NCBI GenBank assembly: GCA_003971905.1
Contig: RSEE01000079.1
Location: 186,001-250,000, forward strand
Length of the DNA stretch: 64,000 bases
Source of the DNA: Moniliella sp. 'wahieum'
Lineage: Eukaryota
Reading direction: 5' to 3'
Shown: one piece after another, positions 1 to 64,000 of the stretch
Layout: every line of letters starts with the position of its first letter
Position numbering within the stretch: the first letter of the stretch is position 1
The notes under the pieces: model-generated
Databases searched by the model: none
Told to the model about the DNA's origin: nothing
The model's input: only the letters and a program-made list of their open reading frames with translations
Made by a program: the position numbers and the translations under genes

Positions 1-54
1 ATACAGCGAGCAACAGGCCATTCCAAACCCACTGGCGACCGCCGCTCTCGATCG

Positions 55-225
55 AGAGGAGGATTATCGATGTATCGATGCCTCACTATCATCGATCGCC
101 AGCACTCATCGTCGGGCCCATTATACAGCCAATGCACGCCAATACTCCCGGCCATCGCGAACCGAGGTGAGTACACTGAGTAACTGAGTACTGAGTAATA
201 CTCAGACCGAGTACTGAGTCGGGTG
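55..225. repeat. Palindrome tract (ATCGAT and AGTACT units, T-N-A joined)
   Basis: tatcgatgtatcgat, atcatcgatcg, actgagtaactgagtactgagtaatactcag. Confidence 0.8.
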
Positions 226-607
226 TGCTTGGGTGTGCTGTCTGCAACTAAGTACCACTCTAGGTGGCCAGTGACGTTATGACGGCGGTGAGTGACGTGT
301 GGTGTGTGACATGTGATGGCGGCGAAAGCATCCAAGGGGCCCCAGATGAGTTTGGCAAAGTTCTCCCGTGGTGGGCGGACGAAATGGGCGCACCGAGCGG
401 CCGCGTGTGCCTGCTTGCGAAGCAGTGCATCTTTCCACATGCCTCACTAGGCAATGGCCAGGCCCATCTGTCGCCCCCGCCCCCCTATCTCACCGGTCAC
501 CGGCCACCCCCAGACGGATCGAGCCAAGCTCTGCGTGTAGCGCGTAGCACCCTAGTACCCGGTGTCCGGGGTACCGCCTTTCCTGGGCCGTAGGCCTTCT
601 CACCTGC

Positions 608-785
608 GACTGAGATTTGGGATCTGAGTCTGAGGTCAGATCGGAGACAGCTCGAGCTAGTCGTTGGCGCTTTCGGTATGCACGTTACGCGTTACATGTT
701 ACAGCGACTGCTGGCTAGCTTGAGCTTGACGCGTGACTAGGACTAAACTGGTATGGGTGACACGGTGGCCCAGCGCTCAGCGCTG
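608..785. repeat. Palindrome tract (AGATCT, ACGCGT, ACATGT, AGCGCT units)
   Basis: cacgttacgcgttacatgttaca; cagcgctcagcgctg. Confidence 0.75.
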
Positions 786-1077
786 CAGGGCAGGGGCGTG
801 TAGCGCGTGCAGGGACAGATGCTCAGCCTCGTGGGCTCCATGTATCCTGCGGGTGTGTCGCAGTGGTGACCCTGAGACCTTGTGACTTCCATTCCCAAAC
901 GGGGGTTTGTGGTCCGTGCCCTCCGCTTTTATCTTCCGTCCCATGTCTGGGCGCCTCCATCGTCCGCACACCACTCGCCATATCGATTCGAACTTCGCAC
1001 AGTAAGGTGCCGGGGTCTCCCTCCCAAACCGCGTCCCAGCCCCAAGGAGCCCAGGGACCATAGGCAAACCTATGGGG

Positions 1078-1918
1078 TGTCACGGGGGCGTCGCCAGGGG
1101 GCCCGCCCTGGGGTTTTTTGGGGTACAATCCCTTAGGCGACGGTAGGTCGACTCACGGTAGTTTCGGGCTTGGGCTGGTTGGTGTATCCGAGCGGAGCTA
1201 GGGACGAGGAGAGGCCTTTGGTGGGGCGGCTGCACGTGTGGCAAGGCTGCGTCTGCACCGGCTTGGGCCGTAGTAACGTGTCTGAAGCCTCCGGGACTTA
1301 GAGACGGGAGGAGACAGCGGCGGACAAACACTGCCTCAACTGAGACTGGAAATCGATGCGGCCAGAGGAGGGCTCGCGCGACAGGACTGACGAATGGCTG
1401 AGGACGAGATTGGAGGAGATGTCGGACGCTAACAAAAGTAGGCTGCCTGTACTGGATCAATCGGCTGGAAAACGGGCAGGAGTCGCACAGGATAGGCGAG
1501 AGGATAGACAAGGGGGTTGAGACGAGAATGGAAGGTGGGGGAAAAGATCCCCATCAACCAGGGGGGGTACAGGCAGGATCAAAAGGGAAACGGATACAAG
1601 AGGGTTTGTAGAAAGGAAGACATGTCAAAAGCGGGGTTGGTCGCCACAGGCGCGACCGAGAAAGGAAAAGGAAACGGGGACGGGGCGACAGTCGTCGCAA
1701 CGGCACTGGAAGCTCGGTGGCCTTATTTAGGCCGGCCGACTTGGACTTGGGCGGGGGGACTATTGTCGCACGGAGCATGGCCCTTCAGCCACGATGCTTA
1801 ATTTAGCCAACCATCATCACACTTGGTTGGCCTGCGGAGCACGCTCTACTGGGCATGTGCGGAGCAGGCGGGCCTTAGCTTCGGTCGGACCATCTCGAGT
1901 CCGCCGCAGCCCGTGACA
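1078..1918. mobile_element. Solo LTR (841 bp) with 5-bp TSD TGGGG
   Basis: Starts TGTCACGGG and ends CCCGTGACA (9-bp inverted termini, TG..CA). TGGGG flanks both sides (1073-1077, 1919-1923). About 600 bp recur inverted at 23918-24517. Confidence 0.85.
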
Positions 1919-2315
1919 TGGGGGAGGGAATATGGAAAGAAGCATGCATGACATGTGCGACAGAGGAGATTAGTGAACAAGAACTAGGTATAGGTGCTGA
2001 TGTGAGGTGGCCAAACGGTGCGGTTTTCAAGTGAGGTTACTTGGGAAGACAGGGGTTGGCCGTCGAGCGCACTGAACCGAGCGCACCAAAGAGCAGAGGT
2101 TGTGTTCGGGCAGAGGAGGGGTGGGGGTGTATCAACAGTATGGGTCTTCTTCTTCCCTGGACGCCTGGGAGCTGACACGAGTCGCGCAAGGAATAGGTAG
2201 ATGACAGTGCAGTGTCTGGATCCACCATCGAGGTAAGGTCTTCAAGCAGAGAAAGGGGGCATCTGCTTCCATCCGTGCTCAGGAGAAGGACGCCCAAAGG
2301 AGGGCAGATGATCAT

Positions 2316-5300
2316 CTAGTGTTCGTCGTCCCAAGGTTCCCCAGGAGGGTGCGGAGCGGAGACAACAATAGTCTCGGTGGCATGTTCCCAACGGAGCTTG
2401 CCGCGTCCATAGTGGACCAACGTCTTCTCCACCCGCGCGCCCTCGGTGGTAGCTGCCAAACCAATCGCCTGGGCTTGGGCAAGTGCCCGATGAGCGAGCC
2501 CAAGCTCGTCTTGCGGGTACCAAAGAGGCATCTGTTCCTCCCTTGCCGCCGGGTGGAGGAAGGCGGTCATCAACTGGTCATAGTCAACGTGGAATTCCTT
2601 CTCAAACAGGGAACGTTGCGAGCGGTGTTCACGTGCCTGGTCCGCTACTCGCATAAATCCCAAGGGTGTGGTCAACGAGCGCTTGGTAATGGGCACATTG
2701 AGCGAGCCAAGTGTCAACGTGCGCTTCCCGCGCGCAGAGGAGTCTGGGTTCTTTTCTTTCTCCAGGACCAGGGTCGCATCTGCGTCGCGCCGGGCCAGCG
2801 AGGCGGTGGGCAACACAGAGGAAGAGGTGCCTTGTCGGAGCAGAATGGGGAGGGAAAAGAAGCTACTCCAAGTAGATTGTTTGCTCTTGGGAGTGGGAGT
2901 GGAAGTGGGGGCCGGAATGGGAGCGGGGCTCGGAGCGGAAGAGGGAGTTGGAATAGGAGCAGGAGTGGGAATGTCCTTCGTAAGCAGGAAGGTAGATTCT
3001 TTATTACCTAGACTTGGTCGTGTCTGGTGTAGGATCTGAGCAGGGGCAGCGATCTTGCGCTTGCCCAACGAGGGGCGCGCCTGTGTTCCGTAAGGCGTCT
3101 TTGGGGGGGCAGAGGAAGGAGGGGGCAAGTCCGAGGCACCAGACAAGGCCAGGGTGGGGGTGCTAGGAGAGCGGGCGAGAAGACTCTTCGACACGTCCTT
3201 GGAATGGACTGTTTCCATGCGCACCAGGGGGGCACTCTGAGTATGTTGGTGCGTCGGTGGGTGGGAGCCAATTGGGGTAGATGCCACAACAGTAGAGGTC
3301 AACCACCCCTCGGCTTTTGGCACAGACCCGCTCGAGACTTTGCGAGGTAAAGGCCTCTTCGATGCATTTGGCGCAACGGATAGTCCGGGGGCTTTGGGCG
3401 GCAAAGGAGACAAGGGGTCATCCAATTCCACCTCGGCCCATTGACAGTCTGCTCCCGTGAATTTTTCCGTGAAGGAATCCAACTCGAAGGGCAACAAGCG
3501 GAGCCGATGGCCGTGTCACTCGAAGAGGGGTAGGCAAAAGGATTGAGGCGGGTGCCTTGTCCGAGCGTGCTTGGCGTACCGTTTCTCCCGTGGTCTTTTC
3601 CGTGGCAGTCTGCTCGCTCATGGTAACCATCACCGTCTTTTCCCCCAACGTCTCCATCGGCGTTTTTTCACCATCGACGTTGTTCCTTGACAGCTCGAGT
3701 TGGATGCCGTTCCGAAGGATGGTGGATGGTCCGCAGCTGCTGGGTCCTTCCAACTGTTTGCATAAGGTACGTCCGATATGGGAGAGGCAACAAGGCCAGA
3801 GTTGAAGCCGTCTTGGGGGCCCAACAGAGTTTCGTCTTGCTCCTCGTCCTCTGGGTCGTCCATCATTGGCCCGGCAACAATCTCACCCTCCCTCGCTTCG
3901 CCTTCCAATTCCTCGTCTTCGTGTAACTCGCGCATCAGTTCATCGTCATCATGGACCAAGCTGAGCGGAAGGGTGGTAAGCAGCGGCTTGTACGAATCGT
4001 TGAGAAAAAGTGGAAACATGCGACACCGACGATTAAGATCACCATGATTGCGCCTACGTCGCATGTCAGTTTACCACATTGTATCATGCAAAGAGGAGGG
4101 GAAGGGAAAGGGGAAGGGGGCGCGGGGGGGACATACCTTCCGGAATGGCTGTTTGCTTCTGGACTCCAGCTGCGTTGGGCGCACCTGCAAGGAAAAAGAG
4201 GGCAGCAAGCATGACCATCTCGAGATACAGGCCCCAGAAGAATTGGTCAATGGCGCGGGAAAGTAGAGTCCGAGCGTCTCATACGCCGGGCGCTGGAGCC
4301 AGACATAGATCAGCTGGTACCGATAGAGAAGCCAGTAGAGACAAAACGTCGTCAACGCAAAGAGATACCAAGGGGGCAACCACCATGTAGCCCGTGGCAA
4401 TGATAGTGATGAGTGTGGTATGGGGAAAGAGCACTCCCCACTCTCCGCGGAAGAGACGGTTGTCTGTCCGCCACACCCCACGTGGAGACTGGCCAAAAAC
4501 AAACTTGCGAATGTAGTACAGGGAAAAGGGGATCACTTGCAGCAGACCTGCCGCAGCGCCTTGTACGCCAGCAAGCATGATGTAGGCAATGAAGAATGTA
4601 GATCCTTGTGGGATAGCACCGGCCACGTCACCAGGAAATGCGGTGGGATGATTGGCCAGCGAGTAGATAAAGTTGGTGATGTCCGAAACAGATCCGGAAA
4701 CAATGGTGAGAAAGAGAAAGTTCTGGAAAAAGTTGAAGTAGAACAGGCGGTCCATGAGCGAAAGCTCGATCGACGACCGCGTTGGCTCACCTGACAATCG
4801 GCCAAAGATGCGCATAATAATGGGCAAACAGGAATTGACGAGGGCAAGCATGGCAGAAGGGATCATGCCTTGGATCATCTGTTGGAGGTAACCAATGTGC
4901 GTCAAAAAGTCCAAAAAGTGAACTACCTTGACTAGCGCATTAATGTTGGAGATCAACCCAACCAAGGCAACGGGAAGACACCAAAGAGCACCATGCCCAA
5001 GTGGCACCCCAAAAAATAGAGGTACGGATCTTCTTCTCATAGGGGTTCACGTTCAAGTTGGCCCAAACAATGTCCTTGGGGTGGGCTTCAAAGTAACGGT
5101 TGACCATCATATAGGGAAGGTGGTGAGTCTGCGCCGAATAAGCAAGATAGGCACGATCTGCTGATGAAAAGGATAAACGCCGAGTTCTTGGGGGGGTACT
5201 GTTTCCGATTCCTAGCCATGTCGCGGCGTCGCCAGTCAATTTCCTTATTCAAGCGCGCAATCTCTGTGCGGCAATGGTCAAATGTGTCGTACTTGCACCC

Positions 5301-6312
5301 ATGAAAGGGGATCCATCCATCCCGATGAGAAGGGCGAGGCAGGTAGTGAGCAATCTCCTGGTCACTGCCCGTGAACTGGGTCACAACTCCATCGGGAGTG
5401 TACACCTCTTGGACTGTGAGTTTTCCCTTGCGGATTAATTTGTAGGCCTTGAGAATGTACTTGGACTGCGCGTCCTCCAGCCTCTCGACCAATTTGGTCC
5501 TGCGAGAGACAAGCGCGGGTAAATCGCGCATGTTGCGGTTGATCCACACCTTGGCCACACCGCCTGGGAGATGGGAGTACATTTTGGCCAATCGTTTTTC
5601 CGACAGGAGGTTGTTGGGAATGCCAGTGACGAGGATGGTACGGGCTTGGGCCGATTGGGTGTGCCGCGGGGAGATGAGGTAGTCTTGACGGATGGTGACC
5701 ACATTCTTGACCTTGGCGTGCACCACAAAACATCCATACGGTGCACACCACCTGGATCACCAAAGTGGCAATGTATCTCAACTGGGCTGTCTGCTCGCGC
5801 CCGACATTGGCAAAGGTTAACTTGTCGATGCCGGTCTTGCCGGCAGTGGTGCCGGTGGAGTAGATGGGGATAAGGATGATAAAGGTGAGGAAGAAAATGA
5901 GGAGAAAGATGATAATGCTCATCTCGAGATACTCGAGGTAGACAAACGCGTCCAAGCCTTGAGTTGCGAGAATGTCAAATTTGGACGCCTTGATTACGGG
6001 GAGAATCCAGCCCAGGAGCGAGTCAGGCTGGCGGGGGACACGCTTAGTTTTGGGCCCAAGGAAGGTGCGTGGCGAGTAGATCTTCTTGAAGCGTGGGCGC
6101 AGCAGCAAGAAGAGAGCAATTTCAATGGCACAGAACACGCCGTTGACCCACAATGAAACGGCGATTTGCCCAGCGCTCTCGGATGTGGCCTGGGGGCCAG
6201 AGTTGGAGTTGTCATCGGGGGCAGCGTTCTGGGCGCCAACACCAACGACGCGGGTAGCAAGGACACTCAGTGCCAGGCAGGCTAGCGACCCGCACCAGGC
6301 TGGCCCGGCCAT
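2316..6312 (-). CDS. OSCA/TMEM63 (CSC1/RSN1/PHM7, DUF221) calcium-permeable stress-gated channel; spliced and split by probable assembly frameshifts
   Basis: Signal peptide; FLLLRPRFKKIYSPRT and GLDAFVYLEYL (RSN1_TM); ARTILVTGIP (PHM7_cyt); HPKDIVWANL and STFFIAYIML (7TM region); C-terminal AFLHPA..PLWYPQDELGLA (PHM7_ext). Confidence 0.9.
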
Positions 6313-6699
6313 GCGGGCAGCGTAAGCAGCGTGGGGGCAACGGTGGTGGGGAAAAGAGGGTGTATGTGACGGCGACGAGTCTGCGGGCGGTGTTTTCTTC
6401 CGTCGGGATGCAAGTGGCTAAGGAGGCTGTGACATGTGATGCGTGCCGTGACCAGCACCCAGTGACCTTGAACAGCTTGAACGTTGCGCGGGGGATGATG
6501 AATGGGTGATGCGGCAATGTTGATAAGAGCGGGTGGCTTCGAACTCAAAACGGAATTTAAGCAACTCACCCAGCCGAGCAATGCCCACTGTTGCAATTGC
6601 GACGTGGCAACATTTCATGCCCACGCCTCAGGCTGAGGCGCAAGCCCAACGATGCGCTAAGCCACACCAACCTGGCCGGGAGCCCCATCGGATCAGCGC

Positions 6700-7012
6700 C
6701 TACATTAACCGGTAACGTGTAACGCGGCCGGTAACCGGTAACCTCTTAAATACATTGCTCCCATGCAAATCACCCGTGGAAGGTTGAATGTCGGATGCGC
6801 TGATGGGGTGCACGAGGTACTGCGGTACCCCGAGGCGGAGGAGTGGTGGCGTTATGGTGCCTGATATGACGATCGATGGATCGATGAGCTCCCAGCTGCG
6901 ACGGGTTGCTAGGTGCGCATGATGCATGATGCATGCTGCATGCTGGGAGCAGCCTGTCACAGTCCCAGCCATTGGCTTGTCACAGGCTGCGTGGCACATG
7001 TCACTGTCACGT
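6700..7012. repeat. Palindrome tract in the divergent CSC1/Tup1 promoter region
   Basis: taaccggtaac, ccggtaaccggtaacc, gcatgatgcatgatgcatg. Confidence 0.75.
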
Positions 7013-7304
7013 GCTCGGGGCGCCGAGCGGGTGGGCCAAGCAGGGGCAGTGCCTGGGCTGCATGCACCCTGGCGGGGGCCGCGCAGGCACGAGCACGCAG
7101 CCCAGCCCCAGCTGGAAGACCCTGGGGAGCTCTGAGATGTGCAGTGAATCGAATAGCAGCCAGGGCATCCGAGCGGTGACGCGTGGCGGCGCGAGCAGGA
7201 CGGCGCCAGTGTCGGCCGCCCCGCTGCGGCAGGCACGCGTTGGGGCCAGCCAAGCCAAGCCAAGCCCCGCGCTCCAGCGACCCAGCTAACCCGGCCCCCT
7301 CCCC

Positions 7305-8868
7305 ATGCCCTCGCCCCTCCCGCCTGCGCGCGGGTGCGTCCCGACGCTGCCGTCTCTGTCTCTGCCGCTGTCCCCGCGCCCGCGCCCACGCTCGACGCGT
7401 CCGCCCGCCTTGCCGCTGTGCTCGATGCTGTCCAGGCCGAGTTTGACCGCGTGCACGAGGCTGCCTCTGCCTCCCGCGCCGACCAAGCCGAGGTGCAGGC
7501 GCTCGCTGCTTCCCAGGCCCAGGAGGTGGGGCAGATGCACCGTCTCCTCGCCCAGCTGGAGAAGCGGCATGCCAGTCTCGAGGCCCAGTACGCCCTTCGT
7601 CCCCCCCCCCCCCCCACCTGCCCGTGAGGCGCCCGGCCTCGCTTGCCTCGTTTGCCTCGCCCACTAACCCCCCTCCCACCGCAGGTACCACGACGAGATT
7701 CGCGCCTGCAGCGGCAGATCGAGGAGGAAGGCGCGCGCGCGCCTCTGCCCCCGCCTCTGCCTACTTCGTTGCCACCCAGTCGTCCGCCGGGCTCAGTAGG
7801 CCCAGTGAGCCACGCTGGTCCTTCGCGCGTCACGCCGCCGCCCGAGCCGAGCGAGGATACGCGGTATGCCAACGAGGCATTGGCCGAGATGGCCGAGCGC
7901 GACCCTGACGACATACCCTCCGCGCACAAACCGAGGGCAGCGATTGGATCGCGATCTACCCCTCCCATCCCCGGTTGCGGGTCAACTTGGTGCAGACGTT
8001 GATGCATGAAAGTGTTGTGTGCAGCGTCCGCTTCTCTCCCGATGGTCGTCAGCTGGCCACGGGAAGTAACCGAATGGCCCAGGTGTACGATACCAAGACC
8101 GGGGCCAAGGTGGTGGTGCTGCGGCACACGCAGCGCGACGACTTGTACGTACGGTCTGTGTGTTTTTCCCCCTCGGGAGACCGGCTGGCAACGGGGGCGG
8201 AAGATATGCTGGTGCGGATCTTTGATTTGGCCGGGGGCTCGTTGCTGCACCTGCTACGTGCGCATACGCAAGAAATTTATGCGCTCGACTGGCGCGGGGG
8301 CGTGTTAGCGTCCGGCTCGGGAGATGGGACGGTGCGATTGTGGGATGCCGAGCGAGGGCGGGAAGAAGGCGTGTGTCGGATGGACGAACGTCCGTCGGTG
8401 GACCAAGGGGTGACCAGCGTAGCGCTGCACCCTACCTTGCCCCTTGTCGCTGCTGGCTCGCTCGACTCGCGCGTCCGTATCTTTTCCACTGCGACGGGGG
8501 AAGAAGTCGAAAACCTACAGGGCCACACGGACAGTATTTACTCTCTTGCCTATGCGCCTACGGGCGACCTCATCTCCGGCTCGTTGGACCGCACCCTGCG
8601 CACTGGCGCGGCGGTGGCAGCGTGGCCTGGACGGGTCACCGGGACTTTGTGCTAAGTGTGTCCATCACGCCGGGGGGCGAGTTTGTTGCTTTGGTTCCAA
8701 AGACCGCGCCGTCGAGTTCTGGTCGACCGAGACGGGCAAAGCTCAATTTTTGTTGCAAGGTCACAAAAACTCGGTGATCGCCATCCATTGCTCTCCGGCC
8801 GGCCGGTTGTTCGCACGGGCTCGGGCGACTTTAATGCGCGGATCTGGAGCTACGAGCCGGTGGACTAA
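7305..8868 (+). CDS. TUP1: Tup1-type WD40 transcriptional corepressor
   Basis: Tup_N coiled coil (RLAAVLDAVQAEFD...Q, intron ~7588-7684, then YHDEI.RLQRQIE). WD40 repeats HESVVCSVRFSPDG.LATGSNR, DLYVRSVCFSP..LATGAED, GHKNSVI, GSGDFNARIWSY. Start approximate. Confidence 0.9.
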
Positions 8869-9076
8869 GCACCCTTTTCCGGCTTTCCTCTCTCCTTTCC
8901 TTTCCTGTACGCCATACCTACCTACGGATTGTGTCTCATTCCCTCGCTGTCCTTATCGTTGCGAGGCTTCCAGCCCCGCCAACCCCGCGTTTCCCCGTAC
9001 AGTCATGCATCTTTAATGCTTCCCACCGTCGCCATGCGGCCCCCAAAAGCTCGCCATAGTCTTGTCAATCAGAGAA

Positions 9077-12000
9077 TTACCCCTCCTCTGGCTCTTCCAC
9101 CTGCTGTTCGACCTGATGAACGAGTCGAGGAGGTGGACCATGTGACTGTAGGGCGCAGCCTGAGCCAGGAAAGGGTGGGTAGAACCTGCTCTGCTGTGGG
9201 TCGTTGGTCCGGCTCAAGCGCCGTGCAGGCATGCAAGAGCGCACCGAGCTGCGGGGAACAACGTGCCGGTCGCTCAAGGGCGGCAAACCGAGTTGGGCAA
9301 TCTGCCTCACCGCCTCCCGCGGCGGTAGGTCAATGTAGGGGGGAACACCTTGGTTCAGTTCCCACAGCACGGCCCCAAGGACCAAATGTCCACTTTGAAG
9401 CGTAGGGTTTGGGCTGTAATCACTTCGGGGGCGATCCAGAACGGCGCCTACGACGGTGGTGCGCCACTGGCGGGGGCAAGGTGAGCCGCATGGTAAAGTC
9501 GGTCAACTTGGTGATCCCAGTAGCAGCGAGCAGAGGTTATCTGAGCGCACGTCGCAATGCACAATCCCTTGGGTATGAAGGAAGGAGAGAGCGGTCGAGG
9601 TATCCAGCACGATGCGGGCCACCTCACTCTCCTCCAGTGGCCCTTGCCTCGAACCCAACACGTCCACCACACTCCGATCCATCAACTCTTGCACTAACCA
9701 AATCGCTCCCTCTGGGTCGGAGGCCGAAGGCGCCAGGTACACGCCCGGAGCCCAACGACACGAGTGCTCTGCCCGCGCTGCCACCGAGAGCTCTGTAGCC
9801 AGATGGGCCAGGCGCGCGGTGCCGGCCGAGGTAGTGGAGCGACGACTTTGATGGCTACTTGGTCCTTGGTTCCGTGCGTTGCTGGGCGCAGTACACGTCT
9901 CCACATTCACCTCCCCAATCAGATCGAGGTCTTGGAACAAACTCTTCGGCCCGATCGGGAGAGAGAAAGGGGGCTTGGAAAGGGTGTGTTAGTATACTGC
10001 AGCAAGTTGGATCTGGGAGGGCGTGGGGAGGAAGAGGGGGGTGCGTACCAAGGTGCTGCAAGGAGGATGAGAGCGAGTGGAAGGTGGCACACGGAGAGGC
10101 TAGGATGGGGCCGATCGCATCTAGCAGCGAAGACTCGACCGATTGACGTTCTGGTTGAGGGGACGGAAGAGGCGATTCCCACTGCTGGCCTAGGACCTTT
10201 CCTCGTCTCCAACAGGTGCCCGAATAGGCGGGTCGCTTGGTGTGGGATTTGTGTGTGATGGAAGGCATGGGGGGCACGTGCCCTCGGCACCTCGTTCGCG
10301 CTTGTGCAAGCCCGAGCCACGGACCAGCGCGCCGAGCTGGTGCACGAGCGGCGGCGAGAGCTGGCCCTGCGTGCCGTCAGCGTCGGTGGCCTGAACGCTT
10401 GTACCGTGGCCTCATTTGTCTCAGAGGGAGGAGACGAGACGTCCGGCTCCTCCTGTAAACATATGGGATGGTCAGCACAGGGCGGGCGGCAGTGAGGGCT
10501 CACAGGGAGGGGCGGCAGAGCTTGAGGTGGCATGGACCAGGTATCCAGCAGGCCGAGCGCTCGAGTGTCGGAAGACCGGACGACGGTCGCCTGGCCATTT
10601 TCCGACATGGAGTGGGAAGCATCCGAAATACCCGAATCCGCTTCATTCGCCCTTTCCCCTTGGCCTTTGCGGGCCTCGAGCCTGTAGGCATCCATCGGCC
10701 CCGCCAGCGGGTCTCTCCTTGTTGCTTAATTCAGGCCGGGGCAACGCGGCCGAAACGAGCGGGTGGGTGCCCTCGGAGCCAACAGCGTGCGGAGACTTCA
10801 TTTGCCCGCTAAGCGATGAGACGGACGACGGATGTCACAGATTCACCCGACCGTGGTATTGAAGAGGGCGCTTTGGCAGCCGAAAGCGAACCGTCTATTA
10901 GTTCACCAGCTAGCAGTGTCGGTGTCGTGTTGTTGCACGAATCAGGAGGCGCAGGGCTGTCCAGTCCATGCGAGTGTGAGAGTGGGGGCTCGAATCATCA
11001 TGGGTACTGGAAGCAGGAGGGGGTACGTCGGGCTCTTTCCGAGTCCATGTCTGTTCAGTAATAGTGGAGTTGAAGTGCCCGGCCTGCGAGGAGGTCTGGC
11101 CGTGTAGATTGGAGCTGTCAGCAGAGTCGGGCCTGCGAACGAAGGAGGTCGCCGCCCTACCTTCGTTCGAGGACAGACTCATGTGCCCGCCCAATCGTGG
11201 CGGGAAGCGCATGGAGGAGCTGATGGACGTGTTGGCAGTCGATGGACGGGACGGTTTGTCTTTCGCCGGGGATCCAGAAGGTATGAGGGCATGATGAGCC
11301 ACAAGACGGGTGGAGGAGGTGGATGTGCTGGTGGCTGTGGAAGGGCGGGAGCGCGGTACCTGGCTCGGATCCACGTTGAATATGGACGGAGATGGCGAAT
11401 CGGCAGCAAATAGGTTGCCCCCGGGATAATCGCCTGTAGCAGGGACCAGGGAACGCGGGGGAGGCGAGGTGGTAGAACCGGTGAAGGAGGCCTTGCGCGT
11501 GAGTTTGCGGAAACTCTCGAACCCTGTCCATGCGGTACGGGAGGCGGCAGCAACCATCCGACGAGCCGATGGAGGGTGGCCACGGCGGTGGGCACGCTGC
11601 TGACCGAGGTGAGATTATCGACCTCAATCGACGCCGACGCAGATGCCAATGAAGTGGCTGATTCTTCTCCGGGAATAGGTATACAGCCATGCATCAGGCT
11701 GGGGGGAGCGGTGTAGAATTGGGCAGAAGGGGCCGTGGTCGGGGGAGTGGTGAGAGTGTTGGCATTCAAGCGGATATCGGTCGCGCTGCGCGCGGCACGG
11801 GTAAGGCGAGCGAGAGGGTGGGGTGAGGGTGGGCCAGATGAGCAGGGTTGCTGCCAGCAACAGGGGAAGAAAGGGTCCGGGCCCGAGTACGTGGGGACAC
11901 CTCACTGATGCTGCGGGCGCCATCGTCGGAACGATTGACGTCAAGAGGCGCGGCGCGCCAACGGCAGTGAGCCCTTCAATGGCGCGCTCAGTTGCGTCGC

Positions 12001-12553
12001 TGACCGCCTGAGCAAAGTCGCGCAGACTACCCTGGCTATCCTGTCGACGCGTGCGCAGGCGGGAACCTACGCTAGCGCTAGGAGGATAGGCAGGTTGAAT
12101 GCCGCGGCGGGGCGCAGACACTGGGCCATCAGGTGGCCCGGATGGCGATGCGGGCAGAGGCCGGGAATAGAGAGAGGGGGAGGGGGAGGGGGATCGGGGG
12201 GGAGTGGCACGGAGCTGTGCCTGGTACTTCTCGAACTGGAGCTGGAGCTGGGCTTGCTGCTGGGTGAACTGCTGGAGGGCGAGCTGCTGCTGCGCTCGAA
12301 GGCCTGCTGGGCCTGGCGTTGCTGCTGAAGGAAGAGCTGCTGGGCGGCGCTGGGCCTCGAGTTGGGCACGGAGCATGTCTCCGAGGGCTGGTGTGGAGGG
12401 TGTGGCTGTGGCCGTGCCGTGAGCATGGGCGTGATGGGGATCTTCGGCGGGAGCGCCTGCCCAGACCTCGTCCACGCCCACCAGACGGCCCAGCAGGGCG
12501 GGTGGGGTGGCGGCGGAGGGGTCATTGGTCTTGCGCCGAAACCAGGAGGGCAT
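9077..12553 (-). CDS. STE20/PAK-like Ser/Thr kinase with a long low-complexity N-terminus
   Basis: C-terminal kinase pieces across frames: LIGE(G)ECGDVY, VAIKVV, IWLVQELMDRS, ALSFLHTQGIVHCDVRSDN, KLTDFT, VLWELNQGVPPY. Putative start MPSWFRRK at 12553; joining the N-terminal ORFs is inferred. Confidence 0.7.
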
Positions 12554-13471
12554 ATTGGGGCCCAAGACGACGGCGAAGTGCGAAGCGAAGAGGCAGAGAG
12601 GCAGACGCGGCGAGACGGAGACCCTGTGTGCTGTGGGCGTGGTGGGCAGCAAGCTCCTCCTGGCCGTCGCTAAAAGCGCTCTGCTCGAGCAGGTGGAGAG
12701 CCCCGGGCGTCTTTCTTGGTCTACGACAAGTATTAGAGCTGTCTGAGCGTCTATACTGAGCGCTACTTCGGATGGCCGATGGGCGATGAGGCGGGTATGC
12801 CGAAGTGCGAGGGATGCAAGCGAGCGTTTAGCGCTGCTTACCCCGGCAGTGCTCATGCCTTCATCCGACCTCGCACAGCCCACACTACGAGCCAGCCGCT
12901 CTCCGCAGAGAGGCAGCTCATTCATACTCAGGCACGCACGGATCCTTTTGGTAGTCGGTACTAAACGTCTTGGTGGTACCGGTGGTGCTACTACACCAGG
13001 CTACACCGCATCTCTCGCCCGTCGCCCCTGCCTGCCGTACGACCCAGCGCCGATCGTTAATCGTTAATCATTACTCGTACTCATTTATGGCCGGTGGCGC
13101 CACACCGTCACACGCGTCACACAGCCATCTCCTGTTACTGTCACACGTCCCATGCCGGGCCCGGCATATGTCACAGCCCTACCTCATCCGACCCGGTTAT
13201 CCACAGCAAGTAATACAGTGTCCCAGTCATCGATCATCCAGGTTCTTTCAAGCCACCAGTGCATCCATTGCATTCCGCCCCACTCCCCCTAGCATCCATC
13301 TATGGTCGGCAGTGGTCAGCAAACACACTCTTCTTTTCCCACAACACATCCTACCCATCGCCATGCATCCATCACACAGCATAATCATTAACCGATGCTC
13401 CTACTTCACACACACACTCACCGAACGCATCGTGAGCGTCCGCGTCATCCCAGTCTCGCTGCAAGCAGTCC

Positions 13472-14498
13472 CTATTCTGCCGTAACTTCCTCCTTGGAGG
13501 GCAGCACCATGCGCTGACGCGGGCGTTGCGTACGAGGGGCCCGGCCTGCAGCAAAGTTAAACTCGTCTGGCGAAACGGTGCCGACGGCGATCCGACTGGC
13601 ACTACGATTGCGTATGCGCCATGCCGGTCGGGCCGGGGGCTCAGCACCCACAGCCACTGCCGGGCCACCCAAACGGTCGGCCGAACGTGCTTCCCGCAGT
13701 CCTGGCGTGCGGGCGGTCAGGTTCATAGATGGCAAGTGCGTCACGCTGGGAACTTTGACCAAGCGCGCTTCGTGGGCCTCGCGGCCGGCCAGCGTGCTCT
13801 GTGGGGAAGGAGGCAGGAGCGAGGGTGACCTGGTTTGCGGAGAATCCTTGGTTGGTAAGAGCGGCAAGGTGCTATCCCCTGCGCCTCGGCTTGGCGGGGT
13901 CGATGGCTGCCTCTCCTCTACCACCCTTGATCTGCTTCGTCAGGGTCAGGGTCAGGTGCCGGCGTCGACGCCGACGCCGATGCCGGTGCCGTTACCGGTG
14001 CCATTGCCACGGGGGATGCCAGTGTTGCTTGACTTGCTGCATCTTCGGTCACTGCCGGCGAGAGTCGGGGCGAGGTGGGGGCAGCAGGAATGGGGGTACG
14101 GTGCTTGAGCATCTTCATGCGAGGTAGGGCCGATTTGCGCTGGTCTGAACCTTTCTGTTCTGGACTGGGGGCAGCATACCAGGATCCGGCTGGGTGGGCG
14201 CGACATCATCATCGGAGCAAATTGGTCTCGTGATGGCGCGGAGATGTCATGTGTGCCAGCAAGCCAGTAAACCCTTCGGGAGGTGAACTTGGGGCCGGGA
14301 GAGTAGAAGGCAACGCAGGAACGGCGCGTGGGTGGTTGTGGAAGGCCGTCGAAGCGAGGTAGCACTTTTGGCCTTGGTGAGCAGCCGACCTAGCCGGGTG
14401 GTGCTGCCCCAAGAAGGACGCTTGCCCAGACGCAGGCGCCACTTGCTTCCATCGTCTCCCCTTGGTTCAGAGCCAGGGAGTACGGCGGTCGAAGACAT
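13472..14498 (-). CDS. Hypothetical low-complexity (Ser/Pro/Arg-rich) protein
   Basis: Overlapping minus-strand ORFs (14247-14498, 13918-14118, 13472-13924) of coding-like composition below a pyrimidine-rich 5' region; no domain recognised. Confidence 0.35.
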
Positions 14499-14824
14499 GG
14501 TGCTGGGTTGGTATCGTGAAAAGATGGGTGAATGAACGCAGGATGAGTGATAGTGAGAGTAGTGAAGGGATCGTGGTGGAGGGAGGGATGAGGGTATTGC
14601 TGTAGTATTGGGGGAAGAGGCTGGTGGAGATGGAAAGCGAGAGCAACGGAAGGCAAGACTGGTCGGGATGGTCGGCGACCGATGATCGCTGATCGAGAGA
14701 TTGTGTGCGGTACTGCAGCTGTGCCAGCATGGAGGGTGGCAATTGATATTGCGGCGTTAAGCTATTAGGCTGAATTAGCTCTCCTGTCGGGCTGTCTGTC
14801 CTATGTTCAGTCCACCAACCAACT

Positions 14825-15960
14825 TCTGATTAATCGATTAAGCCTTAGGCCTTAAGCCACCATATGCACCTTGTGCCCCTCGCCCGGCTAGCAGCGAGAG
14901 AGACAGAACGGATGCCAAGTCACACTAGTCACTGTTTCTCGGATACTGAGGTGCTCGATGCTCTGGATCTTCCGCAGGCAGCCAAGCTTCGTCAGCTGAA
15001 GGCTGAGAGGTTCAGCACTTAGGTGAGTGTTTCAAAGCGCTCCCCGCTTTGAAGCTTAAGCTCCTGGGTCGAAGCTTTAAGCGGGGCGGAAGCTGTGGCG
15101 GCCCTTGGTCCATTGCCTGACCGCCGGACGCGTGGCTGCGGAGCTGCCTGGGGGCTCGGCCGGGGATATGGGGTCTCTCTCCAGGGTCTAGCGGCGCCGA
15201 CAGCGACGATTATTGACGTTTCAAAATTCACCTAACCGAGTGGGATCCGAGCGTGGCTGTGACTCGTGACTAGTGACTAGTGACTTTTCGTAACCTACTA
15301 GCAGCTTGAGTGTACTGGGAGATCTGAGAGTATACTTGAAGCTTGAGTACTGGTACTAAGTAACTGAGTGCTAGGAGACCACCGGTCCTACGGACCGGTC
15401 TGCTGGGGCTTCCCCCCAGCTTGTTCGCGACCTTAGCCACCCTTCCATCCTACCCACCTCGTTCCACCGTTCCACACGCGGGATAAACGGGTCGGCTTGG
15501 GCGCAGCAACTGTTTCTTTGTCCCGGCCTTAAAAATTCCGTCACTGATATGGTTACATGTTCCCCCTGTCCCAGCCTTAAGCTCTGTCAATGAAATGGAC
15601 GTGGGGTAGAGATAGGTGCGAGTGGATGGGGTGAACGTGTGAACGTTGAACGTATAAAACGTTCCAGAAGAACCTCTGTTACATATGTTACAGGTGTTGA
15701 CTGGTGACCAGTGACGCGATGGCAACAATCATTAATCACCGGTCCAACCGCTGTGAAGTATTAGGCCTTAGGCCTTAGGGGGCTAAAGCCCACAGGGCCC
15801 GAGACGAGGCAACTAAGAGTGAGATGAAAGAGGGAACGGACAACCATTTTAGTCATTCGCAACGTTAGACATTGACTACTCAACGTACCGAACGTTGAAC
15901 TCAGTAGTCAGTAAGTCGGTGTACTCAGTGAGCGTGAGCGCTCAGGCTGAGCCCCAAGCG
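14825..15960. repeat. Several palindrome tracts (AGGCCT, ACTAGT, AGTACT, AACGTT, ATTAAT)
   Basis: ccttaggccttaag, gtgactagtgactagtgac, taggccttaggccttagg, gattaatcgattaa, aacgttgaac. Confidence 0.8.
15371..15476 (-). mobile_element. Helitron-like 3' terminus (twin GC hairpins plus CTAG), copy 1
   Basis: Similarity to 63544-63670 starts exactly at CTAG; hairpins accggtcc-tac-ggaccggt and gctgggg-ctt-cccc(cc)agc. Confidence 0.55.
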
Positions 15961-17089
15961 TTTTATATTAGCCGCTGACACGCTAACAATAAAGGGCCAA
16001 AAAAGGGAAGACCGAATGAGTCTTGCGCGCTAAGACGAAAAGGTGAAGGAAGAGGGCCAAGAAGGCGAGCGTCCGACTCGGTTGTTTTCCAACCCTTCTG
16101 TTCAGCCGCAAAACTCCACCTACTAGCCAGACACAGTCTTAGAATTCGAGCCTCAATGACATTAGGTTGCTGTCAGCACTGCAGGGAGCATCGGCCCGAC
16201 AACACAACAAAAGCAAACCAGCTCTAGTAGCCTGCTCCCGTTGGCGCAGGGGAGCACGTGCTGTGACCGCACCGGTGAGGCCTACCCAGAGTAGTACCTC
16301 GAACCGATCGATCGTGCTGAGCACTCTGAAGTATATTGACGTCGACACGGGCTGTATACCTATTGAAGTGGGGAAAGACTGGTAGTTTTGGACACCAAAA
16401 AACTTGTAACACGCATAGCTAATCGAAATTTCTAGCCCAGAACCTTGCCGGCCTCGCCACAAGCTTGTCTTTAGATTTGAGGGGCACAACCTTGTCACAG
16501 CCTCGCCAACTCAGCTAGCCCCAACCTCTTGGACCACACCGCGGCAACGCCGCCCAGCGAGGTTGTCCCTAGATTGCTGCCTATAAAGCTCGTGGCAACA
16601 TTGCCCACCATTCTAGTAACAAACCTTGTCCGCCATTCTAGTCGCAATCTTGCCCGCCACCCTATTTCGCGACACTGTGGATAGCGGGCAGCCTCGACCC
16701 ATGTTAAAAAGGAAGGTGTGTCCAGGAATCGAACTTGTGGTTTCCCCCGCTGAAAGTAGACATAGACCGTTGCACCATAAAAGCACTAACTACTTTGCGG
16801 CGATCACTGGACCCAATATTCGTATGTCCGTTTTCACACGAAGAGTCGTCAAAAACATTTGTAGACTGGTGGTGAAGAGTATACATCAGTGGTGGGTACA
16901 ACTTCTCATAGTATCATTCGTAGCCCATATGGAACCGTCTACACATTCATTGCTGTAATTGTACTGCCCGCACAATGTCCTCGTCCGTCGATGGAACATT
17001 ATCGTCCTCGACCGCCCAGTCCTAGGCAAAGGCCAAGTCAGCAAGTCGCAGGATGTCGATGTGGGGAGAGACAGAGTGTGACAAAGTGG

Positions 17090-18780
17090 TTAAGCACTAA
17101 CGTATAGCAGCGCTGCACCGCCGATGTCCGAGCCCGTCTTGCTTAAACTCATCCAGCAACTCCAGGACCCCGAGACGAAATCGGGGAGTGGCTTCTTACG
17201 TTTCTTGCTATTACTTGCCCCTGCCGAGTCATCCAGACTCTTTCGGTACTTAAACAGGAGAAAGGAGGCGTCCTTCAAATACTTGTCGTTCACCCCCGTC
17301 TGGTTTGCTCGGTCGTTGACCCGACCGTCGTTCTGGACGACCATATCGAGCTGGTGATCGACTTCGCGCCTATAGTAGCTTCGACGCTTGAACGTGGATT
17401 CCTTTCCGTCTTAATGTGTTCGCCAGTTAGTCAGTCGCCTTGGTGCACACTCAGCACAGCACTAGAGCCTCGTGTACGCACCAGACAATCAGTCACGTTC
17501 TCCGCCAATGTATTTGTACCCCGTTGCCATCCGCAGTCGCACAAACGACAGCACACGTGAGCAGTCATGCACATCACTGAAGCCATCTCGTTATCGCCCT
17601 TCATTATCGGCAACACGGGCTGTACAAAGACCCATCCCTCGGTATTCGAATCCCAGACAGGGATGAGCTCCTCGTGATACTGCCTGTGTATGTTCGAAAA
17701 AGGCATTAGCAAGCTTTCTTTCCTTGCAGGAATCACGGCGGCTTCACACTGCAAGCAACTTGGACTAGGTAGTGATACTCACACTTAAGCTGTTTGACCA
17801 GCTGCTCGCACAACGGGAGGAGAGACTTTGCTGTTTCTGATGCAAACAAGAAAAGGTTCTTTGCCCTTCTAGACTCGGCCCATGGTACGTCCATGTTGCC
17901 CAGAAGCAGGCTGTTAAGAGAGCTTGGCCAATTGGACACATTGTCTCCAAAACCATTGGCCCATCCCTCCAGCTGGAGACGGACTAGTTGTTTCGGTCAC
18001 AGGCTGTGGCACTGAGGGTGCTGATGCCCTTCTTTTTCCTCCCCGTCCCACCACGTGCCTATGTCGTACCAGGATGGAAGTCAGTAAGCCAAGTGTTTCC
18101 GCTGCGCGGTGGAGTGCAAGGCAATTTACTGATGGCCGTCGTTGAGGTGCAGCTTTTTGTCATGTTCACCTAAGCAAGAAAGGCGGTACGTGTCGTTTTG
18201 CATGTGAACTTCGGCAGTTTGGTCGTCTCGTCCTGGGCCGAGTTGGCCCCGATGTTGTACCACAAGTCACTGTCGGCGTCGTGTTGCCACAAGACGAGAA
18301 AGATAGGCGCGGTAATACCGAGCAGGTGAACAGCAGGTTCGCCAAGGTACATGTGAATATCCAGATCGCGTGGACGCTTATTGACCATCGGCTCAGTCAC
18401 TTGTGCCGATCAGATTCCATCGTCCCTTGTGTGGCTCTTCCATGAACCCGTCCCTGTGAGGACCTGGACCATAGCCCTGGGCGACCAGGGCTTGGTTTAC
18501 TGTGGCATCTTGGAGCGGATGGAAGGGTTCGAGGACATGTATGAGCTGGAAAATGCCGTCGACCGAAGAACACAATGTACATCGTCTCCTGATACAAACT
18601 GGATGCTCCGATGCACACGAGAGGCTGCTGCACCTTCTCAATTGCCTTAGTTTTGTTGAGCGAGTAAAGAGACAATTTCCCTTCGGTCTTGCCCGCGACT
18701 TGTGCGAATGTGGTCTTCTCTCGCAACGAGATAGTTGGACTGGAGTATTCGTGCTGTATATAGCTGCTGTCACGACTATC
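17090..18780 (-). pseudogene. Fragmented transposase of the basidiomycete CACTA-related 'WD..GDNxM..CRxC' type
   Basis: LEGWANGFGDNVSNW (resembles DDxSGNxSKxW), LFLFASETAKSLLPLCEQLVKQL, IPVWDSNTEGWVFVQPVLPIMKGDNEMASVMC..CCRLCDC; stops and frameshifts. Family assignment is from recalled motif similarity. Confidence 0.55.
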
Positions 18781-19758
18781 TCAAGTGCACAACTTAAAAG
18801 AATCTATATATGAAACGCCCAGGCTGCAGGGGGGGCGCCGGGGCTGGCGGTGGCGTGGGGGGACAACACTGGCGCCATGCGGGTGGACCACCGGTGGACC
18901 ACCGGTGGTTGCGTCTATAACCGCATGCAGCTGCGCCGATGCTCTTGCCTCTCGACTACCACCACCATCACCACCGCCTCTCTCTCGCTGGCCACACTGT
19001 GCTATCAGAGCTGGCGCCATGTGCCCGGCTCGTTGCGCTGCCATTATATACACCCCCGCCGACGTGCTTGCTGTGCAAGGGCCTGGCCTCGGTATGTCCA
19101 CGCCCCCCGGGCGGATGCTTGTCGGACTGACTCGTCTGTGCGCAGCTGACGGAAACGAGTCGACCACGCCTGGTGGCATGGTCTTGCCTGGTATCCTTCA
19201 CGTCAAGATATCGGTCATGCCTCCCAACAGCGATTGAACATCAACGACAAGGGCGCTTCGAGCGGACGGTCGACGGCGACGGTTTCCCCGGCCAGGGCTC
19301 GACGGTCAGTACCTGCGCTTTGTCCTTATCCGCCCATACACTGACAACGCCTTTAAGCAGGATGATTGAAGAAGGCGCTCAAGTGCTGCAGCAACGACCA
19401 CGGAACATGTGCAGGCTTGCACACAGATCATCGTTCGCCGTATGGTTGCGGGACTCATTCTCCCTCTCGAACACGATGACGCTTCGCCCCCACGCCGCAA
19501 GTTGTATGGCCCTTGTATCTTTGCCCTTCGGTCCCTATCATCTCGGCGTCCCCATGATGTTTTTGGTCCGCGATTAACGACGAAGGCAAAGCTTCTGTGG
19601 TTGCCGCCGTCCTGAGGCTCCTCGAACAACCTGTCGTTGCCTTGGCGCTCCTCTACGTCTCTGTGTCTAAACAACCATGGCAATGCATGCTTTTAAAGAT
19701 AATCCACTGCCTGATCTGATCTGATAGCATCGTGGCACCCTAGCCACCACCCTAGCCG

Positions 19759-19834
19759 CCAGCCTGGTGAAAATCTGTGGCTAGCCTTGCCACCAGCCTG
19801 GTGAAAATCTGTGGCTAGCCTTGCCACCAGCCTG
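19759..19834 (+). repeat. 34-bp tandem duplication in the subterminal region of the TIR element
   Basis: ccagcctggtgaaaatctgtggctagccttgcca x2. Confidence 0.9.
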
Positions 19835-20683
19835 CCAGCAAGGCTGCGGACTGTCCGGGGATAGCTGGGGGATAGCTGGGGTAACCTGGCGCCAAGCAGT
19901 CGGGTAGATTGTATCGACCTTGCGACCATCTTGCCGCCAGCTTTTGTTGTACAAGGTTGTGGCAATTCTAATCATAGTCTAACGGTATCAAGTTACTACC
20001 CTGTGGCGAGATCGGCGGCAACGTTGTGACGAGAAATTTCGATTAGCTATATGGATAAAGAGAGAAGGGAGAGGCACCTCAGGCCGAGGCCCGGACTTGA
20101 CCTCAGGGGTGGCCTACTATGGTCAACGATTGATTGACACAGTGATGAATGGCCCCACGCTGAAGGAAACGGGTCTACGGGCAACATGAACGACACCAAA
20201 AGAAAAAATGGTATAACACCCACGAATGGAGCCTGAAGATGAAAAGGAAAGAAAGCCAAAACAACGCTCGCACTCAATGGAAGGTGAAAAGAAAGAGAAG
20301 GATTGTGCGAGCGCAACGAGAGGGGAGGCATCCCAACCCGCTGCCAATAGGAACTAAGACCCCGTGGGAGTACATCGACGAGCCAAAAGCTTGCTTCAAG
20401 ACTTCTCAAGGCGGCGGGTAACGTCGAAAAGAAAGAAGTCAAACCAAAAGACAAACCCCAGGAACCAAAATAGCCAGCGCCCCCGACCGCACGGAAGGGA
20501 CTGGACCCCCGATCGCACAGGCATAGGAACATCTTCCGCCTGAACGCAACAGCGTGTAGAAAGGTTGTTTAAGGGGGGCAATCGGGAGAGCCCATAACAG
20601 GGGCTACGACATATGCCCCCTCTGTCGTACTTCCCATAACTTGCCCCACCATGCACGATGTCCCTCACCCACCTTGGCGAGGC

Positions 20684-23212
20684 TCAAGCCGCAAGAGGTG
20701 GGATTGGCAGATGGGGCATCTCCCGCAACTGCGAGGCCCACTGGGACAGAAACTCCCTCCCCGCCCCTTCTGCTGAGAGGGTATCGAGGTCCCCAACGAC
20801 GCACAGTTGTTTCCGCGGCCGGGTGATGGCCACGTTCAACCGGCGTGCGTTCCTCAAGAAGCCCACTTTCTTTGCGCTGTTGGAGCGCACGGCGAGGAAG
20901 ATAACGACGTCGGCTTCCTGGCCTTGCATGCTGTCCACCGTGCTGATCTTGAGGCGTGGGTAAAGTTTGGTGGCACGAATGCGGTTCCCGTTGGTTGGGT
21001 TGACCAGCTTCATGTTGGCCAGCAAATTGGCTTGGCCCGAATAGGGCGTCAACAGGACCACATCTTCCTCCTTCACGCCTTTTTGAGCAGGAGAATGAGA
21101 TGGTGGAACGCAATCATGGCCTCGGACGGGTTCTCCAAGCTTTGGGAAAAGTGAGTGAGCTTGATCTGCTCGTTCATCTCTCGGTTCGACGTATCGTACA
21201 CCACAATGGGGCGGGCAATGAGGCGAGAAGGTGTGAAGATCGCCTTCCGCTGCTTGGGGTGAGCCTGGAGGTAAGCATGCAATCCTTCCACCTCGGGAAT
21301 CCAGTCCACCTTGGCCGGCGGGCCAAGCTTGAGCCTGGTATCGGCGTTGCGGCTGAAGGCAACCAGCTCGCCATGGTACATGGCGTCGCTGGGATATGAC
21401 TGGATTTGAGTGTTGAAACGGTATTGGGTCGTGAGCAAGGTGAGTGCTGAAGGACCAGTACGGTGTACGCTCGCACCCACTCCACTAGGGACGTAGCTGT
21501 CCTCCAGCCGTTGGAAGAGGGTATTGCGCAAGGACTTGGGCGTGGACGGGTAGCCCTCCTTCAAGCCCGAAACGCCATAATTCGTATTGGGTCCAGTGAT
21601 CACCATCGGCTCCAGCTGATACGGGTCACCCACCAACAGTAGCTGGCACCGACGAGCCTGGCGCAAGAGTGGGATCCAACTCAACGCCTCAGTCGCTGCG
21701 CCGCTTCGTCAATCACAATCAAATCAAAGTCGCCTTCCAGCTTGGCGGTGCCATGGAGTGTGGCGAGCCAGATCTCAGGGACGCCGGGAGCCTTATTCTT
21801 CTGCTGGCCTTTGGCCTTTTTGGACGGAGGCTTAGCCGTTTGCATAGAGCGCTTGCGCTTCTCAAAATCCCGCACGTCTTTCTGCATGCGGGAGGGATTG
21901 CCGGTCCGAGTTAACATGACCGCATTGTCTGCAATCGGTGCTGCTAGAGCTGAGAGGAGTTTGAGGGCAAGGTTATCGACCGCGGCATTGGTAGGGGCTG
22001 AGAGGAAAATGCGGGCGCGCGCGGGGGCGCGTTGCCTTTAGGGGCGACGGGCAGAATCTGGGTCCCCAACGTGACCTGGAGGACAAGCTCAACGATGGTG
22101 GAGGTCTTACCCGTGCCAGGCGGCCCATGGATAAGGTGAAAGGGGAGGTAAGCAAGAGGGGCATCACGCAGCCGTTGTAGCTCCCGCGGTTGTTCGCACG
22201 CTTTGACCTTGCTGGTTGTGAGAACGTTCCTGGCGGTGGTTGTACAGCAGCGTTGGCTCCACGTAAGGGGAGGCCGTACGGAAGGTCCACATTGGGGAGC
22301 GGAGCACGTTGCGGATCGCACGCCTTTGTTGCTCATTAAGGTTGGCGTTGAAATTGGGAAGGGGGAAAGGGGGCAGGTAGCCCTGGTTCTTCTTCTTTCC
22401 CTCAGTGACCCAGTGTTCTGAAAATGATGTCGGATCCAATAGGGAACGGGTAAGGGGTGTCTTGAGCGTACCAGTGCCCTTGATGATAGGGCAGTTCATG
22501 CTCTCCATCGCCGCTTCAACAGTAGAAGAGGGCACACGCCCTGGCCCAGCTTGCAGCAACTCGTTAGGCATGCGAATGTTAAGACCGACGCCTTCAGCTA
22601 TTGCATGCAGCGCGGCGAGCTGTATAGCATAAGTGGAATAGTCGATTCGCGCAACCACCCTGACAGAAGGCGGAGAGGTAAATACACTGCGGCCCACCTG
22701 GGCCACGACAACTTTCAATCGATCAGGCTGGACATCGGTAACTGTGCCCAAGATGATCTTCGGGGGGTCTTTGTTCCAGTACGTCGAGTAAGGAATGCGG
22801 GAGTTCTGGAGCACAACGGGCTGACCCGGTGAAATAACGTGGGGCAGCATCTTTTCAGCTGCAATCAGAGATAAGCTGAGGACGTGTCAGGGCTGTCAGC
22901 CTCTGGATGTAGAGTATCAGAAAAGGCGGCAACATACTGAACGAGTTTGCGCTTAGCGAATGATTCCGTATAGTCGTGTACCACCCTTAGTGCGACAGAG
23001 ATACCCAACCCTCGCCAAATAATGGTGTGCCAAGGAATCGGCTCAAGAAGGTACCTGTCCCTCTTTCGCTGACTGACAAGCTCGCGAAGCAGGAGGGTAT
23101 GGTGTTTGTGGACAAAATCTTGGATCTCACGGGTGGTCCAGCTCTTCGTGTTGGTATCATTGTTGGTCGTGGCGGCAACCCCATCTTGAGAAGCTTTCGA
23201 GTCAACCGTCAT
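20684..23212 (-). CDS. UPF1-like SF1 helicase (DNA2/NAM7 family, closest in layout to Hcs1/IGHMBP2)
   Basis: NLNEQQRRAI, LIHGPPGTGKT (Walker A), NAAVDNL, IVIDEAAQ (Walker B), LVGDPYQL, LTTQYR, TPYSGQ, STVDSMQGQEAD, RRLNVAITR; N-terminal FVHKHHTLL.RE. Confidence 0.85.
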
Positions 23213-23574
23213 TGTGATGTATCAAGCGGGGTGGGTGTTGTGTAGCGTAGACGGCTGAAGTGGTTGGTTTGGTTCCAGAAAGAATGACGGCGATTGCAGT
23301 CGCTTAAATACATGGCTTACGCTTCATGCATCACATGCATCATGAATCATGCATCATCCATCACGAGCTCACTGGCAAGTCGATGTTTTTTTCCAATCAA
23401 CACGTACAACATTTGAACGCGTCCGATGATGTTAGAGGGTACTGCTAGGGTTCTCCTGCGCGGCCCTCAATGGATCGGTGACGCTCGCCTAGCCGAGCGG
23501 AAGCGTTCCGCTCGCAGGCCGCGCACGCCCTGCTCGCTCCATCTCCCTTCTCTCTCTCCTTTCTCCTTCCCTTC

Positions 23575-23726
23575 AGACGTTGCTTGAAGACTTGTGCTCA
23601 CCACTTTGCCTTCACGCCTTGTCTGAAGGTACGCCTCTGCTTCCTTTCTTGACCTGTTGCTCCTCACAATGAGACGTTGCTTGAAGACTTGTGGCTCACC
23701 ACTTGCCTTCACGCCTTGTCTGAAGG
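23575..23726 (+). repeat. Two ~55-bp direct repeats; the motif also occurs inverted at 63797-63828
   Basis: agacgttgcttgaagacttgtg(g)ctcaccactt(t)gccttcacgccttgtctgaagg at 23575 and 23672. Confidence 0.9.
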
Positions 23727-23917
23727 CTGCTTTGCAGCTGATCCATAGGATCGCGAGTGCTCCCAAGTCGCACTCTAGCATGAGAGTTCCGCCTTTGGTG
23801 GAAATGAGTACGTGCCGCATGTCACGCGTTGTCACATGCCACTTTTCACGCCGCGAAGAGACACGCGAATCAACATCAATCAAATATCTATTGTGGCTAG
23901 CGGCTGCTGGACCTAGG

Positions 23918-24517
23918 TGTCACAGTGCGGCGGACTCGAGATGGTCCGACCGAAGCTAAGGCCCGCCTGCTCCGCACATGCCCAGTAGAGCGTGCTCCGC
24001 AGGCCAACCAAGTGTGATGATGGTTGGCTAAATTAAGTATCGTGGCTGAAGGGCCATGCTCCGTGCGACAAAATCGCCCCCCGCCCAAGTCCAAGTCGGC
24101 CGGCCTAAATAAGGCCACCGAGCTTCCAGTGCCGTGGCGGCATCTGCCGTCCCGTCCCCGTTTCCGTTTCCTTTCTCGGTCGCGCCTGTGGCGACCAACC
24201 CCGTTTTGACATGTCTTCCTTTCTACACCCCCCTCTTGTATCCGTTTCCCTTTTGATCCTGCCTGTACCCCTGGTTGATGGGGATCTTTTCCCCCACCTT
24301 CCATTATCGTCTCAACCCCCTCGTCTACCCTCTCGTCTATCCTGTGCGACTCCTGCCGGTTTTCCAGCCAATTGATCCAGTACAGGCAGTCTACTTTTGT
24401 TAGCGTCCGACATCCCCTCCAATCTCGTCCTCCAGCGATTCGTCAGTCCAGTCGCGCGAGCCCTCCTCTGGCCGCGTCGATTTCCAGTCTCAGTTGAAGC
24501 AGTGTTTGTCCGCCGCT
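23918..24517. mobile_element. Truncated second copy of the 1078-1918 LTR, inverted orientation
   Basis: Begins TGTCAC; reverse complement of about 1316-1918 with scattered substitutions; other terminus and TSD not found. Confidence 0.85.
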
Positions 24518-26874
24518 AGATAGTTTACCGCTCGGATGTATACCACACGTTCATCGAGTTCATCCGTATCCACATCCCTATACCTCGGGTCTGGGAACGG
24601 GTGGCGGGCACCAGAGAGTCCTGATCTCCTGATGGCGATTCCCCTGGTTCCTTAAACGGGGTTGGCGCTAACATGCAGCACCCTCTGGATGAACGGGTCG
24701 GTTTAAGCATAGACTTCTTTGTCCCTCAGTTACGGGGCGCTCCAGTTATGTCCGACATCATGCCCTGCATTTCGTAGAGCTCTCATCGAAGCACACGCCA
24801 GCTCCGCAAGACTAGTCAGTGAGAGTAAGCACGCGGCATCTTACACAATGCCCGGACACCTTTCTTTAAAGTTCCCCCCATCTTCTGTTTACGCCTGTCA
24901 TGAGGCCCAGGCGCGCATTGAAGAGGAGACACTGAGTGGCTCTATTATCGCAATATGGCTCAAGGCAGGGCTGCTACAACAGAACGCTGAGTTTTGTCTC
25001 CCAGGATCGCGCTCATATGGCCTGTGTTGCTAGTTCGTGCTAACCCAAACAGCAAGCCAATGGAGTCCCCAGCAGGTCAGGACCCTCTCGCTCTCGCCAT
25101 TCGCCCCCAAACCTGGTGTATCGCGGGAGTATTGGAATGATGTAGAACACCACAGAAAGCAGGCAATTGCTAGTTTTTGATACTGTAGAATAGAGATACT
25201 GCGTGGCAACACGGGCTAGCGACCAATCTCTCCTTTTTGGCCGTTCGTCATTGGCCCTCCCTTATTTCCCTTTGACTCGCTGCCCCTTTTTACTCTTTGT
25301 AGACCCGTTGGTCGTTCCCCTTCTCATCTCATCGTCCATAAAGCATATACCTGTTCTTATATCCCAATGTGATGGCCAAAAGCTGCCCACCAATGTCTTA
25401 TGTCCCCTCTCTCCCATTATTCTATACTAAGGCATTCCACTCTAGACGAACCGCCCTTTGAATCAGCTTGCTCACTCTTCTTCGCTCATTGGAGCCCCCC
25501 GCTTTCACGTTCGGTCCCTATTGATGTGCAACCTCATTTTTCCTGGACGCTTCCTAGTGGTTCTGCCCCGACGGTCAGCAATGCACTATCGCGACCCTCC
25601 TTTTCACGTTAAAATGTTCCTGTTGGACTTCCGTTGTGAAACATGTTCAGTCCTTCGTGAGTCTTTTGTCTCCGATTGGCAGGGAAGGTTACCGCCTGGA
25701 AGCCAACACAACCCCCTCACACTGTGAGATCTCTACAGAGGCTAGGAGAGAAGATGCTGGCCCTTCGGTAAATGGCTCGTCGGTTACGAATATCGGAAGG
25801 AATGCACGAGGTGAGAACCGGATTTTTGGCTAGTACTTAATGCCACTTTTCAGTGTGGCACCACAACCACACCGGCCCAAGGACAGCACGAACGGGTTTC
25901 TCTGCAATCTCTCGTCAAGCTCAATCCCTTAAGTTCCCTTCAAAACATTGCCATCAAAGTGGCCCAGTGGGGTGGGGGGGGGTCAGGAATCAGCCTCAAA
26001 CAGCTGTCCCGCAGCTGCTCAATACGGACCTTTTGTATCCGATCACTATAGGCTTTGGAGAGGTTGTTCACACTTTTAACTTGAAGGAAACAGGGATGGC
26101 AATGCCCGCGCGGTTGCTCTCACTACGTACGTAGAGTGGGATGAAGAGGAGACGAAACGTGGATAACAACAGAAAATATAAACAGGGACAGCAAAGGGGC
26201 GACTGTCGTCAACAAAAGGAAAATACGTAATAGGGTCGATGGCCGCTCGGGCCACCGGTCATGGTATGACCGCTTCGCGATGGTGGTTCTTGGTTGATGG
26301 ATTTGGGAGCGAGCTCTACTAATAGTGAATGAAGCATCGTGCCTTTGAGGTTAGATCGAATCCGGGGAGGCCCTTATAACATCATGCTCTTCTTCACATC
26401 AAACTGGCCACGCATGCATGACCCACGCGTCACGGCGCTACAGGATGCATTGCATGAGCACAGGTGCGTTGCACTACGGGCCCGTAATTGAGTCACCCGG
26501 TCACTTAACCCTTGACCAACTTGACCAGTCAGTCTCATCGGTTAACGTTCAGCGTAAGTCCACACGGTCAACGCCGTTCAATGACTCTGTGTTGTGCCAT
26601 GGAACATGACACTCTCCGATGAGCACAGTCTATACAGGAAATGTGGCCACAATCCATCACAGGGTTACAGAGAGGGGAAACGAGGTCACGAGTGAATAAG
26701 CGAAGAGAGCGGAACGATGGTGGAGAGACGGGTCACTGACTGCAAAGAAGGAGGATGACAGGAGAGGCGAGAGCTATAGTACAAACGCGCCTATTATAGT
26801 GTCAACTAAGTAGTGCCTGAGCCATGGCAGGCCATAATGGCACCAGACTATAGGCAAGCTATCCCCCCACGCCA

Positions 26875-28350
26875 CTGCAAGAGTACTGAGTATAAATAGA
26901 GGAGTAGTACTGTGTGAGTGCACGATGTGAGTACACTGAGTACCGACTACTGTTTGAGTACTTAGAGTACTGAGTGTAAGTAGTACTGTTGCGTGTGTTG
27001 AACGTTGAGAACGTTTTGAGTACACAACTAAAGGCGTACATTGTGTACTGAGTACTGAGTGTACTGACCTAGTGACCGGTGACCTGTGACCTGTATCTAC
27101 TGTCTGCTGCGGGGCGGAGTAGGGCGGAGTAGGCGTTATAGTAATGCTGGCCGAGTATGGCGGAGGACCAGCTTGTGCAAACTGAAAAGCTTGAAGAGAC
27201 AACAACCACCGGTTGATCATCGATCATCGATCATCGTTTAACGTTTAACGTTTAAAATTTAACGTTTAATTTAACGTTTACCGTGTTTATCGTTTAGATC
27301 TTACCGGTTACCGGTTACCTCTCGATTGGTCATGAATAGGTCAGTGGTCACCGGTCACCGGTGGCTTACACCTATCACCGGTCATTAATCATTAATCACT
27401 CCGGTCAGTGATAAGTGTTCACGTTAACGCGATTAACGATTGATTGACGCCGAGGCCGGCCGAGGTCCTGTGGATGTTTGACAAGTGAGAGTGAGGCCGG
27501 TACCAGTAAGGCCGTGAGGCGCGTGAGGCCTCAGCTGAGGCCTGAGGCCCTGAGGCTCAGGCCTGACCAGTGACTACTGACTAGCTCGCGATACGGGCAA
27601 TAGCGCGTTGGTAATGGGCAATGGGCCCGGGGACGCAACAGGGGTCGGTGTCCACGATGTTCAGAGGCATGATGTTCAGGTACACATACAGCACGGGGGC
27701 ATTGCTGAATGATATGAGTAGACGATCCGTGGGCTGCGTGATGCATATGATTGGCCCGCCCGTTATAGGAAGGGCCTGCTGTTCAAGGAGGAGACTGGGG
27801 GATGTTGTTTTGAGGAGAGGTACAGGAGGCTATGAGAAGGGTGGGCCACACGTTAAACGGTACGCGTTAAACGTTAACGGCGAATGTGGGTACAATTTGA
27901 AGCCAGCAAACCATAGTAGGTAGAGGGAGCACTGATCGCGATTTGTGGGCAACTGTAAAAGGGTCGGACAATACGAGTGAGACCAAGTACAAGGTATAGG
28001 CAAATGATGCACTGGTATAGACAGACGGAAACAGGGTCGGCGAAGTGCAGGAGAATATTTACCTGATTGGCTAAGAGGGCCGTGACAGCAACGTCTTCGC
28101 GCTTCACATTCACAGTACGTGTTACATGTTGTACGTGTCTGTCACACATATCACATGCAGTGATGGTGTGACATGTGCTTGTTACATGCGCTAGTGTACA
28201 CATTGTGACGGGGCAACGGTTCCAAGTGCTTTGGCGTACCCCAGCACGTGCCAACTCCTGGAAACACTCTCAGTATATTTAATAGTCACTAGTCCCCTCG
28301 CCCGGCGTGAACCTTAGGCCGCGTAGGCCTTACCGGTTACCGGTTACCCC
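26875..28350. repeat. Largest palindrome tract: successive blocks of AGTACT, ACCGGT, ATCGAT, AACGTT, ATTAAT, AGGCCT, ACATGT units
   Basis: gtactgagtactgagt, gatcatcgatcatcgatcatcg, tttaacgtttaacgttta, ttaccggttaccggttacc, cattaatcattaatca, ctgaggcctgaggcc. Confidence 0.9.
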
Positions 28351-28563
28351 GCTCGTCTTCATCCCCCCAAAAAGATGACTAGAGACTACTCCTATACGAT
28401 ACGCCACCACTTATTCCCTACATTCGTCCGTTGTGCACAGCCCGCTGGACTGCCGCCAGGGGACGCGGCCCTAGACTTGGACGAGGACCTCAAGCTCCGA
28501 CGTTGTGGCCGCATCATAATACTCACTCTCTCTGCCACACTTCCACCAGCCTGGACTTGAGAT

Positions 28564-31500
28564 ATGTCTTCATCCGCATCGGGTATACGGGCGCCCATCG
28601 ACGGTGTAGGACTCCTACGCCGACGCCGTCACCCCAATGCCCCTCCCCCACGCAGATCTGGGCAGATGTATCGGGTTGGGCAGCCCATCGGTTATTTTGC
28701 CGCACATGGTACGCCCTACCAGAAAAAGTATCTGACCAAGAAATTGGGCTTCTTCGTTCTTGTTTTCTTTCCTCCTACCGCCCTTGTCAGCTTAGTGATT
28801 GCTCTTGTCCCCGTCCTCTGGGCCATTGCAGACCACACTCTCAATGTCGTTCAATTGGCCATTGATCAGGCCAACCTGACCGCACTCGCCAACAACTCTT
28901 TTCCTCTCTCGCTCTCTGGACAGGTCCGTTGCAGTCCCCTTTTTGACTCCTTTTCTTGCGTAAATCAGACTCCGCCTGACCCCTAAGAAACAGAGTATTA
29001 AGGCTGGCATTTTCCCAGCCTCGTTGTACTTCCGCGAGCCGCTAGATGTCTACTGGATGTCCCCACCCCCGGAAATGAAGGAGCTACACCTGGGAAGCTT
29101 CCCACTGGGGCGTGTGAGTGTCGACAGTGGCCACGGCCAGGTGCTTCAATCCACGCCGTTTACGATTGCTAATGAGGAAGCGTTTGGTCAATTTACCGAG
29201 TTCCTCGTCACCCAGCCGCGGTTTACCTGGAACCTCGTATGTAACAACACCCATGTTGAGGCTCTTGGCTTCTTGCCAACGTACAAGAACTACAAGTTCC
29301 AAAAACACGTCAATTTCAACGGCTTTGACAACTTCCATGACGTTCAGCTGCTGGACTTTCAGTTGCCAGGTAACGACCCTTTGGACGGCATAACGTTCCA
29401 AGCCCTGACCACCTTGATTAACCCATCGCCTTTCTCGGTGCAGCTAGGATACCTCAATTTGGATCTCTACTACAAGGGCCACTACATGGGCCCAGGCGCC
29501 AGTGCTGAACCGGTTAACATTACCTCTGGTCACAATACTATCCTTCTCACAGGTCGATTACTGCCTTACAACACCAACCAGACCGCTCTTGACATCACCA
29601 GCGATATTTTTACGAAATATGTCAATGGCGAACTCGTCCCTGTGGTGGCCAAGGGTGTCTCGGCGACACAAACAAATGGGGACGTGATCTCGTGGCTAAC
29701 AAAGGGTATCAAGGCGCTGACGATCAACGTTCCGCTGCAAACCCAGCCCCTCGGCCCCATCAAATCCATTGAGATTGACGAATTCAGCATCATCTTTTCA
29801 GAAGACTCTCCTTGGCAACCGTTGGCCTTCTCTGACAACCTTAAAGCGATGATCGGTCTACCTTTTGGGTTCCAGCTCAACATTGTCGACACACAAGACA
29901 TGATCAAGCTGATGTATAACAACTCGGTTGTCGGTGTGGTGGAGGGTACCTACTCCAATTCGACTCTAAGTTTGAACGTGGTAAATGCCGGTTCAACGGC
30001 GGGGACCTTAGCCTTGACCTTACCTCCCTCACCTTTGGCGCTAGGGGGTAACCAGACGCAGCAGGATTTATGGACCCAGTACCAGGATGTGTTGGTATTT
30101 GGTGTGAACACCTCCACTCGTCTTGCTGGTGTCTCTCACGCCTTGACCGATACTCCCGTTGGGCGCATCCTCCTCTCTCCTATCAACTTTGACGTCGAGT
30201 CCGGACTGACGGGGCTCCAGGGACTGAACAAGTACCCAACTGTGATCAGTGCTGTGGATCTGACAGGGGGTACGACGGATGCACTGCTACTCTCAATTCA
30301 GACCACCATCATCAACCCCTCGAACCTGAACCTCACCACCGGCACGGTCAACTTCCAATTGGTCAACGACGTGGTTTTGGGAACGGTAACGATGCCCAAT
30401 CTGCACCTCGACTTGGGGGAGAACAATGTGACAGCACAGGCCGTCTTTAATCCTCGGGCAGGCCTAATGATCCTGGTGACCCAGCGACGTCCTAAGTGCA
30501 GTTATGCAATGGCAGAGAGAAGACAGGAGCTGGGTTGAACCCAGACTGAGGATCAGAAGAAGGAGAAGAAGGAGAAGAAAGGAGAGCGGCACTAGGCCAG
30601 GGGATAGGGATACTGGTGTGGTGCCCGGATGAGTAAGATGGTCAGGAGTGCCGCGGAGGTGGCTGACCCATAGGACCCTGGTCAACAAGGCCCGACAGGC
30701 CAAGTTACTCTTAACCGCTTCGTATCGGGGCAGGACACCTTGCTTTACATCAACGGGTATAACGGCTCCTCATCCATTACCTCACTTAATCCTTCGCTCG
30801 AAAAGATTCGGATCAACACCATTCTCCTGGCCTGAAGCAAACATTGGTATCAAAAGCGCAGCTCCAAGTGCTCAACACTACAGGCATTGTCAACGACACG
30901 GCAGATGCCGTGGTTTCCCTCGCCAACCCGTTCAGTACCGACTTGACCATTACTCACATTTCTTCGGACGTCTTCGCATACAGGATCAATTTGGCTAAAA
31001 TCGATTATTCGCTCAACTTCCCAGCCATGGCGAACGCCACTACGCTCTCACCGACCATCCCACTCACTTTAAATCTCAATCCCCCCGATATCTTTGGGGC
31101 GGTGAGGGCTTATGCTCAAATGGCCGGACTTGATCCAGGATTCATCGATGGAATCTGTGCTGTGGGGGGGTACAATCTCACTCCGACAGTAGATATGCCA
31201 CCACCGCCGGTAGCACACCTTTCAGTGGGGGGGGCGAATAAAAGGGATGTGGCGAGCGACGGAGTGGAGTGTTGCATGACGGAGGAAGAGGATGCGCTGA
31301 AGCATGATGGATTGGACAAGCGTGGCCTCCAAGTGAATCGCCATCAGAAGCGCAACATGTTTCATGACTTCAACCTCACCAGTTATGTGGGTGAGGCGTT
31401 TGCGCATGCGCTCAGCAACCTATCTGTGGTGGCCAACACAACGGTCGGTGACTACGCTACCTCCTTGTCGATGGCTCAACTCAATGTTCCGCTAGCGACG

Positions 31501-34500
31501 GACAATACGCTCTTCTACCTTCTCCCCGTTCTCGCCCAGCCGATTGTTCAGCGGATTGTGGACAAGGCACTCCTCGCGATCGATACGGTCACAGTCCTCA
31601 ATCCTCAAGAGACGACGTTTGGGGTGCAAATGCAAGGCACCATCACAGAGGCTGGGCCGTTTGACGGTCTGGTTCACTTTCCCCAGGGGATGCAGGTCAA
31701 CTACGAGGGCCGACTGTTGGGCCAGATTGCGTTCCCAGACATCACCTTGGTTGGGGATGTGGGAGCGACGATTAATGTAACGACAGTATTCCAAGTGGCC
31801 AACGTGACGTTTATGGAGGAATTTACCAAGGCGGCGCTTACCGGCCCTTCTTTCGCGTAGGACATCACAGCTGGAGGGATCGTGGTGGATGCGCTTGGTA
31901 TTTCGGTGCCTAACATTACCCTGTCCAAGAAGGTTGTGCTCACTGGCTTCAATGGTCTAAAGGGAGAGGTCCAGATCAACTCATTTGACTTGCCAGGGAA
32001 CGATCCACAAGGAGGGATTCATCCGTCAGCACTCTCATCAACAACCCCTCCCAGTTGGGTATGGAACTGTCTACTTTTGGGGTGGACGTGGTAGGGAACA
32101 ATACATTGCTGGGTCCTGCCGCAGCCGCCAACACCTTCACATTGGCCGCACTCGCCCAAACGCCTCTCAATCTCTCTGGCCAGTTGCTTCAGCAATCCAC
32201 GAGTGCAGGACAAGCTGTACTTAGCACTGTGTTTACCAATTTTGTGCATGACATCCCAACGGCCCTGATTGTTAACGGTGACCATGCTGGGCCAGCCAAT
32301 GTGTCCTGGCTCAACAACGCAATCAAGGTGCTTAATATTCCGGTCACGCTTCCCGCTGCAAGATTCGGCGTCATCCGTGGTGTCACGCTCAATCAGCTTT
32401 CTTTAGGGTTCATGCCCTCCTCAGCCTGGAGCCCTGCCGCCAGTAGTGTCAACACCACGGCCCCTGTTTACCTCCCGTTCGCTTTCCCCATCAACATCAC
32501 CCAAATTCAGGGGCGATTCATTGCCAACTATGGGTCAGGCGATGCGGCGGTCCTCGACATCCCTCCCTCCTCTGCAAAGACGGATGTGAATGCGTGTGCT
32601 CACGCTCGGGTTCGATAATGTCCCTTTGTTTCTTCGGGACCGTCTCACCCCATCTTTAGCCACTTTCTTGCCGATGCCACCTTGCAACCTCAGGTGGACT
32701 TCGGACTTCATGGAGCAGCAACTGCTTTGGCGGGACAGCGGCGGGTGTGGTAACCATTACGGACATTCCATTTGCAGTGAATACGTCCATTTTGGGCTTG
32801 CAGGGCTTTAATGCCCATCCAGCCAATGTGACGATCTGGACGTCTTCCACGGCTACCCCTCCTATCTCCAGATCAACCTCAACACCCACCTCTTCAACCC
32901 ATCGGACATCACCATTAGCACAGGCGATGTGCAGTTCCAAGTTCTATACAACGACCACCCTGTCGGTCCGGCAGCAATCCAGAATCTGGTAGCTGTGCCG
33001 ATGGAGAACATTGTCCCCACCGCCTTGCATTATTCCCCTCAGGGAGCCGCGAATGTGCAAGCGGGGCAAACTGTACTCAACAACTATGTGGGCAATGTGA
33101 CCACAGTGGCTGTGGTGGCAGGATATGACAACTCAACTCAGGTACCTTCCCTCGCCCAAGCCCTGCAAGGTATCCGCCTAACCACAAGATCCCTCCGCTC
33201 GGGAAGCTGCTGATCACCGAAGGGAACCTCACTGTTCCGCGCAACATTGATGCCGACAACACGACGTTTGTTATGGTCACGATTGCCAATCCCTTCACCG
33301 CAGCGTTGAATATCAAATCAATCGTAGCGGCTCCTGGTACGTCCCTCTCTTATTGTTGTGTGCCGTAACAATAATGACTAGGGACTGACGGCATTCGCGG
33401 GTATCGAAGTGTACAATAACTTGACATTGGGCTCCATCAACGCGGATTTGTCGCCTGTCATTCATGCACCTGGGCACACTACTACAGTCAGCCAGGCCAT
33501 TCCTATGGCGCTCAATACGAACCCCAAAATACTCGTTAGCCTGCTTTTGCAACTGGCTCAGGCAAGCGGGACGTCGCTCGGACCTTGGCCTCCCTTCCTT
33601 CAGCGCATCATTGATTTACCCGGGAATGCCTCGACGCAAGTCAAGGGTATGCCGGGGGAGACGAAAGCTCTTGTCCCGCTAATGGGGCATTTGATCTACA
33701 AGGAGCCATGCTCCAAGCTCTTAAGGGGCTGGCAGTCACCATCCCCATCGTGACGGATGTCGATATCGATGAGTATGGTGTGACTCTTAACTTCAGCCAG
33801 GCCCCTGTTCCGATTCACACGGACGAATCGGCACTTTACCTTCTTGCACCGGCGGGAGCTCCGTTGATCCAGCAGATTGTTGATCAGGCCGTATTGAGCT
33901 TTGCCCAAGGTAACATTACCCACGTTACCGACGACGGACTCAACGTGGACCTACGTGGAGAGCTTCTGACCGATGCACCAACCAATGCGTTGATCACTTT
34001 CCCTGTCCCATTGAGATTCGATGGAATGGCTCATTCATTGCGACCATCAGTCTACCTCCCATCTGCACGATACCTGGGAAGGGTGTGCCCAATTTGCTCA
34101 TCTCGGGTCAAGTGAATATCACGGATCAAGCTGCATTCACCGCCTTTGCCCAGTACATTCTCCACGATCCTCATTTACCTGGGAGATCAGCAGCTCCCAA
34201 GTGAATGTCTTGGCTCTGGGGATCACCTTCTCGGAGGTGAACCTGGTCAAAAACGTGACATTCCAGGCGTTCAATGGCCTCCCTGGTGTGGCCACCACCA
34301 CCTTTGACATTCCCGGCGAGGGATCCGACTACCTCTCCATCTCAGTTGGGGCGAATATCCCGTCGCCAGCAACGATGGGCATCGAGCTCAATACCGCCAA
34401 ATTCAACCTCTTCTTCCAAGGAACCGAGTGGGTTCCGCTCAAGCCGATGGACTTTCCTTAGCTCCCGTGGCTGTAACCTCGACGGTGCTGAATGGGCAGC

Positions 34501-36384
34501 TGGTGCGGCAGACATCCCAGACGGGGCTGAATAACCTCGGGGTGTTATTCTCTGAATTCCTACAGGGAAACAATCTGAGTCTAGTGGTACAAGGAGTGGA
34601 GTGGACACTCCTTATCAAACGGGAGGTGGGCTGGTTATCCGATGCCTTCTCCACCCTACAGCTCAATGTGACGCTGGTGGGAAAGGCATATGAGGTTATT
34701 TTTGCGGTGACGCTGTTGGACTTGGAGTTGGACTTATCGGGGGACCCGGCCACCGTATCCTACAACATCCCCGCTTCAAGCAAGGATACGTTGGCCATGT
34801 ACGCCAATCCATTCCATTTCACCCTGGCTCCGACCCAAGTCAGTGCGGCTATCACGATCATGTTTGAAAATGTCGCCGCAGCTCAGCTCAACCTGCCCAT
34901 GAGGGATGTGGGAGGAGGTGTCTACGGAGCCAGAGCACCACTCTCCCTTGGTTCTCACTTTCCAAGATGAAAGCCTCTTGTCTCTCAACAACGCACAATT
35001 TGACAAATTTGTCGCTGCGGCTGCGGACACACCCGAGTTGGACCTCCAGTTGGTTGGGCAGGCAGTCGTACGCGCAACACGCTCATTGGGACCATCGAGA
35101 TCACCAACATCACCATCAATGTGCCCTCCTCACTCAAGGGCATCAATTCATTCAACCACCAAGCCCCCTTGTCTGGGGTGAGCATTGCGGGGTCCACCCC
35201 CGAGTATCTTATTGTTACTCTTACCGTTACATTGCCCAACCCGAGTAACATATCGATCTTAACGCGCGACCTCTATCTGCCCATGTTTTACCGGGGAAGG
35301 ACGTGGGCCGGGCGTTCCTGCCTAGCTGAACCTACTCCCGGGAGACAACGCCGCTCCGGTTCGGTTTTACTATGAGCCCAGCAACCCGCCGATCCGATTG
35401 CGCTTGATTTGATCCGGCAGTACTTGGGGCCAGCAAACAATGGTACGGGAGGGGGAGCCGTACTCACCATGACCCCCATTAAGGTGGGGGGGTGCCCACA
35501 GAAAATCTCTACCCTGCATCTCCCTATGACTCGCTGGTGCCGGCATTGTATGGGCTTGATATGCCCACCGTTCTTCCGGAGCAGGGGCAAGGTTGGTGCT
35601 GGAGCTGGATTTGACTATCCCTGTCTTGCCGGCTTTGTTTAACAGCAAGGGGCAGGCACAGCTGTCTATCCACAATCCGCTCGCCGCCGCCTTGACGGTC
35701 GAGCGCATCTCCGCATTGGTTTGGAAAGCTGGCTCGGAAGGGGAAGGTGATCCATCCCTTATCCGCGCCACCGTGGATCATGATATCATTCCCCCGTCCA
35801 GGTGAATCCAGGCGAAACGGGCCGCATCCCCGTGACGTTTACCATGACCCGCGGCTTGCTTTCTCTCTCGACTTACTCACTCAGCCTCTCTCCATCGAAG
35901 CGACGATCAAGGCGGAAATTGAGGGAGGATATGTGATCCCCTCCCTGTCTTACACCGAGTACGCCCCCCCCCACTTCCAAACCCTCTCCGCTTGACATAT
36001 TCTACCGTGTATACTAACACTTTGGACAGGTATGACATCTACACCACCTACCTCGCCACCGTCTTGGACATTCCGATCAACATCACCACAATTGTCGGCG
36101 ATCTTCTGCCTACCATCCTGGCTGTGCTTAGTCCGGAACAAGTGACCAATTCCCTGTTGCCGACACTGCAGCGCATGCCCGTGAACGAGGTGCAGATGAT
36201 GGCCCAATCACTCAACACCAATGATCCCATCGTGCAATTTGCATGCAATGCTGTGCCCATCCTCAAGGGCCTACCCGTGTGTCAGCCGGCGATGGGATTG
36301 CACCTTCGCGACTTGCAGAAGAGGGTCGAGGAAGCTCGATTCGTCATGCCGCCTCTTCCACCTCCAGCCCCTCTGATCGCCTGA
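28564..36384 (+). CDS. Very large single-pass membrane protein with repeated DUF3712 (Tag1/LEA2-like) domains; interrupted by an insertion at 30465-30687
   Basis: N-terminal TM helix (FFVLVFFPPTALVSLVIALVPVLW). Repeated motifs DFQLPGNDP..GI / SFDLPGNDPQGGI / FDIPG and NPSxxxxxxGxxxF; many N-glycosylation sequons; intron ~28924-28987; start approximate. Confidence 0.75.
30465..30687 (-). mobile_element. 223-bp solo-LTR-like insertion with 5-bp TSD AGGCC inside a coding exon
   Basis: AGGCC at 30460-30464 and 30688-30692; minus strand starts TGTTGA; removing the insertion restores the frame FNPRAG-PTGQVTLNRFVSGQDT. Confidence 0.85.
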
Positions 36385-36679
36385 ACTGTTCCTGCCCCCT
36401 GTGCCCGCCGATTGTGACCAACAATGGGTGCATTGTCTCCATTGCGTTGCTATATACGTTTTTTATTCCTTCCTTTTCATGCCATTTTCACAGTTCCCGT
36501 TACTCAGCCAAACCTATACTCTTCTAGTGCCTCCAGTGTAAACCAATTGAGATGCCATTGCTCGAATTGATGCGAATTTTGTTTATCCTTCTGTTGACGC
36601 TTTATATGTTGATGGCTTTGGGAGATGCGAAACAAGTCGATGAAGATAAATGTCAATGTCGACATTCAGTACTAGTAGT

Positions 36680-38720
36680 TCACTGGCAATCGCTTTTTCC
36701 TTTCCTCTTCGCCTGTGATCCAAGGTAGTGCATGCATTCGTGTCTTGATTCCGCCAAGCAAGACAAGTCGATGGGGTATACGCTCTGCCCCCGCGACGCT
36801 GGTGGGCTTTGAAAGCAGAAGCCTAGGTGGCCGCCCCACCCGTTGGTCCGTCTGACGACGCAGACGGGGCCTGTGGCGGAGAGAGGACCTCGGACGAGGC
36901 CGGGCCCGTACCCGCTGATGCAGGTGGTGCAATACGAGACTCGGGTAAGATTGGCTTGGACGCGCTGCAACACACTCCGCGGCGGGCTACCGCACCGGTC
37001 CTTGCCAAAACTAACCTTGGTCGTCTCGTAATCGGGATGGTTCTTCATTGCCGCAATGGCCTTGATGGCATTCTGAATGTTGCAGAAGTTGACAAAGGCC
37101 TGTTGGTTCCATAAAAAGTCAGTCATCTATCAAACGGGGTCAACCGTGCTCCCCCAAGCTAGCACAAGAGTATCAGTACCTACACAATTCTTCTCGCGCA
37201 GGAAATTGACCTGCTCAATCTCGCCAAAGTCGCCAAAGTCGCGGCGGAGTTTCTCCTCCGTGTGGAGGTCAGGGTCGGTGATGTTGCCGACGTAGACATT
37301 GCGTGAGCCCCCAGCTTGTACCGCTACAGCAATGGCAGGCGAAAGAGGGCCCGAGTGCTTCCCCCACCCAATCTTGAGCCGCCGATTGTGAATCATGACT
37401 CCCGAGAAGGACGCCATGTGAAAGAAGGCCAGGGCGGCATGGGGATCAATAAAGGTAACGAACGCAATGTGTTTTTCGGGAAGGTAGCGAATGGTCTGCA
37501 GCAGGCCGCCGCGAACATGGTTACAGATCTCTTCGGTGGTCGTTTCCGAATTGATGTTGCCCAGGTAGACGGTACGGTTGCCCATCTGAGAGAGCGCGGC
37601 AGCAGCACTGGCGGCAGCAGCACTGGCGGGCGAGTCGTCGTTATCATCATACGGAAGGGGGCTTAGGGAAGCCGAGTAGCCCAATGAAGCGGCAGCGGCG
37701 AACCCCATGACTGCGGCCTGATGGTTGTGAGCTTGGTTTTGCTGTTGACTCTTGGGGATGTAGGCGCACCGGTCTTTACCATAGTTGACACGTTTATCTC
37801 CCCAACCAGGCTCAAGCGGCAACACAGCAACGACTTTCATGGCTGTCGCAATGGAGACGAAGTGGACAAAGGCAATGTTGCGGTCCTGGACTACCTTGAC
37901 CTGGTCAATCATCCCAAACCGGCTGAGCTCCTTCCGCAGTGCATCCTCGGTCCATCCCTCCATATTGCCGAGATACACATTGCGTGTCGCGCTGCTCTGT
38001 TGCACCGCCTGGGCCACTGCTGGAGGGACGGGCGAATGTTTGCCCCAGCCAATCTTGAGCTCCGACGAGTGGAGCGAGAGGCGCTTGACACAGGCATCCG
38101 CATGAAACGCCGCAGCCATGGCGGGTTCAAGGAATGAAATGAACGCACACGCCTTCTCGGGCAGGATGCGGACATTCTCGACCGGACCAAACTTGACCAG
38201 GTTCAGCAGCTCCTCCACCGATGCCGACGGAGGGAGGTCGCCTACATACACGGTGCGGCCGGGCGCATTGGAGCCACCAGGGCTGTTGACGTAGGGGACC
38301 CCATAACGGGCATATTTAGTCCATATGGACTGCCGAGCGGGGGGGTGCCAATGAAACCATATCCTGGGGTAGGAGTGAGGTACCCGGCCTGACCATAGCC
38401 AGGGGCAGGTGATGGCAGCACGCCATATGCTGGGTGGTGAGGAAGATTATGGGTCTGGTCAGCACCCTTGCTGTGTTGCATGCTACGCTAGGGGGACACA
38501 TACGACTGGGAGTGATGGGGGACTCGGCCTGCGGCGCGGAGGCCACAGGGGGAGGGTACATGCCGGCTGGGTTGAGGATAGGGGGATAAATGCCGAGACC
38601 AGCAGGAGAGAGGCGCTGGGCCTGCTGTGGGGGGAGTTGCCCGGGCTCGTGGGGCGACAGGTAGTCGTCCGTGTTGTGGAAAGGGGGAGGGGGGAAATTG
38701 GCGGGGGCAAACGGCTGCAT
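36680..38720 (-). CDS. Four-RRM RNA-binding protein of the Nrd1/Msa2 (S. pombe) / Mrn1 type
   Basis: TVYVGDL..PEKACAFISF..LKIGWGK, ATRNVYLGN..YGKDRC, NRTVYLGNI..RRLKIGWGKHSG, SRNVYVGNI..AFVNFCNIQNAIKAI..FGKDRCG; both ends approximate. Confidence 0.88.
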
Positions 38721-39955
38721 GGCGGCTGGGATGGGGGGTAAACGATGCAGAGCAACACAGCACAGCGAAGACGAAGACGAAGGGGCAGGGAGAGGAGCGC
38801 GGGAGACAAGGGAAACGGCGCGGGGACTGATGGGCGTGGTGGCGGGCGCAGCCTAGTCCATCCGAGGTGTGGTCTGGGATGGCTGCGGGAGACGATGGAG
38901 TACAGGAGGCGGCGTAGATGGAAGCGACTCGTGCTGGTGCTCGTGGGCCTCGAGGTGAAGCTTCGCTGCGGAGCTGCCTGTGGCGCAATCGTTAATCACG
39001 GCCAGCGGCCGCGCACACAGCCATGGCAGCCCCCTGCGCCGCTGCCTGGTTGCGCCGATCTGCCCCGCACACTGCCCCACGGCCGTGCCCCTGGGCGTCA
39101 CTGGTACATCCGGCAGGCTCTCTTTGTGGTGCCCTCAGTCTGGGCGCCTGAGCCAACCCGCTCGGCGCGCTACAGCCTGCACCGTTGCGTTCAAGTTCAA
39201 CTGAACGTTCAACTAAAGCTATTCAGCGCATATTCAGCCTGCGCTCAGCCGCTCACCAGCCCCTTCAGGCAGTCTTTCGCCTTGTGTCTTCCCCTTTTCT
39301 GGCGCCTTCATTCCCTCCGTTTCGTCCGCCCATCGTACTACCAGGGATGCCGCTGGAGGCGCCGCTGGGCAGCAAACTGCGCCCGCGCATCCTCGCAACA
39401 AAAGGAAAAAAATAACCTCGGCCGATCTCTTATCTCAGATCTCACCGCATATTTCCGAAGATGCTCGCGCGCGTCATTAACGGTACTAACTACCTCTGCA
39501 TACATCAGCTGGATCTTTTCGACAGAACTGTCACGCATATGCGTGCGAGCTGTTCATTTTGTCACTGTCAACTCTCTTCCCGCGGTCTTCTCTCTCGGTG
39601 CTCCTTGAAACGAGAACATCGATCCCGCCACCCTCATCGATCATCGCTGTCTGAAATAAAATGTTGTTCAACAGAGTTAGCAACAGGGACCTGGGTTCTG
39701 TTGATGGCCTCAATTCACATATTCACAACCTCCGTCGTATAACATGCCTCATCACAGTCTCTGCAATACCCCTACTTAATTGGTGATATCTAGTCCATGC
39801 GGATTTTGACACTACGATTACACTTATATCCGCGAGCGACACATGTATAGACCAGCTATCTATATATTACTTCGGGCACACACATTCAGCTTTAGCCGAA
39901 TATGACCTCAGTGGTCATTCTCTCGCACTATATATAGCAGAGCCACGCCCGACCT

Positions 39956-39993
39956 CAAAAACACACAGCCTTTTCAAAAACACACAGCCTTTT
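39956..39993 (+). repeat. 19-bp tandem duplication
   Basis: caaaaacacacagcctttt x2. Confidence 0.85.
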
Positions 39994-40763
39994 GACGGTC
40001 CGGAAGAGGCTATGAAACTGTGTGATGGACCATGCTCAACGATTAGAAACGGTCTCCGGGAATGCATGCTGAGCTCTGCGCTCGAGACTTAAGTCAAACT
40101 AGAACCTTTGATTTCGGCGGTCGCAGCCGAACAAAATACCCGAGTTCAGGACAACGTCTCCATCGTAACTCTGTTTTAGTATGACCACTGCGACCCACGC
40201 CAAGAAAACACAGACCACTGGAATACACATGATCAGACAGAGGGGTACTTCGAAGAGGTGATGGTGGAGGCTGTCGATAAAAGGAAGTGCCAAAAAAGGA
40301 GGGCAAAACGAGGATGCATTCTAAGGTCGCTTGTTTCACCCAGAAGACGAGAGGCTCTTATTATGGCGCAGAGCCACTCTTGTTCGATGATCGTGTATCG
40401 ATGTGGAAGATACCCCGTTTCGGCCGGGGCGTTTGCGGTAGGCAGGCCATAGGAGAGGCTCCTTCGTGGCTCCTTGGTTTCATTCGTCGTATCGTGAGGC
40501 GAGGCCGCTGCACTGAGCTCATTCTGCCGCGAGCAGCTGCTGCAGGAGCCCAAGTGGGTGCGCCGCGCCAGAAACCCCCAGCAATCGGCGACCCAGCCCC
40601 GGATTACCTAAGCCAAACCTGCCCCACTGCCCCCGTGCTGCGCGGGGGGGGGGCGCCACGTAATCGGTAATCGGGCGAGGGAGCTGGTGGGCCGTGCGAC
40701 CTCCGCGCAGCCAGCAGCCAGCAGCCCGCACTGAGCTCCCTCAGCCGGAGCTCACATGCATAG

Positions 40764-42060
<1,297 letters not shown>

Positions 42061-42508
42061 ACTTGGGACTTCTGCGTCACCTCCTATCCCATCGGAGCAC
42101 TTTCTTCCCGTTGTTCTTCCTTGCCTTTTCTGCTGTGTGTGTGTAACTGTCCAGCTGCTTACTATACAAAAATATGCTCGTTTCCCCTGTGGTTGGCTTC
42201 TTGCTTGCATAGTGTCTGTAACAATTTGGCATCGACTCAATGCGCGCGAGCCCAATTGAATCGCCCCTACTGAACTCTTTTCATTTTAGCGACGTCCTGA
42301 GCCACGCGGCTAAGGGGATTGCAACATATGCTGAAGTGTATAGGAAAGTAGCGGAGCCGATCGATATTATGATAGGGGGCGAAAAATGGGCGTTGGTCGC
42401 AGGAAGCTGGAGGAGAGAGCTAGAGGATAGTACGGTTGAAAGCCCCTACTGGCTTACATTTTGCCAAGCTCACGCTATACCAGCCTTCGGAATCTGTGGG
42501 CTTCGCCA

Positions 42509-42640
42509 GTGACTAGTGACTAGTGACTAGTGACTCTAGTGACTAGTGACTAGTGGTATGCCAAGTCGCAGTAGTCAGTAGTCAGTAGTCAGTGGCAGTA
42601 TCAGTAGGCAGTCCAGCTAGTACTCGAAGTACTCAGTCAT
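42509..42640. repeat. (ACTAGT-G)n array plus GTAGTCA repeats
   Basis: gtgactagtgactagtgactagtgactctagtgactagtgactagtg. Confidence 0.9.
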
Positions 42641-43529
42641 CCTGTGTGGCAACATCGTATCCGGCCTCTAGACTGATGCTGTCTTAGATCTTATGAATAT
42701 GAGCACCGAAATACCATGGTCACGCGTCACTGCACTCCGCACGTTCTTTCAATCTCAGACGGTAGCAGTAGTGTGCGGACGGGCACGGGCTCCCGGGTGA
42801 TTCCACCCGGGTTCCGTTCCCCGTCCGGCGGGTTCCGCTCCTCCTTCTCTTCATCCATCTGTTTACACATCTGTCTGTCTGTCTGCGCTGCACCCCCACA
42901 AGTAGATGCATGCACATCAGTTTCCGCGGTCATTATAGTACTTTGCCCTTACTCGTCTCGCCCGCATATCTGCCACAATCAGTCAAATCCCCCTTTTATC
43001 GGGATAGCCAAGGGTGGCGGCTGTCGCCTTGCTTTCGGGGAACGAAAGCCGTGCCATCATATGATGCCCATGATAAAATGCTCCCAACCCTGGACCTCTG
43101 GTTACTTCCACAGTGGCTCAGCTGGCTGAGGCTCAAACTGGACGCCTCCTCAGTTTGAGCTTGAGTCCTCTGTGGCTACGCCACACAGCCTACGCCTGCT
43201 GTCTGGTTTGATTTCCTCAAGGGGCGCAAGTCGACATCATCGAGAGTTCAACGTTCAGAACTGCCAAAGCGCACGCAGATTGATACTGAGCTGAGGCTCA
43301 GCGCTACTCAAGATCTCGGGGAGGCGTTCCTCACAGAAACGTCCAGGCTGTTCTTAGTGGCAAAAAGGGGCTGTCGGAGGTCCAAGCTGGTTGCAAGCGA
43401 AAGGGATGTGTGCACGTGTGTGGCCATTTCTGATCTGAACTCTGAACGGGGATATCCATAAACGCCTTTCGGGTAGTATTAATTGGAACATGCTGGGCGC
43501 GGCTTGTGTGCTGGTGGCGGGCTGCCGTC

Positions 43530-43915
43530 GTGCATCATGCATCACGGCCATGGATCATGCATCGGGTATACTAGAAAGGTCAAGCCGGTCAAGCTTCAAG
43601 CTTCAAGCTTCAAGTGAGAACCAGCTGCCTGAGATCGACCGTGGGTATGAGTAGCGGATAGATGGCCGGGATCGATGATCGATGAAGCTGATGAAGCTTC
43701 TTGAAGCTTGAAGCTCGAAGCTCGAAGAACGGTATGTCGAGAAACATGAACTGCATGAATGTCATGAACCGATGGCGATATAACGATGCTGGTAATCCGG
43801 TAATCGATAATCGGTAATCGTCGATAATCGATAATCGATAATTGATCATCGATCATTGATCCGATCAGTGATCGATCGAGTAGATCTGTGCCAGTTAAAC
43901 GTTAAATGTTAATGA
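43530..43915. repeat. Palindrome tract upstream of the RING-vWA gene (ATGCAT, AAGCTT, ATCGAT, AACGTT)
   Basis: aagcttcaagcttcaagcttcaag, tcgataatcgataatcgataat, gatcatcgatcattgat. Confidence 0.9.
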
Positions 43916-44394
43916 CAGTTTTGCTGTGGGCAGCTGCTCGGGGACCCTTTTGTGTCGTTTCAGCCGCAGTAGATGGGCTGGGCACGGGGGCTGAGTACTG
44001 CATGGTCTGTGGCGCGAGGGATGTGGCTGGGGAGGGGGGGCTATAACCTTAGTGGCTGGCTCTTCGGCGGGTCGGTCAGCCGCTCCAGTGCCGCGGTTAG
44101 CATCCAGAACAGCAGGCCACTACCACTACCACCACCACCATCCCCTCTCTACCTCCACATCCCCTCCTTTTTCCGGGCATGTTGCGTCACCCATCTGGCC
44201 AACCTCCACCCAGTGCATCTTCTGCCGAGGCGGAAGCCCAGGCTCACGCTGCCGAAGTCACCCCTTGGGAGTTTGAGGAAGGAGGTACGTCGGCCTCTCG
44301 TGCACCGTTTCGTCACGATTGGTTCCCCTAACCACTCTCCAGGCATCTACCATCCTTCTTCGGCCAATGGGCCTCCCCATCGGCAACAGCCGGG

Positions 44395-47300
44395 ATGGCG
44401 GGCCTGTCCCCCCCAGCGTCGGCACCGACTCCCAAGCGATCTGGGCGGTTTTCAAGCTTCTTATCAAGGAAAGACAAGAACGTCGCATCGGCGCCATCAG
44501 TACCGCTCTCAAGTACCAGCCCCGCGCCCCCCTTCTCACGGGGCAGCCTGAGCTCTGACCGATGTGGACGAGCGCTCCACTCCTGCTTCTTCCCAGGCTT
44601 CCTTGACTCGCCACATGTCCCCACCCGTTCCTACCCAGAGCGTACTCGACGTGAACGATGAGCCCGAGTGTCCCATCTGCCTCGAGCCTTTATCGCTCCG
44701 GTTGAACGGAGAACGACCACATGTGGTTCCGATATGCGCACATGCCATGCACCACGAGTGCTTTACTGCCATGTACGGCGACCCTAAAGCTGTACTTTCC
44801 GCACAAGAGAGAGAGGAGAGGGTTGGCCCGTTGCGTCGTACTTCTCACGAGGAGATGATCTGCCAAGTCTGCCGTAAACAGATTCTGCTTACCGGAGACA
44901 GAGTGGGAAGCAAGACTACGGCAATAATTGGCTCGGCTTGGGGGACGGGACGGCCCTCAATTTCGGACAACAACCCTCTCTCAGATCCGAACGGGGATGA
45001 CAAGGCCGATTCTGGGCGGGAGACTGGACCAATGGCTCAGCCTCGCATAGAGGCAGTCAGTGACGTCTCCCCGATTTACCGCAAGGCGGCAAGTGCAGGG
45101 AAGATGCAACTTCTCAACGTCTTGATCACTGTGTCTATTCCCGGGCGTCGATCGTGCAGTGACTACGGATTGGGTGGGAAGAAACTCCTTCGACGCAACA
45201 GCCGTGTGAGTCTGCCAAGTCTGCCCCGGTCAGGGAGTACCTCAAGCCGAATCCGATCTATGACGGTGTCCAGCGACGCGCCCACGGAAGGGAAACGACT
45301 ATACGACCTTCCCGAAGAAGCCAGTATCTCCCCCCTTGCAAACACCCGATTCTCGCCGCGCCGAAGTAACAGCTGATCTAAACGATCGTATCCTTGACTG
45401 GAAAGGCCACCAGCTCCATTTTGGCGGGTTGCAGTACTTCGATTCGATTTCCATCGTTCAGGCAAGCGGCGCGCCAGTTTGGAGTATATCTTTTGGAGGA
45501 GGCTCTGCTCTGCACGCTCGAAGATAAGAGAAAACATGTGAGTCGGTACCTCAGTATACCCTACTCGAACTCCTCAGATGATGGCCGGAGCAAGGTGATC
45601 CGAAGTGTACCTTCAGCACTCAAGCTCAAGGGAAGAATTTACTTGCGCCATATCCGGGCAGTCGTGGCCTCATCTTCGGCAGAGGCTGCACTGAGCATCA
45701 AGATGATCGATGAGAAGCTCCCTGACTTTATCTTGGTCTTTCACTCGGAACGACAAGCTGAGCTATGGAAAGATCGAATTGAAGGGCTGATCCATAACAT
45801 TCACCACCCCGAGGCCAAAATTTCTCTCCCGCTTGACATGGATTTGAGTGGACGAATGGAGGAGGCCCCGTCAGTGAGGTCCCCAAGGTCAGATATTTCA
45901 TCGTCCTCCATTCCCAAGAGCATCGCCCCTGAAGATGAGGTCGCCTCGCCTGATTCGACAAAGAGTCGACAATTTACCCCTCGTTCCGGCACAACTCCAC
46001 GACCTTCCCCGATCCCCAGTCCGCAGGGGGCCCTCCCCCCGATTCCTTGTAAAGTCGATGCTCTGGACCGATTTGGATTCGATGGTTCTGAAGCACTTCC
46101 TGGGGATCCCACCCCAAAACTCTACCCCCCCGTGGCTCTCGATTTGGTTCTCGTGGTCCCCATCCCCCCCATACCGAGAGAAGGAATGCCCCCCTCTGAT
46201 GCAATCAAGCTCACCCTGCTTCGTTCTAGCTTGCTCTTCCTGCTCGACGCAGTGGGGGACAAAGGGCGGATCAGTATTGTGGCCTACCGTGCAGCGCACA
46301 AGCAAGATGGGGGTTTCGTCGCCAAGACACAGCTTCTTCGTCCTTCTCTCCCTCACTCACACGATACGCTTACACAGTTCCTCGATTTGCTTTCTCAGGC
46401 CCACGACGCGTCTTCGATGGGGGACTTGTGGAGGATCTCTCTCAGTTCCCCGGTATGAGCGAATATGTCGACCTTGCCAGTGGTGGGAATGTGGGCGTAT
46501 GTCCTCCTCCAACGTAAGAGCAAAAATCCCATCTCGGCTCTGCTAATAGTGGACGATTCCCCTATCGGGCCCAAAAGAGGTGAGATGGATCTCTTTTCTC
46601 AGCGAGCTGAGGCGACGGGAGCTAGGGTCCACACCTTCGGTCTGGGCGCAAAACATGACCCCAGTTCGCTGTGGTTGATTGCTTCCCAAACCAAAGGGAG
46701 CTATACCTACCTCCATCGTGCCTCAGAGCTACGGATTGTGCTCTCCGGATGTGTCGGCTCGCTTATCTCTACTGCCTTAACTGAGGTCACGCTGCGTATC
46801 ACGCTCGACCCTCATCGGCCTGTGCGCGCACGCAAGCCCAAGTCCTCCAGCCACTACTTCGTCTCTGCGGACGGGAAAGGTGTGGAAGTACCCCTTGGTC
46901 CACTCCCCTACGGGAGCCAGCGGGACACCCTTCTAGAACTCGAGATGGATTTCGATGGGGTCTACCGCAGTGTTGCCCTCCCTCAAGAAGAGGGGTGATG
47001 GACGAATACCTTTTGCAGTTTGGTATGGACCCAGCCCTGCTTTCCACTCCCCAAGTAGAGGAAGCACCCCTGTTCATTGCCGACGCATCGTACCGAGACC
47101 CCAGGACGCATCAGCAGGCGAACCGCCTTCCTAATCCCGTGGAATTTAGCGTGGTTCTTTCACCCGGAGCCGACCCACAAGCAGGATTGCTTCCAGCGCA
47201 GATGGCTGCTTATGCCCGGGCACGGGTCACTCGCCGCACAATGGAGTTGTTGACAGCGAGTTTGATTACCAACAGCGTCCTTGTTGCCCCTCACAATGCC

Positions 47301-47776
47301 CAGCAAGCTGCTACCCTCCTGCTCCAGTCGCGGCAGATGATCGAGGCAGTGTTACTTTCTACGCCAGGTTTCGTTGGGCCACTACCCAGTCAAACGCCAT
47401 ATGCAGCGCGCGTTCAAGCGCTCTCACCCCCTCCCAATTCCGCCCCCACTGCACCATCTGCCCCTGTTCAGGACGAACACGAGCAGACCATCGCTTCGCT
47501 CACGGGGATCCTGGAGGATTTGGAGACGCTCCTAGGTGTGCTAGAGGGGACTCGCACCAACGGTCGCGTTGTATCTGGTGGGGAGCGGTTTGAACAGGAA
47601 GGACGCAAGTTTGCCGCACAGCAGGCTATGGTCCTGCGTACCCAACGTGCTTGGTCCAGCCGCACCAACACGAACACTTTGTATTCAAAGACGACAATGG
47701 CCCCGCCCTCGCTGTCTTGGCTGGACTCAGTGCACCTCCCCCGCCCAAAAACAGCAGTCGAAGGGTATCTTCGTAA
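44395..47776 (+). CDS. RING-H2 + PH + von Willebrand A protein (Far1/Ste5-like scaffold)
   Basis: ECPICLEPL...PHVVPICAHAMHHECF...CQVCR; LKLKGRIYLRHI (PH); PVALDLVLVV and VHTFGLGAKHDPSSLWLIASQTKGSYTY (vWA); several 1-nt frameshifts. Confidence 0.8.
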
Positions 47777-48649
47777 TGTCATTCTCCGCGTCTAAGCATT
47801 TGCCCTGTGCGCGGGCCATAGGATCCGCGAGGTATAAAGAGATAAAGACCAAACACCTTAAGCGTAGGTCTGTCTCCTTCGTTATAACTAGGAGGCAAAT
47901 TACGATTCGAAGACTTCGGTGACCATGTCATATGTCAATGCTGCCCCTTTTTCAAGCCAAGACTTCTTTTTGCTTCCTCCTCACGAATTCAGGGAGTCAA
48001 GGGCCAAAAACCGTACTGCCCCCGGGGTGTAGACCAAATGGCTGGAAAGCACCAATCGTGTCGACACTGGGCCAGTTATATGGCTCAAGATCAAGGGAGA
48101 ATGAATTGGTGGCCAGGACGGTGGTGATGAATACAAGTCACGGCAGCACTGCTACCCCCGCTGGCCCCGCCTCTGCCGCGTCCTGCTTAACGTGAATGAT
48201 CAGTACTTAGCCTAGTAGGCGTTGAAGGGAGGGGAGGTTATTCTTTTGACCTTCGTTCTACCCCCCTTTTTGCCGAGGGAACATGGGCCCAAGATGCCGA
48301 TAACGCCGGAAGGTACGATGTGAGGGTCAGCAGCGCGGGAAGCCAGTTGACTACTGGTAAACTGGGCCTTTTTCGGTGGCATCTGTCTATCGTCAGCTGT
48401 TGCACAAACCGAAAGCGCAGTAACAGATACTCTCATTTTGCAAGCAGTGGGTCTAGAGTAATGCTGTTACTTTACATCTTCCCGAATCTCCTCCGACCTT
48501 CCTTTACTGACACAAGTCGCCGCCAACCAGTCCAGCGCCCTCCAAATGCCCAAGAACTACATCGTGTCATGGGGCGCATTCCATCTGAAAATTGAGCACG
48601 AAAGACACGAAGAAATGGTGCACCGCCGAGTGTCGCATGGCGAAAATGT

Positions 48650-49420
48650 TTAATCCTCCATGAACATCCCATCTGGTCCAAGGAGGGAGATGACATGGTC
48701 GGTATCGTCCAGTGTGCCCGACTTGCCCTTACGATCCGGGACGAGGGCAAAGCGCATAACCTCAAACTTGGCACCTTTCTCGCGCCGGATAGAGGTAAAG
48801 TAAACCGTTCCCCCACCTTGATTCATCTGTCAGCTCTCTCCAAAGTAATAAGGAAAATTTGGACGTACGCAAGCCGCCCACCGCGGAAGGAAATGTCGAT
48901 CTTGCCTTGCAAGACGTTGATCTGAGGGGGAGCGCAGTGTCAGCTAGTTAGCAACTGGAAAAAGGAGACGAAATCTAGAACATACTGTGCCGCTGATCCA
49001 GGGATCTCCCACGATTGACGGTTCCAGGCGGACGTTACCGCCAAGGGCATGTTTGGCCAGCTCGTTGTCCCGCACACAGCGGACGGCGTAGCGGAAACCT
49101 GTAGAGGTAGTACGCTCACGGTTGTGGAGGTAGAGGGTATAAAGGCCCCAGAAGGCGCACATTCCACCAAATATCAGCCCGTACTTGAGCTTTTCACTGC
49201 GGATCGGGGGGATGTCGCGCACAACACGGGAGCGCACCTTGGGCACATGCGCTGCACCCCCTGGCTCATTGACGTACTTGGGCAGATCGAACTTAACCTC
49301 TGGCCGCTCCTCAGGGGATGACGCGCCCAGTCGAGCAGAGGTGCAGATGTTTCGCAAGGCAAGTGGGCTGGAGCGTGACGGAATCGCTCGCAGCGCTCGC
49401 ATGGACATGGAGATGGACAT
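48650..49420 (-). CDS. COA1: Cytochrome c oxidase assembly factor Coa1 (mitochondrial)
   Basis: Presequence-like start, TM helix, NRERTTS...VRDNELAKHALG..PWISGT, intron, then INVLQGKIDISF...RREKGAKFEVMRF. Confidence 0.75.
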
Positions 49421-51519
49421 GGTGGCCTTCAGCTCATAGCCATCCGACCTTCCGCCAGAAGTCGGTGCAGTTTCAAGCTGCTGGCGTTGCACCTGGTCGT
49501 CGATTATGTCAGCAAGGGTTTACCCCAGCACTATCGTTGATTCAACGTGTTGCCACAACTACCACCACAGTAGTGCAAGCTTGCCGTTCTTTCTGCATCT
49601 CGCCCCTGGGTCGATGGTCCCTAACTGCTTGATTACATCCTATTATGTACTAGTTACCTTACCTGTTACATGTTACCCCCGCCCCGCTCGTGGATCTTGA
49701 TCTCTTATGGCATCACCTGCGCCTAATACCAGCAGTATGCACAGTACTCCCTCTATTGGCCGAACATCATGCATCATGCATCATGCAAAATGGATGATGC
49801 TCGCACTGGCTACCCAAAGCCGCAAAAGCGCAGGATCGAATTCAAACTTTAAGCCGCGATTCCGCTCACGGTCAGCCGCTGCACGGCGAATCCACCAACC
49901 AACACCAGCCAACACCCCCTTCAACTTGGGCTACAACCGCCATGTCGCGTCAAACCATCGGACGCGGTGGCATTTCCATTGGTGTGCCTTCCTTTCTCCA
50001 TACCGCGTTCTCCGCGTACTAGGGTGCTTAATCCTTCCATCACCTTCCACCTACAAGCCTTGATATCTCACTAGAATCCTTACCAACATCCGCAAGTCAT
50101 TTGGGCTGCCAAAAGAACCGATCCCATGAAGCCGCGAGATGCTGTCTTGGGTGGCTTTGCAAAAGCGCTAACGTACTATTCGTCCAGTGATCGAAGTGGC
50201 CTAAATACGCTCTTCCTTCTCACTGTCTAACCATCGTGGTCCGAGGCAATTTGCAAATGTCCACGCGCTCTTGGAAGCGATCTCAAGAGAGGCGTGCGAA
50301 TATAATTATGAAAGCAGGATCAGAGTGCTGTCGAGTTACGACTCGACCCTCTACCCATAACGGGCTCCGACTGGGAAACATGTCTCTTGATACGGTGTGA
50401 TGTGCAAAGCACAATTTTGGTTGCGTAGTCTTTTCTCGGTATGCATAGTGAGTGTACTGGCAGTAGAGCGAAAGGTTGTGCGCCAAGCGCGAGATGTGAG
50501 GAACTGACTGTGACAGGGGACGGGAGCTTGTTGAATATAACCGCTCCTCGTTTCGGGACGTAACCGGATGCCACTATCCACATATAGCGTATTCTAAACC
50601 CAGGAAGAGGCCAATTCCAGGAGCCTACTGGAAGGAGTTGAGGTGAACTTCCTCTTCTCCTTCTCCTTCTCCCTCACCGCCATCTGCCTTGGCCAGTTGA
50701 CTTCCTCAACAGAGCTGAATCGGTTGACATCGTTACGTCGGAACAACGGAATGCTGCAATCTAGGCGCGCGTAGAAGATGTTCAGAATGCAATGTCGTGT
50801 CGGAGAATGGTGAGTGGTGGAGTTGAGGAAGCGTTTGGCGCGTGTGATCATTGTCTCCTCTTCTGTCGGGTTTAACAACACTATTATACATAGAGCAAAG
50901 CCAATACAGTTTCCTCTTCCAAGAGAAACGAGCACGTATCTCCTTGTGTATACTACCTTCCGGAACGCAACAGCTATATATGCCCCTCTCTCATTATCAA
51001 AGTCCCTCAAGTGTGATCCATCTCCTTTCCTGATTTATCAAACGCACCTTCTCCCAGCATCACACCTGTAGTCCTCCGTCCCCTTTTGGGCATACCCTTA
51101 CCCCTAATCGTCTTCAGTTTGCAAAAATGTGTGTTGATAATATGTATTTGAATTGGGCGGATCGTCTGTTGCCTGGCCTGTAAAACAGTGGTGAAGTTGG
51201 TAACCGGTAAAGGTTATAATGTAATGCCTTGGTCAAATGGCCAACATACCATGGGATGGCACCCCTACCGACTAAGAGAGCTAGGCGCTGACAATAATCT
51301 GATTAAGAGAGCACACACAGGCACAGAGACGAAAGAAGGAGGAAGTCGGTGCGGTGTCAGTACTCAGTAGCGGAGAGAAGTGAAGACACCGTAGAGTCAG
51401 GAGTCGACGCGAACACATTTTTTAGCACAAAAGAAGTCGCAGACGCGTGGACTGAAGTTGCCGAATAAGCCCAGCCTCGCGGATGGTGTCTAGGGAACTC
51501 CCCGTCAAAACTGTTACAG

Positions 51520-52245
51520 TTATTAAGTACTAATGATTAATGGTTAATGACTAGTCCTACAGGTTTCAACGGCATAAGCTTCAAAGTAGCTTCTTTAATG
51601 TGTACTAGCCAGAACAGGCTAGAACCGCGCGATAAAGCTAACCTGGTTCCTGACCCCCTGGGGCCGATTTTGCACGAACATGCGTTTTGTTTCAGCCTTC
51701 AGCTGCTCAGCGCTCAGCTGAGCCCCACCACGCGCCGCATGCGGGGCGCCACATGTGACTGAGAGAGATCGCCCAAGCGCTCCCACATGCGCCTAAGCTA
51801 CAGGGGGCATCTTAAGTACTAAGTACTGAGTACTGACGGAGTAAATGAGTACACTGAGGTACTGAGGCCTGGGCCTCTGACATGTGAGGTCTCAGAGAGA
51901 GGCCGGCCGGCTGAGGAGCGCAGTCAGTTCTGCTTCAGGAACATGGATTTCAGCGCAGCAGCTGTCAGCATGTCAGCATGTCAGATCTCTCAGATCTCGT
52001 ACGGCGCAGACAACCCTCAGGCTGAGGCCTCGGGCCCTCATGTATCATGCATCAGTACATCAGTGAATACTCAGTTGAGTAACTCAGTAGTACGTCAGTA
52101 CGTTACATATCAGTACTCAGTTACTCAGTACTCAGTATGAGTACCACGCGTTAATTGTAAAGGTTAAGCTTAAGTACGTTAAAGTGATCGATGATCGATG
52201 TTCACACTGAGTACTGATCCCATGCCTTGAAGCTTGAAGCTTGCA
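51520..52245. repeat. Palindrome tract upstream of DUF6533 paralog 1 (AGTACT, AGGCCT, AGATCT, AGCGCT)
   Basis: aagtactaagtactgagtactga, cagtactcagttactcagtactcagta, agatctctcagatctc, gatcgatgatcgatg. Confidence 0.85.
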
Positions 52246-52507
52246 CACCGGCAACGCCACTTGTCTGGGGTTCCACGTTCCTTCCACATGGTCGGGTCTC
52301 AGATCTCGGATCTCTTATACATGTCACAAACAATCACCCACGCATAAAACGGTGTATCATGCGTCATGCATCTTCCATCCCGGCGGTGGGCTTCGGTTCA
52401 AACCGTCTTCTTCATGTCCCCTCGGCCTCATATTTTGTAACTACTTATCCCACCATCAGGCCCTCTCTCTCTGTCACCACCATACACTTCGGGCAGGTCT
52501 TGTTACC

Positions 52508-53820
52508 ATGGCCGAACTACAGTACACCAACAACACCAACCCTTCCCAACAATTGCCGACTTGCCGAAAGAGTTGCAGCCAATTGTCGCGTTCCAGACGC
52601 TAGTTCGTACGACGGGGCGATCACCTGGTGGGTATGCTCTTTGTTGGCGGTTGTGTGTTTTGGGACGTCGTCGTCAGCTTTCCGTCAGACTGGAAATACA
52701 TATACGGTCCCGAGTGGCGACGGATCAAGCAGACGGTGCAACAACGCAAACACTGCAGTCGTTTGACAAAGCTGAAGGCCTTCATTCCTACCCCAGCCGC
52801 ATTCTGTCATATCCTTGCCCGTCTTCTCACCTTCCCAATGTTTGGACTTGCGTTCGCATACTACCGCAACCCATCAAGTTGCCAAGGAGGTATGCATGTG
52901 TGCCGTTTTGCTATCCTCTCACATCCAGGCTTCCCTGACTCCTGTCTCTGACTCCATCACTGCAGACCTTTCCGCCTACATTGCTCTCTTGGCGGTCAGC
53001 AACATCAACGCCCAAATCATTTTTACACTACGCACCTATGCAATCACCAGGACGGTTCCCTACAGCAAAGTTTTATCTGTTTTTCTAGGGCTCGGTACTC
53101 GGCACGGCTGATGGCTTGGATGGGTGGAGGGTCCGGGTCATACGTAAGTAAACCCTCTTCCCCATTGCGCATTTGTTTCTCTTCATGCTCTAATCTGTCT
53201 CTATTAGCTGGCCAAATGGAGTGACCATGCCTCTCAACTTCCGTATAGGCATGCGCTGCGGCGCTCTGCAATCGGGTATTTGGGGCCCGTGGTGGTTTAT
53301 CTCTTCTCATTTATCGGTGACGTTGTTATGCTGTCACGACGTGCGCGATGATGTGGAATTTATACGTCCAGAGGAACGGTGACGGATCGAAAAGCAACCT
53401 CAGGGGGAGGACGAGGCGATTTGTCCATCTCACCTTGGTGGCCAGTTCCTTTTTGACGCGTTCCGGTACTTTGGAATTGCCGTGGCGGTCGAAAGTGTGG
53501 GCCTGGCATTGAGTTGGATCTATCTCCATCGTACTCATCCTGCCAACAACGCGCTCAGCGGAGTGGCACTCCACTTCATGCTTTGATCAGCCTCGCGGTT
53601 GCGCCTCGGTGCGTTGTCAACCTGCGTAGGGCTGGGGCAAAAAACCCATGGAGCCGACGAGTTTCTCGAACAACCCAATACCGATACCTACTCTCTCCAG
53701 GAGGGAGGACGCACCATCCCTGTTGATACGAGTTCAACACATCTCGATTCCTCACCGGAGATGGATCTGGAAAAACTTCCATCTCAATATGAGGGGGAAT
53801 GGACGTCCCCTCCCCATTAA
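52508..53820 (+). CDS. DUF6533-type multi-pass membrane protein, paralog 1
   Basis: VFWDVVVSFPSDWKYIY, AQIIFTLRTYAIT, FLFDAFRYFG, LISLAVAP..VVNLRR; colinear with 55545-56934. Confidence 0.7.
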
Positions 53821-54924
53821 ATAAAGCGGTCAGTCCTCTAACTTGCCCCCTGGGCCAAGTCCGCGAGGACACGCCTTCGCCGCATACGCGCCTGAGTCTC
53901 TCCGTCCGGAGCTGGTACGCGTTGACGATCTGTCCCGCCCCTCTACCATACGATTACGATATTTTTGTGAAACGAAATAATGTCTTGCAACTCCCCCACA
54001 GCTGTACTTTTTCAAAAGCTTTTAGCGTGAAGGTTCATATCAAGTCAGATGGGTGGCAGGCGTTAAACGTTAAGCCTTTGGTGTGACTGGGTCCATGGCA
54101 ACCTGGTCGTCTTTCTGAAGTTGAACCCTGAAGACAGAGAGGATTAACACCTGGTGTGTGTAACGCGTATATTGTGGTGCAAGGGCAGTAACTGTATACT
54201 ACCAACGAACGGTCAAAAGCGCGTCAGCGTCGCATGATTTTATATTTCAATCATTCATGGTCGTTGTCTTGGATCCAGTGACCTCTAAGTTGAGAGCCTC
54301 TGGGTCTGGACGTCGCTGTTCTGATCTGACCGTCTCGTTTTCTCGTTTTGAGAATCTCCTCTTACGCCTACTTGTTTTACGTTTCTAGGTGAGTGCGAAG
54401 AACTTGCCCTTTATCTTGGGCAGTTTCTGGTTTAGATTGTTCCCGTTCTTGGCTGAGTCTGGGAACATTTCCGAACTCGGTCTGTCCTCTTTTCTGCGAG
54501 CCACTGATCTCGATTCATTTCCCCCTTTTTCGTTGTGTTGTCTATCTCTTATCGATCCTGCCTGTATGACCCGTGATACATGTCCCTTTCCCCCTAGCGG
54601 GTCATTTCGTCGTTTCCCTGGTCTTATTCGTCTTTTCCTTAGTCTACTTCGTCTTTTCATCTTTGTCCACACTTCGTCTCTTATTCCTCTCTCATTTTTC
54701 GTTTGTAACAACATTCTTTGCAAAAACCCATTCTTGACCCGCTAGGCAACTCCGGCCTTTCTCCTCGTTCACCAGCACACAGCCCCTGCGACCTGCTTCC
54801 AGCGACCACATCTCTTGTGGCTTTTCCGCATCCTTCCGGCTTGGCATCCATTATATCCATTGCCGTCAACTTCCAGTTTTCAGTCTCTTCCTCTGTACAG
54901 ATCCAGTGGCGATCCTACAAGAGT

Positions 54925-55325
54925 TGAGTCACGTACGTTCAACGTTCAACACGTTCAACCCACTTGTGACCCTGAAGGTTTGAGGGCCTAATGGCTTCAA
55001 GCTTCAAGCTTCAGGCGATATAAATACCTCAACATTTCGTCAACATTTCCTGAGGGAGTCACTAGTCACTGTGACACACATGTGACAATCCATGTGACTA
55101 GTGACTAGTGACTTCGGACTAGTGACTGGTGACCGGCCTGAGGCCTGACGGCCTGACCTCTGGCTGGGCTGAGGCGCTGAGGCCTCAACGCCTCAACGCC
55201 TCAGCGTCAAGCTCTTCTTGGTGCTTCAAGCTTCAAGCGTCAAGCTTCAAGCCCTCAAGCCCTCAAGCTTCAAGGGTTACCGGTTACCGGTTACCGTTAA
55301 ACTTAGACGATTAACGTACGTTTAA
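54925..55325. repeat. Palindrome tract upstream of DUF6533 paralog 2 (AACGTT, AAGCTT, ACTAGT, AGGCCT, ACCGGT)
   Basis: gttcaacgttcaac, cttcaagcttcaagcttca, gtgactagtgactagtgac, ggttaccggttaccggttacc. Confidence 0.9.
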
Positions 55326-55544
55326 CGCCAATGTCCCATACACCGATTTTTATATCCTACTTCCCTGTCGTAAAAGCTTGGCTCACAAGCTGGTGAAACT
55401 CTTCCTTTAGCTCAGCCCCGCCCCGGGCAGGACCTGTAACTGATATATCAACCACCCCTCCTCTGATAGTTGTACACACTTTACCTTCAAGGACCTTCCC
55501 CTCGTTCTCCAAAAGAACCACAGGCGTCTGCTGGCTGGCATATC

Positions 55545-56934
55545 ATGGCCGAGTTGACTCCTTCTTCCGACATCCTCCAGATGGGCGATTTGCCTGAGGA
55601 ACTACAGCCGTTGTTATCCCTCCAGGACAGACAATCATACGAGGGAGCATTGTCATGGTGGATATCCCTCTTCATTGCCGGCTGCGTCATTTGGGACTTG
55701 CTGGTGAGCTTTCCATCGGACTGGAAGTATGTGTACTACGCCGAGTGGAAACGAATCCAACGCCAGGTCAGTCAACAAAAGCGGCCGTCATTTTGGATGA
55801 AAGTCGACGCATACGCCCCCTCTCCCGCTGGCTTCTGCCACATGCTGGCTCGTCTGATTACTATTCCCTTGTTCACCTTGGCATTCATATTCTACCGCCA
55901 TCCTTCGAATTGCCAAACATGTATGTCCGTCTCTTTATCCCCTTCCCCGTGAGAGAGTACCGATATTCTTGTCGTGGTCCTATTCTGCATCCCTGCTGAC
56001 ACCCACACTCCCAGTTCTTACGGGCTACATTTCACTCTTGGCCGTTAGCGTCATCAACGCTCAAGTAATCTTCACTCTCCGCACATATTCTATTACTCGG
56101 ACGATTCCTTACTCCAAGGTTCTCGGTGTCATTCTTTGGCTCTTGGTCGTCGGCACTGCAGCATCCTGGATTGGATGGGTGGCTTCGGTTCGTGTTGAAT
56201 TGTACGCTCTCCCCCCTCCACACACATGTCGCCTCCTCCTATTAACTCTTTGTATCTCTCGGTTGTCTATCGTATCATGGTAGTTGGCCAGGCGGTGGAT
56301 CTGTACCTCTCAACTTTCGTGTGGGCATGCGTTGTGGCGCTCTTCAATCTGGTATTTGGTGGCCCGTGGTAATTTACCTCCTGGCGTTTATCAGCGACAC
56401 AATCATGCTGCTCACCACGTGCGCGATGATGTGGACATTCTACCCAAGGTGGACGGTTCGGAATCGAACAGCAGCATTAGGGCATACGTGAGGAGGCGCA
56501 TTGCCCATCTCAGTCCCGTCAGCGGTCAGTTCCTCTTTGACACAATTCGGTACTTTGGTTTTGCTGTGGCGGTAGAAAGTGTGGGTCTAGCCCTGACCTG
56601 GATCTACCTCCACCGCAGGGATCCGCCTAACAATGCCTTGAGCGCACTGCCTTTGCCATTGCATGCCCTGCTAAGCCTTGCGGTCGCACCACGATACATG
56701 GTCAACCTGCGAAGAGCAGGGCAAAACCGGAACAAACATCAACCCCGCCGTGACATCTTACTACCCGACCCACACATCCTCCCCATCGACATTGAGGTAC
56801 AGCGCATACCGATCCCTGATGAACCGGATCCGGACAAAGTATCACTCCCTCCCGCATGGCAATCCCAGTCCCGTTGGAGCACGATCCCAACTCCCAAACT
56901 CCACACCTTGGCACTTCCCCCACATCTTCCGTAG
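55545..56934 (+). CDS. DUF6533-type multi-pass membrane protein, paralog 2
   Basis: CVIWDLLVSFPSDWKYVY, AQVIFTLRTYSIT, FLFDTIRYFG, LLSLAVAPRYMVNLRR (typical basidiomycete DUF6533 family motifs). Confidence 0.72.
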
Positions 56935-58466
56935 TATGCCTCCCACCGACGACTTCTTTCAGGATGAAATGTGCCGGGATAAACGAGCAAAACATTTCTT
57001 GTAACGTCTTGTCCGGTTCGAATCGCAATATACTGTGGGGCTTGAAAGGGAAGAGAGGAGGGGGAAGACAAATCCGTAGTAAAGAAGGAACATCTTTTAC
57101 GAAAGGAACTCCCAGGAAAAGTCTCATTGGGTAAACGGTACAAAACGTTCACAGCGCCCGTGGAATGCTTCTCACAAGACTGTCACCCTCATTCGTACCC
57201 ACTCGCGGCCATATCCCCGTTTGGAGCAAATGGCGAGGGCCAAAGGGTCCTGAGCTGTTGACGACAAAAACACTGGTCTTCTGATGGGGTTGGCACGGGC
57301 AAAGGGCACGCGCAGTATGAGATCGAGCCCAGAAGGAGGGTGTGTGTATTTGTGCCTGTCATTAATAGTACTAGTTAGGTAAGGTCAATATGGTTCAAGA
57401 ATAACGCCCACCCCGACAGCGGCAGTTTCTGGAGATACGCGGAGCAATGACTGTAGCGAAGACTTTGTTTGCTAAATGCATGCTGATCTTCTTGCTGTAG
57501 AGGCTTCCCATCCACTAACTTGAAATGACCTGTGCACATAACGTCATCGTTTGCACATCGATCCTCGACTACCACCGAAGGTGATCGACAATGAGGTCAG
57601 GCCTGCAGAATTTTCTTGGCGGACAAGGAAAAAAGCCCTAGCGATTCATCATTTTGTGCACCCATCTCCCACACCCATTCCCCATTCTCAGACTCCCCCC
57701 ATCCCCGCCCTAGGAAGCAGTAATACGCGATTGCATCATCTCAGGAACAAAAGCTCAGCCTGAGCCACCATTCATTGAGTTTACCCTCCTCCATGAGCTC
57801 AGGGTGAACAGTACGCCTGGACCCAAACACGTACCCCTCTTTTTCCCACCAATAATAGTCTCATTACTGTAGTAATCATGAGAAGAAGTGTCGGCCACAG
57901 GTTTTTTACTGCTGATTCCAACCCTCTAAAAACCGTTACTGGGTTGGAGTAGTTTCATGGGGGAAGCAGATACAGAGATGAAGACGGAGGGCGAAACGAA
58001 ACCGAAGAGGCGGAGACAGGCTGAAGGCAAGGAAAACTGGACAGTTGTCCTGGGCGTTGTTCACAGAGACATTTTACACGCCAGTCGGGTGTTTCTGTCT
58101 TTGCCCGGTTACTATAACCCATGGCAGCTGTTTTCTGATACTCGGTCTTATGATTTGCCGTTATGTATAAGCTGCACAATGACTGAGGGGTTGAAAGAGG
58201 CTCATGCGGTTGAAAGAGGCTCATGCTTCGTGTCCGTCTTGTCCGTTCAGGGGCATGCCTTCCACTCTAGTATCTGTTGTGCAAGGATCAGACGCTGTCT
58301 AACTGGGTCTGAGACCTGGCAGTGCTCCCAGATCTCACGGCTCACCGCGTTGTTACTCTCTCTCGACTGGGCGTACTGGATTAAATTAACTCCTAACCAC
58401 TACGTATCACATCGAGATGATGGTGAATCAAACTAAGGGCATCAATGGGATTGACTCGGAATGCAC

Positions 58467-58721
58467 TTAGAGAGCACCCGACTGGTCGATCTTGATGGTG
58501 CCGTTGGTCTTGCCTGAACCCGAGCCGTACGACTCAACCTTCTTGACAACATCGAAACCCTCGATCACCTCACCGAAAACGACGTGCTTGCCGTCGAGCC
58601 ACGGGGTGGGAACAGTGGTGATGAAGAACTGCGAGCCGTTCGTGTTGGGACCAGCGTTGGCCATCGAAAGAAGACCAGGCTTGGTGTGCTTGAACTTGAA
58701 GTTCTCGTCGGGGAACTTGGC

Positions 58722-58752
<31 letters not shown>

Positions 58753-58955
58753 CCAGCAGTGAAGTCACCGCCCTGGAGCATGAACTGGGGAATGACACGG
58801 TGGAACGTCGAGCCGGCGTAGCCGTAGCCGTGCTGGCCAGTGCTCAGCTCGAGGAAGTTCTTGGCCGTCTTGGGGACGTCAGCATCGTACAGCTGGAAGA
58901 CGACACGGCCAAGAGGGGAGCCGTTGCGGGAGATGTCGAAAAAGACCTTAGACAT
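58467..58955 (-). CDS. CPR1: Cyclophilin A peptidyl-prolyl isomerase, intronless, 162 aa
   Basis: MSKVFFDI...VPKTAKNF...[27 protein letters not shown]...[28 protein letters not shown]. Confidence 0.97.
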
Positions 58956-59409
58956 GATCTGCGCCAAGTTAGCCCGAGCTCCAATTTGAAGACGAACGAG
59001 GGAAAGCGTACGAGAAGAGTGGATCCGGGTAGACTCGGGTGGGGGCAAGCAAACGAACACCCCGCCAGCGGGGCTATTTAAGCACGGGTCCAAGAAGGAG
59101 TGTGCGAAGGCCGTGCGCAACCCTACCAGAAGACGCGCATGAACGAGGCAGGCCCAGACGCTGATCGAACACCCACGATCGGCCTCACTGGCTCAAGCGC
59201 CACGTATACTGCGCCCCTGCGAGGGCAGGCACATCATGCATCATGCATCACGCCAGCCCTCCGCAATGCGGCGAAGGGAGAGCGGCACACACTGGGCCCC
59301 CGCCGTGTCCAACATGGCTTCGGCCTGCTTCGACCAGATACCATCCCGCGCGCCAACGTGACTCAGTTAGCTGCGCACGGACTTTTGCGGGCGCCCGTCC
59401 CGATGAGCG

Positions 59410-59600
59410 CACGTGACGCGTGACGTGTAATACTGCTCGATCACTGATCACTCACTCGCCGCTCAGCCTGAGCGCTCCTGAGCTGCTCACCAGCTACTCA
59501 GTACTCAGTCTGAGCGCTGAGTGAAAGCTCACCTGAGCCTCAGAGTTCAGGGCGCTCAGGCCCTCTTCAAGCTTCCGGGCTCAGATGTCGATGAGCCTCA
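59410..59600. repeat. Palindrome tract upstream of cyclophilin (ACGCGT, AGCGCT, AGTACT)
   Basis: acgtgacgcgtgacgtg, ctgagcgctc, tactcagtactcagt, tgagcgctgag. Confidence 0.75.
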
Positions 59601-60268
59601 TCGTTGAGCGCGCGGCTGTGCTCTCACAGAGCCAGAGCGTCCAACGGAATACTACCTACCTGGACTACTTGTCGGAGGCTCAAGCCGTAAGGAACTCCGC
59701 TGCACGAGATTCAACGACAGCCAGGCGCCCTTGTCTCACCCTCTTTCTGTAGAGTATGATTTCACGGCAATCGAGTTCATAATTCGCCTATGACCGAATG
59801 ACCAGAGACGCGTAGCCACTATATGCACCGAGCTTGGACGAAAGGAGCAACAGCTGCAGGATCGCAGTCTAACACCCCACACGAACAAAGATGCGTAAAC
59901 GTTAAACTCCATTGTGGTCCGGCCAAACCAGCCCCAGGGTCGAGTTCTTGGCGTGAGCGCACCTTACTGGCACAGATTACCATGTATTAGGCTATGCCTG
60001 ACTCCAAAACCGGCGACCCGCCCTTCATTGCAGACGATACACAATCATCTATCGACGGGGAACGAGGACAACTCTTAAGTGGATGGCATAGTAGCTTGAT
60101 TGGCGACTGTCACTAGGCATGCATTGCTGAACTGAACATCTCGATGATCTGCTTGCCGGTCTCCGCTTATCAGGAGTCGCAATGCATGATCTCGGTGTAC
60201 AATGCCAATGGGAGCAGAACATCCAATAGAAATAATGACCCAGGTCCCTTGATCGACAATGGCTTAGT

Positions 60269-62833
60269 TTAGGTATCTTTCTTTTTGGTAACGCGGTACA
60301 GCGATGGGAAGATCCAGCCGCCGCCCAAGATGCCGTAGGCGGAGGGGCCGATGCGCCAGACCTCCGGCCCCTGTTTGATGGATTCGATTACAAGGGCCAG
60401 ACTGATGACCAGATTCCATGCGCCGACGGCAGTGAAGAAGTGCCAGATGGCGTGCCCTTGGAGTAGAAGGGCGAGGTAGGAGAGATGATGAGCGCGGAGA
60501 AGATTGCGGGTATCGCGCAGGCGCTGGCAAAAGATGTTGTCCAGGTTCCAAATGAAGAACCCGAGAAGGAACATGGCGGCTCCCGTAAAGAGTAGTTTAC
60601 GCGCAACGCGTGTGTGCTGTGCTCCAATGGTGGAGCTTCGGTCCATGGGGGAGTTTGGGCTGTACAACAACCACAGCACCCGGCCAGCCGCCGACAGAAG
60701 CAAGACCGCATACGCTGCAAAGTGTCAGATCCTAGTGCTCATGAGGGGCATACGTGGATAGTAGATAGCTCGAGAGAATAGTATGACGTACCAGCCTGGT
60801 GGAAGACGGGGTGGTTGAGCGCCAGATACGCTAATGGGATGCCAACAGAAGTGCCCACAAAGACGGCAGGCAGCAAGATGGGGTGATGAGGTTTTCCGGT
60901 GCTGGTTTCGAATGCCGAGAAGGCAAACACACTCGCGGCCCAGATCATAGGAATCTCCTAAAAAGATGGTCAGTAATACGAATGAGTACCGCGGCGGATA
61001 GTGCGCGCAAAGAGATACGTACATCCATCATCTGGGCGGAGTACTTGAGCGTGCCATGGAATGCAACTGAGCCCAAACCCACGACCGCCAAGGCTGGAAG
61101 GGATCATGAAAAGTGGTTAGGACACTAATTCGCTGGCGAGATGTGGGACATACCAATAGAACCGAGCATGAAGCGCTTTTGCATCCTGTTCTGCTGCACC
61201 AATCGTGCTCCGTACCACCCGAGGTAGACGAAAATCATGCTGCTCAGCGTGTTGATTGGCTCGGCGACCCAGCGGGACCATTGGTACTTCTCCTCGCACC
61301 AATACAGCGTGCTGTCCAGCGGTCAGTAACTAGCGATGGCGAACGAGAGAGGATAGGATGGGGAAGGGAAAGGGGACTCGCCATTGTTGACTGTGATCCT
61401 CTGGCTCCCAGTCGGTAGACCAGGTTCGCCTCGGTTCCATCGGCTTCCACGCTGACGTCCCTGCGTGTCACTGTCCCTGTGCCCTGCACTCTCTCCTGTG
61501 TGACTCACTGTCCCTGTGCCTAGTCCAGCCTCCTATATAGATGCCTCTGTACCCAGACCCAACTCTGGCTCCAATCCATCACCTTCTCCTCATCCTTCTG
61601 CCCGTCCGGCTCCCTAGGCCAACAGAGCTACAATCTGATCCCCCCGGAAGGGGAGCGCTCTTCAAGCAAGCCCACCCCCAAGCCTACAAGCCCAAGCTAA
61701 GCCGCCAAGCCCACAAGACACACCCGTCCTCCCGCCCAACAACACCACCGCCACAATCGGCACCTTACCGCCACAATCGGCATACTACCGCCACAATCGG
61801 CATACTACCGCCACAATCGGCACACTCGTCCCCCACAGATGGGGCAATGATTTTTAGGGACAACACACGACGGAACAAAACGTGTCGGGTATCGTCAACG
61901 AGACGAAATTCCTCCAACGACAAAACGGCGCAGGCGAATCGCAGAAAGCGGGGGTGGCTGCTCATCAAGTGCCCCACCCACGGCTACACGCCCCGGATTG
62001 CCAATTCATCCGGGGCACCTGGGGAAAGGAGGGGGGGTGGTCACCCAACTTCTTCCACTCCTCTTTTTCAACAACAAAGAGAACCCAAACAGATCAAGAC
62101 GGTTGACGCATAGCGCCCGTTCATTTCCCATGCCCAATGGACCCCACTGGCACCAGGCATGCGGAACCAAACAACTACCAAACGCATCCAATTTTGATGC
62201 CAAACGACCTTGGACCGCATTTACTCCAAGTTTCCAATTTTCTTTCACACCTATAACTGGTGCTTTTTACTTTTGCCCACCAAATCGCTTCGGGGCGCAA
62301 CCCCTACTACTTTTACTTCTAAGACTTCTACAAGCATCTGGCGGTCGCACAATACACCAACCACAAGCGCTCGGCTCGTTCAGGTGTCATCCTGGACAGC
62401 GGGGTGTAGGCCAGTCGTGTGGCCATGCAACTCCAGGCCATTCGTCCCGGTTGCCACTCAAGTCCTCCCCTCTACATCCACTGGCAGGAGCTCATCCCAC
62501 AACCGATGTCTCCGGGTTCCCTGGCCAGCGGGGGTGTTGACTGTGATCCTCTGGCTCCCAGTCGGTAGACCAGGTTCGCCTCGGTTCCATCGGCTTCCAC
62601 GCTGACGTCCCTGCGTGTCACTGTCCCTGTGCCCTGCACTCTCTCCTGTGTGACTCACTGTCCCTGTGCCTAGTCCAGCCTCCTATAGATGCCTCTGTAC
62701 CCAGACCCAACTCTGGCTCCAATCCATCACCTTCTCCTCATCCTTCTGCCCGTCCGGCTCCCTAGGCCAACAGCCATGTGATGTCGCCCCATGCGCCGCG
62801 GGGCAGAGGATCGTCTCGAGCGATGAAGGCCAT
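60269..62833 (-). CDS. Alkaline ceramidase (YPC1/YDC1, CREST family), interrupted by an LTR element at the first splice donor
   Basis: Exon 1 MAFIARDDPLPRGAWGDIT (62833-62775) joins (C)TLYWCEEKY..AEPINTLS after a GC-AG intron (61381-61312); VGLGSVAFHGTLKY.AQMMD/EIPMIW; IWNLDNIFC; GHAIWH. Confidence 0.85.
61385..62772 (+). mobile_element. Non-autonomous LTR retroelement (TRIM-like), 1388 bp, TSD GCCAT
   Basis: LTRs 61385-61624 and 62535-62772 (TGTTG..CAACA) differ visibly only by a TA indel; G-rich PPT before the 3' LTR; GCCAT on both flanks; no RT/integrase ORF inside. Confidence 0.93.
61747..61826 (+). repeat. 20-bp minisatellite x4 inside the LTR element
   Basis: accgccacaatcggcatact and variants, four copies. 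Confidence 0.9.
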
Positions 62834-63309
62834 AGTGAGGGGTGGTTAAACGTTAACGACAGGTCGGGGGGCAGAACGAAGAGCCACAGGACGGTGGAGT
62901 TGGAAGTAATAGCGCAACGAGAAATGGAATGGTATCCATTGCCGCGTTATTGGTTGCGGAAGCTGGGCCACCTTGTGCATTTCCGACAGAGAATCGAGGC
63001 CCGAAGACCGAGCACACGGTAGATTATGGAAGATCCCTGCACGCTTCAACGCTACTGCCTAGTCTGGCAGGGCCCACACGTAAGCACCCTTATATATCCT
63101 CCCGTTTGTCCTTGGCGCTTGAAGCTTGAACATTAAAACACTGCCGCCCAGTATCGATCCAGTATCCCCTCGATAGTGGGTCCCACCCGATGCGTGCCAG
63201 GGTACAACAGGGTACAACTCGGGAGTACTCGGGGATCTACCCAGTGGATCGACTGCGGAGCAACCTCCAAGCTTCAGATCCAGACAAGGCGAGGGGGTCA
63301 AGTGCTCCA

Positions 63310-63520
63310 GTCTAGTGAGTGCTAAGCGCAAGCTGAGCCTCGCTAGTGCTGCTCAGCCTGAGCGCAGTGACTAGTGACTAGCTCAGTGACTAGTGAGCCG
63401 CTCAGACGTACTGAGCTGAGCTTCAGCGCTGAGCCGCTGAGCGCTCGCGGTGATCGACGTTGATCGATGATCGACCCTCAGGCCCTGAGGCCTGAGGCTC
63501 AGCGCGCGCGCGCCTCGGCG
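63310..63520. repeat. Palindrome tract upstream of the ceramidase (ACTAGT, AGCGCT, ATCGAT, AGGCCT)
   Basis: gtgactagtgactag, cagcgctgag, gatcgatgatcga, ctgaggcctgagg. Confidence 0.85.
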
Positions 63521-63543
63521 AGGCCCACCCAAGTCTTCAAGCA

Positions 63544-63823
63544 CTAGAAGACCACCGGGCCTACGGCCCGGTCAGCTGGGGCTTCCCCAGCTTGGTCCTT
63601 GGTGCACCGTCGCCACCGTAGCCACCGTTCCCCCGTCGCCACCTTAGCCACCTTTCCACTGTTCCACGCTGGAGGAATTTTATCACCCATGTGCATGGCT
63701 GAGCACGCGGGGGTGGGGTGCGCATTCCGCCCGCCAAACAAATAGGTAAGCATGACGTAAAGAAAAAAGGGGGTCTGCGATATAAAAAGGGAGATGAAGT
63801 GGTGAGCACAAGTCTTCAAGCAC
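63544..63823 (-). mobile_element. Helitron-like 3' terminus, copy 2, in a ~280-bp unit bounded by 15-bp direct repeats
   Basis: CTAG at 63544; hairpins accgggcc-tac-ggcccggt and agctgggg-ctt-ccccagct; caagtcttcaagcac at 63530 and 63809. Confidence 0.55.
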
Positions 63824-64000
63824 GTCTGTGAAGCAGGGCCGGTCCACCCCCCTGGATAAGTTGGAGGTTACCCGTTTCCAGGGCAGCCAGCTGTTCATTT
63901 GTGTCCCCTCACGCGCGCGCCACGTCCCATCCTATTCATTACTGAGGTACTGCGGCCTGAGGTCAGGCCTGACTCAGGTCTGAGGGCCACAATTGCGTCG

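Follow-up and report, generated by a model that had tools for sequence, protein, structure and literature searches.

What kind of process writes tandem arrays that obey a rule of symmetry instead of conserving a sequence? The question is raised by a 64,000-nt stretch of DNA from Moniliella sp. 'wahieum' (GCA_003971905.1, contig RSEE01000079.1, positions 186,001–250,000, forward strand), referred to here as the window, and in particular by its positions 26875–28350. The genome is fungus-like, and 7-base insertions are strewn through the non-coding DNA of the 64-kb window. Protein comparison pointed to a fungus without singling out a phylum, the closest relatives being 68% identical.

An initial annotation had listed short period-7 arrays, each unit being an A....T palindrome of 6 bp plus one base. 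All of them are present, each within a few bases of the coordinate given: ACTAGT-G (42508–42555), AAGCTT-C (43589–43614), ATCGAT with C, A or G (27215, 43821 and 52185), AACGTT with T or C (27235 and 54935), ACCGGT with T, C or A (27301, 27346 and 6728), ATTAAT-C (27382), AGGCCT with G or T (27535 and 15761), AGTACT with G, C or A (27045, 52122 and 51813) and ATGCAT with C or G (49765 and 6917). The switching of units within a chain was also seen at 683–703 (cgTTAcgcgTTAcatgTTAca), which can be written CG-TTA-CGCG-TTA-CATG-TTA-CA.

The heptamer pattern is real and far above chance. Exact period-7 tandem runs of at least two copies number 60 in the window, while 20 dinucleotide-preserving shuffles average 2.9; the same comparison gave 55 vs 12.7 runs for period 6, 15 vs 1.25 for period 8 and 7 vs 0.3 for period 9. 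A perfect 6-bp palindrome is found inside 46 of the 60 period-7 units, as it is in 10% of random 7-mers, and has the A....T form in 44 of these 46. When P-N-P arrays were counted within the window for all 64 six-bp palindromes, 23 of the 24 at period 7 were A-initial, while periods 6, 8, 9 and 10 gave merely 2, 2, 6 and 1 arrays. The proposed absence of C-, G- and T-initial arrays has two exceptions, the sole G-initial array, GCATGC-T (6930–6945), and the sole T-initial array, TGATCA-C (59439–59452). Over the whole window A-initial 6-bp palindromes occur 358 times where 182 are expected, with the remaining three initials at expectation, and 7-bp odd palindromes centred on TNA occur 348 times vs 204, with the three other centres at or below expectation.

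A more compact description is TNA, a 4-bp palindrome and a second TNA with the same N (TNA-pal4-TNA), which occurs 105 times in the window where 2.5 are expected. Replacing TNA by ANT, CNG or GNC leaves 4, 8 and 4 occurrences. Other gap lengths between TNA copies were not enriched in the window count: TNATNA occurs 32 times vs 42 expected, and the 8-bp-gap class, with 59 vs 43.4, is little enriched. Fourteen of the 16 possible 4-bp cores occur in TNA context, at similar frequencies (at least 13 had been claimed), the absent forms being ATATAT and AATATT. The N is mostly G or C, yet it mirrors the background of TNA sites and shows no special preference for these bases. A symmetry rule and no particular sequence is conserved, as had been proposed initially. 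Self-BLAST revealed no common flanks and a single array-to-array match among 10 pairs.

The initial annotation had regarded each T-N-A joint as a centre of dyad symmetry and had proposed a fold-back process there. Locally the symmetry holds, but neighbouring spacers carry the same N in 105 cases and a different N in 15, of which 10 are complementary. The heptamer unit is thus copied directly and not folded back across TNA, and long-range fold-back across TNA is out because neighbouring N are identical instead of complementary.

Of the 105 units, 95 lie in the 29.2 kb without ORFs of at least 150 aa, which corresponds to about 3 per kb of non-coding DNA and an 11-fold depletion in ORF-covered DNA; 21 lie within 26875–28350. 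An assembly or base-calling artefact is scarcely credible as their source, since the units are complex and non-homopolymer, decayed and variant copies exist, and both this depletion and the flank-templating described below would be hard for an error process. A sequencing artefact would seem to be excluded on internal evidence, namely mutated copies, non-coding restriction and non-homopolymer units.

The units gather in clusters, given here without strand. The densest, with 19 TNA-pal4-TNA units (26999–27886), contains ATCGAT-C in 3.1 copies (27215–27236), AACGTT-T in 3 (27235–27255), ACCGGT-T in 2.7 (27301–27319), ACCGGT-C (27346–27362), ATTAAT-C (27382–27398) and AGGCCT-G (27535–27549). It is followed at 28330–28348 by TTACC-GG-TTACC-GG-TTACC, an array of the 5+7n form whose first base is the T of a TNA and whose last base lies two past a TNA. 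Six units at 185–745 include the unit-switch chain, four at 6430–6945 (ACCGGT-A, ATGCAT-G) are accompanied by the G-initial exception, and seven at 15267–15786 include ACTAGT-G (2.9 copies), AACGTT-G and AGGCCT-T (2.7 copies). Directly 3' of the actin gene, the cluster at 42508–42738 has AGTGACT in 4.0 and then 2.9 copies, with a junction of two extra bases (period 9) between them, and next CAGTAGT in 3.6 copies, a one-mismatch unit. Upstream of a RING-finger gene, 12 units at 43248–43914 comprise AAGCTT-C (3.7 copies), ATCGAT-G, AAGCTT-G, ATCGAT-A (3.1 copies) and decayed copies. Three units at 49666–49792 include ATGCAT-C (3.3 copies). The 13 units at 51201–52246 (AGTACT-A/G/C, ATCGAT-G, AAGCTT-G, AGCGCT-C) are accompanied by several period-8 variants, and the 12 at 54939–55302 (AACGTT-C, AAGCTT-C, ACTAGT-C/G, AGGCCT-G and ACCGGT-T in 3.1 copies) by the period-8 variants GCCTCAAC and TCAAGCCC. 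Six units at 59234–59914 (ATGCAT-C, ACGCGT-G, AGTACT-C), joined by the T-initial exception, and six at 62847–63504 (AAGCTT-G, ACTAGT-G, ATCGAT-G, AGGCCT-G) complete the catalogue.

The surroundings of the units reveal how a single one arises. The outer, repeated part is TNA and the inner, new part is the palindrome; pal4-TNA-pal4 without flanking TNA was found in 1 of 40 cases, and TNA-pal4-TNA without full flanking pal4 on both sides in 54 of 105. Among 69 isolated units, at least one adjoining dinucleotide equals the near half of the palindrome in 57 (left only 25, right only 15, both 17, neither 12), the chance of a match being 1/16 per side. In the 40 one-sided units, the two bases on the side without a match were compared to those of a continuing array: neither agrees in 26, the second base only in 8 and the adjacent base only in 6, where 24/8/8 would be random. 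Because this side is at random expectation, the one-sided units are not decayed two-copy arrays, and the array boundary is sharp rather than decayed. Counted by matched bases, period-7 runs are commonest at 5 and 6 and become more frequent again at 12–13. Where 5 bases match, the 2-nt spacer is reverse-complementary to the first two of them in 18 runs and to the last two in 10, with 2.0 and 2.1 expected.

As read from the DNA itself, the elementary event is a discrete 7-bp insertion that turns ab-TNA-cd into ab-TNA-b'a'ab-TNA-cd or ab-TNA-cdd'c'-TNA-cd. TNA is duplicated with the same N, the palindrome between the copies is built from one flanking dinucleotide, and the flank opposite to the templating one is unrelated sequence. 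Unit-switch chains had the outer flanks predicted by this rule in 4 of 6 tests, and those of the chain at 683–703 match its two cores as expected. The period-8 and period-9 variants have one or two extra bases at junctions, which fits end joining. Simulation of the insertion rule yielded one-sided units and hardly any solo pal4-TNA-pal4, as in the window. With uniform targeting it gave 5 two-sided units vs 17 observed and 3.7 units without a flank match vs 12, and it under-predicted multi-copy arrays; palindromic-site preference, slippage or decay must therefore be added to uniform targeting.

Slippage deserves attention here, as hairpin-forming heptamers might slip more and so expand palindromic units by ordinary microsatellite dynamics. 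Arrays of 3–4 identical copies are present, and arrays fold into DNA hairpins that have loops of TNA or bulges of a single N, the array at 42508–42555 reaching a folding energy of −12.6 kcal/mol (z = −5.5), although three of the four folded arrays were not significantly more stable than shuffles. The shortfall of multi-copy arrays in the simulation indicates that slippage probably contributes to array growth. As the origin of the units it is refuted by the 40 one-sided 12-mers, which carry an inverted and not a direct 2-nt copy that slippage cannot create. It also leaves the restriction to period 7 unexplained, and likewise the A..T bias (44/46), G:C closing pairs being more stable, so that we consider it an improbable account of the pattern. 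A satellite family is likewise rejected by the 14 cores, the lone array match and the inverted copies, and on both points the initial annotation, which had ruled out slippage and satellites, was right.

The templating by the flank also bears on PIF/Harbinger. The IS5/PIF-Harbinger lineage classically targets the 3-bp TNA, and a 3-bp TNA duplication with two bases left from each inverted terminus (xy...y'x') would add 7 bp as TNA + 4 + TNA; TTA-GGCC-TTA at 15761, for example, would suit GG...CC termini. However, 14 cores of similar frequency would call for an equal number of families that differ in their termini, and element-derived bases would not match the outside dinucleotide as the core does in 57/69 isolated units, those without a flank match being a minority (12/69). 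Such a footprint is therefore highly unlikely. We hold it to be just as unlikely that the arrays are selected cis-regulatory elements, that is, tandem sites for dimeric factors such as bZIP-like proteins. TGA and TTA are bZIP half-sites, the sites are palindromic, and the arrays lie in intergenic, promoter-side DNA, but they also lie 3' of genes, e.g., after actin at 42508, the 14 cores are interchangeable, and N mirrors the background. The cores are moreover templated by neighbouring bases, and selection generates no copy rule.

The reading that we favour, tentatively and with a little less than even confidence, is that the units are scars of cut-and-paste transposon excision involving a 7-bp TNA-centred staggered cut, perfect flank hairpins and the retention of one overhang. 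An enzyme would cut the two strands 7 bp apart and symmetrically about N, which makes the target nnTNAnn; the mirror-image products are both present (25 left, 15 right), which fits such a cut. In the simplest form a transposon would insert with a 7-bp target-site duplication, and on its excision each flank would be sealed as a perfect hairpin. Host enzymes would then nick the hairpins 2–3 nt off the tip. The duplexes so produced would stop precisely at TNA and carry 4-nt self-complementary 3' overhangs, cdd'c' on one and b'a'ab on the other. In end joining one overhang would be ligated, the other trimmed as a flap and the gap filled, so that the net gain would always be 7 bp and the product TNA-palindrome-TNA. 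Every scar would create a new TNA with palindromic flanks, where renewed hits or ordinary slippage could lengthen the same unit; if the outer TNA were hit and the opposite flank used, the unit would switch in phase; over time, chains of heptamers would fill the non-coding DNA.

The structure of the single event is what P-nucleotide-like hairpin opening, as proposed initially, would give, and the nested 4-bp palindrome is the flank dinucleotide plus its reverse complement. Other cuts do not yield it. A symmetric 5-bp duplication (bTNAc) predicts cc'b'b between the TNAs and no nested palindrome, and under an asymmetric abTNA 5-bp duplication TN' and b'a' should be equally frequent as spacers, while TN' was seen at most once. 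Duplication of a 4-bp palindromic target around an element-derived T-S-A (Tc1-like) is out, as N follows the background and pal4-TNA-pal4 without flanking TNA is so rare (1/40). Flank hairpins have precedents in hAT, Transib, RAG and the MULE Muta1, whose hairpin of 43+43 = 86 nt is perfect (PMC5499845, in extract). Where Ac/Ds has been excised in Candida albicans and yeast, palindromic P-nucleotide insertions stay behind (PMC5873905, in extract), and fungal transposons with 7-bp duplications include hAT7 and Kyakuja (PMC12730594, in extract).

Several observations speak against the excision model. The outcome in the window is far more uniform than experimental footprints, of which C. albicans yielded 28 types among 128 excisions (PMC5873905, in extract). 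The expected by-product TNATNA is not enriched, and for the +11 junction, another expected by-product, the 8-bp-gap class shows little excess. Arrays with different N abut in phase at 27215–27255, which the model does not predict, and to reach about 3 units per kb of non-coding DNA, elements would have to insert and leave very often. A 7-bp nnTNAnn target together with perfect flank hairpins is not known to us from any family.

Nor did the window contain a resident source. Pfam scans detected no transposase domain in 129 ORF translations from the 64-kb window, i.e., 16 ORFs 200 aa or longer together with 113 out of 178 stop-to-stop ORFs 110 aa or longer, those left out of the latter set being the previously scanned ones of at least 200 aa or overlapping frames. 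Examination of 20,924 7-mer pairs (890 TNA-centred) turned up no terminal-inverted-repeat element with a 7-bp duplication, and three weak candidates for a resident element were neither TNA-centred nor credible. Rfam and tRNA scans gave no matches. The 603-bp repeat pair at 1317–1918 and 23918–24517 has no TNA or 7-bp duplication, only a single A on each side.

The same 7-bp event might also occur without a transposon, through a host nuclease or domesticated transposase that cuts at TNA and seals hairpins or through a polymerase template switch; we regard this as possible but doubtful. The structure of the event is silent on whether a mobile element was ever present, the 64-kb window holds no element or transposase, and the uniform products and very high density are easier to reconcile with a dedicated or constitutive process than with the sloppy repair of rare excisions. 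In the template-switch version two opposite-strand bases would be copied after TNA and abTNA then re-copied, and TNA, which self-pairs except at N, could seed the strand switch. Against this, we could write no path back to abTNA that would do without pre-existing homology, and a zero-loop fold-back would be sterically impossible for a polymerase. We know of no host nuclease with TNA-centred specificity, and opening of a hairpin normally leads to just such products, in both mirror-image forms and with an exact 2+2 palindrome. A related version, in which this lineage has a dedicated enzyme (a nuclease or domesticated transposase that forms hairpins and cuts around TNA with a 7-bp stagger, or an unusual polymerase switch) that writes the heptamers constitutively in open non-coding DNA, seems rather unlikely to us.

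If the excision reading is true, a single, simple and decodable operation has produced much of the non-coding DNA in this organism. Since a 7-base deletion recovers the target and the scar keeps the ancestral state, insertion history, target choice and repair outcome could be read from one genome, which is rarely possible for excision footprints, as these are usually too varied to recognise. Hairpin-intermediate break repair would then be a major source of promoter-side sequence, heptamer microsatellites and perfect palindromes, the last being potential dimer binding sites, cruciforms and fragile sites. The predicted 7-bp duplication nnTNAnn with perfect flank hairpins provides a handle for finding the transposon or nuclease. 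If no mobile element is responsible, the units point to an undescribed endogenous mutational mechanism. A dedicated enzyme would make them the genome's dominant insertion mutation and a continuous generator of palindromic promoter sequence, a kind of mutational process so far undescribed in any eukaryote.

Variable A..T palindromic heptamer arrays were not found described in a literature search, in line with the earlier remark that no described system has such a signature. The TAACTGA intergenic heptamer direct repeats of Beggiatoaceae and cyanobacteria (PMC4679880, in extract) also form many short 7-base arrays in intergenic DNA, but as portrayed in that extract they are one fixed, non-palindromic bacterial sequence, whereas the window has 14 interchangeable palindromic cores in a eukaryote. 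The mitochondrial (A)n-(T)n palindromes (PMC7218506) are unrelated to the window heptamers. Of the transposases named initially, hAT, PIF/Harbinger and Transib (5 bp, if the target is symmetric about N), none reproduces the product, while a 7-bp symmetric cut does. The consensus of Galileo, a member of the P superfamily with a 7-bp duplication, has an A-N-T centre and does not fit TNA-centred units.

The canonical footprint of Tc1/mariner and Sleeping Beauty is TA + C(A/T)G + TA. It resembles the window units in that it is a short palindrome of odd length, ambiguous at the centre base and surrounded by target copies, and repeated cycles could in principle build arrays. However, its constant triplet comes from the element ends with the target outside and its period is 5, whereas in the window the constant TNA is the duplicated outer part, the period is 7, N follows the background and there is no TA rule. 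PIF/Harbinger and IS5 duplicate the same triplet with the same N, as in the window, but their N is usually A/T, while the window N is mostly G/C like the background. Their 3-bp duplication (PMC12730594, in extract) cannot supply a direct copy of the dinucleotide outside TNA, and thus they differ from the window units, where TNA is duplicated but the inner 4 bases copy the flank (57/69) and take 14 forms.

Footprints of hAT elements (Ac/Ds, Hermes) combine a retained duplication with palindromic additions, as in the window; they are made in fungal hosts, and their palindromes are of odd length, with the complement of the base beside the element at the centre (PMC5873905, in extract). With an 8-bp duplication, a gain of 7 bp as a 6-mer repeat with a 1-base spacer is a common outcome by our own derivation. 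The hAT target, nTnnnnAn (8 bp), predicts T....A repeats with an A-N-T centre, whereas the window has A....T (44/46) with a T-N-A centre; TNA and ANT centres number 105 vs 4, and neighbouring N are the same in 105 cases vs 10 complementary. A 1-nt offset hairpin with an 8- or 7-bp duplication, worked out by hand, leads to an A-N-T centre or complementary N, neither of which was observed.

RAG and Transib duplicate 5 bp and MULEs 8–10 bp, compared to a net gain of 7 bp in the window. To our knowledge none of them has a TNA preference, and their joints are heterogeneous, whereas one outcome dominates in the window. For RAG, Transib and Muta1 it is the transposase or recombinase that forms the hairpin, and host enzymes then open it (PMC5499845; 10.1101/2023.08.20.553239, both in extract), and excision of Muta1 in yeast is >90% precise (PMC5499845, in extract). 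As proposed here for the window units, RAG coding joints, Transib and Muta1 have an even palindrome formed from the flank end by off-centre opening of a perfect hairpin; in the window the flank gives 2 bases and the palindrome is 4 bp long.

Tandem Repeats Finder returned many period-7 rows in the window, and exact tandem runs of at least two copies at this period numbered 60, compared with 2.9 in dinucleotide shuffles, the largest excess over shuffles of all periods compared. A perfect 6-bp palindrome lay inside 46 of the 60 units (random heptamers: 10%) and had the form A....T in all of these except GCATGC-T at 6930 and TGATCA-C at 59439 (44/46). When all 64 six-base palindromes (P) were tested for arrays of the type P-N-P, 23 A-initial arrays and one G-initial array were found at period 7, and such arrays were nearly missing at periods 6, 8, 9, and 10. 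Bulk counts of A-initial palindromes (358 observed, 182 expected) and of TNA-centred odd palindromes (348 observed, 204 expected) were also raised, and all other palindrome classes in the window matched expectation, with no excess. The pattern of period-7 palindromic arrays in the window is real. Every array coordinate quoted in the initial annotation could be recovered, and its rule that arrays begin with A holds; its remark that C-, G-, and T-initial arrays are missing is nearly correct, but for the two units at 6930 and 59439.

A tandem of a palindrome plus one base is also a tandem of the 7-bp odd palindrome y'x'-T-N-A-x-y (primes denote complements), and as either description fits, the arrays combine a single symmetry with direct repetition. 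In its most specific form, the rule is a 4-bp palindromic core between two T-N-A triplets with the same N (TNA-pal4-TNA), which occurs 105 times in the window vs 2.5 expected; the internal control centres ANT, CNG, and GNC gave 4, 8, and 4 in the same test. With different N only 15 cases were seen (7.3 expected, N complementary in 10), which shows that the symmetry is local and that the unit is copied directly. The dyad previously proposed for each TNA joint thus applies locally, but the unit itself recurs as a direct copy. No enrichment of TNATNA was seen in the window, 2-bp palindromic gaps between TNAs were in slight excess (16 vs 9.7 expected), and cases with 6- or 8-bp palindromic gaps were very few. 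The cores comprise 14 of the 16 possible types at comparable frequencies (ATAT and TATA are absent), in agreement with the earlier count of at least 13 A..T palindromes.

The units group into 19 clusters, and 95 of them fall within the 29.2 kb that lack ORFs of at least 150 aa vs 10 in the remaining 34.8 kb, giving a density of ≈3 per kb of non-coding DNA; 21 lie within 26875–28350. The DNA is nuclear, from a fungus-like eukaryote; its G+C content is ≈55% across the window, and Rfam and tRNA scans gave zero matches. According to Pfam, the genes include an RSN1/PHM7 channel (2316–6417, −), a Tup1-like WD40 protein (from about 7157, +), an AAA_11/12 helicase (20687–22495, −), an RRM protein (37133–38446, −), actin (40764–42057, +), a RING protein and a PH_10 protein (44552–46455, +), as well as a kinase fragment, Coa1, ceramidase, and cyclophilin. 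In two Atlas look-ups, these proteins grouped with fungal clusters from several phyla. A large DUF3712/Tag1-like gene (29024–35372, +) is located directly downstream of the densest heptamer cluster; its DUF3712-domain ORFs in series (29024–30538, 34015–34458, and 35004–35372) suggest one very long Tag1-like gene, and the closest relatives of the protein are at 68% identity. The segments 53230–53642 and 56306–56726 (same strand, 75% identity over 425 bp) are likely to be paralogous exons belonging to adjacent genes of unknown family.

Other repeats were also present. A ≈603-bp non-coding element occurs in two copies on opposite strands (1317–1918 and 23918–24517, 94% identical) with 9-bp inverted termini, GCGGCGGAC...GTCCGCCGC, and a single A flanking each side; neither a 3- nor a 7-bp duplication accompanies the copies, which have no Pfam match and may represent a small non-autonomous mobile element. 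A 241-bp direct repeat (61385–61625 and 62535–62773, 99% identical, 1150 bp apart), both copies of which contain an 18-bp tandem array (61457–61518 and 62607–62668), either stems from a recent duplication in tandem or constitutes the long terminal repeats of some small element. Two tandem arrays are unrelated to the heptamer rule, namely 19751–19834 (34-bp unit, 2.5 copies, 96% matches) and 61742–61826 (20-bp unit, 4.2 copies, 89% matches).

An adjoining TNA is missing in only 1 of 40 pal4-TNA-pal4 cases and 54 of the 105 TNA-pal4-TNA units have no full palindrome copy on either side, so the duplicated TNA lies outside and the palindrome inside. In 25 of 69 isolated units, only the dinucleotide that precedes the first TNA matches the palindrome, being identical to its second half; in 15, only the dinucleotide that follows the second TNA matches, being identical to the first half; both sides match in 17 and neither in 12, where a dinucleotide match has a chance of 1/16 per side. 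The palindrome is templated by the neighbouring flank. Of the 40 one-sided units, 26 agreed with the array expectation at neither base of the side without a match, 8 at the second only, and 6 at the adjacent only, which resembles the random expectation of 24/8/8 and marks a sharp boundary; this random-like side also rules out that one-sided units are two-copy arrays minus a base. Matched-base runs at 88 loci peak at lengths of 5 and 6 with a second rise at 12–13, and one locus each reaches 19 and 21. Runs at period 7 with 5 matched bases and no more number 87 vs 37.4 by chance; in 18 of them the 2-nt spacer is reverse-complementary to the first two bases (2.0 expected) and in 10 to the last two (2.1 expected). 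Taken together, the outer TNA, the templating, the sharp boundary, and the run lengths define an elementary 7-bp change in which ab-TNA-cd becomes ab-TNA-b'a'ab-TNA-cd or its mirror ab-TNA-cdd'c'-TNA-cd. Ancestral targets, rebuilt by deleting the 7 inserted bases, show T and A as the sole preference, with N being G/C in 70%, equal to all TNA sites in the window.

Slippage alone has no way to an inverted 2-nt copy and leaves the A..T rule without explanation, and the 14 different cores together with the lack of shared flanks exclude a satellite or dispersed family; both explanations had been set aside in the initial annotation, rightly on this evidence. A 3-bp TNA duplication with added element-end bases is contradicted by the flank templating, and a 4-bp palindromic duplication around an element-derived triplet by the 39 of 40 pal4-TNA-pal4 that adjoin a TNA. 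Selected binding sites would leave the copy rule unexplained, and an artefact origin of the arrays is unlikely on internal grounds.

Periods 8 and 9 are both above shuffle level, and their arrays (for example 52114–52129, 175–190, 63427–63442, 55182–55203, and 42527–44544) consist of the same TNA-centred units, mostly TGA/TCA, lengthened by one or two bases in the middle of the palindrome, at N, or next to the palindrome. The extra bases are found inside the core (GT-T-AC, GT-A-AC, GC-C-GC), next to it, or as a doubled dinucleotide (AGTGACT-CT-AGTGACT), variation of the sort expected at junctions made by end joining. At 18882–18908, 2.5 copies of GGTGGACCACC form a tandem of an 11-bp perfect odd palindrome; its period of 11 and G-A-C centre place it outside the TNA rule, with the same logic of odd palindromes in tandem.

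Beyond what was inserted where, the mechanism is one that we infer from a single 64-kb window. We enumerated by hand what a t-bp staggered cut would yield if the flank hairpins were opened at a distance of k nt from their tips and either overhang could be retained or cut back; when one is retained and the other cut back, the net gain is t + kL − kR. The nested palindrome requires an exact 7-bp gain, a duplicated same-N TNA, and both mirror products, all of which would result from perfect hairpins opened at k = 2 after a cut of t = 7 with N at its centre. Opening at k = 3 would give the same product, since T and A are complementary. The opened duplexes would end exactly at the TNA with 4-nt self-complementary 3' overhangs, cdd'c' and b'a'ab, and ligation of one, removal of the other as a flap, and gap filling would yield either mirror product. 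At odd-palindrome targets both overhangs would be cohesive, which could explain why the 17 two-sided units exceed the random-flank expectation. After an event the inner TNA would have palindromic flanks and accept only the same unit; the outer TNA could take the same unit or, via its other flank, a different unit in phase. Unit switches at a shared joint, as first reported in the initial annotation, do form in-phase chains, as would be expected from outer-TNA hits, and in three perfect chains the outer flanks were as predicted in 4 of 6 tests. A simulation with uniformly chosen TNA sites reproduced the prevalence of one-sided units and the lack of pal4-TNA-pal4 standing alone, but was too low for two-sided units (5 vs 17 observed), units without flank match (3.7 vs 12 observed), and multi-copy arrays, so slippage, decay, and renewed targeting of palindromic sites must contribute as well. 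The arrays can be folded as hairpins, clearly above shuffle stability in only one of four tested. At 27215–27255, (GATCATC)x3 and (GTTTAAC)x3, with different N and cores, abut exactly in phase at a palindrome centre, a junction outside the predictions of the one-event model.

The cut would most simply be made by a cut-and-paste transposon that duplicates 7 bp of its target and leaves by way of flank hairpins. Among fungal elements, hAT7 and Kyakuja have 7-bp duplications (PMC12730594), and host-opened flank hairpins are described for hAT, Transib, RAG, and the MULE Muta1 (PMC5499845). No transposase domain was found by Pfam in 129 ORF translations from the window, its 64 kb contained no element that combines inverted termini with a 7-bp duplication, and the uniformity of the products and their density of ≈3 per kb are unusual for excision scars. 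On these grounds, and as no family matches fully, we regard transposon scars as a tentative reading with slightly less than an even chance, and the same hairpin or template-switch event acting independently of a transposon as rather improbable. That the units reflect an undescribed endogenous process is doubtful. In the full-text literature, mostly without subscription journals, we found no account of variable A..T palindromic heptamer arrays or of footprints that make up much of the intergenic DNA, so that the earlier claim of no described system is upheld within that literature; among the nearest items, the (A)n-(T)n palindromes of Fusarium mitochondria (PMC7218506) and the fixed TAACTGA heptamer repeats of Beggiatoaceae (PMC4679880) appear unrelated as described there.

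The known kind that the units resemble is the P-nucleotide scar of hairpin-type breaks. In Candida albicans and yeast, Ac/Ds elements leave behind P-nucleotide insertions on excision that are palindromic about the complement of the element-adjacent base, with 28 footprint types among 128 events (PMC5873905). The Muta1 hairpin measures 43+43 nt (PMC5499845), and RAG-like elements combine nick/hairpin cleavage with 5-bp duplications (10.1101/2023.08.20.553239). None of the families fully matches the window units: hAT predicts an A-N-T centre and T....A repeats, whereas the units have a T-N-A centre and the form A....T, and the 7-bp gain contrasts with the 5-bp duplication of Transib/RAG and the 8–10 bp duplication of MULEs.
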